The notes under the pieces were generated by a model. That model was given only the letters and a program-made list of their open reading frames with translations. It was not told where the DNA came from and searched no databases. Shown here one piece after another: positions 1-64,000 of a stretch of 64,000 nt of DNA; the first letter of the stretch is position 1; the number at the start of each line of letters is the position of its first letter. The position numbers and the translations under genes are program-made. The stretch is from positions 15,376,001 to 15,440,000 of the forward strand of contig OZ059894.1 of assembly GCA_964057225.1 (NCBI GenBank). The letters are read 5' to 3'. The stretch is from Auanema rhodensis (Eukaryota; Animalia; Nematoda).

Positions 1-455
1 GGCAGATGCTCAAAGTATTGTTTGCTTTTCTTGCCAATATGTCCAACCGAACCTTTCACACATTTTGATCTGAAAAGTTGTATTCAGTATGTCTTCTTAG
101 TTTATTATTATTCTTTGAAATTTGAGTTGTATCACTTCTATTTCAACATTTTTCCACGCATCCTGTTATTTCTCAGGAACATCAAAACTGTTTTCGATCA
201 TAGATTACGACACAGCATTCTCAACAAGAAATCCTAACTGAGGTTAAATACTGATCTTGAAGCTTTTTGAGTTTTAATATGTTTCTTTAACCGTTATTCT
301 GTACAATTGTATTTTCATCATCACGATCAGATTATCTACTAACCGTTGAACAGTTTGTGTGCTAAACGAGTTTACGTTCTCTCCTTAGGAGCAGAATTAA
401 TCGTCTTTACGTGACTAGACTTGGTCATCGTTTCCTTCATTCTGCCCCCCCCCCC

Positions 456-460
<5 letters not shown>

Positions 461-520
<60 letters not shown>

Positions 521-537
521 CCTTCCTCTCTCTCTCT
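461..537. repeat. (CT)n microsatellite
   Basis: Direct TC dinucleotide run preceded by a poly-C tract. Confidence 0.95.
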
Positions 538-2966
538 TGATCCCTCTTCCTTTCTCTCGTTCTCTTTCTCTCTCTTTATATCCTTCCCTCTTTTGCTCCT
601 TCTTCAAAAACTTCTTTTTCTATCTTTCATCTCCCCGCTGCCTTTTCTCTATATCTTTTGCTTTCACATCCATCTCTATATCTTTAATTCTAACTCCTCT
701 GTCCTCTTAGCGAATCTGTTGTTGAATTGAGCTTCTAAGCTCAGCTACTCTACTGATTCTTGGCTTAATCAAAAAAACTTTGTTACCGTAGTACATTTTT
801 TAATGTTTTTTTTTTCATCCTAACCTCATCAATATCATTTCCATTTTCTTTATTTTAAGTGTCTCTTATCCAAATATGAAGCTATGTTATGTATTCTTAG
901 ACAATTTCATTTATCAAATTAACTTTAACAAAAGAATTTATCAAAATATATATCTATTTATATTGCAAATTTTTTTAATTCAATAATACATCTATTGAAT
1001 AACGGTATTAAAATTATTATTTTTATTTATTTCTTCTTGTAACATCTTATTCACTATACTCTATTTCATCCATATGAAACATTTGGATATTATTTTTTTT
1101 GAAGTTAGAAGACAAGTTTAGTAATCCCAAGTGTTTTCTCATAAGTAAATATTGATCATAATTTTTCATTTTTCTTGATGATAGTACATAACTAATCTTA
1201 TTCTAAAAATGATTTCATTCTTTAATCCCTTACAAATCAGTTTCTGATTCTTCCTCAATGATTTTTTGATCCTTATGATCTGTTAAACTTTTCCTAAACT
1301 TCTTTTGAGTTTCTTGGTCAAAATCTTGATTTTTACTTTTTATTTTTAACCGAGTAATCATAAAACTATTCTTCTTCCAACCTTTAACATCTGGTACTTA
1401 TTTATATAAAAATGATCCTTTTCAATCTTTTACATAATTTTTTTATTATTATGTAAACATAATGAAACTTTTCAATTTATGTGAATTATATTATAATAAA
1501 AAATATTCAAACATCGTTCAAATCTTATCTATTGCAACTAGCTCTACTAACTTTATTATATAACCTATGCTCTATTAAGCCTATTTTAATGTTCTTTTTT
1601 TATTTAAAAAAAGGTCAAAAATGAAAATAGGCTATTCACATCCGGGCAATCTGCTAACATAAAGCCCTAAAAACTAACACACAAGTCTCATATCTCAATT
1701 TCAACGTTTTTTTTCGGAATATTTGGATATTTTAGCCAAACATATCAGTTTTTTCTATCAATTTCTATATCATATCACCTTATTTTAGCATACATTTTCT
1801 TTAATCTCTAAGTATGAAACAAACTGGTTTCTTTCTTTTTTTTTGAAAACAAAAAAACGGACATAATTTGATCCAGACGAACCAAATTTAGACATCACTT
1901 GTGGAGTTTCACCACTATTTATTTTATGTTATTTTTTTCTATTATTCACATGAAAAAAAAAGCAACAATGAGTAGATTTTTGATTTAATTATAACAATTT
2001 GAAATAATATTTTTAATAAAAATTCAAATTACTAAATAAATGAAAAGGCCACTACTGGATTCACAAGCGTCTTAAATTTGTTTCTTATCAGTATTTTTGT
2101 GTTGATTACCAAGCAATATTTGATATCATAACAGAAAGGAAACAAAAATTATATAAAATACTTTGGTGTCCTCTATTCATATCTATTATTTCTTGCATTT
2201 TGGGTTATTTTTGAGCCATTTTTTGCCACCAAAGTATAACAAAAATATACAAAAAATGGAAAAATTGAATGAACGACAGTATCCCACATATGGATCAATA
2301 TCTGTTTTAAATGTTGCTGTAAGTTTAAATAATCTTATTATAAGAAAATTTAATATATATTTTTATTATTATTATATATAAAGCATGAAAGAACTTGTAT
2401 ATTATTATATTATATTTAATTAGGCTATGCTTGTTATTTTAAAATAGAATTTGTTTAGAAATAAAAATAAAAAAAAACAAGTAATAGCATAGTAGGTTAC
2501 ATAAAATCTATATAGTTTATAAGATAAAATGGAATTATCAGTAAAAAAACATTTTTTTTATCAAAAGTTAAACAAGTTACCACATGATTGTTAAACTAAT
2601 TTTGATTCTTCAAGTTTGAATTGGTTCATTTGAACTTCAAAATTTGGTTGAGATTATTGCTTTGATTTAACTTGTCATTATGAATTTCCTTTTTTTTTAG
2701 TTGAAAACTTATTTTACATATACTATCTCTACAATTGAAAATATTTTCATTGTATTCTTGTAACTTGTATTTGAGAAAAAAATTCTTCCCTAAGTTAAGA
2801 CATTTTTAAAACATTTCGGGCAAGATCAAATGTTTTGATGCAGCCGGAACACAAGTGTCATCTTTCCGTTATTTTTTCCGCTTTTAATTTTTCCTGAAAA
2901 TAATATTTGTATTGATGTTTTAATCACATTTTGACGGATAAAATATTTAATAAATCAATTTAGGAG

Positions 2967-5900
2967 ATGGGTACGTTTGACAAAGCGACGGTATCCAAAG
3001 CTAGACTTTGTGGATGGCAAAATCTATTAGCAATGGTCATTGCCATTATAACTTCATTATTTCTTGGAGCATCTCTATCATGGTATTTTACTCAAAAATC
3101 ACTAACTCCTTCAAATAACAGGTGGGTTCAGAGTGTTAGAGTATAGTATAATACATATACATATAATATATAATTTAGTCTATCTATCTACTTTGTTTTT
3201 GTTTTGTTTTTAAGTTTTTTGCATTAAACTTTACTTTCATAGATGATTAACTTATTTAAAAATTAGTTACAGAATAAGTAGAGACGTTACCAAGTATGTT
3301 AGCATGTTGAATATTTAGTTTTTCATTTTTGTCTTTGTTTTTTTGTATGTAAAGAGTGTTCATGTGGCTTGGAAATGTTTTAAAAGTTTGAAGTTTCCGC
3401 TTTCGACTGTCTAGACATGATTTTTGAGATGCTAATGACAATTCAAATTATTTGCTTTTTTCAGTAATGAAAGTCCAAAAACTGATATGGGGCCATCAGC
3501 TGCTGAATTAAGGTTACCAAGAAGTCTCAATCCATGTTCGATTTGTTTATTTATAAATTGATGAAATAATATGATTTTCAGTAAGTTATGATCTAACCAT
3601 TCAAACATACTTGCCAGGTTATGTGGATATACCAAAAGAGAAAAACTTAACTTTTGATGGACAAGTGCAGTAGTATTACAATAAAATAATTTAATTTTAA
3701 TAATTTAAGGTTACTATTAATCTCGTAACTCTTACATCTCTAAGAAAACTTGTTTTTAATGCCAAAAATCTTAAAATTAATGAAACGAAATGCAATCTAA
3801 CGGTGGTACGCTGATTATATTATTATTATAAGATATATTTTTATATTTATTTAAGGATGGTCAACCCCTTGGAATCAAAAGTGTTGTTCTTCAGCCTCAA
3901 TTTGAAAAGGTTGCTTTCGATTTAGAAGGCGATATCAAGTCAGGCGCCAATGTAGAGTTAAAGGTTTTGCAAATAAGCTCAAGTTGTCAACGAATATTAA
4001 TAATTTATTCAGATTGGCTACACTGGTTTGATTAACAGCAACCTTGGTGGTCTTTATCAAGCAGCTTACGTAAGTGCAGATGGAACTCCAAAGTAACCTG
4101 AAGAAGAAAGAATGATGTTTGTGTACTATTTGATATTCTAGAATTGCTGCTGTAACTCAAATGGAGTCCACAGATGCACGTCAGATGGTTCCATGCTTAG
4201 ATGAACCAGCATACAAAGCTAATTGGACAGTCACTGTTATTCATCCAAAGGGAACAAATGCAATTTCCAACGGATATACCCTTGATAGCAAAGCGTAAGT
4301 GATTTCCATCCGAGCATGTGAAGTATATTCCACAATTTATCAAAATCTTAGTTGTCTAAGCAATTGGGAAATATAATATTTTTACTTTTCAGTGTAAATG
4401 ATAATTTCATTATCACTACCTTTGAACCAACACCAAAAATGTCTAGTTATCTCCTGGCTATTATAGTTAGTGACTTCCAATCAGTTAAAGCTAGTGGAAA
4501 CCATAAAGTTGAGGTATGTTATTTCTTATTTGATCCAACTTATTTGGATGGATATATTCGTTCAGTTCCGAGTCTGGGGAACAGAACAAGGCAAGGAATA
4601 TTTGACATATGCTGCTGAGATGGGACAAAAATGTTTGGAGTTTTATGAAGATTATTTCAAGATTCCTTTCCCTCTTAAGAAAATGGGTAATTTTGATATA
4701 AATTATGATATCATCACTATTTGGCTTCAGACATGGTTGCTTTACCTGACTTCGCTGCTGGAGCTATGGAAAACTGGGGTCTTATTACATATAGGTGAAT
4801 ACAATTTGTTTTTGAAACAAGGTCAATATGTTTTCAGAGAGACTAGTTTGTTATACAATCCCGCTTTGTGGCCACCTCAACAGAAGAGAAGAGTGGCTGT
4901 TGTAATCGCCCACGAGCTGGCTCATCAGGTAAGAGGATTTTCCAAAGTTTTTTGAAAATTTAATTCATAGTGGTTCGGTAATTTGGTTACTATGAAATGG
5001 TGGGATGACCTATGGCTTAATGAAGGATTTGCCACCTATGTTGAATACATTGGAACCAATCACATCAGTGATGGAAACTTCAGAATGGTTTATTAAGACA
5101 ATTAACCAAAAATATTCAATAATTTAGAATGAATACTTCATCGAGCGAGCTCTTAATACAGCTTTTGATGCTGACAATCAAGCTTCTAGTCATCCACTCT
5201 CTTTCAAAATTGACAAAGCTTTTGAAGTTGCTGAAGCATTTGATTCTATTTCTTATGAAAAGGTATATTTTTATTTTTTTAATTCAATAAAACAAATATT
5301 TCAGGGAGGTAGCATCCTTCAAATGATTAAACATGTTATGACAGAAGAGAAATTCAACGATGGAATATATGTGAGTGCTTGTTTGATTATGTACACAACA
5401 GATGAGAGTGTCTACAAACTTTTGACGTTCGTATATCGTGGCCGAATGGTCTAGGGGTATGATTCTCGCTTTGGGTGCGAGAGGTCCCGGGTTCAAATCC
5501 CGGTTCGGCCCAAATTTTTTATTTTTTGTTTTATAATTAGAAGAAATTGTGGTTGAAGGAGATATATTTGATATTTTACTTTTTAAGGAATATTTGAATG
5601 CTCATAGTTACGGAAATGCTGAAGCTTCTGACTTATGGGTTGCCCTTAATAACCACTCAACTGTGAAAGGTCCAGGTGGAACTCAGCTTGATATCCCTCA
5701 ATTCGCCAGTCAATGGACTGTACAGGTATATACATTCTAATATTACGTATAGGATGTTTATTTTCTTGTGTTAAGATGGGATATCCGTACTTAACAGCAG
5801 AGCAGTACAACGAAACCGCGGTTAAAGTATATCAAACTAGATATAAACTCAATCAAGCTGCCCACGAAAAAGAAAAATATGCTAATCCAATCTACAAGTA

Positions 5901-7755
5901 ATTGAAATCCGACTTTGAGATTCAGAAAATAACCTTTTAAGATTCAAATGGGACGTTCCAATTTGGTATCAAGTTGGTGGTAACCCTACAAAGATGACAT
6001 GGTTGCCAAGAGGTAAGTTATGAAATAAATAAAATGGAAATATTTTAAAATGTCAGATGGAGAAATATTTATCGATGTTGGAAAAGATAAGATGGATGAG
6101 GCACTTATTCTGAACGCTGAATCTCGTGCTTTCTACCGTCAGAATTACGATTACGATGGTTGGATGAAAGTCATAAAGCAGTTGAAGACGGATCATACAG
6201 TGAGTTCTGACAATTTGACCTAAAGCTTTGTTTTCTCCTTCAGGTTTTCAGTAATGTTACTCGCTATGCCATCATTTCTGATGCATTCGCTATGGCTGCT
6301 ATAGAAAAAATTAATTATACAATGCTCTTTGATCTTCTTGATTACATGAAAAATGAATCAGTAAGAGTTGTTTCCTAAACTTATTAATTTATTCTTTTAA
6401 ATTAAAGGAATATTTACCTATAACTGCTTTCATCAATGGAATGACTGAGATTAGCAAACACTTTGGTACCGATCCTGAAATTAAATTCTTTGAGGTAGCT
6501 ATATCATAAATATCGACAAGAACTAACTTTTACATTTTCTTTCAGGATTATATGAGCAAAATGGTTCATATTGATAAGTTCACCGATACATATAACTCAA
6601 TCGCTCATAATTACTTGGATGATGTCAAATTTTTCGAAAAGTATGGCAAGATACCCTGATTAAAGCTTTAATTTTTATCTTTTAGCGTCAAAGAACTTAA
6701 GATCTTTGAATTCAACTGTGATCATGGCTCAGTTGAATGTAATTCTCTTTTAAAAGAAAAGTATAATCAAGAACTCAAAACAACTTGTAAGAATAATGAA
6801 TTACTGAGTAAATGCGTAAAGTACGTGGTTGATTTTTTTGTTTTCTTTAGATATTATAATACATTACTTTACTTAATCAAATATTGGTTTACATTTTTTA
6901 GAATTGCTGCTCCTCTTCGAAAGGATGTGTACTGTGCTGGTGTTAAGAATGGTGACCAAGGCGAATTTGAAAGGGTTAATAAGAATTTAAATATTCTTTA
7001 ATAGTAATTTGATCACTTAATTTTGACGGCGTCAAACTATAAATTTCATTTTTAAAATGAAAAGCACATCATCGGTTGCTTTTTTTCTTAAAATACAATA
7101 TTATTCAAATACTTATCTTGTATTTAAATTTTAATGATTTAGATGATGAACTATTACAAGAGAGAGACAGTTCAATTAGAACAATCAAACATCTTACAAG
7201 CTTTGGCTTGTAGTCAAGATCCTGTAACTTTGAAGAGGTATACTAGAAGTTTTTCTCAAATTTAATTTTTTTCTAAATGTTTTTAGTTTGATTTCGACAA
7301 CTATTGACCGAACAAGTAACGTGATTCGTTTCCAAGATGCTTCTTCTGTATTTCAATATATCGCAAAAAATAATATTGGATCCGAATTCATTTTCAAATC
7401 ATTCATTCAACGTTGGGAAGACATATATAAAAGGTTCAAGAATATTTCTTTAGTAGAAAATAATAACATCTTTGTATTTTTAGCTTCAAGAGTGATATTG
7501 GAATTGTCGGTAAAATTATTTCGAGTTGTGTCGGAAGTATAAGAACTTCACAAGAACTTAATCAGGTAAACCAACTATTTCTCTTTCACGTTTTCTTTTA
7601 ATTTGAACTTTCAGTTGATTCAATTCCGTGATACAGCTCCTCATGCTAGCGAGTTCAATGCTTTTACTAAAAACATTGAAAAAATCCAAAATACTATTGA
7701 ATGGATCAACAAGAATTACAAAACAGTCACAAAGTTATTACAAGAACGAATTTAA
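2967..7755 (+). CDS. M1-family membrane aminopeptidase (aminopeptidase N / nematode H11-like), many short introns
   Basis: Spliced translation: N-terminal TM anchor ([22 protein letters not shown]), [86 protein letters not shown] (GAMEN and HExxH-x18-E). Stop TAA at 7753-7755. A possible extra upstream exon lies at 2256-2318. Confidence 0.95.
5440..5511 (+). tRNA. tRNA-Pro(TGG), nested in an aminopeptidase intron
   Basis: GGCCGAATGGTCTAGGGGTATGATTCTCGCTTTGGGTGCGAGAGGTCCCGGGTTCAAATCCCGGTTCGGCCC: 72 nt, acceptor stem, anticodon stem CTCGC/GCGAG with TGG, GTTCAAATC T-loop, T-run terminator downstream. Confidence 0.97.
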
Positions 7756-8512
7756 AGTTCTTAATCAATTGTTTTTAAGTTATTATTCAATTTCTCTCTC
7801 TTTATTATACATATATTATTCATACTAAAAGTATGAACTACTTCTACTTAACTTATTTCTTTTGAGACAATGTACATTATATTTTCATCGCCTATTGAAC
7901 ACTTGGTGTTATAGCTCAAAATATATTTTTTTTTTCCAGGAGCTGAACTTATTTAGGAAGAAAAAACAAAAGCTTAGTCAGCTGTTTTCTTTTTTATTTT
8001 TGTGAGAATTTTAGTTGTATATTTGTTAATTATAAATGTCTTGTAAATGTGAAGGATTTTCCAAACTTTTCATCTTTCAATAAATGTTTATTGAAATAAA
8101 AAGTCGAAAGTATTTGATGTTATTATGAGAGAAGATGTCTTAACAGTTATATTTGATGAAGTTACTGAATTTAAGATGTTAACAACAAATAAATTCTACA
8201 TCATTTATTTCTCTACTCAGTTTATGGACATAGCGAATACTCGTTTGATTGCAACTAATGCTTTAATAATAAGCACAAGCTCTTCATATGGCATGTTTTC
8301 ATTTCTTTCTTTTTTTTTATTTTCTTTGATTATGAATATAAAATAAAAACAAAACTGAGAATATCTATAGGTAGGTTAAACCCTTAATATCAAATAGACC
8401 TCTTAGCTTTTTAGCACGTTAGTATAATATATAAGAACATATGTATATATACATTTTTTTGTTTCAATCTGAACATTGAAATTCAAGAATCCATTTGGCA
8501 TCAGATTTTCTT

Positions 8513-11500
8513 TTACATATATCCAGCACACAATTCTGCTGAAAAATTCCACAATCGCTCTTGTAATCGTTCGTCAGTGGCTTCAGTACCCGATCTGCAA
8601 AAAAAATTCATTTATTTTTCTATTGAAACACAACTATAAACAACAATAGAATTCATGAAAGAAAAGAAACATTTGCAATTACCTTAGCTGTTTGCCATTA
8701 ACATCCATGTATTTGCCTGACATCTTTAGAAAAGCTGGATTTTCTAACAGCTGAACCAAACTGTTCGATGTCCGGCACATCGATAACGTTGACATTGATG
8801 ATGATAATGTTGTAGCAGTATTTCTTCTACAAAGAAAAATGAATAAATTATTATTAATTTATCAAAAATTGATAAAAAAGAAAACAAAAAACAGGAAAAA
8901 TGGTTTGTGACATACATTTTTCCATTATTATTTGGTTCTTTTTCCTTTCCAACTTCGATGACGTTAATAGAAACATCACGCTTTGATAGAATCATTCGTC
9001 TGGAATAATAATAATATTGAAGAAATATTTATTATAACCAGAAAAATCTCTTTTGAACATAAAATAATAATTAAATTTAAAAGAAGAAAATTCTGAATAA
9101 AAAATATTCGAAATCTTCGTTTTATTTTGTTTGAGCTTTAACCAAATTAAAATTATTTTTGAATTGCAGGCTCATCTGTTTGTGCTTTAGACTATTTCGA
9201 AAATTTTATAGATTTTTCTTTGTTCATTCAATTTTAATTTAGAAGAAAAAACGACTCTATTTTACCTGTGTAAAGCAAAAGCCATAAGATGACACATTAA
9301 TTTTGTCCGGGAAAACTGCAAATATTTCTCGTACTCTTTGGTAGCCATCATATCCTGCCAATCCAATGCTGTCCTGTAAAATAAAATTAAAGATTCATAT
9401 AAACGACTTGGCATTATTTTAAGTTTTAAATTATATATGAAAAGAGGGAGACGGACAGAGTATGTATGTACTTTGCGTTTTTCATAAACTTTTCTTAAAA
9501 TTTTAAGCAACAGCTTAGCTGATAGTTTACTGTATTGAACTCTAGTTTTTGAATTTCGAGAGCAAATTGATAAATATGCTTTCCAACATGGATATTTTTG
9601 CATCTGAGATTCTTTAAGCCACCAAATATTCAACCAGTTCGTTGAAGTCAGTAAGTTGTGTATGTGAAACAGAATGTGTGTGTATGTGTGTAGATGTGTA
9701 TGGTGTGAGTGTATGTGCTTCTATGAGCGTTAGAACATAAACATGTTGAATGGGAGGAATAGAATTCCCAGTTGAGTTGAAGATTGACGTGGCAAATGAA
9801 ACAGATGATGCCGAAGACTGGAAAAAACCGACCCTTGGCTCAATTGCAATAACCATCTATATGCTCAGCTGATCTCTGTTTCTTGTCTAATCTTAGTTGT
9901 GCTTGTCTGACAATCCACGGATTCGCAAATCACGAACATCATAGGAAAAAACTCGAAATATGGATGGGTTATGAGCATTTTTCCATTTTAACTGCTGACT
10001 ACTTGAAATTTGCGTTCAATCTTATTTTCGAGTTAACTTACCATCCATGAAGCATGCTTCCAATCATATATATTCTTGAATTGGCATTCCTTCCCAAAAC
10101 GTCAACCAGACGATTACATAATAAGAAATGAGCCAAATAGTTGATCTGGAAAAGTTGAAATGATAAGAAAAACAGATTAAATCTTGTTTTTTAAGAGGAA
10201 ATCCATAAGAATTGCACAAAGAAACTTTTTCTTTGCATTAGGTTTGCTTTTACGATTCAGTTAGAATATGTTACAAATTGACAAAAAAAAAAGAAATTTT
10301 AGATAAAAAGTATTTGTTTATTTTGCAAGGATTTGGCTCCCTAAAATCTGAGCAATGTTTCCGATGTGTTGTGGCATGAACCAAGAATATAGTTTGAAAT
10401 AAACACAGATTGGTAGAACATTAAAAAACATCCAAAAGATGTGTTTTGTTCAAAAATCAGAAAGGGAATCCACAAAATGTTTCAAGTAAACATTAAAAAT
10501 GTTGCAAATGACAAGGAGACTTATTGACCCCGGAGACAATAAGCACGGCGATAAACTTGGAAAAACATATTTTCAGTTTGTAGGAAGATATCGAAAAACA
10601 AAACAAAATGGAAATGTTTCAAAACTTGGTTAACGTTCAAAGAACAAGAACTGCATGTAAGAATTACCTGAAACGTTTCTTCATGACCATCTTTCGTTTC
10701 CATTCGTCGTGTGTTTAGAATAGACGCATTGCATAGAATGACATTCAATTCCGGAAATTTATTTTCAATTTCTTTAGCCATTTCACTGATCTGAAAAGCA
10801 TGAAACTCTGTGATTTTCCTATATTCAGGATGAATTATTCAAGTATTCATAAAAGCAGTTAGCGTATTGCCAAAATATACAAAAAGCTTACCTGCTTAAT
10901 GCCGGTAAAATCTGCGACCACATAGTCGATGTTATTGGAATTGCCGGTCTCTTTTATGATGTGATCTCGTGTCGCCTAAATAAAGACAAAGGAATAGTAA
11001 GACCTCCCTGGAGAATGAAAATAAAATGCACAAGTGACTCAAGAATTGAGCATTCTACTTGCAGATAAAGAATAAGATCTATTTTAAGAAACTGATTTGA
11101 CGAAGTCTGATAGAAGTATACAAATACAAATGTATATAGAAAAAATGAGAAATTTAAATTATACTATCAGTTAAGAAATATAAGATTATCAATATCTTTT
11201 AGTATTTTCTATTTTCGAAATGTTTTCTGATCCCTATTTTCAACAAGTTATTTCTAGAGCATATGCAATATACAGATGTTGGGTGAAATGTGCATGTCTA
11301 GGTGAAGGAAACTGCAAGCTTAATTTGCCGTTTGCTTCACTTTTATTCAAAAAGTCTTTTGCGAGAAGGCAACTTTGAAGGAAAAGTCATTCAAAATTCA
11401 ACTTACTTCGCACTTTTCTTCCGTATAGCCATGTATGATTACGAAGTTAGACGGATGAGCAGCCAAATCGCAGGCTGTTTGCTTCCCAAATCCGTCTGTA

Positions 11501-11547
11501 GCTCCAGTTACCAGAATAGTTCGCTCAATCTGAGGCTTCTCCGGCAT
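8513..11547 (-). CDS. dhs-17: Short-chain dehydrogenase/reductase (retinol dehydrogenase-like; dhs-17-like)
   Basis: Spliced translation MPEKPQIERTILVTGATDGFGKQTACDLAAHPSNFVIIHGY..., ILCNASIL, ETKDGHEETFQINYLAHFLL, ATKEYEKYLQFSRTKLMCHLMAFALHRR, VSGKYMD, ATDERLQERLWNFSAELC. TGxxxGxG Rossmann motif present. Symbol assigned from recalled similarity to C. elegans DHS-17, not from a search. Confidence 0.85.
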
Positions 11548-14500
11548 ATCTAAAGAATAGTAGAATCATCCACAAAGATGTTGACAGTTACTTTAGAGAA
11601 AAAAAGAGAATACAACGAACAAAGAAAAAATGATTGTGAAAATAAAAGAAGAAAAGTTTCACAAAATGTTGTTGAGCCAGAATAAATTTATGAAATGTTT
11701 TTGAGAGCAAAACACCAAAAATGGAAAAAAACGCATCTTTGATCACAAAAAAAAAACACGAAAAACTAATTCTGATACGAGTTAAGTTATGTTTGTGCTC
11801 CTTCTGGATATGATATATGGTGTAGCCAAATTGAAAAATAAGGTTTATGGTGGATATATGTATGAAAAATATGTTCTAATTTCATATGGAGTCTTACAGT
11901 GTTAACTAATATTATTCATAAACTCTAAAAATAGAAATATACATGTTTAACTCTTATGGAATCAAACGATGAAAGTAAAGAATGGAACTCAAAACGTTTG
12001 AACAGAACGAGATGAAGACGGCCATCTCAATGAATGAATGAAGCATAGAATGTTCAAAAAGCTCTTGATCAGATAGATTTTCACTGGTAATTAAGTAAGT
12101 GTCTTGCAACGAGAATGAAAAAAATGAAGAAATGAGAATGAAATTTGTCTTTCAATGGTGAAGAGGTTTCTGCAAGATGATTATGATTTATTTTGAAAAT
12201 CTTGCATGAAGCAGATATAATCGGGTCATATGTGAAAATGGCAGAGGAAAACTGATCGAAAGTCAAACAGAAGCAAAGAAAAGATAGCTTTAAGAACGAA
12301 ATAGAAAGAATAAACATACGACAAGAAAGAAAAAAGACGAAAAAGGAAAAGGAGATGCTCAGTTCTGCTCCAAAGATCCTGCCTCTTTCAGAATTTAATA
12401 GACAAGTACGCTTAAACATCTGAACTATTTATGAACAAAATTAGAAATAAATAAATATAAGCTTATTACAAAGCTTTAGGAAGTGCAGTTTATAAAAAGA
12501 ACCTCAAGAAACATTCCAAAGCAACATTTTGACATGCTTGACTGACTGAAGAATAGCTCGAGAGAGCTGCCTGGATTTCAGACCTTCTGAGATCCGGCAA
12601 TGGAAAAGGCGTGGAAAGAAATAGGAATGTAGATAGAACATGAATGAGTAAGAGATCTGGGAAGAAGACAAGAACGAGAGCTAGAGAAATAGAGAAACTA
12701 GCCATGATAGTCATTGGGTTGCTGTTCTTCTTCCATCCTTGTTCTCTTCCAAAGCTTACTCCCTCTCTATTTCTTTATTTTCCTCTTTCTGGTCTCTATA
12801 TCTTGTGTCTTTAACATGTCCACTTGTTCCATTTTTCAACATGTGTATATACTAACATCCATATAAGGTCTAACAAATATTTGGATATGTGCATACTGAT
12901 AAATGAAGCTGGCAGTTATTTCCGGTAAAAAAGTCATGTAATACAAAATATATTAGTAAAATAATGAAAAACTCAAATCGTAGATGTTCAAATTCAGAAA
13001 AACAGAGGGGTAAGCTCAATAAGAATAAAAGAAAAATGAAATATTAGGGAGACTATCAAAGTACTAAAGAGATTTATCGTCCAACCGGTGTTTAGTTCTG
13101 CTAGAATTAAAATGAAAAATGCATATACTTTCACGTTTTCACGTAAATTCTGCTGCATCGTTCAGAGCTTAAAGATTAGACAAATGCTATACATTTGAAG
13201 AAGAGCATTTAAAAAGCCTTTGTAAGATGTTTAAATAAAAATAAAATGAGGACAACCAATAATTAGAATACAAGACAAATCGCAAGCGCTATCTGAAGTA
13301 GAAACTGAAAGGCGTGCCGCCTCTTCTTCAATATCCTACGTTCGTACAAGATTTTTTCGTTGCAGTAAAATACTGACCATATAAGGAACTTTTGCTCAGA
13401 GGCATACAACAAGCTGTGAGACCAAATGCTAAGAAGAACGCATGTAATAGCTTTCTTTGCTGGTTTGCTGGTGCAAGAGAAAAAAACGAGAGTAAGAGAG
13501 ATAGAGCATTCATAGGACAATACTTTTAGAATTGTTTTAGGAACAATTTTCAACCAAAAGAAAACTAAAAAAAATTACTCAAAGTAAAAATTATAAAGAG
13601 CATGTCGGAATATTTAGAAGGTTCAACCCTTGAACACTACCCAAAAGATGATTTCTAATGCATTAACAACTCCATTCATTAAAAAGAATGCTAAAGTTTA
13701 TGCAGGAAGTTGAATAAGAAAGGGTTTGTACGAAAATATAAAAAAAATTTCAAATAACTCAAGGAGTTCACGTGATCGTCTATGAATATTCCAAATTTTC
13801 TGGCATTTGGCTCTAACTGGGAAAATTATACGAATGGTTATGACTTGAGTTATAACAAAAAGAAAAATAAACAGAAAATATCGCCCATAGAGTTTAAAAG
13901 AGTAAGTGACTTGAGTATTAAAGTCGACAGCATTGATTCCTAACTGGAGGGTAATTCAAAGAGCAAAAGCATATATTAGTAGAAATAAAAAAAAAACCTA
14001 TGTGCTTCATGTACACACATATGTACATAGGCATTTGTCAAAGAAAAGCCAAAAACTTCTACTTTTTTTCAGAAAATATTTCCTAATAAGCCCGCCAACT
14101 CGATTTCACTTTTTCTGTTTCTATGTTTGGTTTTATTTTTCTTCCCGTTGAATTCTCTGACTCTAACATCCTCTACTTTTACAATTCTATCACTCTGACT
14201 CTGCTAGAAGTTTAAGATCTAACCTTCTTCTGTTCGTCTTCTCTATTTCTACAAACTCATCAGCCTTCGGCACACCAGAAAACAACATGCATATACAAGC
14301 TGCGGAAATGGTGCCATTAAAACGGAGACTGCGAAATAAGGAGAAAATTCCAAAACAATCGAAGGCTTGATACTGATCTCCTGCTGTTTCATTACCAGCT
14401 TTGATGACAATTTGGTTAAGGTTTCATTTCAGAGCCAGAATTAAAAAAAGGAAAAACAGAGAGATGTGGAGAGGATGAAACAAAACGAGAGCATTAATTT

Positions 14501-17483
14501 AGTTGAACACTGTTCCACATCAGCTTCTTCGCGCTTAGAATGAACAACAAACGTCTTCAGTGTTGCTGATGATGAATTCATTCGTAAAAATTGGCTTTTG
14601 CATACTTTCTATAAGAGGAAAATATGACATGATGGATTGGAAGAAGAATTATCCTCATGCAAGACTCATCATCCAACTATTTCGCATACCTATAGAACTA
14701 GGAAGAATTTTTAGAAAAAGAAAAAGGCAAAAATAGGTTTATGTGTAAGCAATCATGAAATCGTAAACCAAAAATGAGAAAAAATCTGAAGATTCTGCTA
14801 TTATTCAAGAGCTTTAATGAGAATATCGTATCAATTAAAGAGGGTAAAGAGTAGGCATTAACAGATAAACAAAGGCTGTTTTCTGTTTTGCAAATCTCCG
14901 GCATGGAAAAGATGAAAGACTTGACCATTAATAGCATTTGAAGCAATATGTTGCAAACTTAAACTACATTACATCTTAGTTAGTTGAAAATAACGATAAT
15001 AACACTGTTTAAACCTTCTCAAAGATTATGGGATTCCAATGTTTTTAAAATTTTGATTAAAAATTAGAAATGATGAAAATGAGAAAAATAAGTAATTTTC
15101 TGCTATAAAATATGTAAAATATGATTAATTTAACTAGTAATCCTTCACTGAAAAATTGGTTTGGAAATAGTACATGGAGTGCTAATTTTTCAACAAGAAA
15201 ACCAAATGCGAGCACACTCCGGATAAAAAGGGATTTGCGAACAAGGAAATGAGAAAGCCGCATTGAAGAGAAGTTGCACGAGATAAATTTTGACCCACCT
15301 TTTCTTTAAATGGAAAAGAAGCAAGGTTAGGTCAATTGTGGAAACACTCCCAACGGAGCCTCACCAGCAGAATGAGGAAAAGTGGTTCGCTTAGCTTGAT
15401 TGAAAGCGCATAAAAAGGGAAGCCGGAATGGACAGCAAAGGGATAGACAGACAAAGAGAGGGTAGAGGAAAGAGAGATAGGAAGAGAGAAAGAAAAAATC
15501 GAGATAAAGAGGGAAAGAAGTGAAAAATGGGAATGAAAGATGGCATTGACTGTCAACATGCACCAGAGCTTCGATCAACTGATGATTCGAGATATCTGAA
15601 CTTTTGATAGTTGGTATATGTATCGTTTTCAACATTCATTTGGGGGATAAACAAGAAAACTGTCAACTTGAACTTAGTATATATGCTTTTTAAAGTAATT
15701 TTCTATGAATGAGTTTCAAAATGTATCAAAAGCAGGAGATATGGAAAATTTATAGTATGGAAAAACAGTGTGGAACTAGGAATTTTTCTGAATGTTTTGA
15801 GAAAAAAATAAAAAAAGTGGTGAATAAGATACAATAAGAGAGCTTATATAAGATCAATGCAAAATGGATTCTTTGAATAAAAAGAAATTTTCTTATGAGC
15901 AGCCAAATAACTCGTGTAAAATAGGGACAGATATTCATGAGCTATATTACAAGCTTAACAAATATTTCGAAGAACAAAAACATCTCATTGTTTTTCATGA
16001 AGATGGGTCATTGAGCTGGGATCAGCTGCAGAATGTTTCAGCGAAAACACACTCACATTTGGTAAATTTGATTTAAACTACAGATGGTTTTCTTTTGAAG
16101 GTGCAATAACATTCAAAAATATGATATATAAGCTAAAAATAAAAAAAAATTGCTAAATAAGCAACTGAAACAAACGCATATAAGAAAGAAATAGAATCTA
16201 TGGAGAAGAAAAATCTATTGAGATATTTGAAACCTACGGCTCTCCTTCCTTTTTGGTGAAGTTGTTGTGGGTGGTGTTACTGGAGGAAATGATGTAAATT
16301 TGAAGGAAATGATGAGTAGAAATCAAGAATTTTGCTGCTCTGACATTTAAATTCGCGATTTCTTAGAAGATACTGGATTTTTCATTAAATTTGACAAAAA
16401 AAAAACCCCCCACATAAAAATATATTTCCAATCTAAAAAATCCATCTAGAATCAATAATTCAGGATTTTGATGTGTTAACTATGCTAATTTTGACGTAAA
16501 GGTTGTTCGAGGATAAAGCAGTTGCACGCTTCCACGTGAGTAATTTGACATTCAATAAGTTGCAAACGTGCGTATCAGTTGTTGTTATTTTTATTACAAA
16601 TACAACTTGAACGATAGGTGGAGAGAAATTTGAATTAGATTGAGGTTGTTAATGCTTTCTCTCTAACTGTTTGTCTATTATGTATTCATAATAGCGAGAT
16701 AATCTCGTGAATTCACCTATAAATATAGTTATGAATATAAAGGACTTTGTTAATATGCAAGGATAAAGGAAAAGAAACATAACTACATAGCTGAACAATA
16801 GCGAAGTACCAATCATGCAGCTATTACAAGATAGATTTTACATATGCTCTTTCGATCGTCAGCAACACAAAAATTAATATTCACAGTAGTTGTTTTACAA
16901 ACTGAAATAAAGCATCATTTTTCAATATTTTTTGTATCTCTTCTACATGCCTTAAGTATAGTCCAGAAAAAGAAATGAATATTATAAAACTTGAAAAACA
17001 GTAAACAGAAAAGTCTGAAAGACAAAATCAAAAAAATAATCTTCAAATATGCGCAAGTATTTCATATGAACCACTGAAATCACAATCATGTTGATACACA
17101 CAAATTCCTCAAATCCCTATGTTGAACAGTTGTAGCTGTCACTTAAATGTGATAGGTATGTGGAGAGACTTAAGCGAGACGTTTTGAAGCGCGCTCCAAT
17201 TCAGATTATAATAAACTAAAAGTCTCACAGCGAAAAATTCTACGGGCGGTCAAGGCAGCCAAATTCGCTTGTATTAAAATATAAGTTTCTTTTTTAATTC
17301 TATGATTTTTGTTTATATGTTTATTTTAATTTGAAAAATAAGCTGTTTAATATATATATATTATATGATATTCAGGTTTTCTATCTTCTTATAATATAGT
17401 TAATTTTTTAATATCTATTATATACTTTGATATAGTGATGAGCTGTACATGAAAAGCGAAATTCTTATTTTCTTTTTTTAGCC

Positions 17484-18355
17484 ATGGCACAGGCTGTAAA
17501 GAGGGTAGCTGCATCTAGCGTCAATTTTGCCAAGATCGGTAAGCTCAATATTTTAAAGTTTTTTTTCAATATTTGTTCTAATATAGGTGAGAAGCTCATT
17601 GGTGAGCACGCTGCCGAGCTTGCCCGTATTAAGGGACAAAGCGGAACTTTTTCTGCTATTGTCAACCAGCACCCAAAAGAGCTTCCTAAGGTGACTCTAC
17701 AATATGTCATTAGATTCAAATTACTTCTAATTTAGGTGGACTTTGCTGCCTTGAAAAAGGCTATGCCATCTCACGCTGCTGTTCTTGATTCCCTCCAGAA
17801 GCAATATGAAGCCATCAAGGTTCCATACGGAGAAGTTCCAGCCGAATATGTTAAGGTTTGTAATTTCTATTTTGTTCGTATTTTCTTCTGTATTTATAGG
17901 AAGTAGACCAATGGGTTCAATTCCACAACGCTAGAACTCAGCTCCATGAGCTTAAGGTCCAAGATGGACTTGAGCAAGCTAAGAAGGTAATAATATATTT
18001 TCTAATTAATAGAATTACTTTTCTTTTCACAGGTTGAAGAGAAGTGGACAAAAGCTCCACCAGTCGAACACTTTGATCGTCAACATTTTGCTGAATACTT
18101 CCCACAGCATTTCTATGATCTTCGCACCCAGAACAGGTATGTTACAGATTTCTTTTTAGAAGCTAGTTCAAATATTTTCTAGAATCCCTGATCCATGTAA
18201 CATTGGACTTAACGAGACTCCAGAAATTGAAGCTAGATTCAAGGACTACAAGGTAAAATATTTAATAACACTTATTTTTAAATTTGTTATTTCTCGATAA
18301 TTGATTTCAATTGTTTCAGGTTCTCCGACGTGCTGACAAGGTTGACGACCATTAG
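17484..18355 (+). CDS. atp-5: Mitochondrial ATP synthase subunit d
   Basis: Spliced translation MAQAVKRVAASSVNFAKIGEKLIGEHAAELARIKGQSGTFSAIVNQHPKELPKVDFAALKKAMP...KWTKAPPVEHFDRQHFAEYFP...YKVLRRADKVDDH*, with canonical GT-AG introns. Confidence 0.93.
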
Positions 18356-18786
18356 ATATGTTCTGTTGTTCAAAGTCGCCTTGTAGTTGAATTTTTAGTA
18401 ATATAGATTGTTTTGCGACATATGTGATCAATAAAGAGATGCTGTAAAACTCGTTTGTTTGTTATTATTCGCGGTTTCGCTAGTATGCCTTACTCAACCT
18501 CTACCATTTGAGGATCTAGATTGATATCGAGGAAGGGGGGGTAAATTAGCGAGACTGTACTCTCGGTTCATGTTTGGTTGTGTATTCTTTTAGTGCCTGT
18601 TTTAAAGGCAAGATAACGTGTTTACCACTTTACCCAGTAACCATCCATATAGCCCGTATCATTGAGCGCCAACTGATTTCAACAGCAAACTTGGTTTTCT
18701 AGTATATTCCTTGCAAGAATCGTCTTTCCACAACTATATTATTCATTGATTTTTTGTTATTAGAGTTACATAAGGATTTCAGCAAT

Positions 18787-20720
18787 ATGTCTGAGTCTCC
18801 AGGGACTACGGTCCGGCGACGTAATCCGTCTCGGGATTCAAAGTTGAGCCAAAGTAGCTCATCTACCTGTAGTGCTTCCAGGAAATGGTCCTTTGCTCGT
18901 AAAAGAGAGGAGGAAAAGAAGAAAGGGTTTGGCTTATATTACCTTTCTGTGTGATTTGTGTTCTCTTATAGTCCAGTAGAGAAAACTGTTCATCGCCCTC
19001 AAGATTCTTTGTTCAGCACCAGTTCGGGGTGGACTAACTATCGGGGATTTTTCAACTTGGCTATGCTCTTGCTGGTATTACAAGAATATTTGAATATTTT
19101 GGATCGAAAATGTTTAGATTGTGTCCAATGGAAGAGTGGCATTAGAAAATCTGATCAAATATGGGATTCTTATTTCTCCCACACAGTTAGTGCTTATGTT
19201 TATTCAAGGTTCTTCATTATGGAGTTGGCCAAATCTTGCGCTTATTATACTATCGAATATCACAATTCTTGTAATATTTTTTACTGAAAAACTTTTAGGT
19301 ATTTAGACTTTTTTTTTATGTAAAAGAAAGTACTTTTTTTTTAGAAAAGGGATACTTAGGAAACTATTTTGCTGGTGTTTTTTATCCTATTCTTATATGT
19401 TCGCATCTGATTATTCCTGCCATAGTAACCCTCTATGTTCAAGTTAGTCCTGCTTACAGATTAGGGTAAAATCTTGGTATTTTGATAGAGTAATCCTCTG
19501 TTTTCTGTGGTTGCCCTAGGAATCTATGTTATTGAAGCTCTTAAGCTCACTTCGTACGTTCATGTGAATTATTGGTGTCGTTGTGCACGAATTGATAAGA
19601 AATCAGAAGAACAGCTCTCAGAAGATCTCAGACATGATGTGAGCGTAACCGTTCTGCAATTAACAATTTTAACGTTTTAGTCTTCTCACTACGAAATTTC
19701 TTCTTTATATCCTGGAACTCTCAACTTACGAAACTTGTACTACTTTTTGGTTGCACCAACCTTGTGCTATGAATTAAAGTTCCCCAGATCTGCTCGCCGA
19801 CGAAAAAGCTTTTTAATTAAAAGAACAATAGAAGTACCGTTTATGTGTATATATTCATTTATTTATTTAAATAAGAATTTAGCTTATATTCTTATCATTC
19901 TTGATTGTTGCTCTCGTCCAACAATGGGTTGTACCTACCGTAAGAAACAGTATGGGACCATTGAGTGAGATGGAATTGGGAAAGTGAGTTTTGTAAATGT
20001 CAATAAATTCAATTTTTTTTTCAGATGTCTTGAGCGTTTACTTAAGCTTGCAATTCCAAATATTTTCATTTGGCTGATTTTCTTCTATACTTTGTTCCAT
20101 TCGGCTCTTAATTTAATCGCCGAGGTTTTAAGATTTGCTGATAGAGAATTCTACAGGTTTTGGTAACGTCTTTTCTTCTTTGATATGTAAATTACAGGGA
20201 CTTCTGGAACGCTGAAACCATTCAGCATTTCTGGAAAACATGGAATATTCCTGTTCATCGATGGGCACTTCGCCACATTTATTTGCCAATGATGAGAAAC
20301 AATTATAGGTTTGAGTTTTACGCAAGTTTTAATTATAACATTTGTTGATTATAGCAAGAAAAGTGCAATGATAGTGGTTTTTTTTGTTTCCGCGTTTTTC
20401 CATGAATATCTAGTTTGTTATTATATTATTTTAGCATCGAAATATGTCACCTTTGTAGGTATCAGTTCCATTATCTATGTTCCGTTTATGGGCTTACTAT
20501 GGAATGATGGGTCAAATACCTTTATCATTTATAACTGACTATGTTATTAAGGGTGGTAGAGCAGGTTTGAAATACCTTTTTACCCTCATAATAAAATTAT
20601 AAAGGAAACATTGTTGTATGGCTCTCTCTAATTGTTGGACAACCTTTGGCTATTCTGATGTATGTCCATGACTGGTATATCTTACACCAGCCTGTCGTTG
20701 ATGGAACATCTGTGGATTAA
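18787..20720 (+). CDS. mboa-2: Diacylglycerol O-acyltransferase 1 (MBOAT family)
   Basis: [92 protein letters not shown] (catalytic His). Stop TAA at 20718-20720. Confidence 0.95.
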
Positions 20721-21038
20721 CAATAAAATTCTTTTTCCGATTGTAATAGTATTAGTAATTTTTCATATTTGTAATTTTATGATTTGTTGTGTTTTTAAAG
20801 TGTGTTCATAGTTAAGATTTAACCAAAATCTTCTGAAGTGTATTTATTTGCAGGTTAACTAGTACGCGTTTACTTTCTTCTATATAGTCTTTTCAACTTG
20901 TGCCGTATGTTTTTGAAAATCAAAGCAGTTTTAACTTTAATAAAGCTTATTTTACTGATTTTGTGTAACTACTGAATGGATAAACCAATAAATGCTTTAT
21001 GCACTGAAATTAATTTATTTCGAACATGAAACACAGTA

Positions 21039-21890
21039 ATGATCTCTATCTACCCTGTCAAGCACCATGGTAAAACTTACTTCATTTATTGGATTATGGA
21101 ATTAGAGTTATTGGGTAAATTACATATTTTAGACTTGTTATTATTCTATTATAGGTGTGACTGATGGAGGAAGTGTTGTTTATCAAGAAAAATTGAGTAG
21201 GGATAGTAGAATATTGTTTCTAAAACAAGAGATCGACGACGATTTTTGGGGGTATGTTGCATAGAATTATTTAAATTTTATTCTATTCATAGTTCTCAAA
21301 AGAAGTTGAAAATTTGAAATAAAATTTTGTTAAATTACTCAATCATATACAAATACTCAATATCAAAAAGAAATGTAGATATTTAAGCTGATGTGAGTTT
21401 TATAACTTGAACAATTGAATATATATGTTTATTTGAAACATAAAAGTTTTTTATACAACTAATTACAGGAAAATGATTGAGGATGAAGAGTTAGGAATAA
21501 AGAATCTAACTGAAGAAATGGTTATAATAAGCAGGTATTCATTTTCCTAATGAAAATGATTCAAAACATCGTTTTCCAGGGGTACAAAGTCACTTGAACT
21601 GAAATCTGTAAGAGATTTAGGCGTATCACTATGTCAAATAATGAACAGACTTGTTATAACACTTAAGGTAAAGTAATTTACCTGTATAAATTGAATCATG
21701 AAATTCACTATAGGGGAACAAAGCGGAAAGTTCTCCTAGAAAATCTCTTTCTACTAATTTGAAGAAAAAGGAGTCTCCAATGAAAGTTAGTTATCTCTTC
21801 TCTTCTTGAAATATACATACGTTTCAGAGAACTACATTTGCTATAGCCAAAAAGAAAAAAATTGATAACAATAATGAAATCATAGACTAA
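21039..21890 (+). CDS. nhj-1: Small XRCC4/XLF/PAXX-like protein, probable nhj-1/scb-1 orthologue (copy A)
   Basis: Six-exon model absent from the ORF track: MISIYPVKHHGKTYFIYWIMELELLGVTDGGSVVYQEKLSRDSRILFLKQEIDDDFWGKMIEDEELGIKNLTEEMVIISRGTKSLELKSVRDLGVSLCQIMNRLVITLKGNKAESSPRKSLSTNLKKKESPMKRTTFAIAKKKKIDNNNEIID*. It has a VTDG head motif, a helix and a basic tail. It lies just downstream of mboa-2, as I recall for C. elegans H19N07.3/H19N07.4. The name is an inference. Confidence 0.65.
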
Positions 21891-22007
21891 ACTTCTAAAA
21901 TATTGGCATTTACCTAACTAGTTTCATTACAATCTTTAAACTCATCCTAACTGTTACAGTTTTAAATAGTAAGTATTATATTACAATATGCCTTCACCCA
22001 TAATCAG

Positions 22008-23519
22008 TTACAGGGGAATTCCGATTATTTTATACAACAAGTATTCCTGAAAAGCTAGTTTGTCGTCTTTACGCATGCTTTGGTATTCCTTATATGTAAA
22101 AACTTTGTGTAATGATATTGTATCCGTAACCTGATCCCACATATTATACTGAAATGAATATACATAGTTAACTGAAATGATTGTTTGTCATTCTAACTTT
22201 GAAATGCCCCATGTCGTATTTCCATAAGAGCAGAATTCGTTCACTTATACCCAATCTCGAGCTGCTCAATAAAAATTCACCACAGGAACATAAAGCTCTT
22301 TCCATCTTGAAAATAAAGGCAACTCTGCTAAGTCGTTTGACATTTTCATCTGAAAAAATTTCAAAAATCAAACAAAAAATCAGAAAATATAAAATTACCA
22401 GTAATATGGTAACTGTAACCATATAATATATTGAATACGTTCAGAATATCATCGAATTCTAAGTTTTTAATATTTATAATAATTTCTCTTTTTTTCTGGA
22501 GTAAAACTCTTATATAGTTGATAATGATAATCAAAACCAACAGCGACATCCTCAGTTTCATTGCTATTCACACTTCCTTCTTGATCTACTTGTTTTGATG
22601 TATCGTCATTTTCGTCGTCTTCGTCATCTTCGTGATCTGTGTCCTATAACATATGGAAATATATACTCATTCAAATTTGAATTTACCATGGATACATCCT
22701 TTGTATCAATTTTATCGTTTTGCTTGTAATTCTTAAGTTTTGCAAAATCAAAATTCTTTCCTGTACTATGAATTACAAAAAATACTAAATTTAGCAATGA
22801 CTACCTTCCATCAAATCTTTCATAACCGAAGAATGAACAGATAAAATCTTAAAGATAATAAAATTTATCTCAACAACAATCAAAATACCTGTGAGTGGCA
22901 GTATAACTTATTCTCTCCGAAGGAAACGGCAATATCCCAAGAATCAGATTCCGAAATTTTTAACTGAGAAGATATTTGTCTATAAAAAACATATTGAACA
23001 TATATTTGGAAATATCCAAATTTACTCAAAACTATCAAAACGTAGGATATTAGCTACGACAGAAATAGAGTCTCCACCCTTTAACTGATATCCTCCGCCC
23101 CACTCTTTGAATACTAAAGCTTTATTTCCAAGCCCATTAACAAGTACCTAAAAAATATCTATTCCAACACTTTCGACCAGCATGAAAACCTCATTTATAA
23201 AACATTTCATATTAACTTGAGCGTTGAATCCAGTGTGGTTGTATTGTTTTAAAGTTTGATACCATAAATACAATATCGGATTTTGTGTTTTGTCTGTAAA
23301 CAATTTTATTTCAAATTAAAACTTCTTTTATTTTTAAATTATGATAAAATATAATCTTGCCTTCATCCTTTGCCTTCACACATCTGAAAACATTTGAATC
23401 TCAAATCTAAAACCTTGTTTTCAAACTTACAGTGCTATGAAGTCATTTTTAAACAAAACAGGAACTTTTCTTTCTTGCTCTAGATCATCCGAACATTTAT
23501 ATTCGAAAAAAAATGACAT
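22008..23519 (-). CDS. BTB/POZ adaptor protein with a divergent (MATH-like position) N-terminal domain, copy A
   Basis: Intact spliced ORF: MSFFFEYKCSDDLEQERKVPVLFKNDFIAL-CVKAKDE-DKTQNPILYLWY...; BTB core SWDIAVSFGENKLYCHSQILSVHSSVMKDLME...EIIINIKNLEFDDILNVFNILYGYSYHITDENVKRLSRVAFIFKMERALCSCGEFLL; ends YKIIGIPL*. Contains one GC-AG intron. Confidence 0.88.
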
Positions 23520-23607
23520 CTGATTATAAATATGATTAATATCAGCATAATATAATATAATCAACAAATTAATTTAATGAGCTCGAAGACTATAATGATA
23601 GTATATT

Positions 23608-23678
23608 GTTTCGTAATAATTCGTTTCGTAATATTAGTTTCGTAATATTCGTTTCGTAATAATTCGTTTCGTAATAAT
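23608..23678. repeat. Minisatellite, ~5 copies of GTTTCGTAAT(A)ATTC, unique to copy A
   Basis: gtttcgtaataattc gtttcgtaatatta gtttcgtaatattc gtttcgtaataattc gtttcgtaataat; replaced by unrelated sequence in copies B and C. Confidence 0.9.
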
Positions 23679-23730
23679 AAAACAAAAAAAATTAATTTCC
23701 AAATAATAAAAAGTTTCATAATTTCATTTC

Positions 23731-23928
23731 ATAGTCAGATATCATTTTTTTTTAAATATGAATGTTCAGATGATCTCGAGCAAGAAAGAAAAGTTCCTGT
23801 TTTGTTTAAAAATAAAAGAAGTTTTAATTTAAAATAAAATTGTTTACAGACAAAACACAAAATCCGATATTGCATTTATGGTATCAAAATTTAGAATTTA
23901 GAAAAAGAATACAAAGACATTCGACTCA
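23731..23928 (+). pseudogene. Inverted 5' fragment of the BTB gene (arm A; ATG mutated to ATA, internal deletion of exon 2)
   Basis: Reverse complement of ~23256-23530. The deletion falls between two TTTAAAAAT microhomologies. Confidence 0.88.
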
Positions 23929-23977
23929 TCTGACATTTATTAAGTAATTTATTTATATTATAATATATAAATGTTTC

Positions 23978-24512
23978 GGTTCTTTTTCCGTTTCTATACC
24001 CCCCGATTTTAGCCCCGCCCCTTTTGCCGTTGGGCGCATACTTTTCTACCATTCGGCTTCCCTTCCTAAAACGGGGGGGTTTGGGGGGGTTTCCCCCCCT
24101 ATGGGGATATCTATAATAAGTGTAATAAACCTTGAATATATTATGATATAAAAACTAAATCATTATTGGTTATTGCATCTACATTATCAACCATTTTTTG
24201 TCTAAATGTTTGCTCCAAAAGAACGGCTTCTTACTGAAGCTGATGCCATTCAATTCTTGCAAGAAAAAGGTATAGTCTTTGAGACTAACGAATGTGAGCG
24301 ATGTTAACGAAAAATGAGTCTTTCTTTTGCTCGAAATAAGTCGAGATGTACCATAAAAGACTGTAGAAGGAAAATTCTAAAAAAAATGGAACATTTGTGG
24401 ATATCTGGATACCACCGTATCTCATATAGGTATCACATTTTAATAAAAGTATGTGCCTAACGGCAAAAGGGGCGGGGCTTAAGACGGGGGGTATAGAAAC
24501 GGAAAAAGCGCC
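23978..24512 (+). mobile_element. Non-autonomous Merlin (IS1016/ISXO2-like) DNA transposon, internal deletion derivative
   Basis: 8-bp TSD AATGTTTC at 23970-23977 and 24513-24520; ~65-70 bp imperfect TIRs, 5'-GG..CC-3'; empty site (tataAATGTTTCaaatac) in copies B and C. Degenerate ORF from 24206 MFAPKERLLTEADAIQFLQEKGIVFETNECERC*RKMSL...RCTIKDCRRK resembles the N-terminal zinc finger of Merlin transposases. Confidence 0.88.
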
Positions 24513-24650
24513 AATGTTTCAAATACTACAATAATAATTAGAAAAAAACATTAAAATAATTATTTCATAATACCCGTTGAACATGGAATCGTTGTAGCCT
24601 AGTATAGGCTTTTGAATTAATTAAATAATTAAAAATTCTCAATAAAATGA

Positions 24651-25818
24651 TTACTTTTCTGTGGACAACTTGTCTATCATATATTCGACGGTTTTTTGTA
24701 CTTCCTCATCATTTTCATCTGTTTTGCACGTCGTTTCTTTTAGTTCCTGTGAATTAGGAAGTTGATGATCGTTGTTTAGAGAATTACAAGTGAATACAAC
24801 TTTCATCTGATGATCTTTTTTAAGATTACGATGCTGTAAATGGTGAAATGATTTAGAATCCTTCATAGTAAGAATACTCACTCTTGGTTTAGATATGGCA
24901 ATCATCAGGAATATTGGAAGGAATAGTAATCCATGAATCATCGAGAAACTAATAACTAGGAACACTGTCTTGAAAAAAATTAAAACTATATATGAATCGA
25001 CAAGGGTTAACACCAGAATTCCTAAAAGGGTTGACGATGCTCCCTAAAATATATCTTCATGACTGTTGGGCAAACGATTTTCCCAGCTTACCAAGAATAC
25101 AGGCCAACCCAATGTCTCTAAAGATTGAACCACTCGTTCATGAGGATCACCATACGCTTGTGAATACGCATAAGCTATATGAGCAGATAAATCAACAGCA
25201 AAGCCAATGCACATTATGACCTTAAAGTGTAAAATTTCAATTTTCTCTTCTATAAAGTTACTCGGATACCTACCGTAATCATTGAGACACTATCAAGATT
25301 TACACCCCAGAAAGACATATAGCCAAGAACACCTATATAAGTGTATAATCATTAGAAATATGAAATATTATTCTTACCTATGTTAATACTGGCAATAGCT
25401 AATACTACAGCACAAGCTGCTCTGAAGTCTGGAATCATTATGACTGTTACCAAGAACATTGAACCTAGACCCAGAATGAAATTTTGAGATAAAGAAGGTT
25501 TAAGCTCCAAATACTAAAATACATGAACGATATGATAGAGCAAGGTAATAATAGTTCATACCTGATCAGCAAATGGATAGTATTCATGGAAAGTTGTTAC
25601 ATTGAACTGTGAGTACTTTGATGCTATTTCTCTCATAAGTTTACAACTATTTGTATGATCTGTCGGAGTTGCATAGTTACGCAAGCCTAGTTGGAATCGG
25701 AACGCTTTGAGCTTATAGAAATCCTTCAATGAACATTACAGTATATGAACGAAGAATTAGAAATAAACCTCAGGCTGCTTTCCCCAAACCATGTCCATTT
25801 CCCATAATCGTCTACCTC
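24651..25818 (-). pseudogene. 3' fragment of the patched-related gene (copy A, 5'-truncated)
   Basis: Near-identical to 34748-35899; breaks at the 25817-25818 junction. Confidence 0.9.
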
Positions 25819-25975
25819 TCCTAGAAAATCTCTTTCTACTAATTTGAAGAAAAAGGAGTCTCCAATGAAAGTTAGTTATCTCTTCTCTTCTTGAAATATA
25901 CATACGTTTCAGAGAACTACATTTGCTATAGCCAAAAAGAAAAAAATTGATAACAATAATGAAATCATAGACTAA
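25817..25975 (+). pseudogene. 3' fragment of the nhj-1-like gene (copy B)
   Basis: Matches 21732-21890 (SPRKSL...EIID*); no 5' exons. Confidence 0.85.
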
Positions 25976-26092
25976 ACTTCTAAAATATTGGCATTTACCT
26001 AACTAGTTTCATTACAATCTTTAAACTCATCCTAACTGTTACAGTTTTAAATAGTAAGTATTATATTACAATATGCCTTCACCCATAATCAG

Positions 26093-27580
26093 TTACAGGG
26101 GAATTCCGATTATTTTATACAACAAGTATTCCTGAAAAGCTAGTTTGTCGTCTTTACGCATGCTTTGGTATTCCTTATATGTAAAAACTTTGTGTAATGA
26201 TATTGTATCCGTAACCTGATCCCACATATTATACTGAAATGAATATACATAGTTAACTGAAATGATTGTTTGTCATTCTAACTTTGAAATGCCCCATGTC
26301 GTATTTCCATAAGAGCAGAATTCGTTCACTTATATCCAATCTCGAGCTGCTCAATAAAAATTTACCACATGCATATAAAGCTCTTTCTATATTGAAAATA
26401 AAGGCAACTCTGCTAAGTCGTTTGACATTTTCATCTGAAAAAATTTCAAAAATCAAACAAAAAATCAGAAAATATAAAATTACCAGTAATATGGTAACTG
26501 TAACCATATAATATATTGAATACGTTCAGAATATCATTGTGTACTATGTTTTTAATATTTATAATAATTTCTCTTTTTTTCTGGAGTAAAACTCTTATAT
26601 AGTTGATAATGATAATCAAAACCAACAGCGACATCCTCAGTTTTAATGACTTTTACACTTCCTTCTTGATCTTCTTGTTTTGATGAATCCTTATCTGTGT
26701 CCTATAACATATGGAAATATATACTCATTCAAATTTGAATTTACCATGGATACATCCTTTGTATCAATTTTATCGTTTTGCTTGTAATTCTTAAGTTTTG
26801 CAAAATCAAAAATCTTTCCTGTACTATGAATTTCAAAAAATACTAAACTTGACAATGACTACCTTTCATCAAATCTTTCATAACCGAAGAATGAACAGAT
26901 AAAATCTTAAAAATAATAAAATTTATCTTGACAACAATCAAAATACCTGTGAGTGGCAGTACAACTTATTCTCTCCGAAGGAAACGGAAATATCCCAAGA
27001 ATCTGATTTCACAACTTCTAACAACAGAGTAGATAGTTGTCTATAAAAAACATATTGAACATATATTTGGAAATATCCAAATTTACTCAAAATGTTCGAA
27101 AGCTACGATAGTAGCTGCGAAAGAAATGGATTCTCCACCCTCTAACTGATATACTTTCCTAGTCCTGTTGTATACTAAAGCTTCATTTTCACGCTGTACA
27201 ACAAGTTTCTAGAAAATATATATTTCAACACTTTCGACCAGCATGAAAACCTCATTTATAAAGCATTTCATATCAAATCGAGCGTTGAGTCGAATGTCGT
27301 TGAATTTTTTTAAACTTCCATACCATAAATGCAATTTCGGATTTTCTGTTTTGTCTGTAAACAATTTTATTTTAAATTAAAACTTCTTTTATTTTAAAGT
27401 TATGATAAAATATAATCTTGCCGTTTAGCACTGTATCCGCATATCTGAAAATATTTGAATCTCAAATCTAAAACCTTGTTTTCAAACTTACAGTGCTATG
27501 AAGTCATTTTTACACAAAACAGAAGCTTTTCTTTCTTGCTCTAGATCATACGAACATTTATATTTGAGAAGAAATGACAT
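26093..27580 (-). CDS. BTB/POZ adaptor protein, copy B (chimera: 5' part as C, last exon as A)
   Basis: Intact spliced ORF MSFLLKYKCSYDLEQERKASVLCKNDFIAL-YADTVLN-DKTENPKLHLWYGSLKKF...; last exon identical to copy A. Confidence 0.88.
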
Positions 27581-27760
27581 CTGATTATAAATATGATTAA
27601 TATCAGCATAATATAATATAATCAACAAATTAATTTAATGACCTCGAAGAGGACTTCTCTCTCTTTTTATACGTCGTGAATGAAGTTATGAAAGTTTTTA
27701 ATCATAAAACAAACAAAAAAATTAATTTCCAAATTATAAAAAGTTTCATAATTTCATTTC

Positions 27761-28075
27761 ATAGTCAGATGTCATTTCTTTAAAATATGAATGTTCAGAT
27801 GATCTAGAGAAAGAAAGAAAAGTTCCTGTTTTGTTTAAAAATGACTTCATAGAACTGTAAGTTTGAAAACAAGGTTTTAGATTTGAGATTCAAATGTTTT
27901 CAGATGTGTAAAGAAGGCAAAGAATGAAGGCAAAATAATATTTTATCATAATTTAAAAATAAAAGAAGTTTTAATTTAAAATAAAATTGTTTACAGACAA
28001 AACAGAAAATCCGAAATTGTATTTATGGTATCAAAATTTAGAATTTAGAAAAAGAATACAAAGACATTCGATTCA
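27761..28075 (+). pseudogene. Inverted 5' fragment of the BTB gene (arm B; exons 1-3 with introns, frameshift at codon 5)
   Basis: Reverse complement of ~27290-27590; atg tca ttt ctt taa (1-nt deletion); exon 2 reads CVKKAKNE. Confidence 0.9.
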
Positions 28076-28253
28076 TCTGACATTTATTAAGTAATTTATT
28101 TATATTATAATATATAAATGTTTCAAATACTACAATAATAATTAGAAAAAACATTAAAATAATTATTTCATAATACCCGTTGAACATGGAATCGTTGTAG
28201 CCTAGTATAGGCTTTTGAATTAAATAAATAATTAAAAATTCTCAATAAAATGA

Positions 28254-31079
28254 TTACTTTTCTGTGGACAACTTGTCTATCATATATTCGACGGTTTTTT
28301 GTACTTCCTCATCATTTTCATCTGTTTTGCACGTCGTTTCTTTTAGTTCCTGTGAATTAGGAAGTTGATGATCGTTGTTTAGAGAATTACAAGTGAATAC
28401 AACTTTCATCTGATGATCTTTTTTAAGATTACGATGCTGTAAATGGTGAAATGATTTAGAATCCTTCATAGTAAGAATACTTACTCTTGGCTTAGATATG
28501 GCAATCATCAGGAATATTGGAAGGAATAGTAATCCATGAATCATCGAGAAACTAATAACTAGGAACACTGTCTTGAAAAAAATTAAAACTATATATGAAT
28601 CGACAAGGGTTAACACCAGAATTCCTAAAAGGGTTGACGATGCTCCCTAAAATATATCTTCATGACTGTTGGGCAAACGATTTTCCCAGCTTACCAAGAA
28701 TACAGGCCAACCCAATGTCTCTAAAGATTGAACCACTCGTTCATGAGGATCACCATACGCTTGTGAATACGCATAAGCTATATGAGCAGATAAATCAACA
28801 GCAAAGCCAATGCACATTATGACCTTAAAGTGTAAAATTTCAATTTTCTCTTCTATCAAGTTACTCGGATACCTACCGTAATCATTGAGACACTATCAAG
28901 ATTTACACCCCAGAAAGACATATAGCCAAGAACACCTATATAAGTGTATAATCATTAGAAATATGAAATATTATACTTACCTATGTTAATACTGGCAATA
29001 GCTAATACTACAGCACAAGCTGCTCTGAAGTCTGGAATCATTATGACTGTTACCAAGAACATTGAACCTAGACCCAGAATGAAATTTTGAGATAAAGAAG
29101 GTTTAAGCTCCAAATACTAAAATACATGAACGATATGATAGAGCAAGGTAATAATAGTTCATACCTGATCAGCAAATGGATAGTATTCATGGAAAGTTGT
29201 TACATTGAACTGTGAGTACTTTGATGCTATTTCTCTCATAAGTTTACAACTATTTGTATGATCTGTCGGAGTTGCATAGTTACGCAAGCCTAGTTGGAAT
29301 CGGAACGCTTTGAGCTTATAGAAATCCTTCAATGAAAATTACAGTATATGAACGAAGAATTAGAAATAAACCTCAGGCTGCTTTCCCCAAACCATGTCCA
29401 TTTCCCATAATCGTCTACCTCCAGCTATGAGTAACCAGTCTCGACAACGTTCATACCATTCAAAAGATCTAAATTCAATAAAGTATAGACTGATTCATGT
29501 TGAGATAACTTACGAATTTGGTTTTAAAATGTTCAATTCTCTCATTTCCTTTTCAAGATGAAATTCGTATGCTTTAAGCCAAATCATGGTAGCATTTGAA
29601 GACATAGTGTAGTCTGTGTCCTCAAAATCTTGAAAACTTATAATTGTGAAAAACGAGATTAATTGTACTTCGAAAAGGCAGATACTAACTTAGAAACTAA
29701 CCATCTAGCATGAATTGAAACTCTGCTCTGTTTACAGGATCAAATAAATCAGGTGGATTATTGACAACAACTTGCATTTGCAAACCTTAATTTACAAAAT
29801 TTGATATCATTTCAGTTTTTTGAACTTACCTTCTTGCCAGAATGTTTCTTGGATTAGAGAATAGAAGTTGCTAAGATAGAAACTGTCTCGAACAAGAAAT
29901 TTAGGATCTAATCCTTCTTGAATGTTAATACAACCAAATATGGCTAATCCAATATAAAGAACATATAATAGAAAAGCGCAAACCTCAAAATAAAATGACG
30001 TCAGAAATTTTAAAAGAAAGGGTACCTGAGTGCTTCGTTCTAATACAAATGGTCCGATAATATTACGAAACAACTTGTTAACCAACGTTTTCTCCGAATC
30101 ATCTTCCTATAACCGGATAGACTAGTTTCTTTCTTTAGCAACTCTTCTCAAACCGTTTGATGTTCTTCCAATTTATGCTCTAGTTTCTTGAAGAAGCCTT
30201 CGTGATGTATATTTTCTAAATCTTTCTTCTTTTCGGTATTGTTGTTGTTATTCAATTGCTTTTCAGATATTTTGCCCTTATTCTTTGAAGTTTTGCCTCC
30301 AAGGAAGAATAATTTCCATTTGGAATCTAAAAATGAAATAAAACATTTGTTATCAGATAATTGAAACGTACTGGTAGAATCTGAAGATATAGCCTTATGG
30401 TATGTCATAGAATGTATATCGTTCTCTTCCAAAGTAGCAGCATATGATAGAATAGGAGAGAAGAATGTAAGCTTAAAGAAATTATATATTATATAAATTA
30501 AAAAAAAAATTAAAAAATACCTGGTAAATATATGTAAATACTACTTGGATTGAGGTATACAAACAGAACATTCGAACTCCTGGTAATGATGTAAATGTAC
30601 CAATCCCGAATGTCATCTATTATTAAGTTAACATATAAATAATTATAAATATATAATTTACAATATCTGTAATTGAAGTGATTGTAATGGCTACAGCAGC
30701 TTCACTCAATGTATGTGCTACACGTTCAGCAGCTGAATGTTCTGGATTTGTTCTATGCCATTCAGCTGACATAATGAACAGGTCATCAATTCCAATACCT
30801 TAAACAATATATTGATAATATTTAAGTAATTATAAGTATAAATTTTAAATTTGAGTTGTTCAAAATATTTAAAGAACTTACATAATACAAGGAAAGGTGA
30901 AACATTAACAATGGCATTATAGAGTTCACCAACCCACAACAGTAATCCAAAAGATGTAACGATGGCTAGAAGTGGGCAAAGAATACCTTAATATATTTTT
31001 TATTTGACTAATTGTTTGAATACAAAGTTTGAAAGTATTCTTACCCGCTAAGGCAACTAATGGCTTACTACGGACCCAA
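28254..31079 (-). pseudogene. 5'-truncated patched-related gene (copy B), starting inside the sterol-sensing region; in-frame ATG available at 31129
   Basis: Matches 34748-37573; homology ends at ...cggacccaa (31079). It could be translated, so the pseudogene call is tentative. Confidence 0.8.
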
Positions 31080-31318
31080 GATTTTTGTTTTTGTTTCGTA
31101 TATATACGAAAGAAAAAGTAATTAATCATTAAATTAAGTAAAAATTAAGAAAATTGGTTTTAAATAGAAAATGACTAAATTCATTTTAAATATTATTTCT
31201 GCTGTGAGCGGTCGTATATAGTTTCCGTCATATTTGCGTGAATTGACGTACGCCGATTGCTTCACTTTTAACTCAGTTCACCATTGTGTTCTCATAGCTT
31301 TCTCTGTGTTTTCATAAC
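31080..31318. other. 239-bp orphan segment at the B/C duplication junction, with a CpG-rich promoter-like core
   Basis: No match seen elsewhere in the window; core gagcggtcgtatatagtttccgtcatatttgcgtgaattgacgtacgccg. Confidence 0.75.
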
Positions 31319-31617
31319 ATTGTAATAGTATTAGTAATTTTTCATATTTGTAATTTTATGATTTGTTGTGTTTTTAAAGTGTGTTCATAGTTAAGATTTA
31401 ACCAAAATCTTCTGAAGTGTATTTATTTGCAGGTTAACTAGTACGCGTTTACTTTCTTCTATATAGTCTTTTCAACTTGTGCCGTATGTTTTTGAAAATC
31501 AAAGCAGTTTTAACTATAATAAAGCTTATTTTACTGATTTTGTGGAACTATTAAATGGATAAACGAATAAATGCTTCATGCACTGAAATTAATTTATTTC
31601 GAACATGAAACACAGTA

Positions 31618-32469
31618 ATGATCTCTGTCTACCCTGTCAAGCACCATGGTAAAACTTACTTCATTTATTGGATTATGGAATTAGAGTTATTGGGTAAATT
31701 ACAGATTTTAGACTTGTTATTATTCTATTATAGGTGTGACTGATGGAGGAAGTGTTGTTTATCAAGAAAAATTGAGTAGGGATAGTAGAATATTGTTTCT
31801 AAAACAAGAGATCGACGACGAGTTTTGGGGGTATGTTGCATAGAATTATTTAAATTTTATTCTATTCATAGTTCTCAAAAGAAGTTGAAAATTTGAAATA
31901 AAATTTTGTTAAATTACTCAATCATATACAAATACTCAATATCAAAAAGAAATGTAGATATTTAAGCTGATGTGAGTTTTATAGCTTGAACAATTGAATA
32001 TATATGTTTATTTGAAACATAAAAGTTTTTTATACAACTAATTACAGGAAAATGATTGAGGATGAAGAGTTAGGAATAAAGAATCTAACTGAAGAAATGG
32101 TTATAATAAGCAGGTATTCATTTTCCTAATGAAAATGATTCAAAACATCGTTTTCCAGGGGTACAAAGTCACTTGAACTGAAATCTGTAAGAGATTTAGG
32201 CGTATCACTATGTCAAATAATGAACAGACTTGTTATAACACTTAAGGTAAAGTAATTTACCTGTATAAATTGAATCATGAAATTCACTATAGGGGAACAA
32301 AGCGGAAAGTTCTCCTAGAAAATCTCTTTCTACTAATTTGAAGAAAAAGGAGTCTCCAATGAAAGTTAGTTATCTCTTCTCTTCTTGAAATATGCATACG
32401 TTTCAGAGAACTACATTTGCTATAGCCAAAAAGAAAAAAATTGATAACAATAATGAAATCATAGACTAA
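31618..32469 (+). CDS. nhj-1: nhj-1-like XRCC4/PAXX-type protein (copy C, intact)
   Basis: Same exon structure as 21039-21890; two amino-acid changes seen (I4V and DDD to DDE). Confidence 0.65.
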
Positions 32470-32586
32470 ACTTCTAAAATATTGGCATTTACCTAACTAG
32501 TTTCATTACAATTTTTCAATTCATCCTAACTGTTACAGTTTTAAATAGTAAGTATTATATTACAATATGCCTCCACCCATAATCAG

Positions 32587-34074
32587 TTACAGGGGAATTC
32601 CGATCATTTTATACAGCAAGTATTCCTGAAAAGCTAGTTTGCTGTCTTTACACATGCTTTGGTATTCCTCATTTGTGAATACTCTGTGTAATAATTTTGT
32701 ATCCTTAACCTGATCCCACATATTATACTGAAATGAATATACATAGTTAACTGAAATGATTGTTTGTCATTCTAACTTTGAAATGCCCCATGTCGTATTT
32801 CCATAAGAGCAGAATTCGTTCACTTATATCCAATCTCGAGCTGCTCAATAAAAATTTACCACATGCATATAAAGCTCTTTCTATATTGAAAATAAAGGCA
32901 ACTCTGCTAAGTCGTTTGACATTTTCATCTGAAAAAATTTCAAAAATCAAACAAAAAATCAGAAAATATAAAATTACCAGTAATATGGTAACTGTAACCA
33001 TATAATATATTGAATACGTTCAGAATATCATTGTGTACTATGTTTTTAATATTTATAATAATTTCTCTTTTTTTCTGGAGTAAAACTCTTATATAGTTGA
33101 TAATGATAATCAAAACCAACAGCGACATCCTCAGTTTTAATGACTTTTACACTTCCTTCTTGATCTTCTTGTTTTGATGAATCCTTATCTGTGTCCTATA
33201 ACATATGGAAATATATACTCATTCAAATTTGAATTTACCATGGATACATCCTTTGTATCAATTTTATCGTTTTGCTTGTAATTCTTAAGTTTTGCAAAAT
33301 CAAAAATCTTTCCTGTACTATGAATTTCAAAAAATACTAAACTTGACAATGACTACCTTTCATCAAATCTTTCATAACCGAAGAATGAACAGATAAAATC
33401 TTAAAAATAATAAAATTTATCTTGACAACAATCAAAATACCTGTGAGTGGCAGTACAACTTATTCTCTCCGAAGGAAACGGAAATATCCCAAGAATCTGA
33501 TTTCACAACTTCTAACAACAGAGTAGATAGTTGTCTATAAAAAACATATTGAACATATATTTGGAAATATCCAAATTTACTCAAAATGTTCGAAAGCTAC
33601 GATAGTAGCTGCGAAAGAAATGGATTCTCCACCCTCTAACTGATATACTTTCCTAGTCCTGTTGTATACTAAAGCTTCATTTTCACGCTGTACAACAAGT
33701 TTCTAGAAAATATATATTTCAACACTTTCGACCAGCATGAAAACCTCATTTATAAAGCATTTCATATCAAATCGAGCGTTGAGTCGAATGTCGTTGAATT
33801 TTTTTAAACTTCCATACCATAAATGCAATTTCGGATTTTCTGTTTTGTCTGTAAACAATTTTATTTTAAATTAAAACTTCTTTTATTTTAAAGTTATGAT
33901 AAAATATAATCTTGCCGTTTAGCACTGTATCCGCATATCTGAAAATATTTGAATCTCAAATCTAAAACCTTGTTTTCAAACTTACAGTGCTATGAAGTCA
34001 TTTTTACACAAAACAGAAGCTTTTCTTTCTTGCTCTAGATCATACGAACATTTATATTTGAGAAGAAATGACAT
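32587..34074 (-). CDS. BTB/POZ adaptor protein, copy C
   Basis: Same as B except the last exon (YNMWDQVKDTKLLHRVFTNEEYQSMCKDSKLAFQEYLLYKMIGIPL*). Confidence 0.88.
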
Positions 34075-34254
34075 CTGATTATAAATATGATTAATATCAG
34101 CATAATATAATATAATCAACAAATTAATTTAATGACCTCGAAGAGGACTTCTCTCTCTTTTTATACGTCGTGAATGAAGTTATGAAAGTTTTTAATCATA
34201 AAACAAACAAAAAAATTAATTTCCAAATTATAAAAAGTTTCATAATTTCATTTC

Positions 34255-34569
34255 ATAGTCAGATGTCATTTCTTTAAAATATGAATGTTCAGATGATCTA
34301 GAGAAAGAAAGAAAAGTTCCTGTTTTGTTTAAAAATGACTTCATAGAACTGTAAGTTTGAAAACAAGGTTTTAGATTTGAGATTCAAATGTTTTCAGATG
34401 TGTAAAGAAGGCAAAGAATGAAGGCAAAATAATATTTTATCATAATTTAAAAATAAAAGAAGTTTTAATTTAAAATAAAATTGTTTACAGACAAAACAGA
34501 AAATCCGAAATTGTATTTATGGTATCAAAATTTAGAATTTAGAAAAAGAATACAAAGACATTCGATTCA
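34255..34569 (+). pseudogene. Inverted 5' fragment of the BTB gene (arm C)
   Basis: Same as arm B at offset 6494. Confidence 0.9.
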
Positions 34570-34747
34570 TCTGACATTTATTAAGTAATTTATTTATATT
34601 ATAATATATAAATGTTTCAAATACTACAATAATAATTAGAAAAAACATTAAAATAATTATTTCATAATACCCGTTGAACATGGAATCGTTGTAGCCTAGT
34701 ATAGGCTTTTGAATTAATTAAATAATTAAAAATTCTCAATAAAATGA

Positions 34748-37700
34748 TTACTTTTCTGTGGACAACTTGTCTATCATATATTCGACGGTTTTTTGTACTT
34801 CCTCATCATTTTCATCTGTTTTGCACGTCGTTTCTTTTAGTTCCTGTGAATTAGGAAGTTGATGATCGTTGTTTAGAGAATTACAAGTGAATACAACTTT
34901 CATCTGATGATCTTTTTTAAGATTACGATGCTGTAAATGGTGAAATGATTTAGAATCCTTCATAGTAAGAATACTCACTCTTGGTTTAGATATGGCAATC
35001 ATCAGGAATATTGGAAGGAATAGTAATCCATGAATCATCGAGAAACTAATAACTAGGAACACTGTCTTGAAAAAAATTAAAACTATATATGAATCGACAA
35101 GGGTTAACACCAGAATTCCTAAAAGGGTTGACGATGCTCCCTAAAATATATCTTCATGACTGTTGGGCAAACGATTTTCCCAGCTTACCAAGAATACAGG
35201 CCAACCCAATGTCTCTAAAGATTGAACCACTCGTTCATGAGGATCACCATACGCTTGTGAATACGCATAAGCTATATGAGCAGATAAATCAACAGCAAAG
35301 CCAATGCACATTATGACCTTAAAGTGTAAAATTTCAATTTTCTCTTCTATCAAGTTACTCGGATACCTACCGTAATCATTGAGACACTATCAAGATTTAC
35401 ACCCCAGAAAGACATATAGCCAAGAACACCTATATAAGTGTATAATCATTAGAAATATGAAATATTATACTTACCTATGTTAATACTGGCAATAGCTAAT
35501 ACTACAGCACAAGCTGCTCTGAAGTCTGGAATCATTATGACTGTTACCAAGAACATTGAACCTAGACCCAGAATGAAATTTTGAGATAAAGAAGGTTTAA
35601 GCTCCAAATACTAAAATACATGAACGATATGATAGAGCAAGGTAATAATAGTTCATACCTGATCAGCAAATGGATAGTATTCATGGAAAGTTGTTACATT
35701 GAACTGTGAGTACTTTGATGCTATTTCTCTCATAAGTTTACAACTATTTGTATGATCTGTCGGAGTTGCATAGTTACGCAAGCCTAGTTGGAATCGGAAC
35801 GCTTTGAGCTTATAGAAATCCTTCAATGAAAATTACAGTATATGAACGAAGAATTAGAAATAAACCTCAGGCTGCTTTCCCCAAACCATGTCCATTTCCC
35901 ATAATCGTCTACCTCCAGCTATGAGTAACCAGTCTCGACAACGTTCATACCATTCAAAAGATCTAAATTCAATAAAGTATAGACTGATTCATGTTGAGAT
36001 AACTTACGAATTTGGTTTTAAAATGTTCAATTCTCTCATTTCCTTTTCAAGATGAAATTCGTATGCTTTAAGCCAAATCATGGTAGCATTTGAAGACATA
36101 GTGTAGTCTGTGTCCTCAAAATCTTGAAAACTTATAATTGTGAAAAACGAGATTAATTGTACTTCGAAAAGGCAGATACTAACTTAGAAACTAACCATCT
36201 AGCATGAATTGAAACTCTGCTCTGTTTACAGGATCAAATAAATCAGGTGGATTATTGACAACAACTTGCATTTGCAAACCTTAATTTACAAAATTTGATA
36301 TCATTTCAGTTTTTTGAACTTACCTTCTTGCCAGAATGTTTCTTGGATTAGAGAATAGAAGTTGCTAAGATAGAAACTGTCTCGAACAAGAAATTTAGGA
36401 TCTAATCCTTCTTGAATGTTAATACAACCAAATATGGCTAATCCAATATAAAGAACATATAATAGAAAAGCGCAAACCTCAAAATAAAATGACGTCAGAA
36501 ATTTTAAAAGAAAGGGTACCTGAGTGCTTCGTTCTAATACAAATGGTCCGATAATATTACGAAACAACTTGTTAACCAACGTTTTCTCCGAATCATCTTC
36601 CTATAACCGGATAGACTAGTTTCTTTCTTTAGCAACTCTTCTCAAACCGTTTGATGTTCTTCCAATTTATGCTCTAGTTTCTTGAAGAAGCCTTCGTGAT
36701 GTATATTTTCTAAATCTTTCTTCTTTTCGGTATTGTTGTTGTTATTCAATTGCTTTTCAGATATTTTGCCCTTATTCTTTGAAGTTTTGCCTCCAAGGAA
36801 GAATAATTTCCATTTGGAATCTAAAAATGAAATAAAACATTTGTTATCAGATAATTGAAACGTACTGGTAGAATCTGAAGATATAGCCTTATGGTATGTC
36901 ATAGAATGTATATCGTTCTCTTCCAAAGTAGCAGCATATGATAGAATAGGAGAGAAGAATGTAAGCTTAAAGAAATTATATATTATATAAATTAAAAAAA
37001 AAATTAAAAAATACCTGGTAAATATATGTAAATACTACTTGGATTGAGGTATACAAACAGAACATTCGAACTCCTGGTAATGATGTAAATGTACCAATCC
37101 CGAATGTCATCTATTATTAAGTTAACATATAAATAATTATAAATATATAATTTACAATATCTGTAATTGAAGTGATTGTAATGGCTACAGCAGCTTCACT
37201 CAATGTATGTGCTACACGTTCAGCAGCTGAATGTTCTGGATTTGTTCTATGCCATTCAGCTGACATAATGAACAGGTCATCAATTCCAATACCTTAAACA
37301 ATATATTGATAATATTTAAGTAATTATAAGTATAAATTTTAAATTTGAGTTGTTCAAAATATTTAAAGAACTTACATAATACAAGGAAAGGTGAAACATT
37401 AACAATGGCATTATAGAGTTCACCAACCCACAACAGTAATCCAAAAGATGTAACGATGGCTAGAAGTGGGCAAAGAATACCTTAATATATTTTTTATTTG
37501 ACTAATTGTTTGAATACAAAGTTTGAAAGTATTCTTACCCGCTAAGGCAACTAATGGCTTACTACGGACCCAATCAATTGCAATAAATCCATTTCCATGA
37601 TTAATCAGTACAACACAAACGGCGAAACAAAATGTGAAGAGAATTGTACATGTTCCTAAAATATATTGAATACTGATGTTGAATAGTTTGAAGTTACAAA

Positions 37701-39038
37701 CCTACAAACTTAGGTGTCAATGTATCGGCGACGTCTTGAAGTCCTTCAGGTAGACTCTCATTATGACATATTCCAAACTCAAGAATATCTAAAAGAGAGT
37801 AGCTTATTGAATTGATTCTCAAATACTTTCAAAGAAATGAAAACTTGAAATACAAACCTGATACTGGATGTTCTTTATTGGTTAACCAATCGGCTAATTC
37901 TTTTCTCCAAATGTAACTGATGTTTCCAACCTGTTGAATGTAATTGATTTTCCATTTCAAATACAGTTATCTCATACCTTTTCATCTCGTGTGTTATACG
38001 TCAGACGAACAGCAGTAGCATAATCAAAATGACCATCATCATCAACTAAGTTTGGACTACCAACAATTGCCCCAAAATAGATTGGCTCTGATCCACGCCA
38101 ACCAATCGGATAAGTGATATTGATCTAAACATTTTTTATAAGAGATATAAAGATAATGATTCAAAATTACAATAAAGATTAATAACCAGAATGAATTGAC
38201 TTACTTCAGTATTTATGATATCACTTGCAATCTCAGCTATTGGTCCACTAAAATTACCCCAACGAGATTTTGGCATAAGCATAGTGAGATGATCATTCAG
38301 ATAGCAAGCCCAATCATATGTCATGCATAAGTCTGTATAAGCAACCTAGTGTAGGAATCAATAAAGATATTTTTTGAATAAATAAATGAAAAACCTCATA
38401 TTTCTTTCCTTCAACTTCAACGGGTACTGTTAAATTATGAATAATATAATTATTAATTCGAGCAATTTCATCCACATATCGAATATTTAGAATATTAGGA
38501 CGTCCATACTGTGGATGTTTCTTACCAGCCACTAAAATAAAAATTAAAAAAAATATTTAAATGTTTTGAAATATTTCAAACCTATAATATCAACATATCC
38601 ATTCAAATCATAACTTTTTCCTGGCCAAAATTTTGTTTCATCTAAAGGCCAATGTTCTGCCAAAACCTAAAAAACATATTAGATTATTTAATAAAATCTA
38701 TCATGATTAATGAAAAATCTTACGGCTCTCTCGTATCTCCATGGGGCATATTTTGGAGAAAATACAAACTGAGGATCTTTGGTGGTCTAAATTTCATAAA
38801 TAAAACTCTAATAGAAACTGAAAATATGTTACCAATTGTTCAAGCCATACTAATCCGTAGGCAGAAAATGCTGTGAAAGCCAAAGATGTTATAAGAAACT
38901 CAAAACGGTACTATAACATGTTCAAATATTTTATGAAATACAACAAAATATTTTTGTTTAGTTATTTCTTACCTTATGAATAACAAAACCAAGATTAAAG
39001 AAAGCCTTATGAATGGCGTCGTCAAAACGACGTCCCAT
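34748..39038 (-). CDS. Patched-related (PTR) sterol-sensing-domain RND-type membrane protein, full-length
   Basis: tttcag|ATG at 39038: MGRRFDDAIHKAFFNLGFVIHK...; WVRSKPLVALAG, VSPFLVLCIGIDDLFIM (GxDD), EAAVAITITSITDI, QEGLDPKFLVRDSFYL, IGFAVDLSAHIAY, FFKTVFLVISFSMIHGLLFLP. Paralogue number not assignable. Confidence 0.95.
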
Positions 39039-41426
39039 CTGAAAGATCAAATGAGATGAAATTCATTAATATATTTAGAATTATGTATATTTAAAAAACG
39101 AAAACATTGAATATAACCAAAGTAAATCTAGATGTGAGGTGGATTGGCAATGATACAGATGATAAGGTTGGATATTCTTATATGTTGTTGATATACAATG
39201 GGGGAGAACGCTACCAAGATCAAGAGAATGAGACAGCATAGCATCAGAGAAAGGATGTCATTCATCGATTTGCTGAAAATCTCTCCAGAAAGATTTCGGA
39301 ACCAGTTCTTTTATACTGACCATTGATGACGTCATGTAATAGCCTAAGGGCATTGAAAAGTTGATTTTAATGTATCGTAGTATCACTTAAGTATTTTACA
39401 TTTATTTGGTTCAATTTATCATTGTCTCTACATTATCGTCACTCAATTGAAACGTTGTGGTTCGAAAATGAATTTTATTGTTAAACTTATTATATTAATT
39501 ATATGTAATTTTATGTGTAAAACTATAGTTTTTAATTTGTTTGTTTGTTTTTATCGTAATGTTGTTGGAATATATGCATATGATTAGTATATTCACATTC
39601 AAAATTATCCGAAATAATCATTTATCATTTAACAAAAAAAATAGACAAAACGTTTTCAAATAAAAATGTGATTCATACAAAAATCGAAATTCTTTTCAGC
39701 AATTAGTTGATTTGATGTCTCGATCTTTGTCTACAGATTCAAGAAGTGAATCCGGAATGGCCATGATAATACTTTCAGAGGGCAATGTTCGAGGTAAATG
39801 TGGATGGCTAACAAAAGAAATAACTTTCTAAAAAATGAACAATTATTCGATTTTCTAAATATTAACTAGATGAAGATTATATAAATTAGTGAATAAACAG
39901 TATAACTTACCCTTGTTGATGATTTTCCGATACAGTTATATATAGTGAAGCAACAAAGACAGAATGAAATTAATGTTACTAACAAACAAAAAACGTTTGC
40001 ATCTTCTCGCAACATCGTTGGTATCAATTTTTATTGTTGAATAAATGCAGACAAGGTAATTCACGTGAAGCCCCACGTGAAAACCCCACGTCAATTATGT
40101 TTCAAAATCTTAATTGAACACGTAGTACATATTGTAAGTCATTTTTCGAATAAGAACGGTTGATTCAATCTTAAGAGAACTAATTTGATGAAGGTACGTT
40201 TGAATTGTTTTTAATAAAAAATTGTAAACTTTGCTTAGAAATTACTTAAAGTTTTATGTTGTTACCAAAATTTTTTTTGATAGGTTAATCCTAATCATCT
40301 ATTATCATTTAAAGCTTCGATTATGGAATACAATTCAATTGAAATTAGCTATCAATCATGTTTTCTTTATAAAGCGTAGAAATGTTAATATATTGTTAAG
40401 TAATCCATTCAATGTTCTCAATAACCGATGATATCATATGAAAATGAATTGAAATTCTTATAAACTTTTTATATATATATATTCATAAAATCGGTCAACA
40501 TGATTAAGAATCTTTTGTTTGATTATCCGATGCTATTCGACTGAGAAGAGCTACACATATTCATATTTAGTAATACTGTCTGTTATGATTATATTGATCT
40601 CGAAGATCTTATATTTTTAATATTTATAAATAAATATATTTTCATTAATTTATACGTATAAATAAAAGAAAAAAAGAAGATTATATCAATCTGTATGTAT
40701 ATTCATGTGTCTATCTATCAATCTATCTACATTTCTCCATGCCCTGTTAATATCCTAAACAACAAATCAATTGCATTTCCTGCATTTCAATTAAAAAAAA
40801 AGTGTCGAAAACTTGTCCTGATTTTCTTTTTAACATAGGCATGATACACACACACAATTTTACATAAAAAATGGAAATTTATTGGTAACCATGTATAGAG
40901 ATATCCGGATAAAAAGTTATTTCATTTTCTTATGAATTTCTTTTTTTCATGTCATCATTCTTTCTGATCCTCTCATAAACTTATACTCATTTCTTATCTT
41001 CACACACACATACACTCTCTCTCTCTCTCTCGCTCTTTCTCTCTCTCTCTCCCTCTTTATAGAACTCTTAGTTTTTTTTCCAAAACTTTCACCAGCTGTC
41101 AGAGAAAATTTTTTGAAAGAATAATCGAGTCGACCACCCATTCTAAGAAGGCCATTAACTCAAAAATATATCCCATATCGGCCTTCCTACGGATATCTCC
41201 GTTCCGAATTATTTTTTGCGTACATTTTATCACATTTCGTCATCTGATTTGCTGATCAACAGTTCACTGATTCAATGCTTGTCGTTTTGTCCTTATCTTG
41301 CTTGTTGTCATTGGGATTTATGAATGATAACACTGTGTATATGCAAATACCACAAGAGATGAGCCTTCTGGATGTGAAGTGAAGTTTCAAGACGAAAGTT
41401 TAAAACATTAAATAAGAGGTGGGAAG

Positions 41427-41427
<1 letters not shown>

Positions 41428-41520
<93 letters not shown>
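41428..41520. repeat. Compound (AAAG)n(AG)n microsatellite
   Basis: Direct observation. Confidence 0.95.
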
Positions 41521-41523
<3 letters not shown>

Positions 41524-44500
41524 TAGAAAGAAAAATAGAGAGAGAATTACTCAGAAAGAACGAGGGAAAGAGAGATTTCAGTTGATTGAAAAATTCAAGA
41601 TACATTAGATGACAAAGATAAAAGAAATGAAAGAGAGAAGAATGAGTTTAGAAAAAAACACATTGGGTGGCCGAGGAGGTGGAGAAAGAAGAAACATGGA
41701 AGTAAAAGATGCACCAGATGAATACGAATATCTGGAGATGACAGGCAACGAGTGATGAATTAAATGACCAAAAAAACTGCTGGCTAAGCACCTGGCAAGG
41801 GCTGAAGGCTGAACGTCAAAAAACTGTCAAAAAAAAATATTAGCTCGTTAAATTGTGAACGAAAGGCGATGAAAGCACAACTAGCTAGTTCCATCAGATG
41901 ATGCTCGGCCCAACGTAAAAGAGATGGTGTTCACAGAGATAAAATAAAAAAGAGAGATAGAAAGATAGACTAGAAGAAGGAATAAGGATGGGAAGATTTT
42001 AATAAAAAAAAAAGATGAAAGTGAAGACAACAAACAGCTGTCCATATTAGGTGGGCGAAGTCTTTGTGAAGGAGTATGCTTGAAGATAATCACACATTTA
42101 TCGTCGTTGTCATATAAACAGAACGTCCTCGTCCTCGTCGTTGCCTTCATGGATGATCAGACGTTTTTTCAGTCAATCCTTATCAAGTCAATGCTGAGAA
42201 TCTTTGATCATTTCATTTTTTTGTCATATAGAAATAGTGTGTAACTTAACATAGAATCCAATCACATAATCCGTTGATGGTTTTAACCAGGAAAATTCTT
42301 TTGTGTTTACTTAACAATCACATTATCATTCATGCTATTTCTTTTCTTTCAGTAAGTAAAATTTTTATTTTTTAAAATAATTATTATAAACTTCCGTTGA
42401 ATCATATCATTTTCTGAATTATGAACGACATTTCAAAAATTGAAAAGAAAAATCAAGCAAAATCTACTAAAGGAAGTGGTCTTTTCTATTCTGCTCATCT
42501 ACTTCAAACATAGAACTACATCATAATCTAAAGTTTTCAATCATTTCGAGCATGATTTTTTTTACTTTTAAATATTTTCTTGTAGCTATAACGGCCAATC
42601 CTTCTCCCATTCTCTCTTTGTCTCTCTGCCCCCCTCTCTCTTTACCTCTTTTAATCACACTATGCTATCTCTTATTCTCTCTTAGTATCATTTACTGCCA
42701 CTTTCTTTAACAATTTTTGACATTTATGTTCCTCTCGAGTTTTCAGAGACACTGAATCTATGTAATCGAAAAGATTCACCAATTGTAATTAGCCTTGATT
42801 CTTTTATTTGCTTCTCCTTAGAGTTTAACGTTTTGCAGACTGGGTGGGCTGGAGCAAGCCTTCAGGGATATTCAGTCATTTGTTCTTCAATCACTTTTTT
42901 CTTTTTCGTTTTTGAATTTGGCCGTTTTATTTCCGTTTTCAAACTACCACAGTTCTTCCGCTCTCATGATGCCTTTCAGTTTCTTTGTTTTGTGCAAGTG
43001 TCAGAGTAATACTTTATAAACTTTACTTTTCATATTTTTTCATTGATTTCTTTAACATAATCCAGCTATAATCAATGTACTAATATAGCCTCAGGGTGAT
43101 ATTAGATCTTTTCGTGTACTTTTCAAACAAATTAACATTACGGATGTTCTGTTTTTAAACTATAGAGTAGAGAAGCAGATCAATACGAGGAGACAACCTA
43201 AATTTGTAAATTCAGGCTATACCTTTGGGTGATAACTTCTTTTTCAGATACACCAAGTAGATATACATTGTTGTAACTATTCTCGAAAAGTTGCTGTAAA
43301 TGATCTTGAAGTTGGGCTACTTTCGATCGTTTTAGTTCCTCCGAGTGTAAAACGCCTTTCGCTTCATATTTATCGTTTTTTTTCTACTACAGTTCATGTA
43401 TAACTCACTCATCAATCGAAGCTTTTTTGTTCTATCGCTAGAACTGATCATAACTATCGATGGACCACACACTCTGTTGGAGCCTTACTATTCGATATTC
43501 TTTCATTTTCATTTTCTTTTTTTTTCATCTTCCCTTGAATAGTCTTCTGCAATTCAATCTCAGAGTCTTTCACCATCAGTTTCTTCGTCTGTCCGTTTCT
43601 AAACCCGTGTGTGTGTGTGAGAGTGCGAATGCGATTTATTTATTGCTCGTAGCACAGGCGTTCCTTCTGTCTCTTTTTTCCATTCCTCTCTCTCTCTCTT
43701 TATATATATATATCTTATTCCTCTTTCCCTTATTCACAAGTTTTATGGTAAAGGTGTTTTATTATATAAGTATTTTTTCTAATGTATTCCATATACTATA
43801 AACGGAATATATGTATAGGGCTTACATCCAAAAAAACTTCATATTCGCACTTTTTTTCTCTCAAAAACCTGGTTAAAAACTATTCAGAAGGAGGAGCTGC
43901 AGGACCACCCAGGCGTTCATTCTCAAGGACAGATTCAACTGAATCAGTTACAGATGTTCGCACTAACCTGGAAAAATCCGGCTCACGTCAATCTTCTTTA
44001 TAACTTTCGTTGTTTCATGATTTTGCTTCTTAACACTCTGTTGTTTCATCTGAATCTCACTCAGACAGTTTAAGTTTAAGTTTCTCAAGTTTAATCTGGC
44101 ACTTGATTTTCCTGGTTATTTCAAAACTTGATTGAAAGAAAAGATTTCGATGATGTTGTTATGAGTATTATCCGTTTTTACAATTTTTTTCAAATAAAAA
44201 TTTTAATCAATCAAACTAAAATCCGATTCAGATTCCAGACAGGGAGTCGTCTGAAAACTTGAGAATAAGTTGAAATGTCTGTTTTGTCGAACGTTTTCTT
44301 TAGTAGTTTTAGTTATTAGCTCTTTGTTTAGCGAAATATCATCATTTTTATTGAAAAATAAGAAATTGTTTGAAATTAGTTTTCTTATCAATAATTTTAG
44401 TTGTATTAACATCAATTTATCTGAATTTCTTACATTTTCTTCTCATTTTTGGTGAGTTTTCTGAACTGAGGAATATTGAAGATGTTTCAATTCTAGTATT

Positions 44501-44915
44501 ATACTTATCTGAATAGCTTGAAATTTCTTTTTTTCACTATAATCAATCTTTTTTTTATGTTTTTCTTTCTTCTAAATTATTGAACTATTGGTTTTGAAGA
44601 AAAAAACACAACCAATAAGAAAACAGAGAAGGCGGAGCCACAGTAAAAGTAAAGACATGCTTTCAACGACTATCTCGAACAATTTTTACCGATTCTATTC
44701 TACGATTTGCTGGTTTTTCATTATTTTTCTTAATTTAATTTTGTTATTTATATATTCTGAAAACGGAAATAGTTTTTGTAGAATCATATCAGATGATTTT
44801 ATAATGATAATTCGTTCGATTCTACGAATTGTTTTCTTCCTGTTCTTATCAAATATTGAAACAAAAAATAATTTTTGTTCTATCTTAATTAATCAATAAT
44901 GAAAATATTTAAGAT

Positions 44916-47588
<2,673 letters not shown>

Positions 47589-49123
47589 GCTCAGATGAAA
47601 TGCTGATGTCAACAGCGTAACATCTAAGAAAAGTCAGACCTTTATTTCCGAAGTATTGAATAATGTAACCAAAATATAAATTTTTGTGCTCATGAGACCT
47701 CAAACTTTTTTTCAAATTGTCTTGGCTGGAAATATTTTTTTTCCTTCTATAAGTACATCTGGTATAATATCAGATAAATTATTATTTATTGATAAGAACG
47801 TGGCGTATAACTTGAAACTACAACTTAATTATACTCCAACGTTTTTCTTTAATATATGAATTGTTGTTTTATTTCGCTCCTTCCAGCTTATGTGTTTCTC
47901 AAATGTTTTTATTGGCTGATGCTTTACTGATACGTGTCCATAATTCTTGTGCATAATATGAAACTTTAATTATTATTATTATTATTATTATTTATATAAA
48001 TTAATAATTATTATGTTGATACCCAGTTATATTTGCTAATGTGGTCAGTAAAATTCTTATGTGAATTTTACTTTTTGTATGTACTCTATTGGTTTCTTTT
48101 CTTGTTTTCATTGAATGCAACATGAACTTATTTTCATATTTAAAAGTATTTTTCTTATAACATTATGCAAAACTTCCATTAAAAACGATCTCGTATGTGA
48201 TGTACCTTGAAATCAAAAAAACATACGATAAACTCATTTCTAACTTTTTTTCTAAAAGTTTTATTATAAGTAATGAATCTTAAACTATTGAAAACTTTTT
48301 TTTAATCTTCAATTACGTTCATCTACATAAATTAAAATGAAAGTAATAGTAGTAGTTGTAGTAATATGATATAAATGGCCTGAGAAGTGGGTCAGGCTCA
48401 GACATTTTTCAGCTAAAATCACTCAAGTAGCTGTCAGAATTTTTTTTTGTTTTTGGCAATTGAAGAAAGAAAAACCTAAAATACTCCTTCATACTTCATT
48501 ATGGCTTAGAGTCATTAGGAAACAATTTTCTTGTCATTCAGAAATGAGAAGGACCCATGCTTAACATTCAATTTAGCCCTTTTCTCTTGAACTGCTTCGA
48601 AATGAGATAATGATCCCAGCGGTTTGGGTGCCAGATATGGAAATGAGAGTAAATCGTGAGTACGAGAGACAAAATGAGTTAAAGAGAAAACAATTGATGT
48701 AGGAGGTCCCAAAGGCAGATGTTAGCAGTAGACCTCCTTTAGACCTCATGTGTCTGTTTCTCTGCCACCGTTTGTGAAAGTCAATGTGCATTCACGCCTA
48801 TAAAAAACAAGTAATATTTCAATTGTCTTCAATGAACATTCACAAGGAGAAATGAAAAGATTAGAAAAATGCCTTAATGGCCTCGATGAAATCAATATGA
48901 AAATATGGACATGAAGATAATGGGTGGGCTCAAATCTTCATTAGATCAGAAAGGAAATTTTAGTTAAAATTCCATGAATATTATAGGGAGGAAATAGCTT
49001 CACTAACAAGCAAATATACTGCACAAACATATAAATTGATGTGGGTTTGCTTCATTTGTATAGTTAAAATTCTGGTCGTAAACCTGTCAAAATCATGGCT
49101 AGAAACTTTTCACCCGCTTTCAG

Positions 49124-49206
49124 CCGTCGATAGCTCAGTTGGTAGAGCGGAGGACTGTAGAGTTGTGGGCATCCTTAGGTCGCTGGTTCGAATCCGGCTC
49201 GACGGA
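49124..49206 (+). tRNA. tRNA-Tyr(GTA) with a 10-nt intron (49161-49170)
   Basis: CCGTCGA TAGCTCAGTTGGTAGAGC GGAGGACTGTAG [agttgtgggc] ATCCTTAGGTCGCTGGTTCGAATCCGGC TCGACGGA; mature length 73 nt; T-run downstream. Confidence 0.96.
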
Positions 49207-52200
49207 GTTTCTTTTGCTTTTTTAGATTAATGGAATACTGTGCAAATTTTCAAATAGCAAGCAACTATCCATATTTTATTTTGAATATTGGACAGTGAGG
49301 AAAAGTTGAGAATTTTTTCAAAGTATCTTGGTTGTATACTCTTAAACGAAAACGCTTTAGAATTTTTCTGAATTGTAGAATATAATTCTCATATCTTATG
49401 ACTAAACGAAAATATTTTTCTCGGCAAGAAGGTTTTTGGAAAGCCAGAGTTATATTACGTTCCTTAAAGATGTTTTAACAGGTGTATATTACATGTTTAA
49501 CCATTGAAGTTAAACTTATCATCTCAACAATGAAAATAAGGCATTTTACTGCTTTAAACTAAAATCTGTTCAGAACAAAATTACTGAAAAAATATATTTA
49601 TTATGAAAAAAAAAGACAACCGCTCTTCAGATATTAATAAATTAAAATGACGACATTTGAATAAGAATAAATAAATATGTTTTTACGTGAAATTCACGTA
49701 TTCCTATTACGTTTTCACGTGTACTTTTAGATTTAAATGACAAAACCCCCCTTACATACTAGTGATATAATTTCGTTTATTTCAACGATATATATTTGAA
49801 ATGAAGTAGCAAAATCAATAAGCTTATCAATCATTTTTTTGTTGTTTTTTAGCGATTCGATATTTTTTGCGTTGTAGAAGATTTTTTATTTCATTTTTTT
49901 TCTAATAAAACGTTTAATAATCTTTGAAAACCTCTATATTTTTTTATTTTTGGAAATTATTTATTCTGGTATTTAGCTTGTTAGGAATCTGTTCCGATTT
50001 CAAGCTAAATTGAATGCTTAGAGAAATCGTTAGCATAAATAGCATTGTATGCCTATGTCGGTTGAGATTAAATTAAATATCCAGCCATATGTATTGACAT
50101 CTTTTAATTAAAAGTATTCTATTAGTGAATGAATTTAACTTTATATCTTGTAACAATTGTTATTTTCAAACATTTATATTTTAAGTTAAAGTTAAACATC
50201 TGTTCCTATTTCATATATTTCAGATTATTATCAAAATATTAACAAAACATGTATAGGTTAAGACAACAATATTTCATGAAAATTGACTTTTAAACGAAAA
50301 AAAAATCTTCTTTTCAAGATTTATTGCTTTATTTTACAAGTAGATAGCTAATATGTATGCTTTCGCCTCAATCTTACTTGACAATCAGATTAAAATCGGT
50401 GGTTTCGTTTTGTTTTGATTATAATCCTGAAGTTGACAACTACTGCCCATTGAATCTTAATTTGAATATGTACATTTGTAGATTAACAATAAATATTAAT
50501 ATATAATATAAAATAAATAATTATAGCATTATGTGTATATATTTAGTAAAAAGTTATAATGCCTTGAGGCTGTTTGTCTCTTTATAACTCTTTCTTCTAT
50601 CCCCACTCTCTCATTATATCACAGGTCAGGCAGACTGAATATAAGTGAGTGATGTCGTGACGAGGCTTTTATGCCAAAAACAAAGCAGAAAGTTCGATTT
50701 TGTTAGCAATATCGCTATGGTTGCCTATATATGCATTCGTTTTCATCCGAATTCATCGTATACAGGAACTTCAAATGTATTTTCCATCAAAAGTTTTCTC
50801 AAGCATTATGATGTATATGAGCATTATTCAAATGAGAATTATCAATAATATTCTTCAAGTTATTAAAGAAAACAGTTCATTTTTCTTTTTAAAATTGTCA
50901 ACTACTGCTGAAATATTCGTCGTTTTCGTATAGGGGAACGAGAAAAAGGAGAGAGAGAGAAAGAGAAATAAGGAAAGAAAGAGAGAGAGAGAGAGATGAG
51001 AATCAATAATGTACATGCATTGCTCCCGTCCGTCCAGCTTGCCAATGCTTCTTTTAGTGCAGAATAACTAAAAGCCTAGCTATTTTCTACAAGTTTTTAT
51101 GCTAATGTTCATTAACTATATGTATATTTTACTGTTTACCTAATCATAATGCTAATATTCATAACGATTATTCACGAGCTATGGCTGTAACTAAATTTGA
51201 TTTCTCTTAATGTCTTCATATTTCATTCAGTTCTTGTTCATTTTTCCCATATCATTTGCAGATATAAAATTGAAAAAAAAAAGAGTTTTTTTCTTCTTTT
51301 ATTAAACTGAATAATATTTGTTTCTTTTAATATCTTTTGAATTTGAATTGAATTTAGCTTTGAAACATATTTTTCAAATAGTAATCAAACTCTTTCAACC
51401 AGTATAATACCTTGTTCATGATGACTTTAGGTTGAAACGTTGAAAGGTTTTAAGTTTGCTTTTATGATTTCTTTTCTTATGTATGTATGGATATAACTCA
51501 ATAGTTCGCTTTTTTTTGCAAAAAAATTGCTTCAAGCTGTGAAAGAAATAATTTTGAACACTGTCCACAAGAGAGTGATTATGCTTCAGATTGTTCAACA
51601 ACTATTCCCTTAAGTATGCTTGTAGATGGAACATTTCCTTTCAACTAATCTTATTCATATCAATTCCTATTGGGCACTTAATCCGGAAGCCAATTGAGAA
51701 TTTTTGAAATCAGCTATGATAAAAATGCATTGCTATTCAAACTTTTATGACTAAAAAAGTTGAAATCTTTGAACTTCAAGCTAAATCTTCTCGTAAAGCC
51801 TTGCGACAACTTCCCTTCCGTCATGCCACAAACTAATGATTTATAGCTTTTACATTTAAAATTCAAAATATTAAATGATTGTAGCTATAATTAGAAAGGT
51901 GAGTATGCAACAAACAAAATGATCAGAATGTACTCTTATTTTTAAGATTTTTCTATTATTTATTTTGAAAATTAGTTCATCAAATAGCTATAACTTACTA
52001 GAATATGTATGTTGAATAGGAAATTTTAAAAATTAGATATTTCTGATAGAGGAAAGAGAGAGAGAGAGCAATTCAAGGTTATACATATACAATATAACAT
52101 ACAAAAGGAAGAGATCTAACGTAAAATAAAGAAAACGATAAAGAGAAAAGAAGATAGCGAGGGAAATAGAGAGAGAGAAAGAGGGAGAGAGAGAGAGGTA

Positions 52201-52527
52201 GAGTGAACATTAGAAAAAGAGGCGAAAGGTAAAAGGGAAAAGTTGAGATCAGTTGAATGAAACTGGAATCATACACCATGCTACTACATCAATTTTCTAG
52301 TGATTTCTTTTGATTTTTTAACTCAGTATGTATTGATTTTTCAACTTTAAGCATTTATTTTGAATATTTAAAAAAAAATTCAATTAGTAGTTTTCCTATT
52401 TCAATAAGCCTTAGCTTATCTCTATTATAACATTATCTCGTTAACGGTGGAGTTGACAGGTTGTAATAGGAAGGAAAAGCAAAAGTGTATACAACTAATA
52501 GAAAACGATAGAGAGAAGAAAATATTA

Positions 52528-52558
<31 letters not shown>

Positions 52559-53579
52559 CCTATCTTTCCTATTTTTTTCCCTAAAGCTATGGTTTCGGCA
52601 GTTCACAGAACTGCTTGCAGGAATTCTATTCTTAGTTTACGTATGTTCCCTTTTTATAAAAAATATAATTATATATTCGATGATATTTGATTTGATATCT
52701 GTTAAGAATATTTTATTTATAAATATATACAAAAATATATTATAATATACAAACTATTGTACTTTTATTGATAATTTGTATATTGATTATATAATTATTC
52801 AATTTTTCTCTCATTTTTTATCAATTTTTTAATGAATATATATATATATACATATCTATTTATATATTATATTTCTCATAATAATATGAATAGTGTTGGA
52901 CTCATTTTTGCTTTCACTCAACCTTCTCGATGAAACTGACTCACATAATTCGGCCGGAAATCAATAAATTCATTTGGGCATTTGGACAATAGCATCATGA
53001 TTCAATTCCAATTAGAATTGTTATTAAGGAAAAAAATAAGTAAAAGAATCTAGTTAAATAGTTTATATATTTTATTCAAAATTCATTAACTATATCAGAT
53101 AATTAATTAAATTCTTCAATGATTTCTAAAGAAAAAAAAACGTATATGCGAAATACGACTTTTTCATAAGAATAAAGGATAGCCTATTCTAAAATAGAGG
53201 CAAAAAGTTCTTTCATATATAGTTTTTTTCCTTCTTCCTACATCTTACGTTCCGCTTGTTTAGTTTTTTCCCAGGGTTAACGGGCTTTATATTTTATCTT
53301 TTGCTTCAACTAAACTATACAAAGTAATATATGGAATATTACTTAACTTATACCTAGTCTTACCTATTCATTTTCTTTTATTTTTCTTAAAAAACTTTAT
53401 TTAATCTAATAATATAAAGTTATTTATTCCCTCTTTATTTTTATATTTAATTTTAATGTTTGTTATGTTATTCCTCAAGAAAATAAAAGATATTTTTTTA
53501 AACAAAAGTTTGTGTATATGAATGTAATAGTATGTACATCATACGAAATGAAATTTTTTTTCTGATTTCTTTTTATCTT

Positions 53580-53643
<64 letters not shown>
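53580..53643. repeat. (CT)n microsatellite
   Basis: Direct observation. Confidence 0.95.
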
Positions 53644-53645
<2 letters not shown>

Positions 53646-54376
53646 TCTTTCTCTCTTTATGCCTTTCTCTTTCTCACCTTTTATGTACCTCAATCATTGA
53701 TGATATTTGATACTTGTATTACGAAAATAAACAGAATTGGATAGAGAATCTGAAATTGAACTACAAACGGCGAAGCTTTTCTTTCCTTTATACCAAACAA
53801 GTTATTCGTTATTTTTTCACATTTTTCTCTAAATCAATACATATTTTCATAATAGTTATGATTTCTATACTTCTTTATTCAATTCCTTTTATAAATTAAC
53901 TATATAAAGTATAAAAGTTATCTATTTTAATGATGTCACATGTATAAATGCTATATATAGTATTTCATTTTAATTAATATTAACATGTAGAGCGGTTGAA
54001 TTTATAAAGAATTCTAGAATTTATACTATATAGTATTGAATATTTCTTTATTCTTGTATATTTTAATAATATTGATTAATATTATATTTACTTGAACTTC
54101 TTTATTTGGAAATCATTGACGACTTAGAATTTTGTTTTCTTATTGTTTGTTTTCGTATCCATTTAAAGTTTTTGTAGTAGTATATATTATAAATAACAAA
54201 TATAATATATATTTATATATTATATGATATAGTAAAAATGAGTTTAGTTGATTTGAATGTGAGTTGACCGTCACTATAAATTCAAATAGAAATTCGAATA
54301 GTATGAACAGTTGTAGTAAATGTGTGTACCAACTACTGGAGCTCGACGTCATTCACTCCGCTCAGCTTCGCCGGTT

Positions 54377-55282
54377 TTAGTTACATTCAGTGAACAAAGA
54401 AAGGAACATACGATGCGCTGCTACCTTTATGAACAAAGATTCATTGAAAATAAAACTTTCTTCATGATGATGAATAGAAGTTCTAACTTGCAGACTTAAT
54501 GTTCTGTCCACGCGAAGCATTTCTTTCAATGTAAGTGCAAGCTGTGTGCATCCAGATGAGAGCAACGGTTTGAAATTTGTTTGCTCAGCTTTGCCACGTT
54601 CATCAAGCTACTTTCTTGTGCTTTAGGCTATTGAAAAATAATTTTCTTATCCTCCAATTTAACTGCTGTCAATTCGAAAATCAACAAATGTTCTGTTTAT
54701 GTTTATTTTGAATTAAAACTTTCTACAACAATAGTTTTGGATGAAAAAAAATTATAGTAGAATGCACTTGCTAGTTGTAACAATCGTTTTACTTCCATCA
54801 AAACATTCTTCTTCCACACATCTGTTCTATTTCCTCTCGGCTATTCAATCTCATCGGTATATCTCATGAAAAAATTGATTCTATATGCTTTCATACAACC
54901 AAAAAACTATGAAACGATTCAATTTCATGTTCAATTTCAGTAATCAAACGTTTTCTAGTCAATATAAATCCTAAAATAGGTTATTAAACTATTGCAAATA
55001 AAAAAAATCTGCAATTAAAAGACAAATATCTACTTGATAAACCACCATTTTATACATTTCCAGCAATTTCTATCATTTTTTAACAATTTCAACTGTCGCA
55101 ACTAATTATTGGAACGTCTTTCTTAATCAATTGATCTTGTGAATTTGTCAGAAATGGTCATTTGAGACAGCAAATTGATTGTAAAGGCAATGCCCAGAAT
55201 TTATCAGTTGCATTCATCTCTACTCCCATCTGTTTCCGAAATGATTTCAGCATCTTCTTCAGTTGTGAATCTTCGTTTTCTG
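54377..55282 (-). CDS. Possible multi-exon gene of unknown function; 5' end unresolved
   Basis: Exon-like segments join in frame: KLLEMYKMV | PRGNRTDVWKKNVLMEVKRLLQL | LDERGKAEQTNFKPLLSSGCTQLALTLKEMLRVDRTLSLQ | VAAHRMFLSLFTECN*. Upstream segment ENEDSQLKKMLKSFRKQMGVEMNATDKFW. One junction needs a GC donor and one could not be resolved. Confidence 0.4.
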
Positions 55283-58033
55283 TTCCATCGATATTTTAAT
55301 TTTTCATTTTAATATAATTCCCAGACCAAAGTATATACAAATTTCATTATTTAATTATTTGTTATAATTATAAGTATATATCTATTTTATATGAAATGAC
55401 CATTCCATTCAATTTCCTTGTTATTCCAAAAAAAAAAAATTTTGGCTAACTCAATTCGTGATCAATCTGGTTTTATGCTCCTTTTTTCTCTTTTTGTTCT
55501 GTTCAATCATTAATCCGCTCCATTCATTGTTAGATTATTCGATAAATATGCGAGAATAACTATAAGTTTGAAGCCAATTAGCACGTAATATCATTAAATA
55601 GCCTTTTCAGAGATTTTTATAAATTTTTTCTGGCAGCTTCTTAACTTGATGCTCCTAGCAGCTAGTACGTGAATTGAAAATTCGTAGCTCTTGTCGTCAA
55701 CTCGTCCGCTTATTCATCTTCTTTGCACCTCTTCTTCCTCTTTTTTCTGTCTTGTTCATGTCAATGTCCACATACGCATACGGAGAGAGAGGGAGAGAGA
55801 GAGAGAGAAAGTTAGAGAGAGAGATACATACACACATAGACACAACATACCCATACATCTCCCTTTTCGCCCCAAGCTGTGTCACTCTCCTTAACTCATA
55901 ATTGACTATGTTCAACATTTTTTCTAGAAATATCTTCTATTATTTGAATCAATTTTTTTTATTTTAGGTTGTACATCTTTAGTATTTTAATTATTTTTAT
56001 ATTTAATATTATAATTATAAACGAATATTATATTATAATTATTTTTATTTCCGTGGTTATAACATGTTCTTCTGATTCAGTATGCATGTATGGTTTACGT
56101 GAACTTTCACGTATCTCTGCTTTGATTATCGACATGTATATGAAGCTTACGTGAACTTTCACGTAAATATTGAGTTTATGTTCAACGAAATGTACAAATT
56201 GATAGCATTTCCTACGTACTTATCTCTCTTCGTTCATCTTTATTTCATTTTCAATTTTTTTATCATTTACTTTATATATCTCTCTATCTTATCCTGTATA
56301 TTCAAATTGATTTGTAACATCTAACCATCTTTATTCCTCCATTTAAGTGATCTTTTTGTTATTCATTCCACTTTTTTTCATCAACACATGTATACCAAAA
56401 CATTGGTAGAAGGGTGATGAAAAAGCATTTAGAATGCCACTTTTCAGTTTCGTCTTCTTGAACATGCATTGATAGCCTCAGCTTTAACATTGCGTGTTGT
56501 CTTACTCACTCTTCTATGACCTACACATCATCTTCCACTTCAGCTTGCTTAAGCCGTTTCAGTTCTATCCTTGTTGCTCTTTCTCTTCATCTCATCTTGC
56601 AAGATATAGTTTTAGCCATTGAAAAGCCTTTTTTCTACGCTGCTTTTCTCCGATTTATCTAAGCCTTCTTCATTTGCTACACGCAGCTTTCAATTAAAAA
56701 AATGCTTCTTGAACCGATCATCTTTTTACTTTTTCTTCCACATTTAAGCAAACGTTGTCTATTTTTATCTTTTTTCTTTTGTTTTCTTTATTCAAATTTC
56801 TATTTTGAACTAAATATTTATTTTTGTACACAACTTCAAGTTTCACTAGCATCAGCGATAAAAGAAAGTTCGCAGAAAAAAAGAGAAAGAAAAAAAAGAA
56901 GAAATACTTGTAGGGAAGACAGATGCAACGAGAGTTAGAAAAGAATGAAAGTATTGTTAGCCGATCAATTTACTGCCAGAAGAGTCACAGGCTATTTTGA
57001 AAGCCCACGGGACATGTTGAGACATCTAATGGACAACCAAAACACTTTTATTTCTATTTCTGTTATTCTTCAACTCTCTTAAGATATTATACTAACACCT
57101 CGTATATTCAATTTTCGTGTCAAAACTTGAAATGTTTCCGTTATCTTCACTCTTTTTCTTTTTTCTTTGAATAATTTTATTCATTTTCTATTCATATATC
57201 GTACACTATTTCATCTTTTCAGTGTGTGTTATGTGGCTGTGAATTGGAATTTCGTGCTGCCGATTCGATCCTACGGCAGTACTCTGGACCTCAAACACTA
57301 TAGATTATTCCTATTTCAAATATATTCTATCTATTTACCTGAGAAATACAAATTCTTTATATAATATACTATATTAATTAGAAGAAGAACCATGTCGCTT
57401 CTTCCAATTAATACATTTCCTGGGATGATATTCGTGGAAGCCAGAATGCTGGCCCAATCATCTTCAGTCATTTCACAAGTCGGCTTAAGCATAGATGCTC
57501 CTGAATGCAGCATAGCTTTGTTTTGTAAGTTTTAAGTTTGAACTCCTGTATATATTCATATTTATATAAGTTTTTTTTTCTTATTATCTTAATTATATAA
57601 TAGAAGAATAGTTCTGCTATTCTGCATATACACTTTGAGTGCAGTTAACAAGATGCTTAAAATGTTTCTTTGTCTGATATTTCAATCAACTAAGAACATC
57701 AAAGCACATTCTTCTATAAAAGTTTTGAATTTCATTCTCAGATCAAGTTCACTACTCGTTTTCTGTTTTTTTTTTTGTTGAAATTTTAAGCCAAACAAAG
57801 TATTTGATTTTCAAGTATTAGAGATAATACCGGTCTGTTAATGTAACCAATTCATATATTCAAATATGGCATCATATTCGTAAGAGAAATTGTGAAAAAA
57901 ATTGTTTTATTTCTCTGAGATAATTCATTTTAGTGATATTTCAATTTAATAATATTTTAAATTCATAAACAATTTACATTTCTCAACGATATATATTATT
58001 TCTTATTACATTTTCAACCTTCCCTCCATTTCT

Positions 58034-58042
<9 letters not shown>

Positions 58043-58078
<36 letters not shown>
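58043..58078. repeat. (CT)n microsatellite after a poly-C tract
   Basis: Direct observation. Confidence 0.9.
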
Positions 58079-58079
<1 letters not shown>

Positions 58080-59503
58080 ATTCATTTAGTATATTTGGAG
58101 AGATGTATGATGTTGCTTCTGTATTCTATCACTGACTTAATACTACTTTTATAAGTGAAATGTAGTACATAGGCACTGTAATCTGTACCTATATTCTATA
58201 TTTCTAAATAATAATAATAATACATTATAATATTATTTTGAAAAAAAAAAAAAGAACTTTTTTATTTTCAAAAAATTAATCATACCATGAGATATGAGCA
58301 ACAAGAAGAGATATATGTTTTGATGTATGTTGCAAAAATATTTTTAAAATGTAGGTTATTAATGAATAAGCCGATTTGAAATTCATTTATAAACTTATTT
58401 TCATCAAAGATGTGTGAGTTCTTCTTTGATCATCAACTCCAAAGCACCATATACTTCTTTGTATTGTTTATAAGACAAGAAAGCTAATATTCCCTTCGTC
58501 CCCACACTTAATCTGATATGAGGTTCTTTATCGTTGTAACGGAACATCTTTCGGCCTTTCCTAGATGTGCCAGTATTCGTTTATGCTTCAAAGTTTATTG
58601 GAGAATAAGTTGTAAAGTGGTAAGATGATGTTGATGAAATATTCATTTATCTTTCAATTACTTCTGTGTCATTCAGTGATTGAGTTATTATTCGGAAAGA
58701 ATTTATAAGAAATAGTTAACATAGAGCATCATCATCACATTATTCATAAAGATTTTAGAAAATGCTGAAAACCTGAAATAAGTTTTGAAATAATAAATGA
58801 AAAGCTGAGATAGAATGCATAGTCTTTTCATCCTTTTCAACACAATATAAACAACAGTATGTGCCATTTCCGAAAAATTTGAAATAAAAACTGTGATATT
58901 ATCCATATTATTTACTGTAAAATACGTTTGTTTTAAGACAATTAGACAAATTTTTATTTATATTTCAAAAGAGAATATGCTAATGTTGACAAGAGTCAAG
59001 GAAGCTAAACTAGTTATTTTCATTTTTACAGACAATACATTCGGTTGGTTTCTTATGTACATTTACATACATATACTATATTATATATTTTTATAGATGA
59101 ATGTAAAGTGATAATAAAGTTAAAGAAAACAAAAAAATTAAGAAAACGATTAGATTTTCAAAATTTTTATTTAAAATGAAATGCTAGATATTCCATCTTC
59201 ATTATGATATCCCGTTCGCTTTTTTTGCTTTTGACCATAGTATTAAAACAAAACAAAAAATTGTTTTTTTCTCTTCATATTGTTAAAACAACAGGTTAAG
59301 GATTAGAGGAATTCTGTTTATTAAACTCTAATTATAAGCATATTGAATTACATCTATCTCCAAAAGTTTTGGTGACACTTGACTGATGAAAGTATTCAAG
59401 ATATGATTAGTCAGCTGGCTCACATAAAAGTAAGCTTCCAGTGCATCTATATTGTATTTGAATGGTGTAGGCAAAAAGGTTTTTGTTCTGTTGAAATTTC
59501 GAT

Positions 59504-59505
<2 letters not shown>

Positions 59506-59552
<47 letters not shown>
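59506..59552. repeat. (AG)n microsatellite
   Basis: Direct observation. Confidence 0.95.
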
Positions 59553-59556
<4 letters not shown>

Positions 59557-61306
59557 TTGAAAGAATCAACATGGTTGATAGTTTAGAAGATTGTTTAAAT
59601 ATATCATATAGTATATGTATGTATAAACATTAAGAATTAGTAAAAATTACTTTTAACTATAATTTTAAAATATTTTCATCAACATAACTATGTATATAGT
59701 AATACATACATGTATATAAACCTTCTTGATTATATAAATAGTTTGTTAAAAAACCTTTAACATAGATAGATCATTTGAATTGTCCATCCAATAATTGACG
59801 TCAAATCAAATCAAACATATGTTAGCTCAAGTGATTCAAACAAACTTTTATTATTTATTTAGTTACAGATTTGAGAATTTTATGTTCCAAATAGTTTCGA
59901 AAAGCTCAATAAAATGCTTTAAAATCTTTATAAATAAAAAGAAAAAAGATTATATATTCTTGATATAACCTTAACTAAAGCAAACACATAAGTCATAAAC
60001 TATTGAAATTCCTGTAAAAGTACCTAGCTTCTTATCTTTGTTATCATTATTATCAAAGTTACAACTAACTAACGCTTCCAATTTTTAGTGGTTCAAACCA
60101 AAATAATATGATTTCAAGGTGTTAATTACTTATTTCTCCATCTAATCACTAATTGTTGGAAACTTTATATTTTCAGTGAGCTGAACCATGACATGGCTCA
60201 CATTTGTTCAAAAAAAATTGTCTGAAATGAAAAGTGTTGATGTGAATTGAAATGATAGTTTTCAGAACAAAAAATGAGTGAATCCCATCTCTCAATTGAG
60301 AAAAATAGCTGCTTAACGTCAAATATTGTTGATGATTGTAATACAATGTTTCAAATATTTGTTAAGAACACTTACAATCAAATGATATTCTTAGTGATAT
60401 TTCCTCATTTTATATTCAATTTGGATTGAAAATTACAATAATTTACTGATTGAGTTTTCAGAAAACATGTTCAATATCATTGTAATTTGATTCACAATAT
60501 TGAAAGTTCAGATTTGATCCATGTTTACCCGCATAAATGAATGACCTTCATCACAGATTTGCCACACCAATTCATCCCATTTATAGATTTACGTGTTGAG
60601 AAAGTTTTTTTGGCCACGAACTTCTTGCTAAAACACGCATTTTATGGCAACTTGAACTCATTTTTTTCCTCTCTAGTTCCCGTGTCTTACTTCTCTTATA
60701 TTTTATCGTCTAGCGTCTCTAAGACAGTCATAGTCGTTTGTCTTCTATCTGGCCATCTGTTGCTCCGCCCCCTTCATACTCTCTCTATTTTCTCTTTCTC
60801 TCTCTTTCTCTCCTCTTTTCTATAACGTTGCCCTCTGTTCTTTCTCAACCAGCCCTGCCGCTCATTCACCTTCTCTATTTCTCTTCTCACCAGTCGACTG
60901 CCGAATTCATTGATTCCGTACTGGCTGATCAGCAAAACCGATACTGAAGACGCCAGGCGAGAAACAGAGGAAGACATTATCAATCCAAAAACAAAATTCT
61001 GATTCCTCTTTGCTTTCTCTCCGGACGTTGCACGTTGGGTGGCTGTACTGAAGACATCTGACCTTACTGTCAGTCTTGTTCACATCTAGTTCGTGCGTGT
61101 TGCATCAGCAGACTAGCCGAGCTGGCACATCTCCCAGTACTGTTCGGCGCTCAACGACGCCGTGTCTGGTCCACATCAGCTTGGATTTTTGTCGCCTAAG
61201 ACAATCGTTCCGGCAAATACAACGCTGAAGGCGATATATTCAACGATCCTCCAGCTGATCGTTTGTCCAGCATACGATCGATTGGTTTGAATTTCAAAAA
61301 ATTTAC

Positions 61307-61400
61307 ATGGACGCTGCAGCAATTGACGTGAATGTCTATAATTCTGATGTTATTCTCTCCTTATTTACCCCGTTCGTCAACAATCGTACTGTCATAAAAG
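61307..61400 (+). CDS. Probable first coding exon of a gene continuing downstream (GPCR-like N-terminus)
   Basis: MDAAAIDVNVYNSDVILSLFTPFVNNRTVIK(G) followed by the donor AAG|GTATAA; NRT sequon; preceded by a long GC-richer ATG-free leader. Product is a guess. Confidence 0.45.
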
Positions 61401-62838
61401 GTATAAAAGTTTTTTTTCTTATTTTATTGAATGAAAAAGAAAAAAGAAACTTTAAACTTTATTCTAAATCTTATAAAAGATTCTAACTATTATTACTATA
61501 TTCTGGACTATTTATCTATTCTTTAATATTCAAATTATAACTTAATTTCTATTTTTCTCATAATTCTTATTCAGTTTCCTTATCACTTTTTGTTCTTTTT
61601 TTTCCTGTTCTTTCTTAAACAAATCAGTTTGACGATGTGCTTCTTAACCATTATTTGCATTTACATTTTGCGCGAAAACCGTACTGTGTTGACCGGAAAA
61701 TTTCCGCTTCTTAATCTTCAATGAATGAATATCCACATATCTTTACATTATTCTTCCAGATTTTACTCACATTTCGTTGTATTTCAATGAAAATGTTTAG
61801 ATTTTTCTACAATCTGATAACGAATAGTCATATTTGACATCAAACACTGATTTGCCAGTTCAAAATCATTTTTTTGAATACCTTTGCCGATTAATGAAAT
61901 GACTGTCTTTTCTTATTTTTATAGTTCTTCCTTTCTTAATCTATATTTTTGCTTTTATTTCTTAACCATCTATATATAATATATAATATATTTAAAAAAA
62001 AGCTTTAAAAGTATCAAAAAAGTTTATTAAAGTTCCTAAAGATCAGCTTACTATGTTATAAGTTCGAAAGAAATATGTTAAGGATAGTTCAACTACATTG
62101 ATGTGTCAAATATCATTTCAAACTTGAGGTCATTTAAGAATTCAAAATTTTTCTGAACAGAAAGCTAGTACTCTGATCGAATTTCTTTTCTTTTTTCATG
62201 CTTTTCTTATCGATTTACCGCTCAGCATCTGTTCTGTTCAGAACGTTCTCTACTAAAAGCCGCCAAAGCTTTTAACTTTCTAAATTTTTTTTAAAATGTA
62301 AAGTTAGACAGTAAACAATGGTTTTGGAAATATTTTCATATAGTTATCGTCTATTTGTTCCAAATATGAATTGACCTTTTTCTTATAATTGTACTGACAA
62401 GGGAGTTCTCCATTCTCACTATGAGAGTGGAGAAACACTTCAATATATTCTAAAACTAGTTTAAAATCTTTTATTATGTTTCTATTAATTATATGTATAT
62501 AAATATAATAAAGATATTATCGTTTCAACATATTCAAAATTCTATTTTTCCACATTTTTTTGAAAATATTTATTGATTTCATATATTCTATTTGATCATA
62601 CTTTTTGAATCTCCAAGACATTTCCAATGACAATTGTTGCCTCTTAACCTCTTTTGCCGTTAAATGTTGCTAAAAATGCTTTTATGGCATCGATATTGAA
62701 AGCAAAGCTATGAATGTCATGCTGGTGATTGGTTATTGTCCTTGTGCTGCTATTCCTCTTATTAAACTTTGTTTCTTTAATTTCACTCATATGCATCCAT
62801 TATTCATCCTCTTCCTTTCATCTATGTACTTCTCACTA

Positions 62839-62845
<7 letters not shown>

Positions 62846-62893
<48 letters not shown>
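62846..62893. repeat. (CT)n microsatellite
   Basis: Direct observation. Confidence 0.95.
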
Positions 62894-62898
<5 letters not shown>

Positions 62899-64000
62899 TC
62901 TTTTTGTTTATATTCTATATAGTCTGATCCTCTATAGTATTATCCTTTGAACTGTGAAACTGTAAACTAGATATGAAAATCTCATTTCACATAAAATTCA
63001 AAATAAATCCAATTAGTACAGAATTTTAACGCATAGTATATAGTATACTATGCCATTTCTTTTCTTCAGATATTCTTCTCAAATATCATTCTGTTTTTGA
63101 ATATTATCAGGTTTCATCTGATTTATTTCGTATTTTTACTAATGTTTCTTTATACTTATATAAACTCTTTCTCATGATTTTTCACTTAAGAAACAGAATT
63201 GTTATTTCTACGAAATGGTCTCAGTATCATCTTTCTATAATAATGGGTATTATTATTAAAATTAATATTTCTCATTTTTGTAAGTTTATTCTAGAACTTT
63301 TCTCTAAAAATTATACCAAAATATGAATGTATAAAAGAGAAAAAAAAACCATTTTTATCATGATTAATAAGAAGAATATCCTGTAAAACTGGTCATTGGT
63401 TGCTAAAATCTTCGGTTTCTTTGAAATAAAAAGTGAACATAAATTGATAATGTTTATTGTTAAATGAAATACCTGAATTAGCTCATAAAATCATTTTTAT
63501 ACCGTGCTATTCATCAATTTTAAGATCATCTAATCAATTTTTTAAACGATGATAATGATCAAACAATCAACTTCACCTATTCATCTATCTTAACTATACA
63601 TATATAAATACAGTTTTATTTAACTAAATCATTAAATCAACTCGTAATATTCTTCTGAAATAATGAATGTTAGGCAATAATCAAAAGAAAAGATTTGATA
63701 TGGCATGTGATTTTCTCATATTTGGGCACCTTATTAAGTTATTTACTCTCATTTCCTTTCTCACATCTTTTTTGTCTGCGATAATGGCTTAATTCAACTC
63801 TATATTGATACATTTATTATAATATTATAATTAGTTAGTTATACTATATAGGAGAATTTCATATTTTCCTCTATTTCCATGGTAGAAAATCATGTCAAAG
63901 TATATTCTCCTTATTACCTCATCCTGTTCAACCAATTACGTACACATGGACTGAGCACATAGGTTAATGAACTAGCTTATCTATTTGTTCTGCTTTTTGA

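Follow-up and report, generated by a model that had tools for sequence, protein, structure and literature searches.

The window, that is, the whole 64-kb stretch of DNA analysed here, contains a tandem array that we delineated by self-BLAST and repeat finding. The array consists of the following segments, with positions numbered from the start of the window:

20740-21731, segment X_A, co-duplicated as X_B and carrying most of an nhj-1-like gene
21732-25816, segment Y_A
25817-31079, segment Y_B+Z_B
31080-31318, 239-bp filler that separates the end of unit B from X_B, at the junction of the larger duplication
31319-32310, segment X_B, the copy of X_A
32311-37573, segment Y_C+Z_C

X_A and X_B differ at 10 of 992 nt, and units B and C share 99.6% identity across 5263 nt. 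Three copies of a multi-exon gene, genes A to C, lie in the array, and no further paralogue was found in the 64-kb window by tblastn. The genes are accompanied by inverted pseudogene arms, copies of a patched-related (ptr) gene and a transposon:

22008..23519, minus strand, gene A, 11 exons, 345 aa, N-terminal type ancestral-like
23739..23977, plus strand, inverted pseudogene arm of unit A, internally deleted, exon 1 being followed by part of intron 2 and exon 3
23978..24512, strand not given, non-autonomous transposon of ~535 bp with terminal inverted repeats, restricted to unit A
24513..25816, minus strand, 3' fragment of ptr (SSD domain), unit A, cut off at the Y_A|Y_B junction
26093..27580, minus strand, gene B, 337 aa, a chimera; 26947 is the end of a spliced RNA contig of the B/C type
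27754..28043, plus strand, inverted arm of unit B, with an A-like exon 2 that has 3 extra bases; outgroup for polarity
28117..31079, minus strand, ptr copy of unit B, 5' end truncated at the end of the unit
32587..34074, minus strand, gene C, 337 aa, N-terminal type as in B, exon 11 variant its own
34248-34534, plus strand, inverted arm of unit C, counterpart of the unit B arm
34611..38792, minus strand, ptr copy of unit C, the sole copy that runs into single-copy 5' exons

The ptr copies, described in the first-pass annotation as separated by a few SNPs, differ at 4-7 positions per ~1300 nt. The ptr homologues carry the name SSD domain proteins, and the matches are to distant nematodes only. 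A Pfam search with the ptr tail ORF gave only a sub-threshold match, to an adenylate cyclase domain. A spliced 3.1-kb ptr RNA contig runs past 25818, and its bases there occur only at 29422 and 35916. The transposon of unit A is flanked by an 8-bp target duplication (AATGTTTC), which together with the terminal inverted repeats points to a hAT-like element. The DNA runs show the element to be multi-copy, as its summed contig depth is ~900-1700 and that of the gene A exons on its left side ~130-180.

The single-copy 5' exons of the unit C ptr gene (37854-38792) are syntenic with an outgroup nematode. On the syntenic contig of this outgroup (locus L001), ptr directly adjoins the orthologue of window positions 19898-20541; BTB or nhj-like DNA is absent between the two, and Pfam names none of the ORFs of the locus. 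The gene is missing from the syntenic position in the outgroup. Together with the nhj-1-like gene, it would sit between two genes that are directly adjacent in the related nematode. The amplification can be described as two nested segmental duplications. The first would have copied X-Y-Z (6.25 kb) and added the 239-bp filler, and the second would have copied Y (3.6 kb) within the first unit through a microhomology joint. The Y_A|Y_B junction at 25816/25817 contains 2-3 nt of microhomology, and no independent contig bridging it was found among the read contigs of the sequencing runs. This, and the much shallower depth of A-type than of B-type contigs in run X8, would fit an assembly artefact in which two divergent alleles of one gene were set in tandem. 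Such an artefact is extremely unlikely. Both types recur, identical in every base, in DNA runs from two further studies and together in the same RNA runs; the joint at the junction is clean and shows microhomology; a transposon insertion and an arm deletion are private to unit A; and there are three exon combinations rather than two.

Exon models built for each copy yielded three intact 11-exon genes on the minus strand. As the first-pass annotation had stated, the ORFs are open (345, 337, and 337 aa) and the splice sites are intact at the ends of all 30 introns. The ten introns of each copy have GT-AG ends, except for intron 2, which is GC-AG. The exons of gene A are:

23519-23431, 23383-23361, 23293-23190, 23147-23026, 22979-22889, 22847-22805, minus strand, exons 1-6
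22760-22687, 22643-22542, 22495-22399, 22349-22198, 22148-22008, minus strand, exons 7-11

Exon 8 of gene A is acidic and exceeds that of B/C by 9 codons, and A is separated from B/C by two indels, both in frame (27 and 3 nt). The genes are expressed and spliced. All ten introns of gene A are supported by spliced RNA contigs (runs X10 and X13), including the GC-AG intron beside the 23-nt exon, and spliced transcripts of the B/C type are also present. Expression of the copies, on which the first-pass annotation had made its reading depend, is established for the two types, A and B/C.

The product is probably a BTB/POZ protein (PF00651), judging from its sequence. Exons 5-6 and 9-10 display a BTB-like residue pattern by eye (for example SDSWDIAVSFGENKLYCHSQILS and ILNVFNILYGY), and exon 10 has language-model matches to BTB/BACK clusters (0.87-0.93). 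The Atlas language-model search gave no usable match for exons 9 and 4. Family searches used single exons of gene A as queries: Pfam returned no match at E<=1 for six exons, a PDB sequence search returned none at E<=10 for exon 10, and HMMER returned 0 matches for exon 10 among 1.84 billion representative proteins, a library that at the exon level contains neither the protein of this genome nor any relative. Since these single-exon searches were empty, the BTB assignment is unproven. Exons 3 and 4 as single queries had no Pfam match to MATH/TRAF (PF00917); the N-terminal region of ~112 aa fits a MATH domain in size and position, and homology with MATH was not detected. At the site of the usual CUL-3 contact loop lies a linker of ~60 aa, much of it acidic, instead of the usual short one. 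By eye, the hydrophobic signal sequence that a secreted product of the venom-toxin type would have is absent from the N-terminus (MSFFFEYKCSDDLEQERK). The product would be an intracellular, lineage-specific protein of ~340 aa, in which a ~112 aa N-terminal domain is followed by a probable BTB domain, which a long acidic loop interrupts, and by a C-terminal tail of ~95 aa. By analogy with the MATH-BTB and F-box genes of C. elegans, it may bind CUL-3 and function as an adaptor, and its N-terminal domain may bind substrates.

Overall, exon changes exceed intron changes when A is compared with the other copies. Between A and B, 98 of 1009 exonic positions differ, compared with 14 of 474 intronic positions (Fisher p=1.4e-6); between A and C, the counts are 111/1009 and 14/474. 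The most diverged coding stretch comprises exons 2-4:

23026..23383, minus strand, exons 2-4 of gene A
27087-27444, minus strand, exons 2-4 of gene B
33581-33938, minus strand, exons 2-4 of gene C

Here, A differs from B/C at 58 of 247 positions, compared with 7 of 202 in introns 1-4 (Fisher p=2.9e-10). Exon 2 is changed at 12 of 23 nt and 7 of 7 residues (CVKAKDE vs YADTVLN), exon 3 at 16 of 104 nt and 14 of 35 residues, and exon 4 at 30 of 120 nt and 22 of 41 residues. These residue counts reproduce those of the first-pass annotation exactly, as do the single difference in the 47 nt of intron 1 and the identity of intron 4 (0/46). The introns that flank exon 2 are changed at 1/47 and 3/67 positions. 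Across residues 1-112, 45% are replaced between the A type and the C type. Conservation in this region is equal for hydrophobic and other residues, so this test gave no support for changes that target the protein surface. In the 3' half, introns 7-10 are unchanged (0/187) and exons 8-10 differ at 20 of 324 positions, with ~20 non-synonymous and 2 synonymous changes (NG86 path counts). The gene had been described as triplicated and hypervariable. Three copies are present, but there are two N-terminal types rather than three, as B equals C in exons 1-10.

We compared the substitution rates at the codon level. By NG86, dN is 0.128 and dS 0.053 over the whole gene (dN/dS 2.4), and 0.375 and 0.108 over exons 2-4 (dN/dS 3.5). 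Omega from GY94 maximum likelihood, which with just two sequence types reflects one pairwise comparison at the whole-sequence level, without site or branch resolution, is 2.8-3.3 for the whole gene, 4.2 for exons 1-5 and 6.8 for exons 2-4, and exceeds 1 in a likelihood-ratio test (p = 4e-4 to 8e-4). For the remainder of the gene outside the N-terminal exons, omega is 1.8-2.8 and not significant. Thus, the rapid amino-acid diversification proposed in the first-pass annotation is borne out (omega >1, p<1e-3) and is driven by selection. A dN/dS at or below 1 with synonymous sites equally diverged had been set beforehand as the outcome that would overturn that proposal; dN/dS is above 1 and silent divergence is low, and the proposal stands. 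Codon positions 1, 2, and 3 differ at 50, 36, and 20 sites, the third being the least changed. Synonymous divergence (8/107) matches that of the introns (14/287), a neutral rate that may be understated, given partial constraint on the short introns of nematodes. Synonymous and third-codon sites do not exceed the introns in divergence, which rules out import from an old paralogue whose silent sites had become saturated.

The probable BTB core shows the opposite relation to its introns: exons 6-7 differ at 2 of 117 positions and the adjoining introns at 7 of 85, indicating that the gene is under selection and not decaying. This bears on relaxed constraint, under which the copies would be drifting toward pseudogenes. 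The copies are recent tandem duplicates, a survey of recent duplicates among nematode genes describes fast BTB gene turnover in Caenorhabditis (bioRxiv 10.1101/2022.03.10.483751), and the B/C-type RNA contigs are of low depth, with contig depths too confounded to give copy number or expression level. Nevertheless, omega is significantly above 1 and not merely near it, the three ORFs and the splice-site ends of their introns are intact, both indels keep the frame, exons 6-7 are more conserved than their own introns, and both types are transcribed and spliced. Such drift is very improbable.

Divergence is not uniform along the array. The flanks differ by 0.3-1%, introns 1-6 by 4.9% (p=4e-7 against the ptr part) and introns 7-10 by 0%, indicating a mosaic locus in which sequence was exchanged at a later stage. 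The term "very young" in the first-pass annotation suits the flanks but not introns 1-6. Over the 5' two-thirds of the gene, neutral divergence is ~5%, 5-10 times more than in the flanks; a young duplicate plus selection is therefore an incomplete account, and later homogenisation or exchange is needed. Gene B is chimeric, which demonstrates that the copies exchange sequence: its exons 1-10 are identical to C, its exon 11 and 3' flank are identical to A, and the breakpoint lies between 26211 and 26335. B and C differ in exon 11 alone (13/141 nt), in one patch:

32605..32705, minus strand, exon 11 patch of gene C, unlike A and B at 13 sites
26111-26211, minus strand, corresponding patch of gene B

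The patch contains 10 non-synonymous and 3 synonymous changes (NG86), and the adjacent non-coding DNA differs at 5 of 325 positions (Fisher p=2e-4).

The mosaic divergence and the exchange proven by gene B would also be expected if the two types were old paralogues or old balanced alleles, whose introns and flanks were homogenised by frequent gene conversion while selection kept the exon differences, a form of concerted evolution that leaves islands of divergence. We regard this as quite unlikely. Synonymous sites linked to the selected sites are just 5-10% diverged and unsaturated, third positions are changed least, and conversion would have had to level ten introns (41-67 nt) yet leave the exons (23-150 nt) alone, in many very short tracts that stop at splice sites.

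The inverted arms allowed us to polarise the changes. The arm of unit A and gene A lie head-to-head, separated by a ~220-bp spacer. With the arm of unit B as an outgroup, 20 of the 22 informative sites from exon 1 to intron 2 match A; the B/C type is derived, and this polarity covers exons 1-2. Variants of the gene and of the arm occur in all four combinations, showing that sequence is exchanged inside the palindrome.

This exchange raises the question of whether short exon segments were swapped wholesale and then kept by selection, either through templated micro-conversion, with unseen paralogues or the inverted arm as donors, or through an ASSET-like segment switch. Exon 2 is essentially unrelated between the types, the differences within exons 9-11 are grouped in patches (12-100 nt) with identical DNA around them, and snake toxins provide a precedent, in which changed exon segments lie beside introns of >85% similarity by an unknown mechanism (PMC2711939). 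On the other hand, no donor for exon 2 of the B type is present in the window beyond B and C, and no additional paralogue. Exon 2 of the arm is A-like and not B-like, so the derived segment cannot stem from the arm. Hits per codon in exons 1-5 are Poisson-like (80/47/13/3 observed, 80.6/46.2/13.3/2.5 expected), and the low share of third positions is more in keeping with point substitutions under selection than with unrelated DNA having been copied in. We give wholesale swapping a small chance of being correct.

We consider it probable that nested duplications were followed by positive selection on a lineage-specific probable BTB adaptor and then by exchange. The A and C gene lineages would have fixed amino-acid replacements at several times the neutral rate, affecting the 45% of residues 1-112 noted above and short patches in the BTB part and the last exon. 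This pattern would correspond to a binding surface under recurrent positive selection, as in an adaptor that recognises substrates and is caught in an arms race. Exchange at a later stage would have made B equal to C from exon 10 upstream and equal to A downstream, so that the array would encode three different proteins from two N-terminal and two C-terminal types. Exon 2 speaks against positive selection and exchange as the full account: one of its codons is changed at all three positions, and changes at 12 of 23 bases between introns changed at 1/47 and 3/67 are hard to reach by single steps. The donor search covered the 64-kb window; a donor paralogue may lie elsewhere in the genome. A germline diversification device, in which recurrent breaks in the palindrome and short-tract templated repair rewrite exon-sized segments and spare the introns, is a doubtful proposition. 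It is just as speculative that the device rewrote exon 2 as well as the exon 9-11 patches, with the tandem copies reshuffling segments and the intermediates still visible.

Coding parts that outpace introns and silent sites are the mark of an arms race, already known for such genes. Nematode MATH-BTB and F-box adaptors show positive selection in their substrate-binding domains (Thomas 2006, as cited in PMC5392922; bioRxiv 10.1101/2022.03.10.483751). Like the MATH-BTB (bath) and F-box adaptors, the genes described here are lineage-specific tandem duplicates with fast turnover; selection is concentrated in the N-terminal exons and the putative cullin-side core (exons 6-7) is conserved, just as those adaptors combine a conserved cullin-side domain with positive selection in the other domain. 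Both are also intracellular without a signal peptide, and recognition of pathogen or selfish-element proteins has been proposed for the adaptors. By this analogy, a role in defence or genetic conflict, driven by pathogens or selfish elements, may be envisaged here. The differences are the long acidic linker, the MATH domain that single-exon searches did not detect, the changed patches inside the BTB part and the C-terminal exon, and the lack of homologues of exon 10 in the protein library; family membership by sequence is putative.

Snake-venom toxin genes (PMC2711939) share with this array exons far more diverged than introns and UTRs, an excess of non-synonymous over synonymous changes, tandem paralogy, and short exon segments that have become unrelated while introns of the same genes are still similar. 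The exon-over-intron divergence and dN above dS found here follow this venom-type pattern of accelerated evolution. However, the toxins are secreted, disulphide-rich and act on prey, whereas this product is predicted to be intracellular, and the present comparison, unlike the venom study, concerns one three-copy array with a dated neutral background. Resistance-gene and immune-receptor clusters, such as plant NLR and MHC/KIR, evolve by birth and death together with sequence exchange. They resemble the array in their tandem copies, chimeras made by exchange, and diversified recognition surfaces over a homogenised background, but belong to another protein family with another mode of action.

The array offers a clean natural experiment, in that neutral divergence is 0.3-5%, yet 45% of the residues of one domain differ, and it supplies an internal outgroup (the arm), a natural domain-swap chimera (gene B) and expression. 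The replacement of a 23-nt exon between near-unchanged introns bears on the question posed by venom genes, whether point mutation and selection are enough. If the germline device were real, an ASSET-like mechanism would be at work in an animal gene for intracellular recognition. Should the product be a CUL-3 adaptor, different targets would be expected for the two N-terminal types, and naming those targets would show what drives the arms races of nematode adaptors.

Self-comparison of the window revealed a nested tandem array, in which three minus-strand copies of a probable BTB adaptor gene lie within duplicated segments. Segment X carries most of an nhj-1-like gene, segment Y the BTB-like gene with an inverted partial pseudogene copy of its 5' end (the arm), and segment Z a further part of a patched-related (ptr) gene.

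Components of the array
20740-21731, segment X_A
21732-25816, segment Y_A
23519-22008, minus strand, gene A
23739-23977, inverted arm of unit A
23978-24512, hAT-like non-autonomous transposon of ~535 bp, in unit A only
25817-31079, segments Y_B and Z_B
27580-26093, minus strand, gene B
27754-28043, inverted arm of unit B
after Z_B and before X_B, filler of 239 bp
31319-32310, segment X_B
32311-37573, segments Y_C and Z_C
34074-32587, minus strand, gene C
34248-34534, inverted arm of unit C

Over 5263 nt, units B and C share 99.6% identity; of the 21 mismatches, 18 fall within 25900-26211 and none in Z. A microhomology of 2-3 nt marks the Y_A|Y_B junction, where the interior of the ptr gene meets the beginning of Y. 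The arm is present in every unit, lies head-to-head with the gene's 5' end and spans exon 1 to the middle of exon 3. At the centre of the palindrome, the A and B spacers can hardly be aligned, and the B and C spacers are unlike that of A. Between gene A and its arm, the spacer contains a short tandem repeat (23600-23680, unit close to TTCGTTTCGTAATA). Terminal inverted repeats of ~55 nt bound the transposon, its 8-bp target duplication reads AATGTTTC, and B and C retain the empty site. In DNA runs, the contig depths sum to ~900-1700 at the transposon versus ~130-180 at the gene A exons on its left side, indicating that it belongs to a multi-copy family. It is unlikely that the array is an artefact of assembly.

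All three genes were modeled with 11 exons in open frames (345 aa in A, 337 aa in B and 337 aa in C) and introns of 41-67 nt. Contigs from two public runs of one study are spliced, which identifies the runs as RNA. For gene A, introns 1-4 and 6-9 are precisely absent from them, while introns 5 and 10 are covered by loose contig ends and by a joint that leads into exon 11 of B, which is identical. These contigs also confirm intron 2 with its GC-AG ends, the 23-nt exon 2 beside it and exon 8, which is acidic. Another spliced contig, ending at 26947, is of the B/C type. Thus, both the A type and the B/C type are transcribed, and this is not the unexpressed locus against which the first-pass annotation had cautioned. 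The contig depths are unfit for ranking expression among the copies.

The product has no signal peptide, and its residues 1-112 matched nothing. By eye, a BTB-like residue pattern is seen at residues ~125-157 and 217-275, separated by a linker of ~60 aa; the acidic part of this linker, encoded by exon 8, has 9 more residues in A. The net charge is -14 in A versus +3 in B and C. Exon-level searches of Pfam, the PDB and, with HMMER, a set of 1.84 billion proteins gave no match; language-model matches of exon 10 to BTB/BACK clusters mark the limit of objective BTB support. The product is probably a BTB protein, and its N-terminal domain may be MATH-like.

The first-pass annotation had described fast-diversifying N-terminal exons within near-identical introns, and its difference counts were reproduced exactly.

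Nucleotide differences between gene A and genes B/C (introns 41-67 nt each)
Exon 1, 7/89; intron 1, 1
Exon 2, 12/23; intron 2, 3
Exon 3, 16/104; intron 3, 3
Exon 4, 30/120; intron 4, 0
Exon 5, 11/91; intron 5, 3
Exon 6, 1/43; intron 6, 4
Exon 7, 1/74; intron 7, 0
Exon 8, 8/75 plus a 27-nt in-frame indel; intron 8, 0
Exon 9, 5/97; intron 9, 0
Exon 10, 7/152; intron 10, 0
Exon 11, A versus B 0, A versus C 13/141

The excess of exon over intron differences is significant for A-B (Fisher, p=1.4e-6) and A-C (p=3e-8), for exons 2-4 against introns 1-4 (p=2.9e-10), and for exons 8-10 (20/324) against introns 7-10 (0/187, p=1.6e-4). At the protein level, 50 of the 112 N-terminal residues differ, as do 27 of the 224 later ones. 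There are two N-terminal types and not three, B being identical to C in exons 1-10. Exon 11 of C differs from both A and B at 13/141 sites, compared with 5/325 in the adjacent intron and 3' flank (p=2e-4). Therefore, the C-terminal exon is diverging too.

Nonsynonymous change exceeds synonymous change by the NG86 method, both over the whole gene (dN 0.128, dS 0.053) and in exons 2-4 (dN 0.375, dS 0.108). A pairwise GY94 model with F3x4 frequencies, fitted by script, gave a whole-gene omega of 3.3 (A-B) and 2.8 (A-C), rising to 4.2 in exons 1-5 and 6.8 in exons 2-4, with likelihood-ratio tests against omega=1 at p = 4e-4 to 8e-4. For the C-terminal 193 codons, omega was 1.8-2.8 and not significant. 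Differences at codon positions 1, 2 and 3 number 50, 36 and 20, and hits per codon in exons 1-5 fit a Poisson distribution. In exons 1-7, synonymous sites (8/107) cannot be told apart in divergence from introns 1-6 (14/287, p=0.33), and the core exons 6-7 (2/117) are more conserved than the surrounding introns (7/85, p=0.04). Thus, omega does not fall to the 1 or below, with silent sites equally diverged, that had been named as the contrary outcome. The low silent-site divergence within the diverged exons disfavors old paralogs whose introns were homogenized. Since omega exceeds 1, the frames are intact, the core exons are conserved and both types are transcribed, decay of the copies is excluded.

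The arm is found in all three units and is therefore older than the duplications. From exon 1 to intron 2 the unit B arm matches gene A at 20/22 informative sites; of the 12 sites that differ in exon 2, it matches A at 11. Since the arm agrees with A, the B/C type is derived in this region, where its lineage changed at ~17/112 exon bases versus 3/114 intron bases. In exon 3 the arms side with A and with B equally often: at two sites each gene equals its own arm, and at two others gene A equals arm B and gene B equals arm A. Gene and arm variants thus occur in all four combinations (23190-23560, 23739-23977, 27251-27621 and 27754-28043), implying exchange within and between palindromes.

Our main unease concerns exon 2, which, like the patches in exons 9-11, may have arisen by a segment switch as described for snake toxins, in which introns retain >85% similarity and the switch has no known mechanism (PMC2711939). 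The likeness lies in exon 2, which differs at 12/23 bases between introns differing at only 1/47 and 3/67 and has one codon changed at all three positions, and in the tight patches of exons 9-11. However, we found no donor for the derived exon 2 within the window, and the arm holds the ancestral exon version. The likely explanation, in our view, is that a recognition protein has been under recurrent positive selection for amino-acid change and that its tandem copies have exchanged sequence.

Such exchange is also seen in gene B, whose exon 11 and 3' flank are those of A and whose breakpoint falls somewhere from 26211 to 26335. Because B matches C upstream and A downstream, it is a naturally formed chimera and shows that sequence passes between the copies. 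The locus had been called very young; this holds for the ptr part (0.3-0.5% divergence), X (1%) and introns 7-10 (0%), but not for introns 1-6 (4.9%, p=4e-7 versus the ptr part), so its age is not uniform. The simplest history would have five steps: a single X-Y-Z unit; its duplication, with filler at the joint; duplication of Y within the first unit; divergence of two gene lineages; and a long exchange, from exon 10 through Z, that made B like C.

In a related nematode, a contig of 24 kb (L001, 43% GC) aligns over L001:3701-8093 with window positions 19898-20541 and 28504-38792, covering ptr exons that include the single-copy 5' part (37854-38792). Its alignment to 19898-20541 begins only 275 bp past the ptr end, and no BTB-like gene, arm or nhj-1-like gene lies between the two. 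The insert is therefore lineage-specific, or was lost in that nematode. By the same alignment only unit C has a complete ptr copy; in B (28117-31079) the 5' exons are missing, and A (24513-25816) retains only a 3' fragment. Either B or C is the source of a spliced ptr transcript contig of 3.1 kb. The putative ptr identity rests on matches named as SSD domain proteins in strongylid nematodes.

Elsewhere in the window, an 83-nt tRNA (49124-49206, Rfam 61 bits), for which ARAGORN finds no clear anticodon, may carry an intron or an unusual anticodon loop. By eye, the translated ORF at 44916-45176 has a DM (mab-3/doublesex-type) zinc-module pattern, and ORFs at 4352-4955, just upstream of a tRNA-Pro (5440-5511), show an M1 aminopeptidase pattern with a HELAHQ zinc motif. 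Long CT/GA dinucleotide microsatellites at 411-710 and 46902-47222 give SLSLSL runs in translation.

That the substrate-binding domains of expanded nematode MATH-BTB and F-box adaptors evolve under positive selection is established, according to a passage in PMC5392922 citing Thomas 2006, and in Caenorhabditis the BTB genes belong to those with the most recent duplications and the greatest variation in copy number (bioRxiv 10.1101/2022.03.10.483751). By analogy, the locus may have a role in defense or genetic conflict. The array is a very clear further case of the pattern established for nematode adaptors.

Follow-up and report, generated by a model that had tools for sequence, protein, structure and literature searches.

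Self-comparison of the window, the whole stretch of 64,000 nucleotides of Auanema rhodensis DNA that was analysed, showed a tandem array. The repeating unit consists of a minus-strand gene, an inverted arm and then a neighbour gene, X, which also lies on the minus strand and is present in the units partly or whole. Each of the three genes A, B and C faces an inverted, disabled copy of its own start, 188-219 nt upstream (Table 1). An earlier note on this DNA had described such a copy of exons 1 to 3 upstream of each BTB-like gene, and it was found at all three loci. The note had gone on to propose that the copy serves as a store of variants for the gene beside it, a proposal that is taken up below once the genes, the copies and the differences between them have been described.

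Table 1 Features of the tandem array, with positions in the window
Feature	Positions	Strand	Remarks
Gene A, BTB-like	22008..23519	-	11 exons, 345 aa, intact, expressed; splice joints from RNA contigs (run X16)
Gene B	26093..27580	-	337 aa, intact; C/A chimera
Gene C	32587..34074	-	337 aa, intact; 5' part identical to gene B
Gene-side arm, palindrome A	23225..23523	-	alignment A1, columns 82-393
Gene-side arm, palindrome B	27286..27584	-	alignment
Spacer A	23520..23738		219 nt; 15-bp x 4.9 tandem repeat at 23608-23678
Spacer B	27581..27768		188 nt
Arm A, disabled inverted copy	23735..23928	+	alignment
Arm B, disabled inverted copy	27765..28075	+	alignment
Arm C	34259..34569	+	identical to arm B, 6494 bp further on
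MITE-like insertion, 535 bp	23978..24512		64-nt inverted ends, 8-bp target duplication AATGTTTC; just outside arm A
X fragment, 1.3 kb	24513-25818		after the MITE-like insertion of unit A

The structure of gene A was taken from the contigs of a public run (X16). These contigs have splice joints with minus-strand GT..AG ends and are therefore RNA. All 11 exons were placed. The introns are 41-49 nt long apart from intron 2 (67 nt), and exon 2 is a micro-exon of 23 nt which is followed by a GC-AG intron. The earlier reading of the exons, with the peptides CVKAKDE, CVKKAKNE and DIR, agrees with this RNA-based model. Three other ways of reading the genes, namely tiny introns of 21-29 nt, an altered genetic code or three pseudogenes, were ruled out by the RNA joints, with their 41-49-nt introns and GC-AG intron 2. 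When the gene A model was projected onto genes B and C, every splice site was kept and both gave intact proteins of 337 aa. The transcript contig of gene A ends ~2 nt before the ATG, directly after TCAG, which would be compatible with addition of a splice leader. The splice features are nematode-like. In date and kind the public runs agree with a study of A. rhodensis from 2019, in which DNA from two inbred strains and a large number of RNA libraries were obtained (PMC6469403).

The three genes are plausible candidates for the BTB family. Language-model features of exon 10 led to BTB/BACK clusters at 0.88-0.91, in a comparison that concerned this one exon only. Exons 9 and 4 gave nothing by the same method, and a word-index search with an 84-aa ORF likewise gave nothing. 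There was no match in Pfam for eight single exons used as separate queries, and exon 10 as a query matched nothing in the PDB or among 1.84 billion representatives.

Over 5.3 kb, units B and C have 99.6% identity, and the period of the repeat is 6494 bp. Their palindromes are identical letter for letter, with no change in 786 bp, so the number of independent palindromes is two and not three. The pairing that had been claimed for each of three genes is thus present throughout, but it supplies two independent cases only. Gene B is the same as gene C from its 5' end through exon 10; from exon 11 onwards, as far as the truncation of the unit at 25817, it agrees with gene A at 18 diagnostic sites. 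It is therefore a chimera, and ordinary recombination between units, with long tracts, has been active in the array. The MITE-like insertion next to arm A is missing in units B and C. A contig that skips it has its joint at 23969->24513, with 8 shared letters and 10-fold depth.

The copied part, ~320 bp in all, starts with the trans-splice site and continues through exon 1, intron 1, micro-exon 2 and intron 2 into exon 3, of which two thirds are included. In alignment A1 the homology begins at column 82, 4 nt before the ATG, and ends at column 393, ~69 nt into exon 3, and the gene-side arm of palindrome A has precisely this extent. Genes and arms are 87.6-93.6% identical over columns 82-393. 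By BLAST, gene B and arm B are 88.3% identical over 282 bp, and gene A and arm B 92.7% over 289 bp. As inverted repeats the pairs in B are 27440-27565/27783-27908 (126 nt) and 27308-27422/27929-28043 (115 nt), at 92%, with the pair in C at +6494 bp; those in A are 23247-23338/23805-23896 (96%) and 23445-23530/23728-23813 (91%). The start codons of gene and arm are 219 nt apart in A, where the arm has ATA (23739-23741) instead of ATG, and 188 nt apart in B and C.

Further lesions are found in every arm. A slippage insertion of 10 bp in exon 3, which shifts the frame, is common to arm A (23893-23902) and arm B (28040-28049). Arm A is without 118 bp, beginning at the end of exon 1 and taking in most of intron 2; the deletion lies at 23804/23805, at a 9-nt direct repeat, and because of it exon 2 is not comparable in this arm. 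In arm B/C a deletion of 1 nt after codon 2-4 leads to a stop at codon 5, and 3 nt have been inserted in exon 2 (27910-27912 in arm B). Between the starts of arm and gene the two halves of the spacer were compared with shuffles and had no excess likeness (p 0.29 and 0.57), except for a self-complementary 10-mer, AAATTAATTT, which in each unit lies 40 nt before the start of the arm and 46 nt before that of the gene. A palindrome running on through the spacer was rejected on this ground. A tblastn search within the window found no further copies.

Arms A and B end at the same base and then run into the same flank. As they also share the 10-bp insertion and are each other's closest relatives (9 differences between them, versus 15-19 between genes and arms), they have one origin, which probably preceded the amplification of the unit; the remaining lesions arose independently. 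The common end-points, flank and insertion rule out a separate origin of the arm in each unit, and a retro-copy is ruled out by introns 1 and 2, which the arms keep. Nor is the palindrome a transposon: its gene-side arm is the gene itself, and the sole mobile element is the MITE outside arm A.

For the question of exchange, the comparison was made over the 183 columns that gene A, gene B, arm A and arm B have in common. Twenty-seven of these are variable. The division of genes from arms is supported by three sites (columns 107, 115 and 380), a shared insertion and two further sites at which only the arms agree. At three sites each gene shares its letter with its own arm (columns 95, 323 and 333), and at two the sharing is crosswise (columns 338 and 390). 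The status of column 95, in codon 4, depends on where the 1-nt gap of arm B is placed. The variants named in the earlier note, TTT/CTT at codon 4 (column 95), CAA/GAA (323), ATA/AAA (333) and the swap of TAT and CAT (338), are all present. Its other crosswise patches have a simpler explanation. Exon 2 of arm B/C (CVKKAKNE), which resembles that of gene A (CVKAKDE), and the string gacattcga are more easily seen as earlier states that the arms and one of the genes have retained; with the arm as outgroup there is a cluster of three changes on gene A, which is why gacattcga is common to both arms and gene B. The five shared sites are confined to exons 1 and 3; the ones in exon 3 alter amino acids.

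Over the same columns the two arms differ from each other at 9 sites and the two genes at 20. Gene A differs from arm A at 15 and from arm B also at 15, and gene B differs from arm B at 17 and from arm A at 19. These distances give no excess of likeness between a gene and its own arm.

Five of the 27 sites are thus incompatible with a tree that separates genes from arms. Simulation without exchange, using the observed branch lengths, gave a mean of 0.4-0.8 incompatible sites, and the probability of obtaining five or more was 0 to 0.002, even with a gamma shape of 0.2. The informative sites do not, then, all place the arms in one clade, and the five that contradict it go beyond homoplasy. The positions of the differences point the same way. 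Five of the nine differences between the arms fall on sites at which the genes differ (hypergeometric p=9e-4). In the outer segments of the arms (23805-23977 and 27952-28124) there are four differences (23858, 23868, 23873 and 23925), and each of them is one of the own-arm or crosswise sites. The genes differ at 15 of the 114 columns here, and every one of the four differences coincides with such a column and has the same two letters (p=2e-4). A Sawyer-type runs test was not significant for any pair (p>=0.08), and no single tract was significant.

Since the incompatible sites exceed what homoplasy is expected to give and the tests of coincidence agree with this, some micro gene conversion is supported. 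The earlier suggestion that arm and gene exchange short tracts is borne out to this extent (P<=0.002 in simulation), but not as any one significant tract. The case is small, with only four sequences that are independent and five sites that are discordant, and it requires no fewer than three or four separate tiny patches, which is many for a region so short. The true donors could be members of the family elsewhere in the genome.

Discordant sites might also be produced with no exchange at all, either by parallel mutation at hypermutable positions or by cross-talk between near-identical repeats during polishing of the assembly. There are five such sites only, three of them T/C transitions and one dependent on the alignment, and the result of the runs test would suit such an origin. 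Hypermutable positions are, however, already allowed for in the simulation with a gamma shape of 0.2, where P remains <=0.002, and the outer segment is almost free of changes private to the arms, which makes parallel change in the arms unlikely. Columns 323, 333 and 338 lie within 16 nt of each other, and the four haplotypes are each found on independent contigs without other letters.

The possibility of cross-talk was also considered with the contigs of public runs, which were compared with the window over 22100-28090 (5,991 letters) for three DNA runs, under three organism labels, and for the one RNA run, X16. The DNA contigs of all three runs match the genes and the arms. Inside the arms the only listed differences are at 23873 (one run) and 23925 (all three DNA runs), and each shows the letter of arm B/C. 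The contig of run X8 that has this letter passes over the MITE as well, which identifies it as B/C-type sequence placed on arm A. At 23925 all three DNA runs have T, where the window has C, an observation that by itself would favour an error in the assembly. In the two other runs the contig depths there are 502.7 and 166.2, close to the ~518 and 164 expected if arm A differs and away from the 610 and 198 expected if it is the same, in an estimate that rests on an assumed contig span of 23874-23977. On that span, the T would fit an arm-B/C-type contig left after bubble removal. We therefore regard it as unlikely that the discordant sites arose without exchange.

If short patches have moved between genes and arms, their direction can be approached through the age of the arms. 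The outer arm segment continues into the X fragment, and this segment with its 1.3 kb of flank is 99.5-99.7% identical between units, whereas the introns of the genes are ~97% identical. The higher identity of outer arm and flank implies that the outer arms shared an ancestor recently. In the 173-nt outer segment, 4 differences were observed versus 0.5-0.9 expected from the divergence of the flank (p 0.002-0.015). None of the four is private to an arm; all copy letters by which the genes differ. As the genes had already diverged before the arms split, it is most probable that the arms took these letters from the genes, that is, that the transfer was from gene to arm with the arms as recipients. 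The arm's own gene would have supplied at least one transfer, as would the other unit. The argument assumes that the identity of outer arm and flank reflects recent common ancestry. Sites at which one gene stands alone could conceal transfers from arm to gene.

The genes themselves have diverged far more in exons than in introns. Between A and B/C the exon divergence is 8% in exon 1, 52% in exon 2, 15% in exon 3, 29% in exon 4, 12% in exon 5 and 13% in exon 8, and only 14 of 474 intron sites (~3%) differ. For residues 1-113 dN is 0.288 and dS 0.078, giving a dN/dS of 3.7; for the rest of the protein dN/dS is 0.081/0.062 (~1.3) for A versus C and 0.060/0.036 (1.7) for A versus B. Where the arm is present as an outgroup, most of the changes fall on gene B/C. 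In micro-exon 2 of B/C, 12 of 23 nt are changed, and no look-alike that could have served as donor was found in either arm or elsewhere in the window. Exons 4, 5 and 8, which lie outside the arm (it ends in the middle of exon 3), are as variable as the copied exons or more so. The variability of the N-terminal part is better explained by positive selection than by templated diversification. Rapid N-terminal evolution has been reported before in the ubiquitin-ligase adaptors of nematodes (Thomas 2006, Genome Res 16:1017, as cited in PMC5392922).

These observations bear directly on the proposal that the arm is a local silent donor which feeds tracts of variant sequence into the hypervariable N-terminal exons of its own gene. 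Several of the results above would be expected of such a donor: exchange between gene and arm has statistical support, the shared sites are in exons 1 and 3 with amino acid changes in the latter, the region of the gene is under positive selection, and sites found only in gene A or only in gene B may be transfers from the arm instead of retained states. Against this, each gene has a single donor of ~320 bp, and the arms (9/183) are less diverse than the genes (20/183), so that they cannot supply the variation observed. The excess of own-arm likeness that a private donor should leave is absent (15 vs 15 and 17 vs 19 differences), and, with three own-arm sites matched by two crosswise ones, a reservoir for the arm's own gene is not supported. 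The most altered exon, micro-exon 2 of B/C, is without a donor in the window, variability is as great or greater in exons 4, 5 and 8 beyond the reach of the arm, and the timing favours movement from gene to arm. Palindromes B and C are unchanged from one another in 786 bp. New mosaics of gene and arm, which the earlier note had proposed to look for in long reads and other strains, did not appear in the contigs of the three DNA runs; contigs drop rare variants, and the strains are perhaps close. A silent donor of this kind appears decidedly unlikely.

A weaker form of the proposal, in which the arm is retained because micro-tracts pass both ways between it and a positively selected substrate-recognition domain, and older alleles stored in it could return to the gene, would amount to minimal templated diversification from one cassette in an animal ubiquitin-ligase adaptor; we consider it very improbable. 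Least probable of all is a regulatory arm, acting through a ~300-bp hairpin or antisense RNA in small-RNA control, or through the mirrored spacer as a bidirectional promoter: a single strand of 27290-28075 does fold to one long hairpin (-378 kcal/mol, z -35) and all three units keep the arrangement, with the 10-mer at 40/46 nt, but the RNA contigs of run X16 have zero depth over arm A, arm B and the spacers while gene A is covered, no Rfam family matched, the indels differ from arm to arm as expected without constraint, and the arms are young enough for survival to require no selection. In this one data set, in contig form, the 5' halves of genes B/C also have zero depth. An RNA contig matches exon 3 of gene A with no mismatch.

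The reading that we prefer, and which we consider probable, is that the arm is a single fold-back duplicate that was amplified together with its gene, decayed, and shared a few short conversion patches with the genes, most probably as the recipient. The history would begin with one ancestral fold-back partial duplication, in which the stretch of ~320 bp at the start of the transcribed part, between the splice-leader acceptor and the middle of exon 3, was copied head-to-head ~190-220 bp upstream. With exons 4-11 missing, this copy could never have encoded the protein and was presumably dead on arrival. It would have gained the 10-bp slippage insertion before the unit of gene, arm and neighbour gene was amplified in tandem, after which the arms would have decayed independently in each copy. 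Meanwhile positive selection would have driven the N-terminal exons of the genes apart, chiefly in the B/C lineage, leaving the arms as fossils of older gene states that probably have no function. A few conversion patches, of 1 to at most ~60 bp, would then have passed between genes and arms within and between units, with the arms the probable recipients.

Comparison with known systems supports the view that the palindrome is a partial inverted duplicate of an ordinary kind, in which interlocus gene conversion has taken place occasionally. An adjacent, inverted copy of part of a gene, with introns and with disabling lesions, is what was found. Young partial and inverted gene duplicates of nematodes were reportedly described by Katju and Lynch in 2003, and the arm is like them in being a short, adjacent, inverted copy of part of a gene that includes introns and was dead on arrival. 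Unlike them, it has been amplified in a 6.5-kb tandem unit and adjoins a positively selected domain. For adjacent inverted paralogues of Caenorhabditis, such as the hsp-16 modules, interlocus conversion that reaches into introns is documented; surviving tracts measure 12-2958 bp, and in fog-2/ftr-1 the minimum tracts are 3-9 bp (PMC3966223). Head-to-head copies a few hundred bp apart with short surviving tracts are common to those cases and to this array, but here one partner is truncated and dead, identity is 88-94%, the patches lie at the very short end of the range and homogenisation is negligible.

A different outcome is seen in the palindromes P1-P8 of the human Y chromosome, which have arms >99.9% identical, intact genes and arm-to-arm conversion. 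Inverted arms round a short spacer and conversion within a chromosome are features in common, but the arms here are 0.3 kb long and 88-94% identical, with one side dead; near-identical arms, as in a palindrome that is being homogenised, were not found (87.6-93.6%). Templated diversifiers, such as the chicken immunoglobulin V pseudogenes, trypanosome VSG, Borrelia vlsE and Neisseria pilE/pilS, draw on a large and diverse set of donors, from which sequence moves only into the expressed gene, at a high somatic or clonal rate. The array resembles them in having a silent truncated copy close to an expressed variable gene, with short patches in common, but it has one donor, the transfer was probably in the reverse direction, and there is no variation among samples. 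A repertoire of donors, donor cover of the variable region and, in the contigs of the three DNA runs, new mosaics were all lacking. The interpretation of the palindrome as a diversifier is not supported; if it were true, nematode ubiquitin-ligase adaptors would here gain their first device for templated diversification, although a very small one.

The genes may belong to the MATH-BTB and BTB proteins, CUL3 substrate adaptors that are reportedly under positive selection in nematodes (Thomas 2006, as cited in PMC5392922). As in those adaptors there is a tandem cluster, with a fast N-terminal part that is putatively substrate-binding and a conserved BTB part, in the present case a BTB-like candidate. 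To our knowledge, no role for pseudogene arms is described in Thomas 2006. The arms of the present array provide an outgroup within the genome that polarises the fast changes of the N-terminal exons, mostly to the B/C lineage. The locus would also be a clean, small example of micro gene conversion outpacing point mutation between inverted repeats that are only ~90% alike.

Gene B, the second of three tandem minus-strand BTB-like genes, is identical to gene C through exon 10 and thereafter follows gene A, at 18 diagnostic sites, as far as position 25817. At this point there is an abrupt join, where the gene B unit meets the neighbouring gene X in a truncated copy. The mosaic and the join together mark recent recombination or conversion between units, a unit being a BTB-like gene, its arm (a dead inverted copy of the gene's 5' end) and all or part of gene X. 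The 25817/25818 junction was bridged by none of the listed contigs. Gene X, which is expressed, as seen from a spliced RNA contig of 2.9 kb, travels with every unit; unit A has only a 1.3-kb 3' fragment of it.

Features of the window
Feature	Coordinates	Details
Region of the gene B chimera and unit join	25817-26335	
Micro-exon 2	23361-23383 (A), 27422-27444 (B), 33916-33938 (C)	23 nt
Longest open frame in window	4470-4955	161 aa; HELAH zinc-peptidase motif
Self-complementary 10-mer AAATTAATTT	within 23560-23700, 27620-27730 and C equivalent	
15-bp tandem repeat	23608-23678	4.9 copies; middle of spacer A
MITE-like element	23978-24512	~64-nt inverted ends; 8-bp target duplication AATGTTTC
Gene X copies	24513-25818, 28117-31079, 34611-37573	minus strand

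Micro-exon 2 of gene A differs from that of genes B and C at 12 of 23 bases and in all 7 of its residues; the introns on either side show differences at 1/47 and 3/67 positions. Genes A, B and C all use a GC donor for the intron downstream of this exon, and arms B and C retain it.

The spacers separating gene starts from arm starts share AAATTAATTT, which lies approximately 46 nt upstream of every gene start and 40 nt upstream of every arm start; the spacer halves around it are otherwise unrelated. It could be the leftover of a longer palindrome, or a putative binding site. The tandem repeat of spacer A is missing in spacers B and C.

In X16, the one RNA data set examined, as contigs against 22100-28090, gene A was completely covered. 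Contig depth in the same set was zero across the portion of gene B identical to gene C (26300-27699), so both genes may be silent or stage-specific in expression.

The MITE-like element sits directly beyond arm A, the only one of the three arms with this insertion. Its contig depth is about 10 times that of its flanks, which places it in a multi-copy family, some members of which show a 59-nt internal difference (24164-24224). Elsewhere, the longest open frame looks, from its sequence, like a putative exon of an M1 aminopeptidase.
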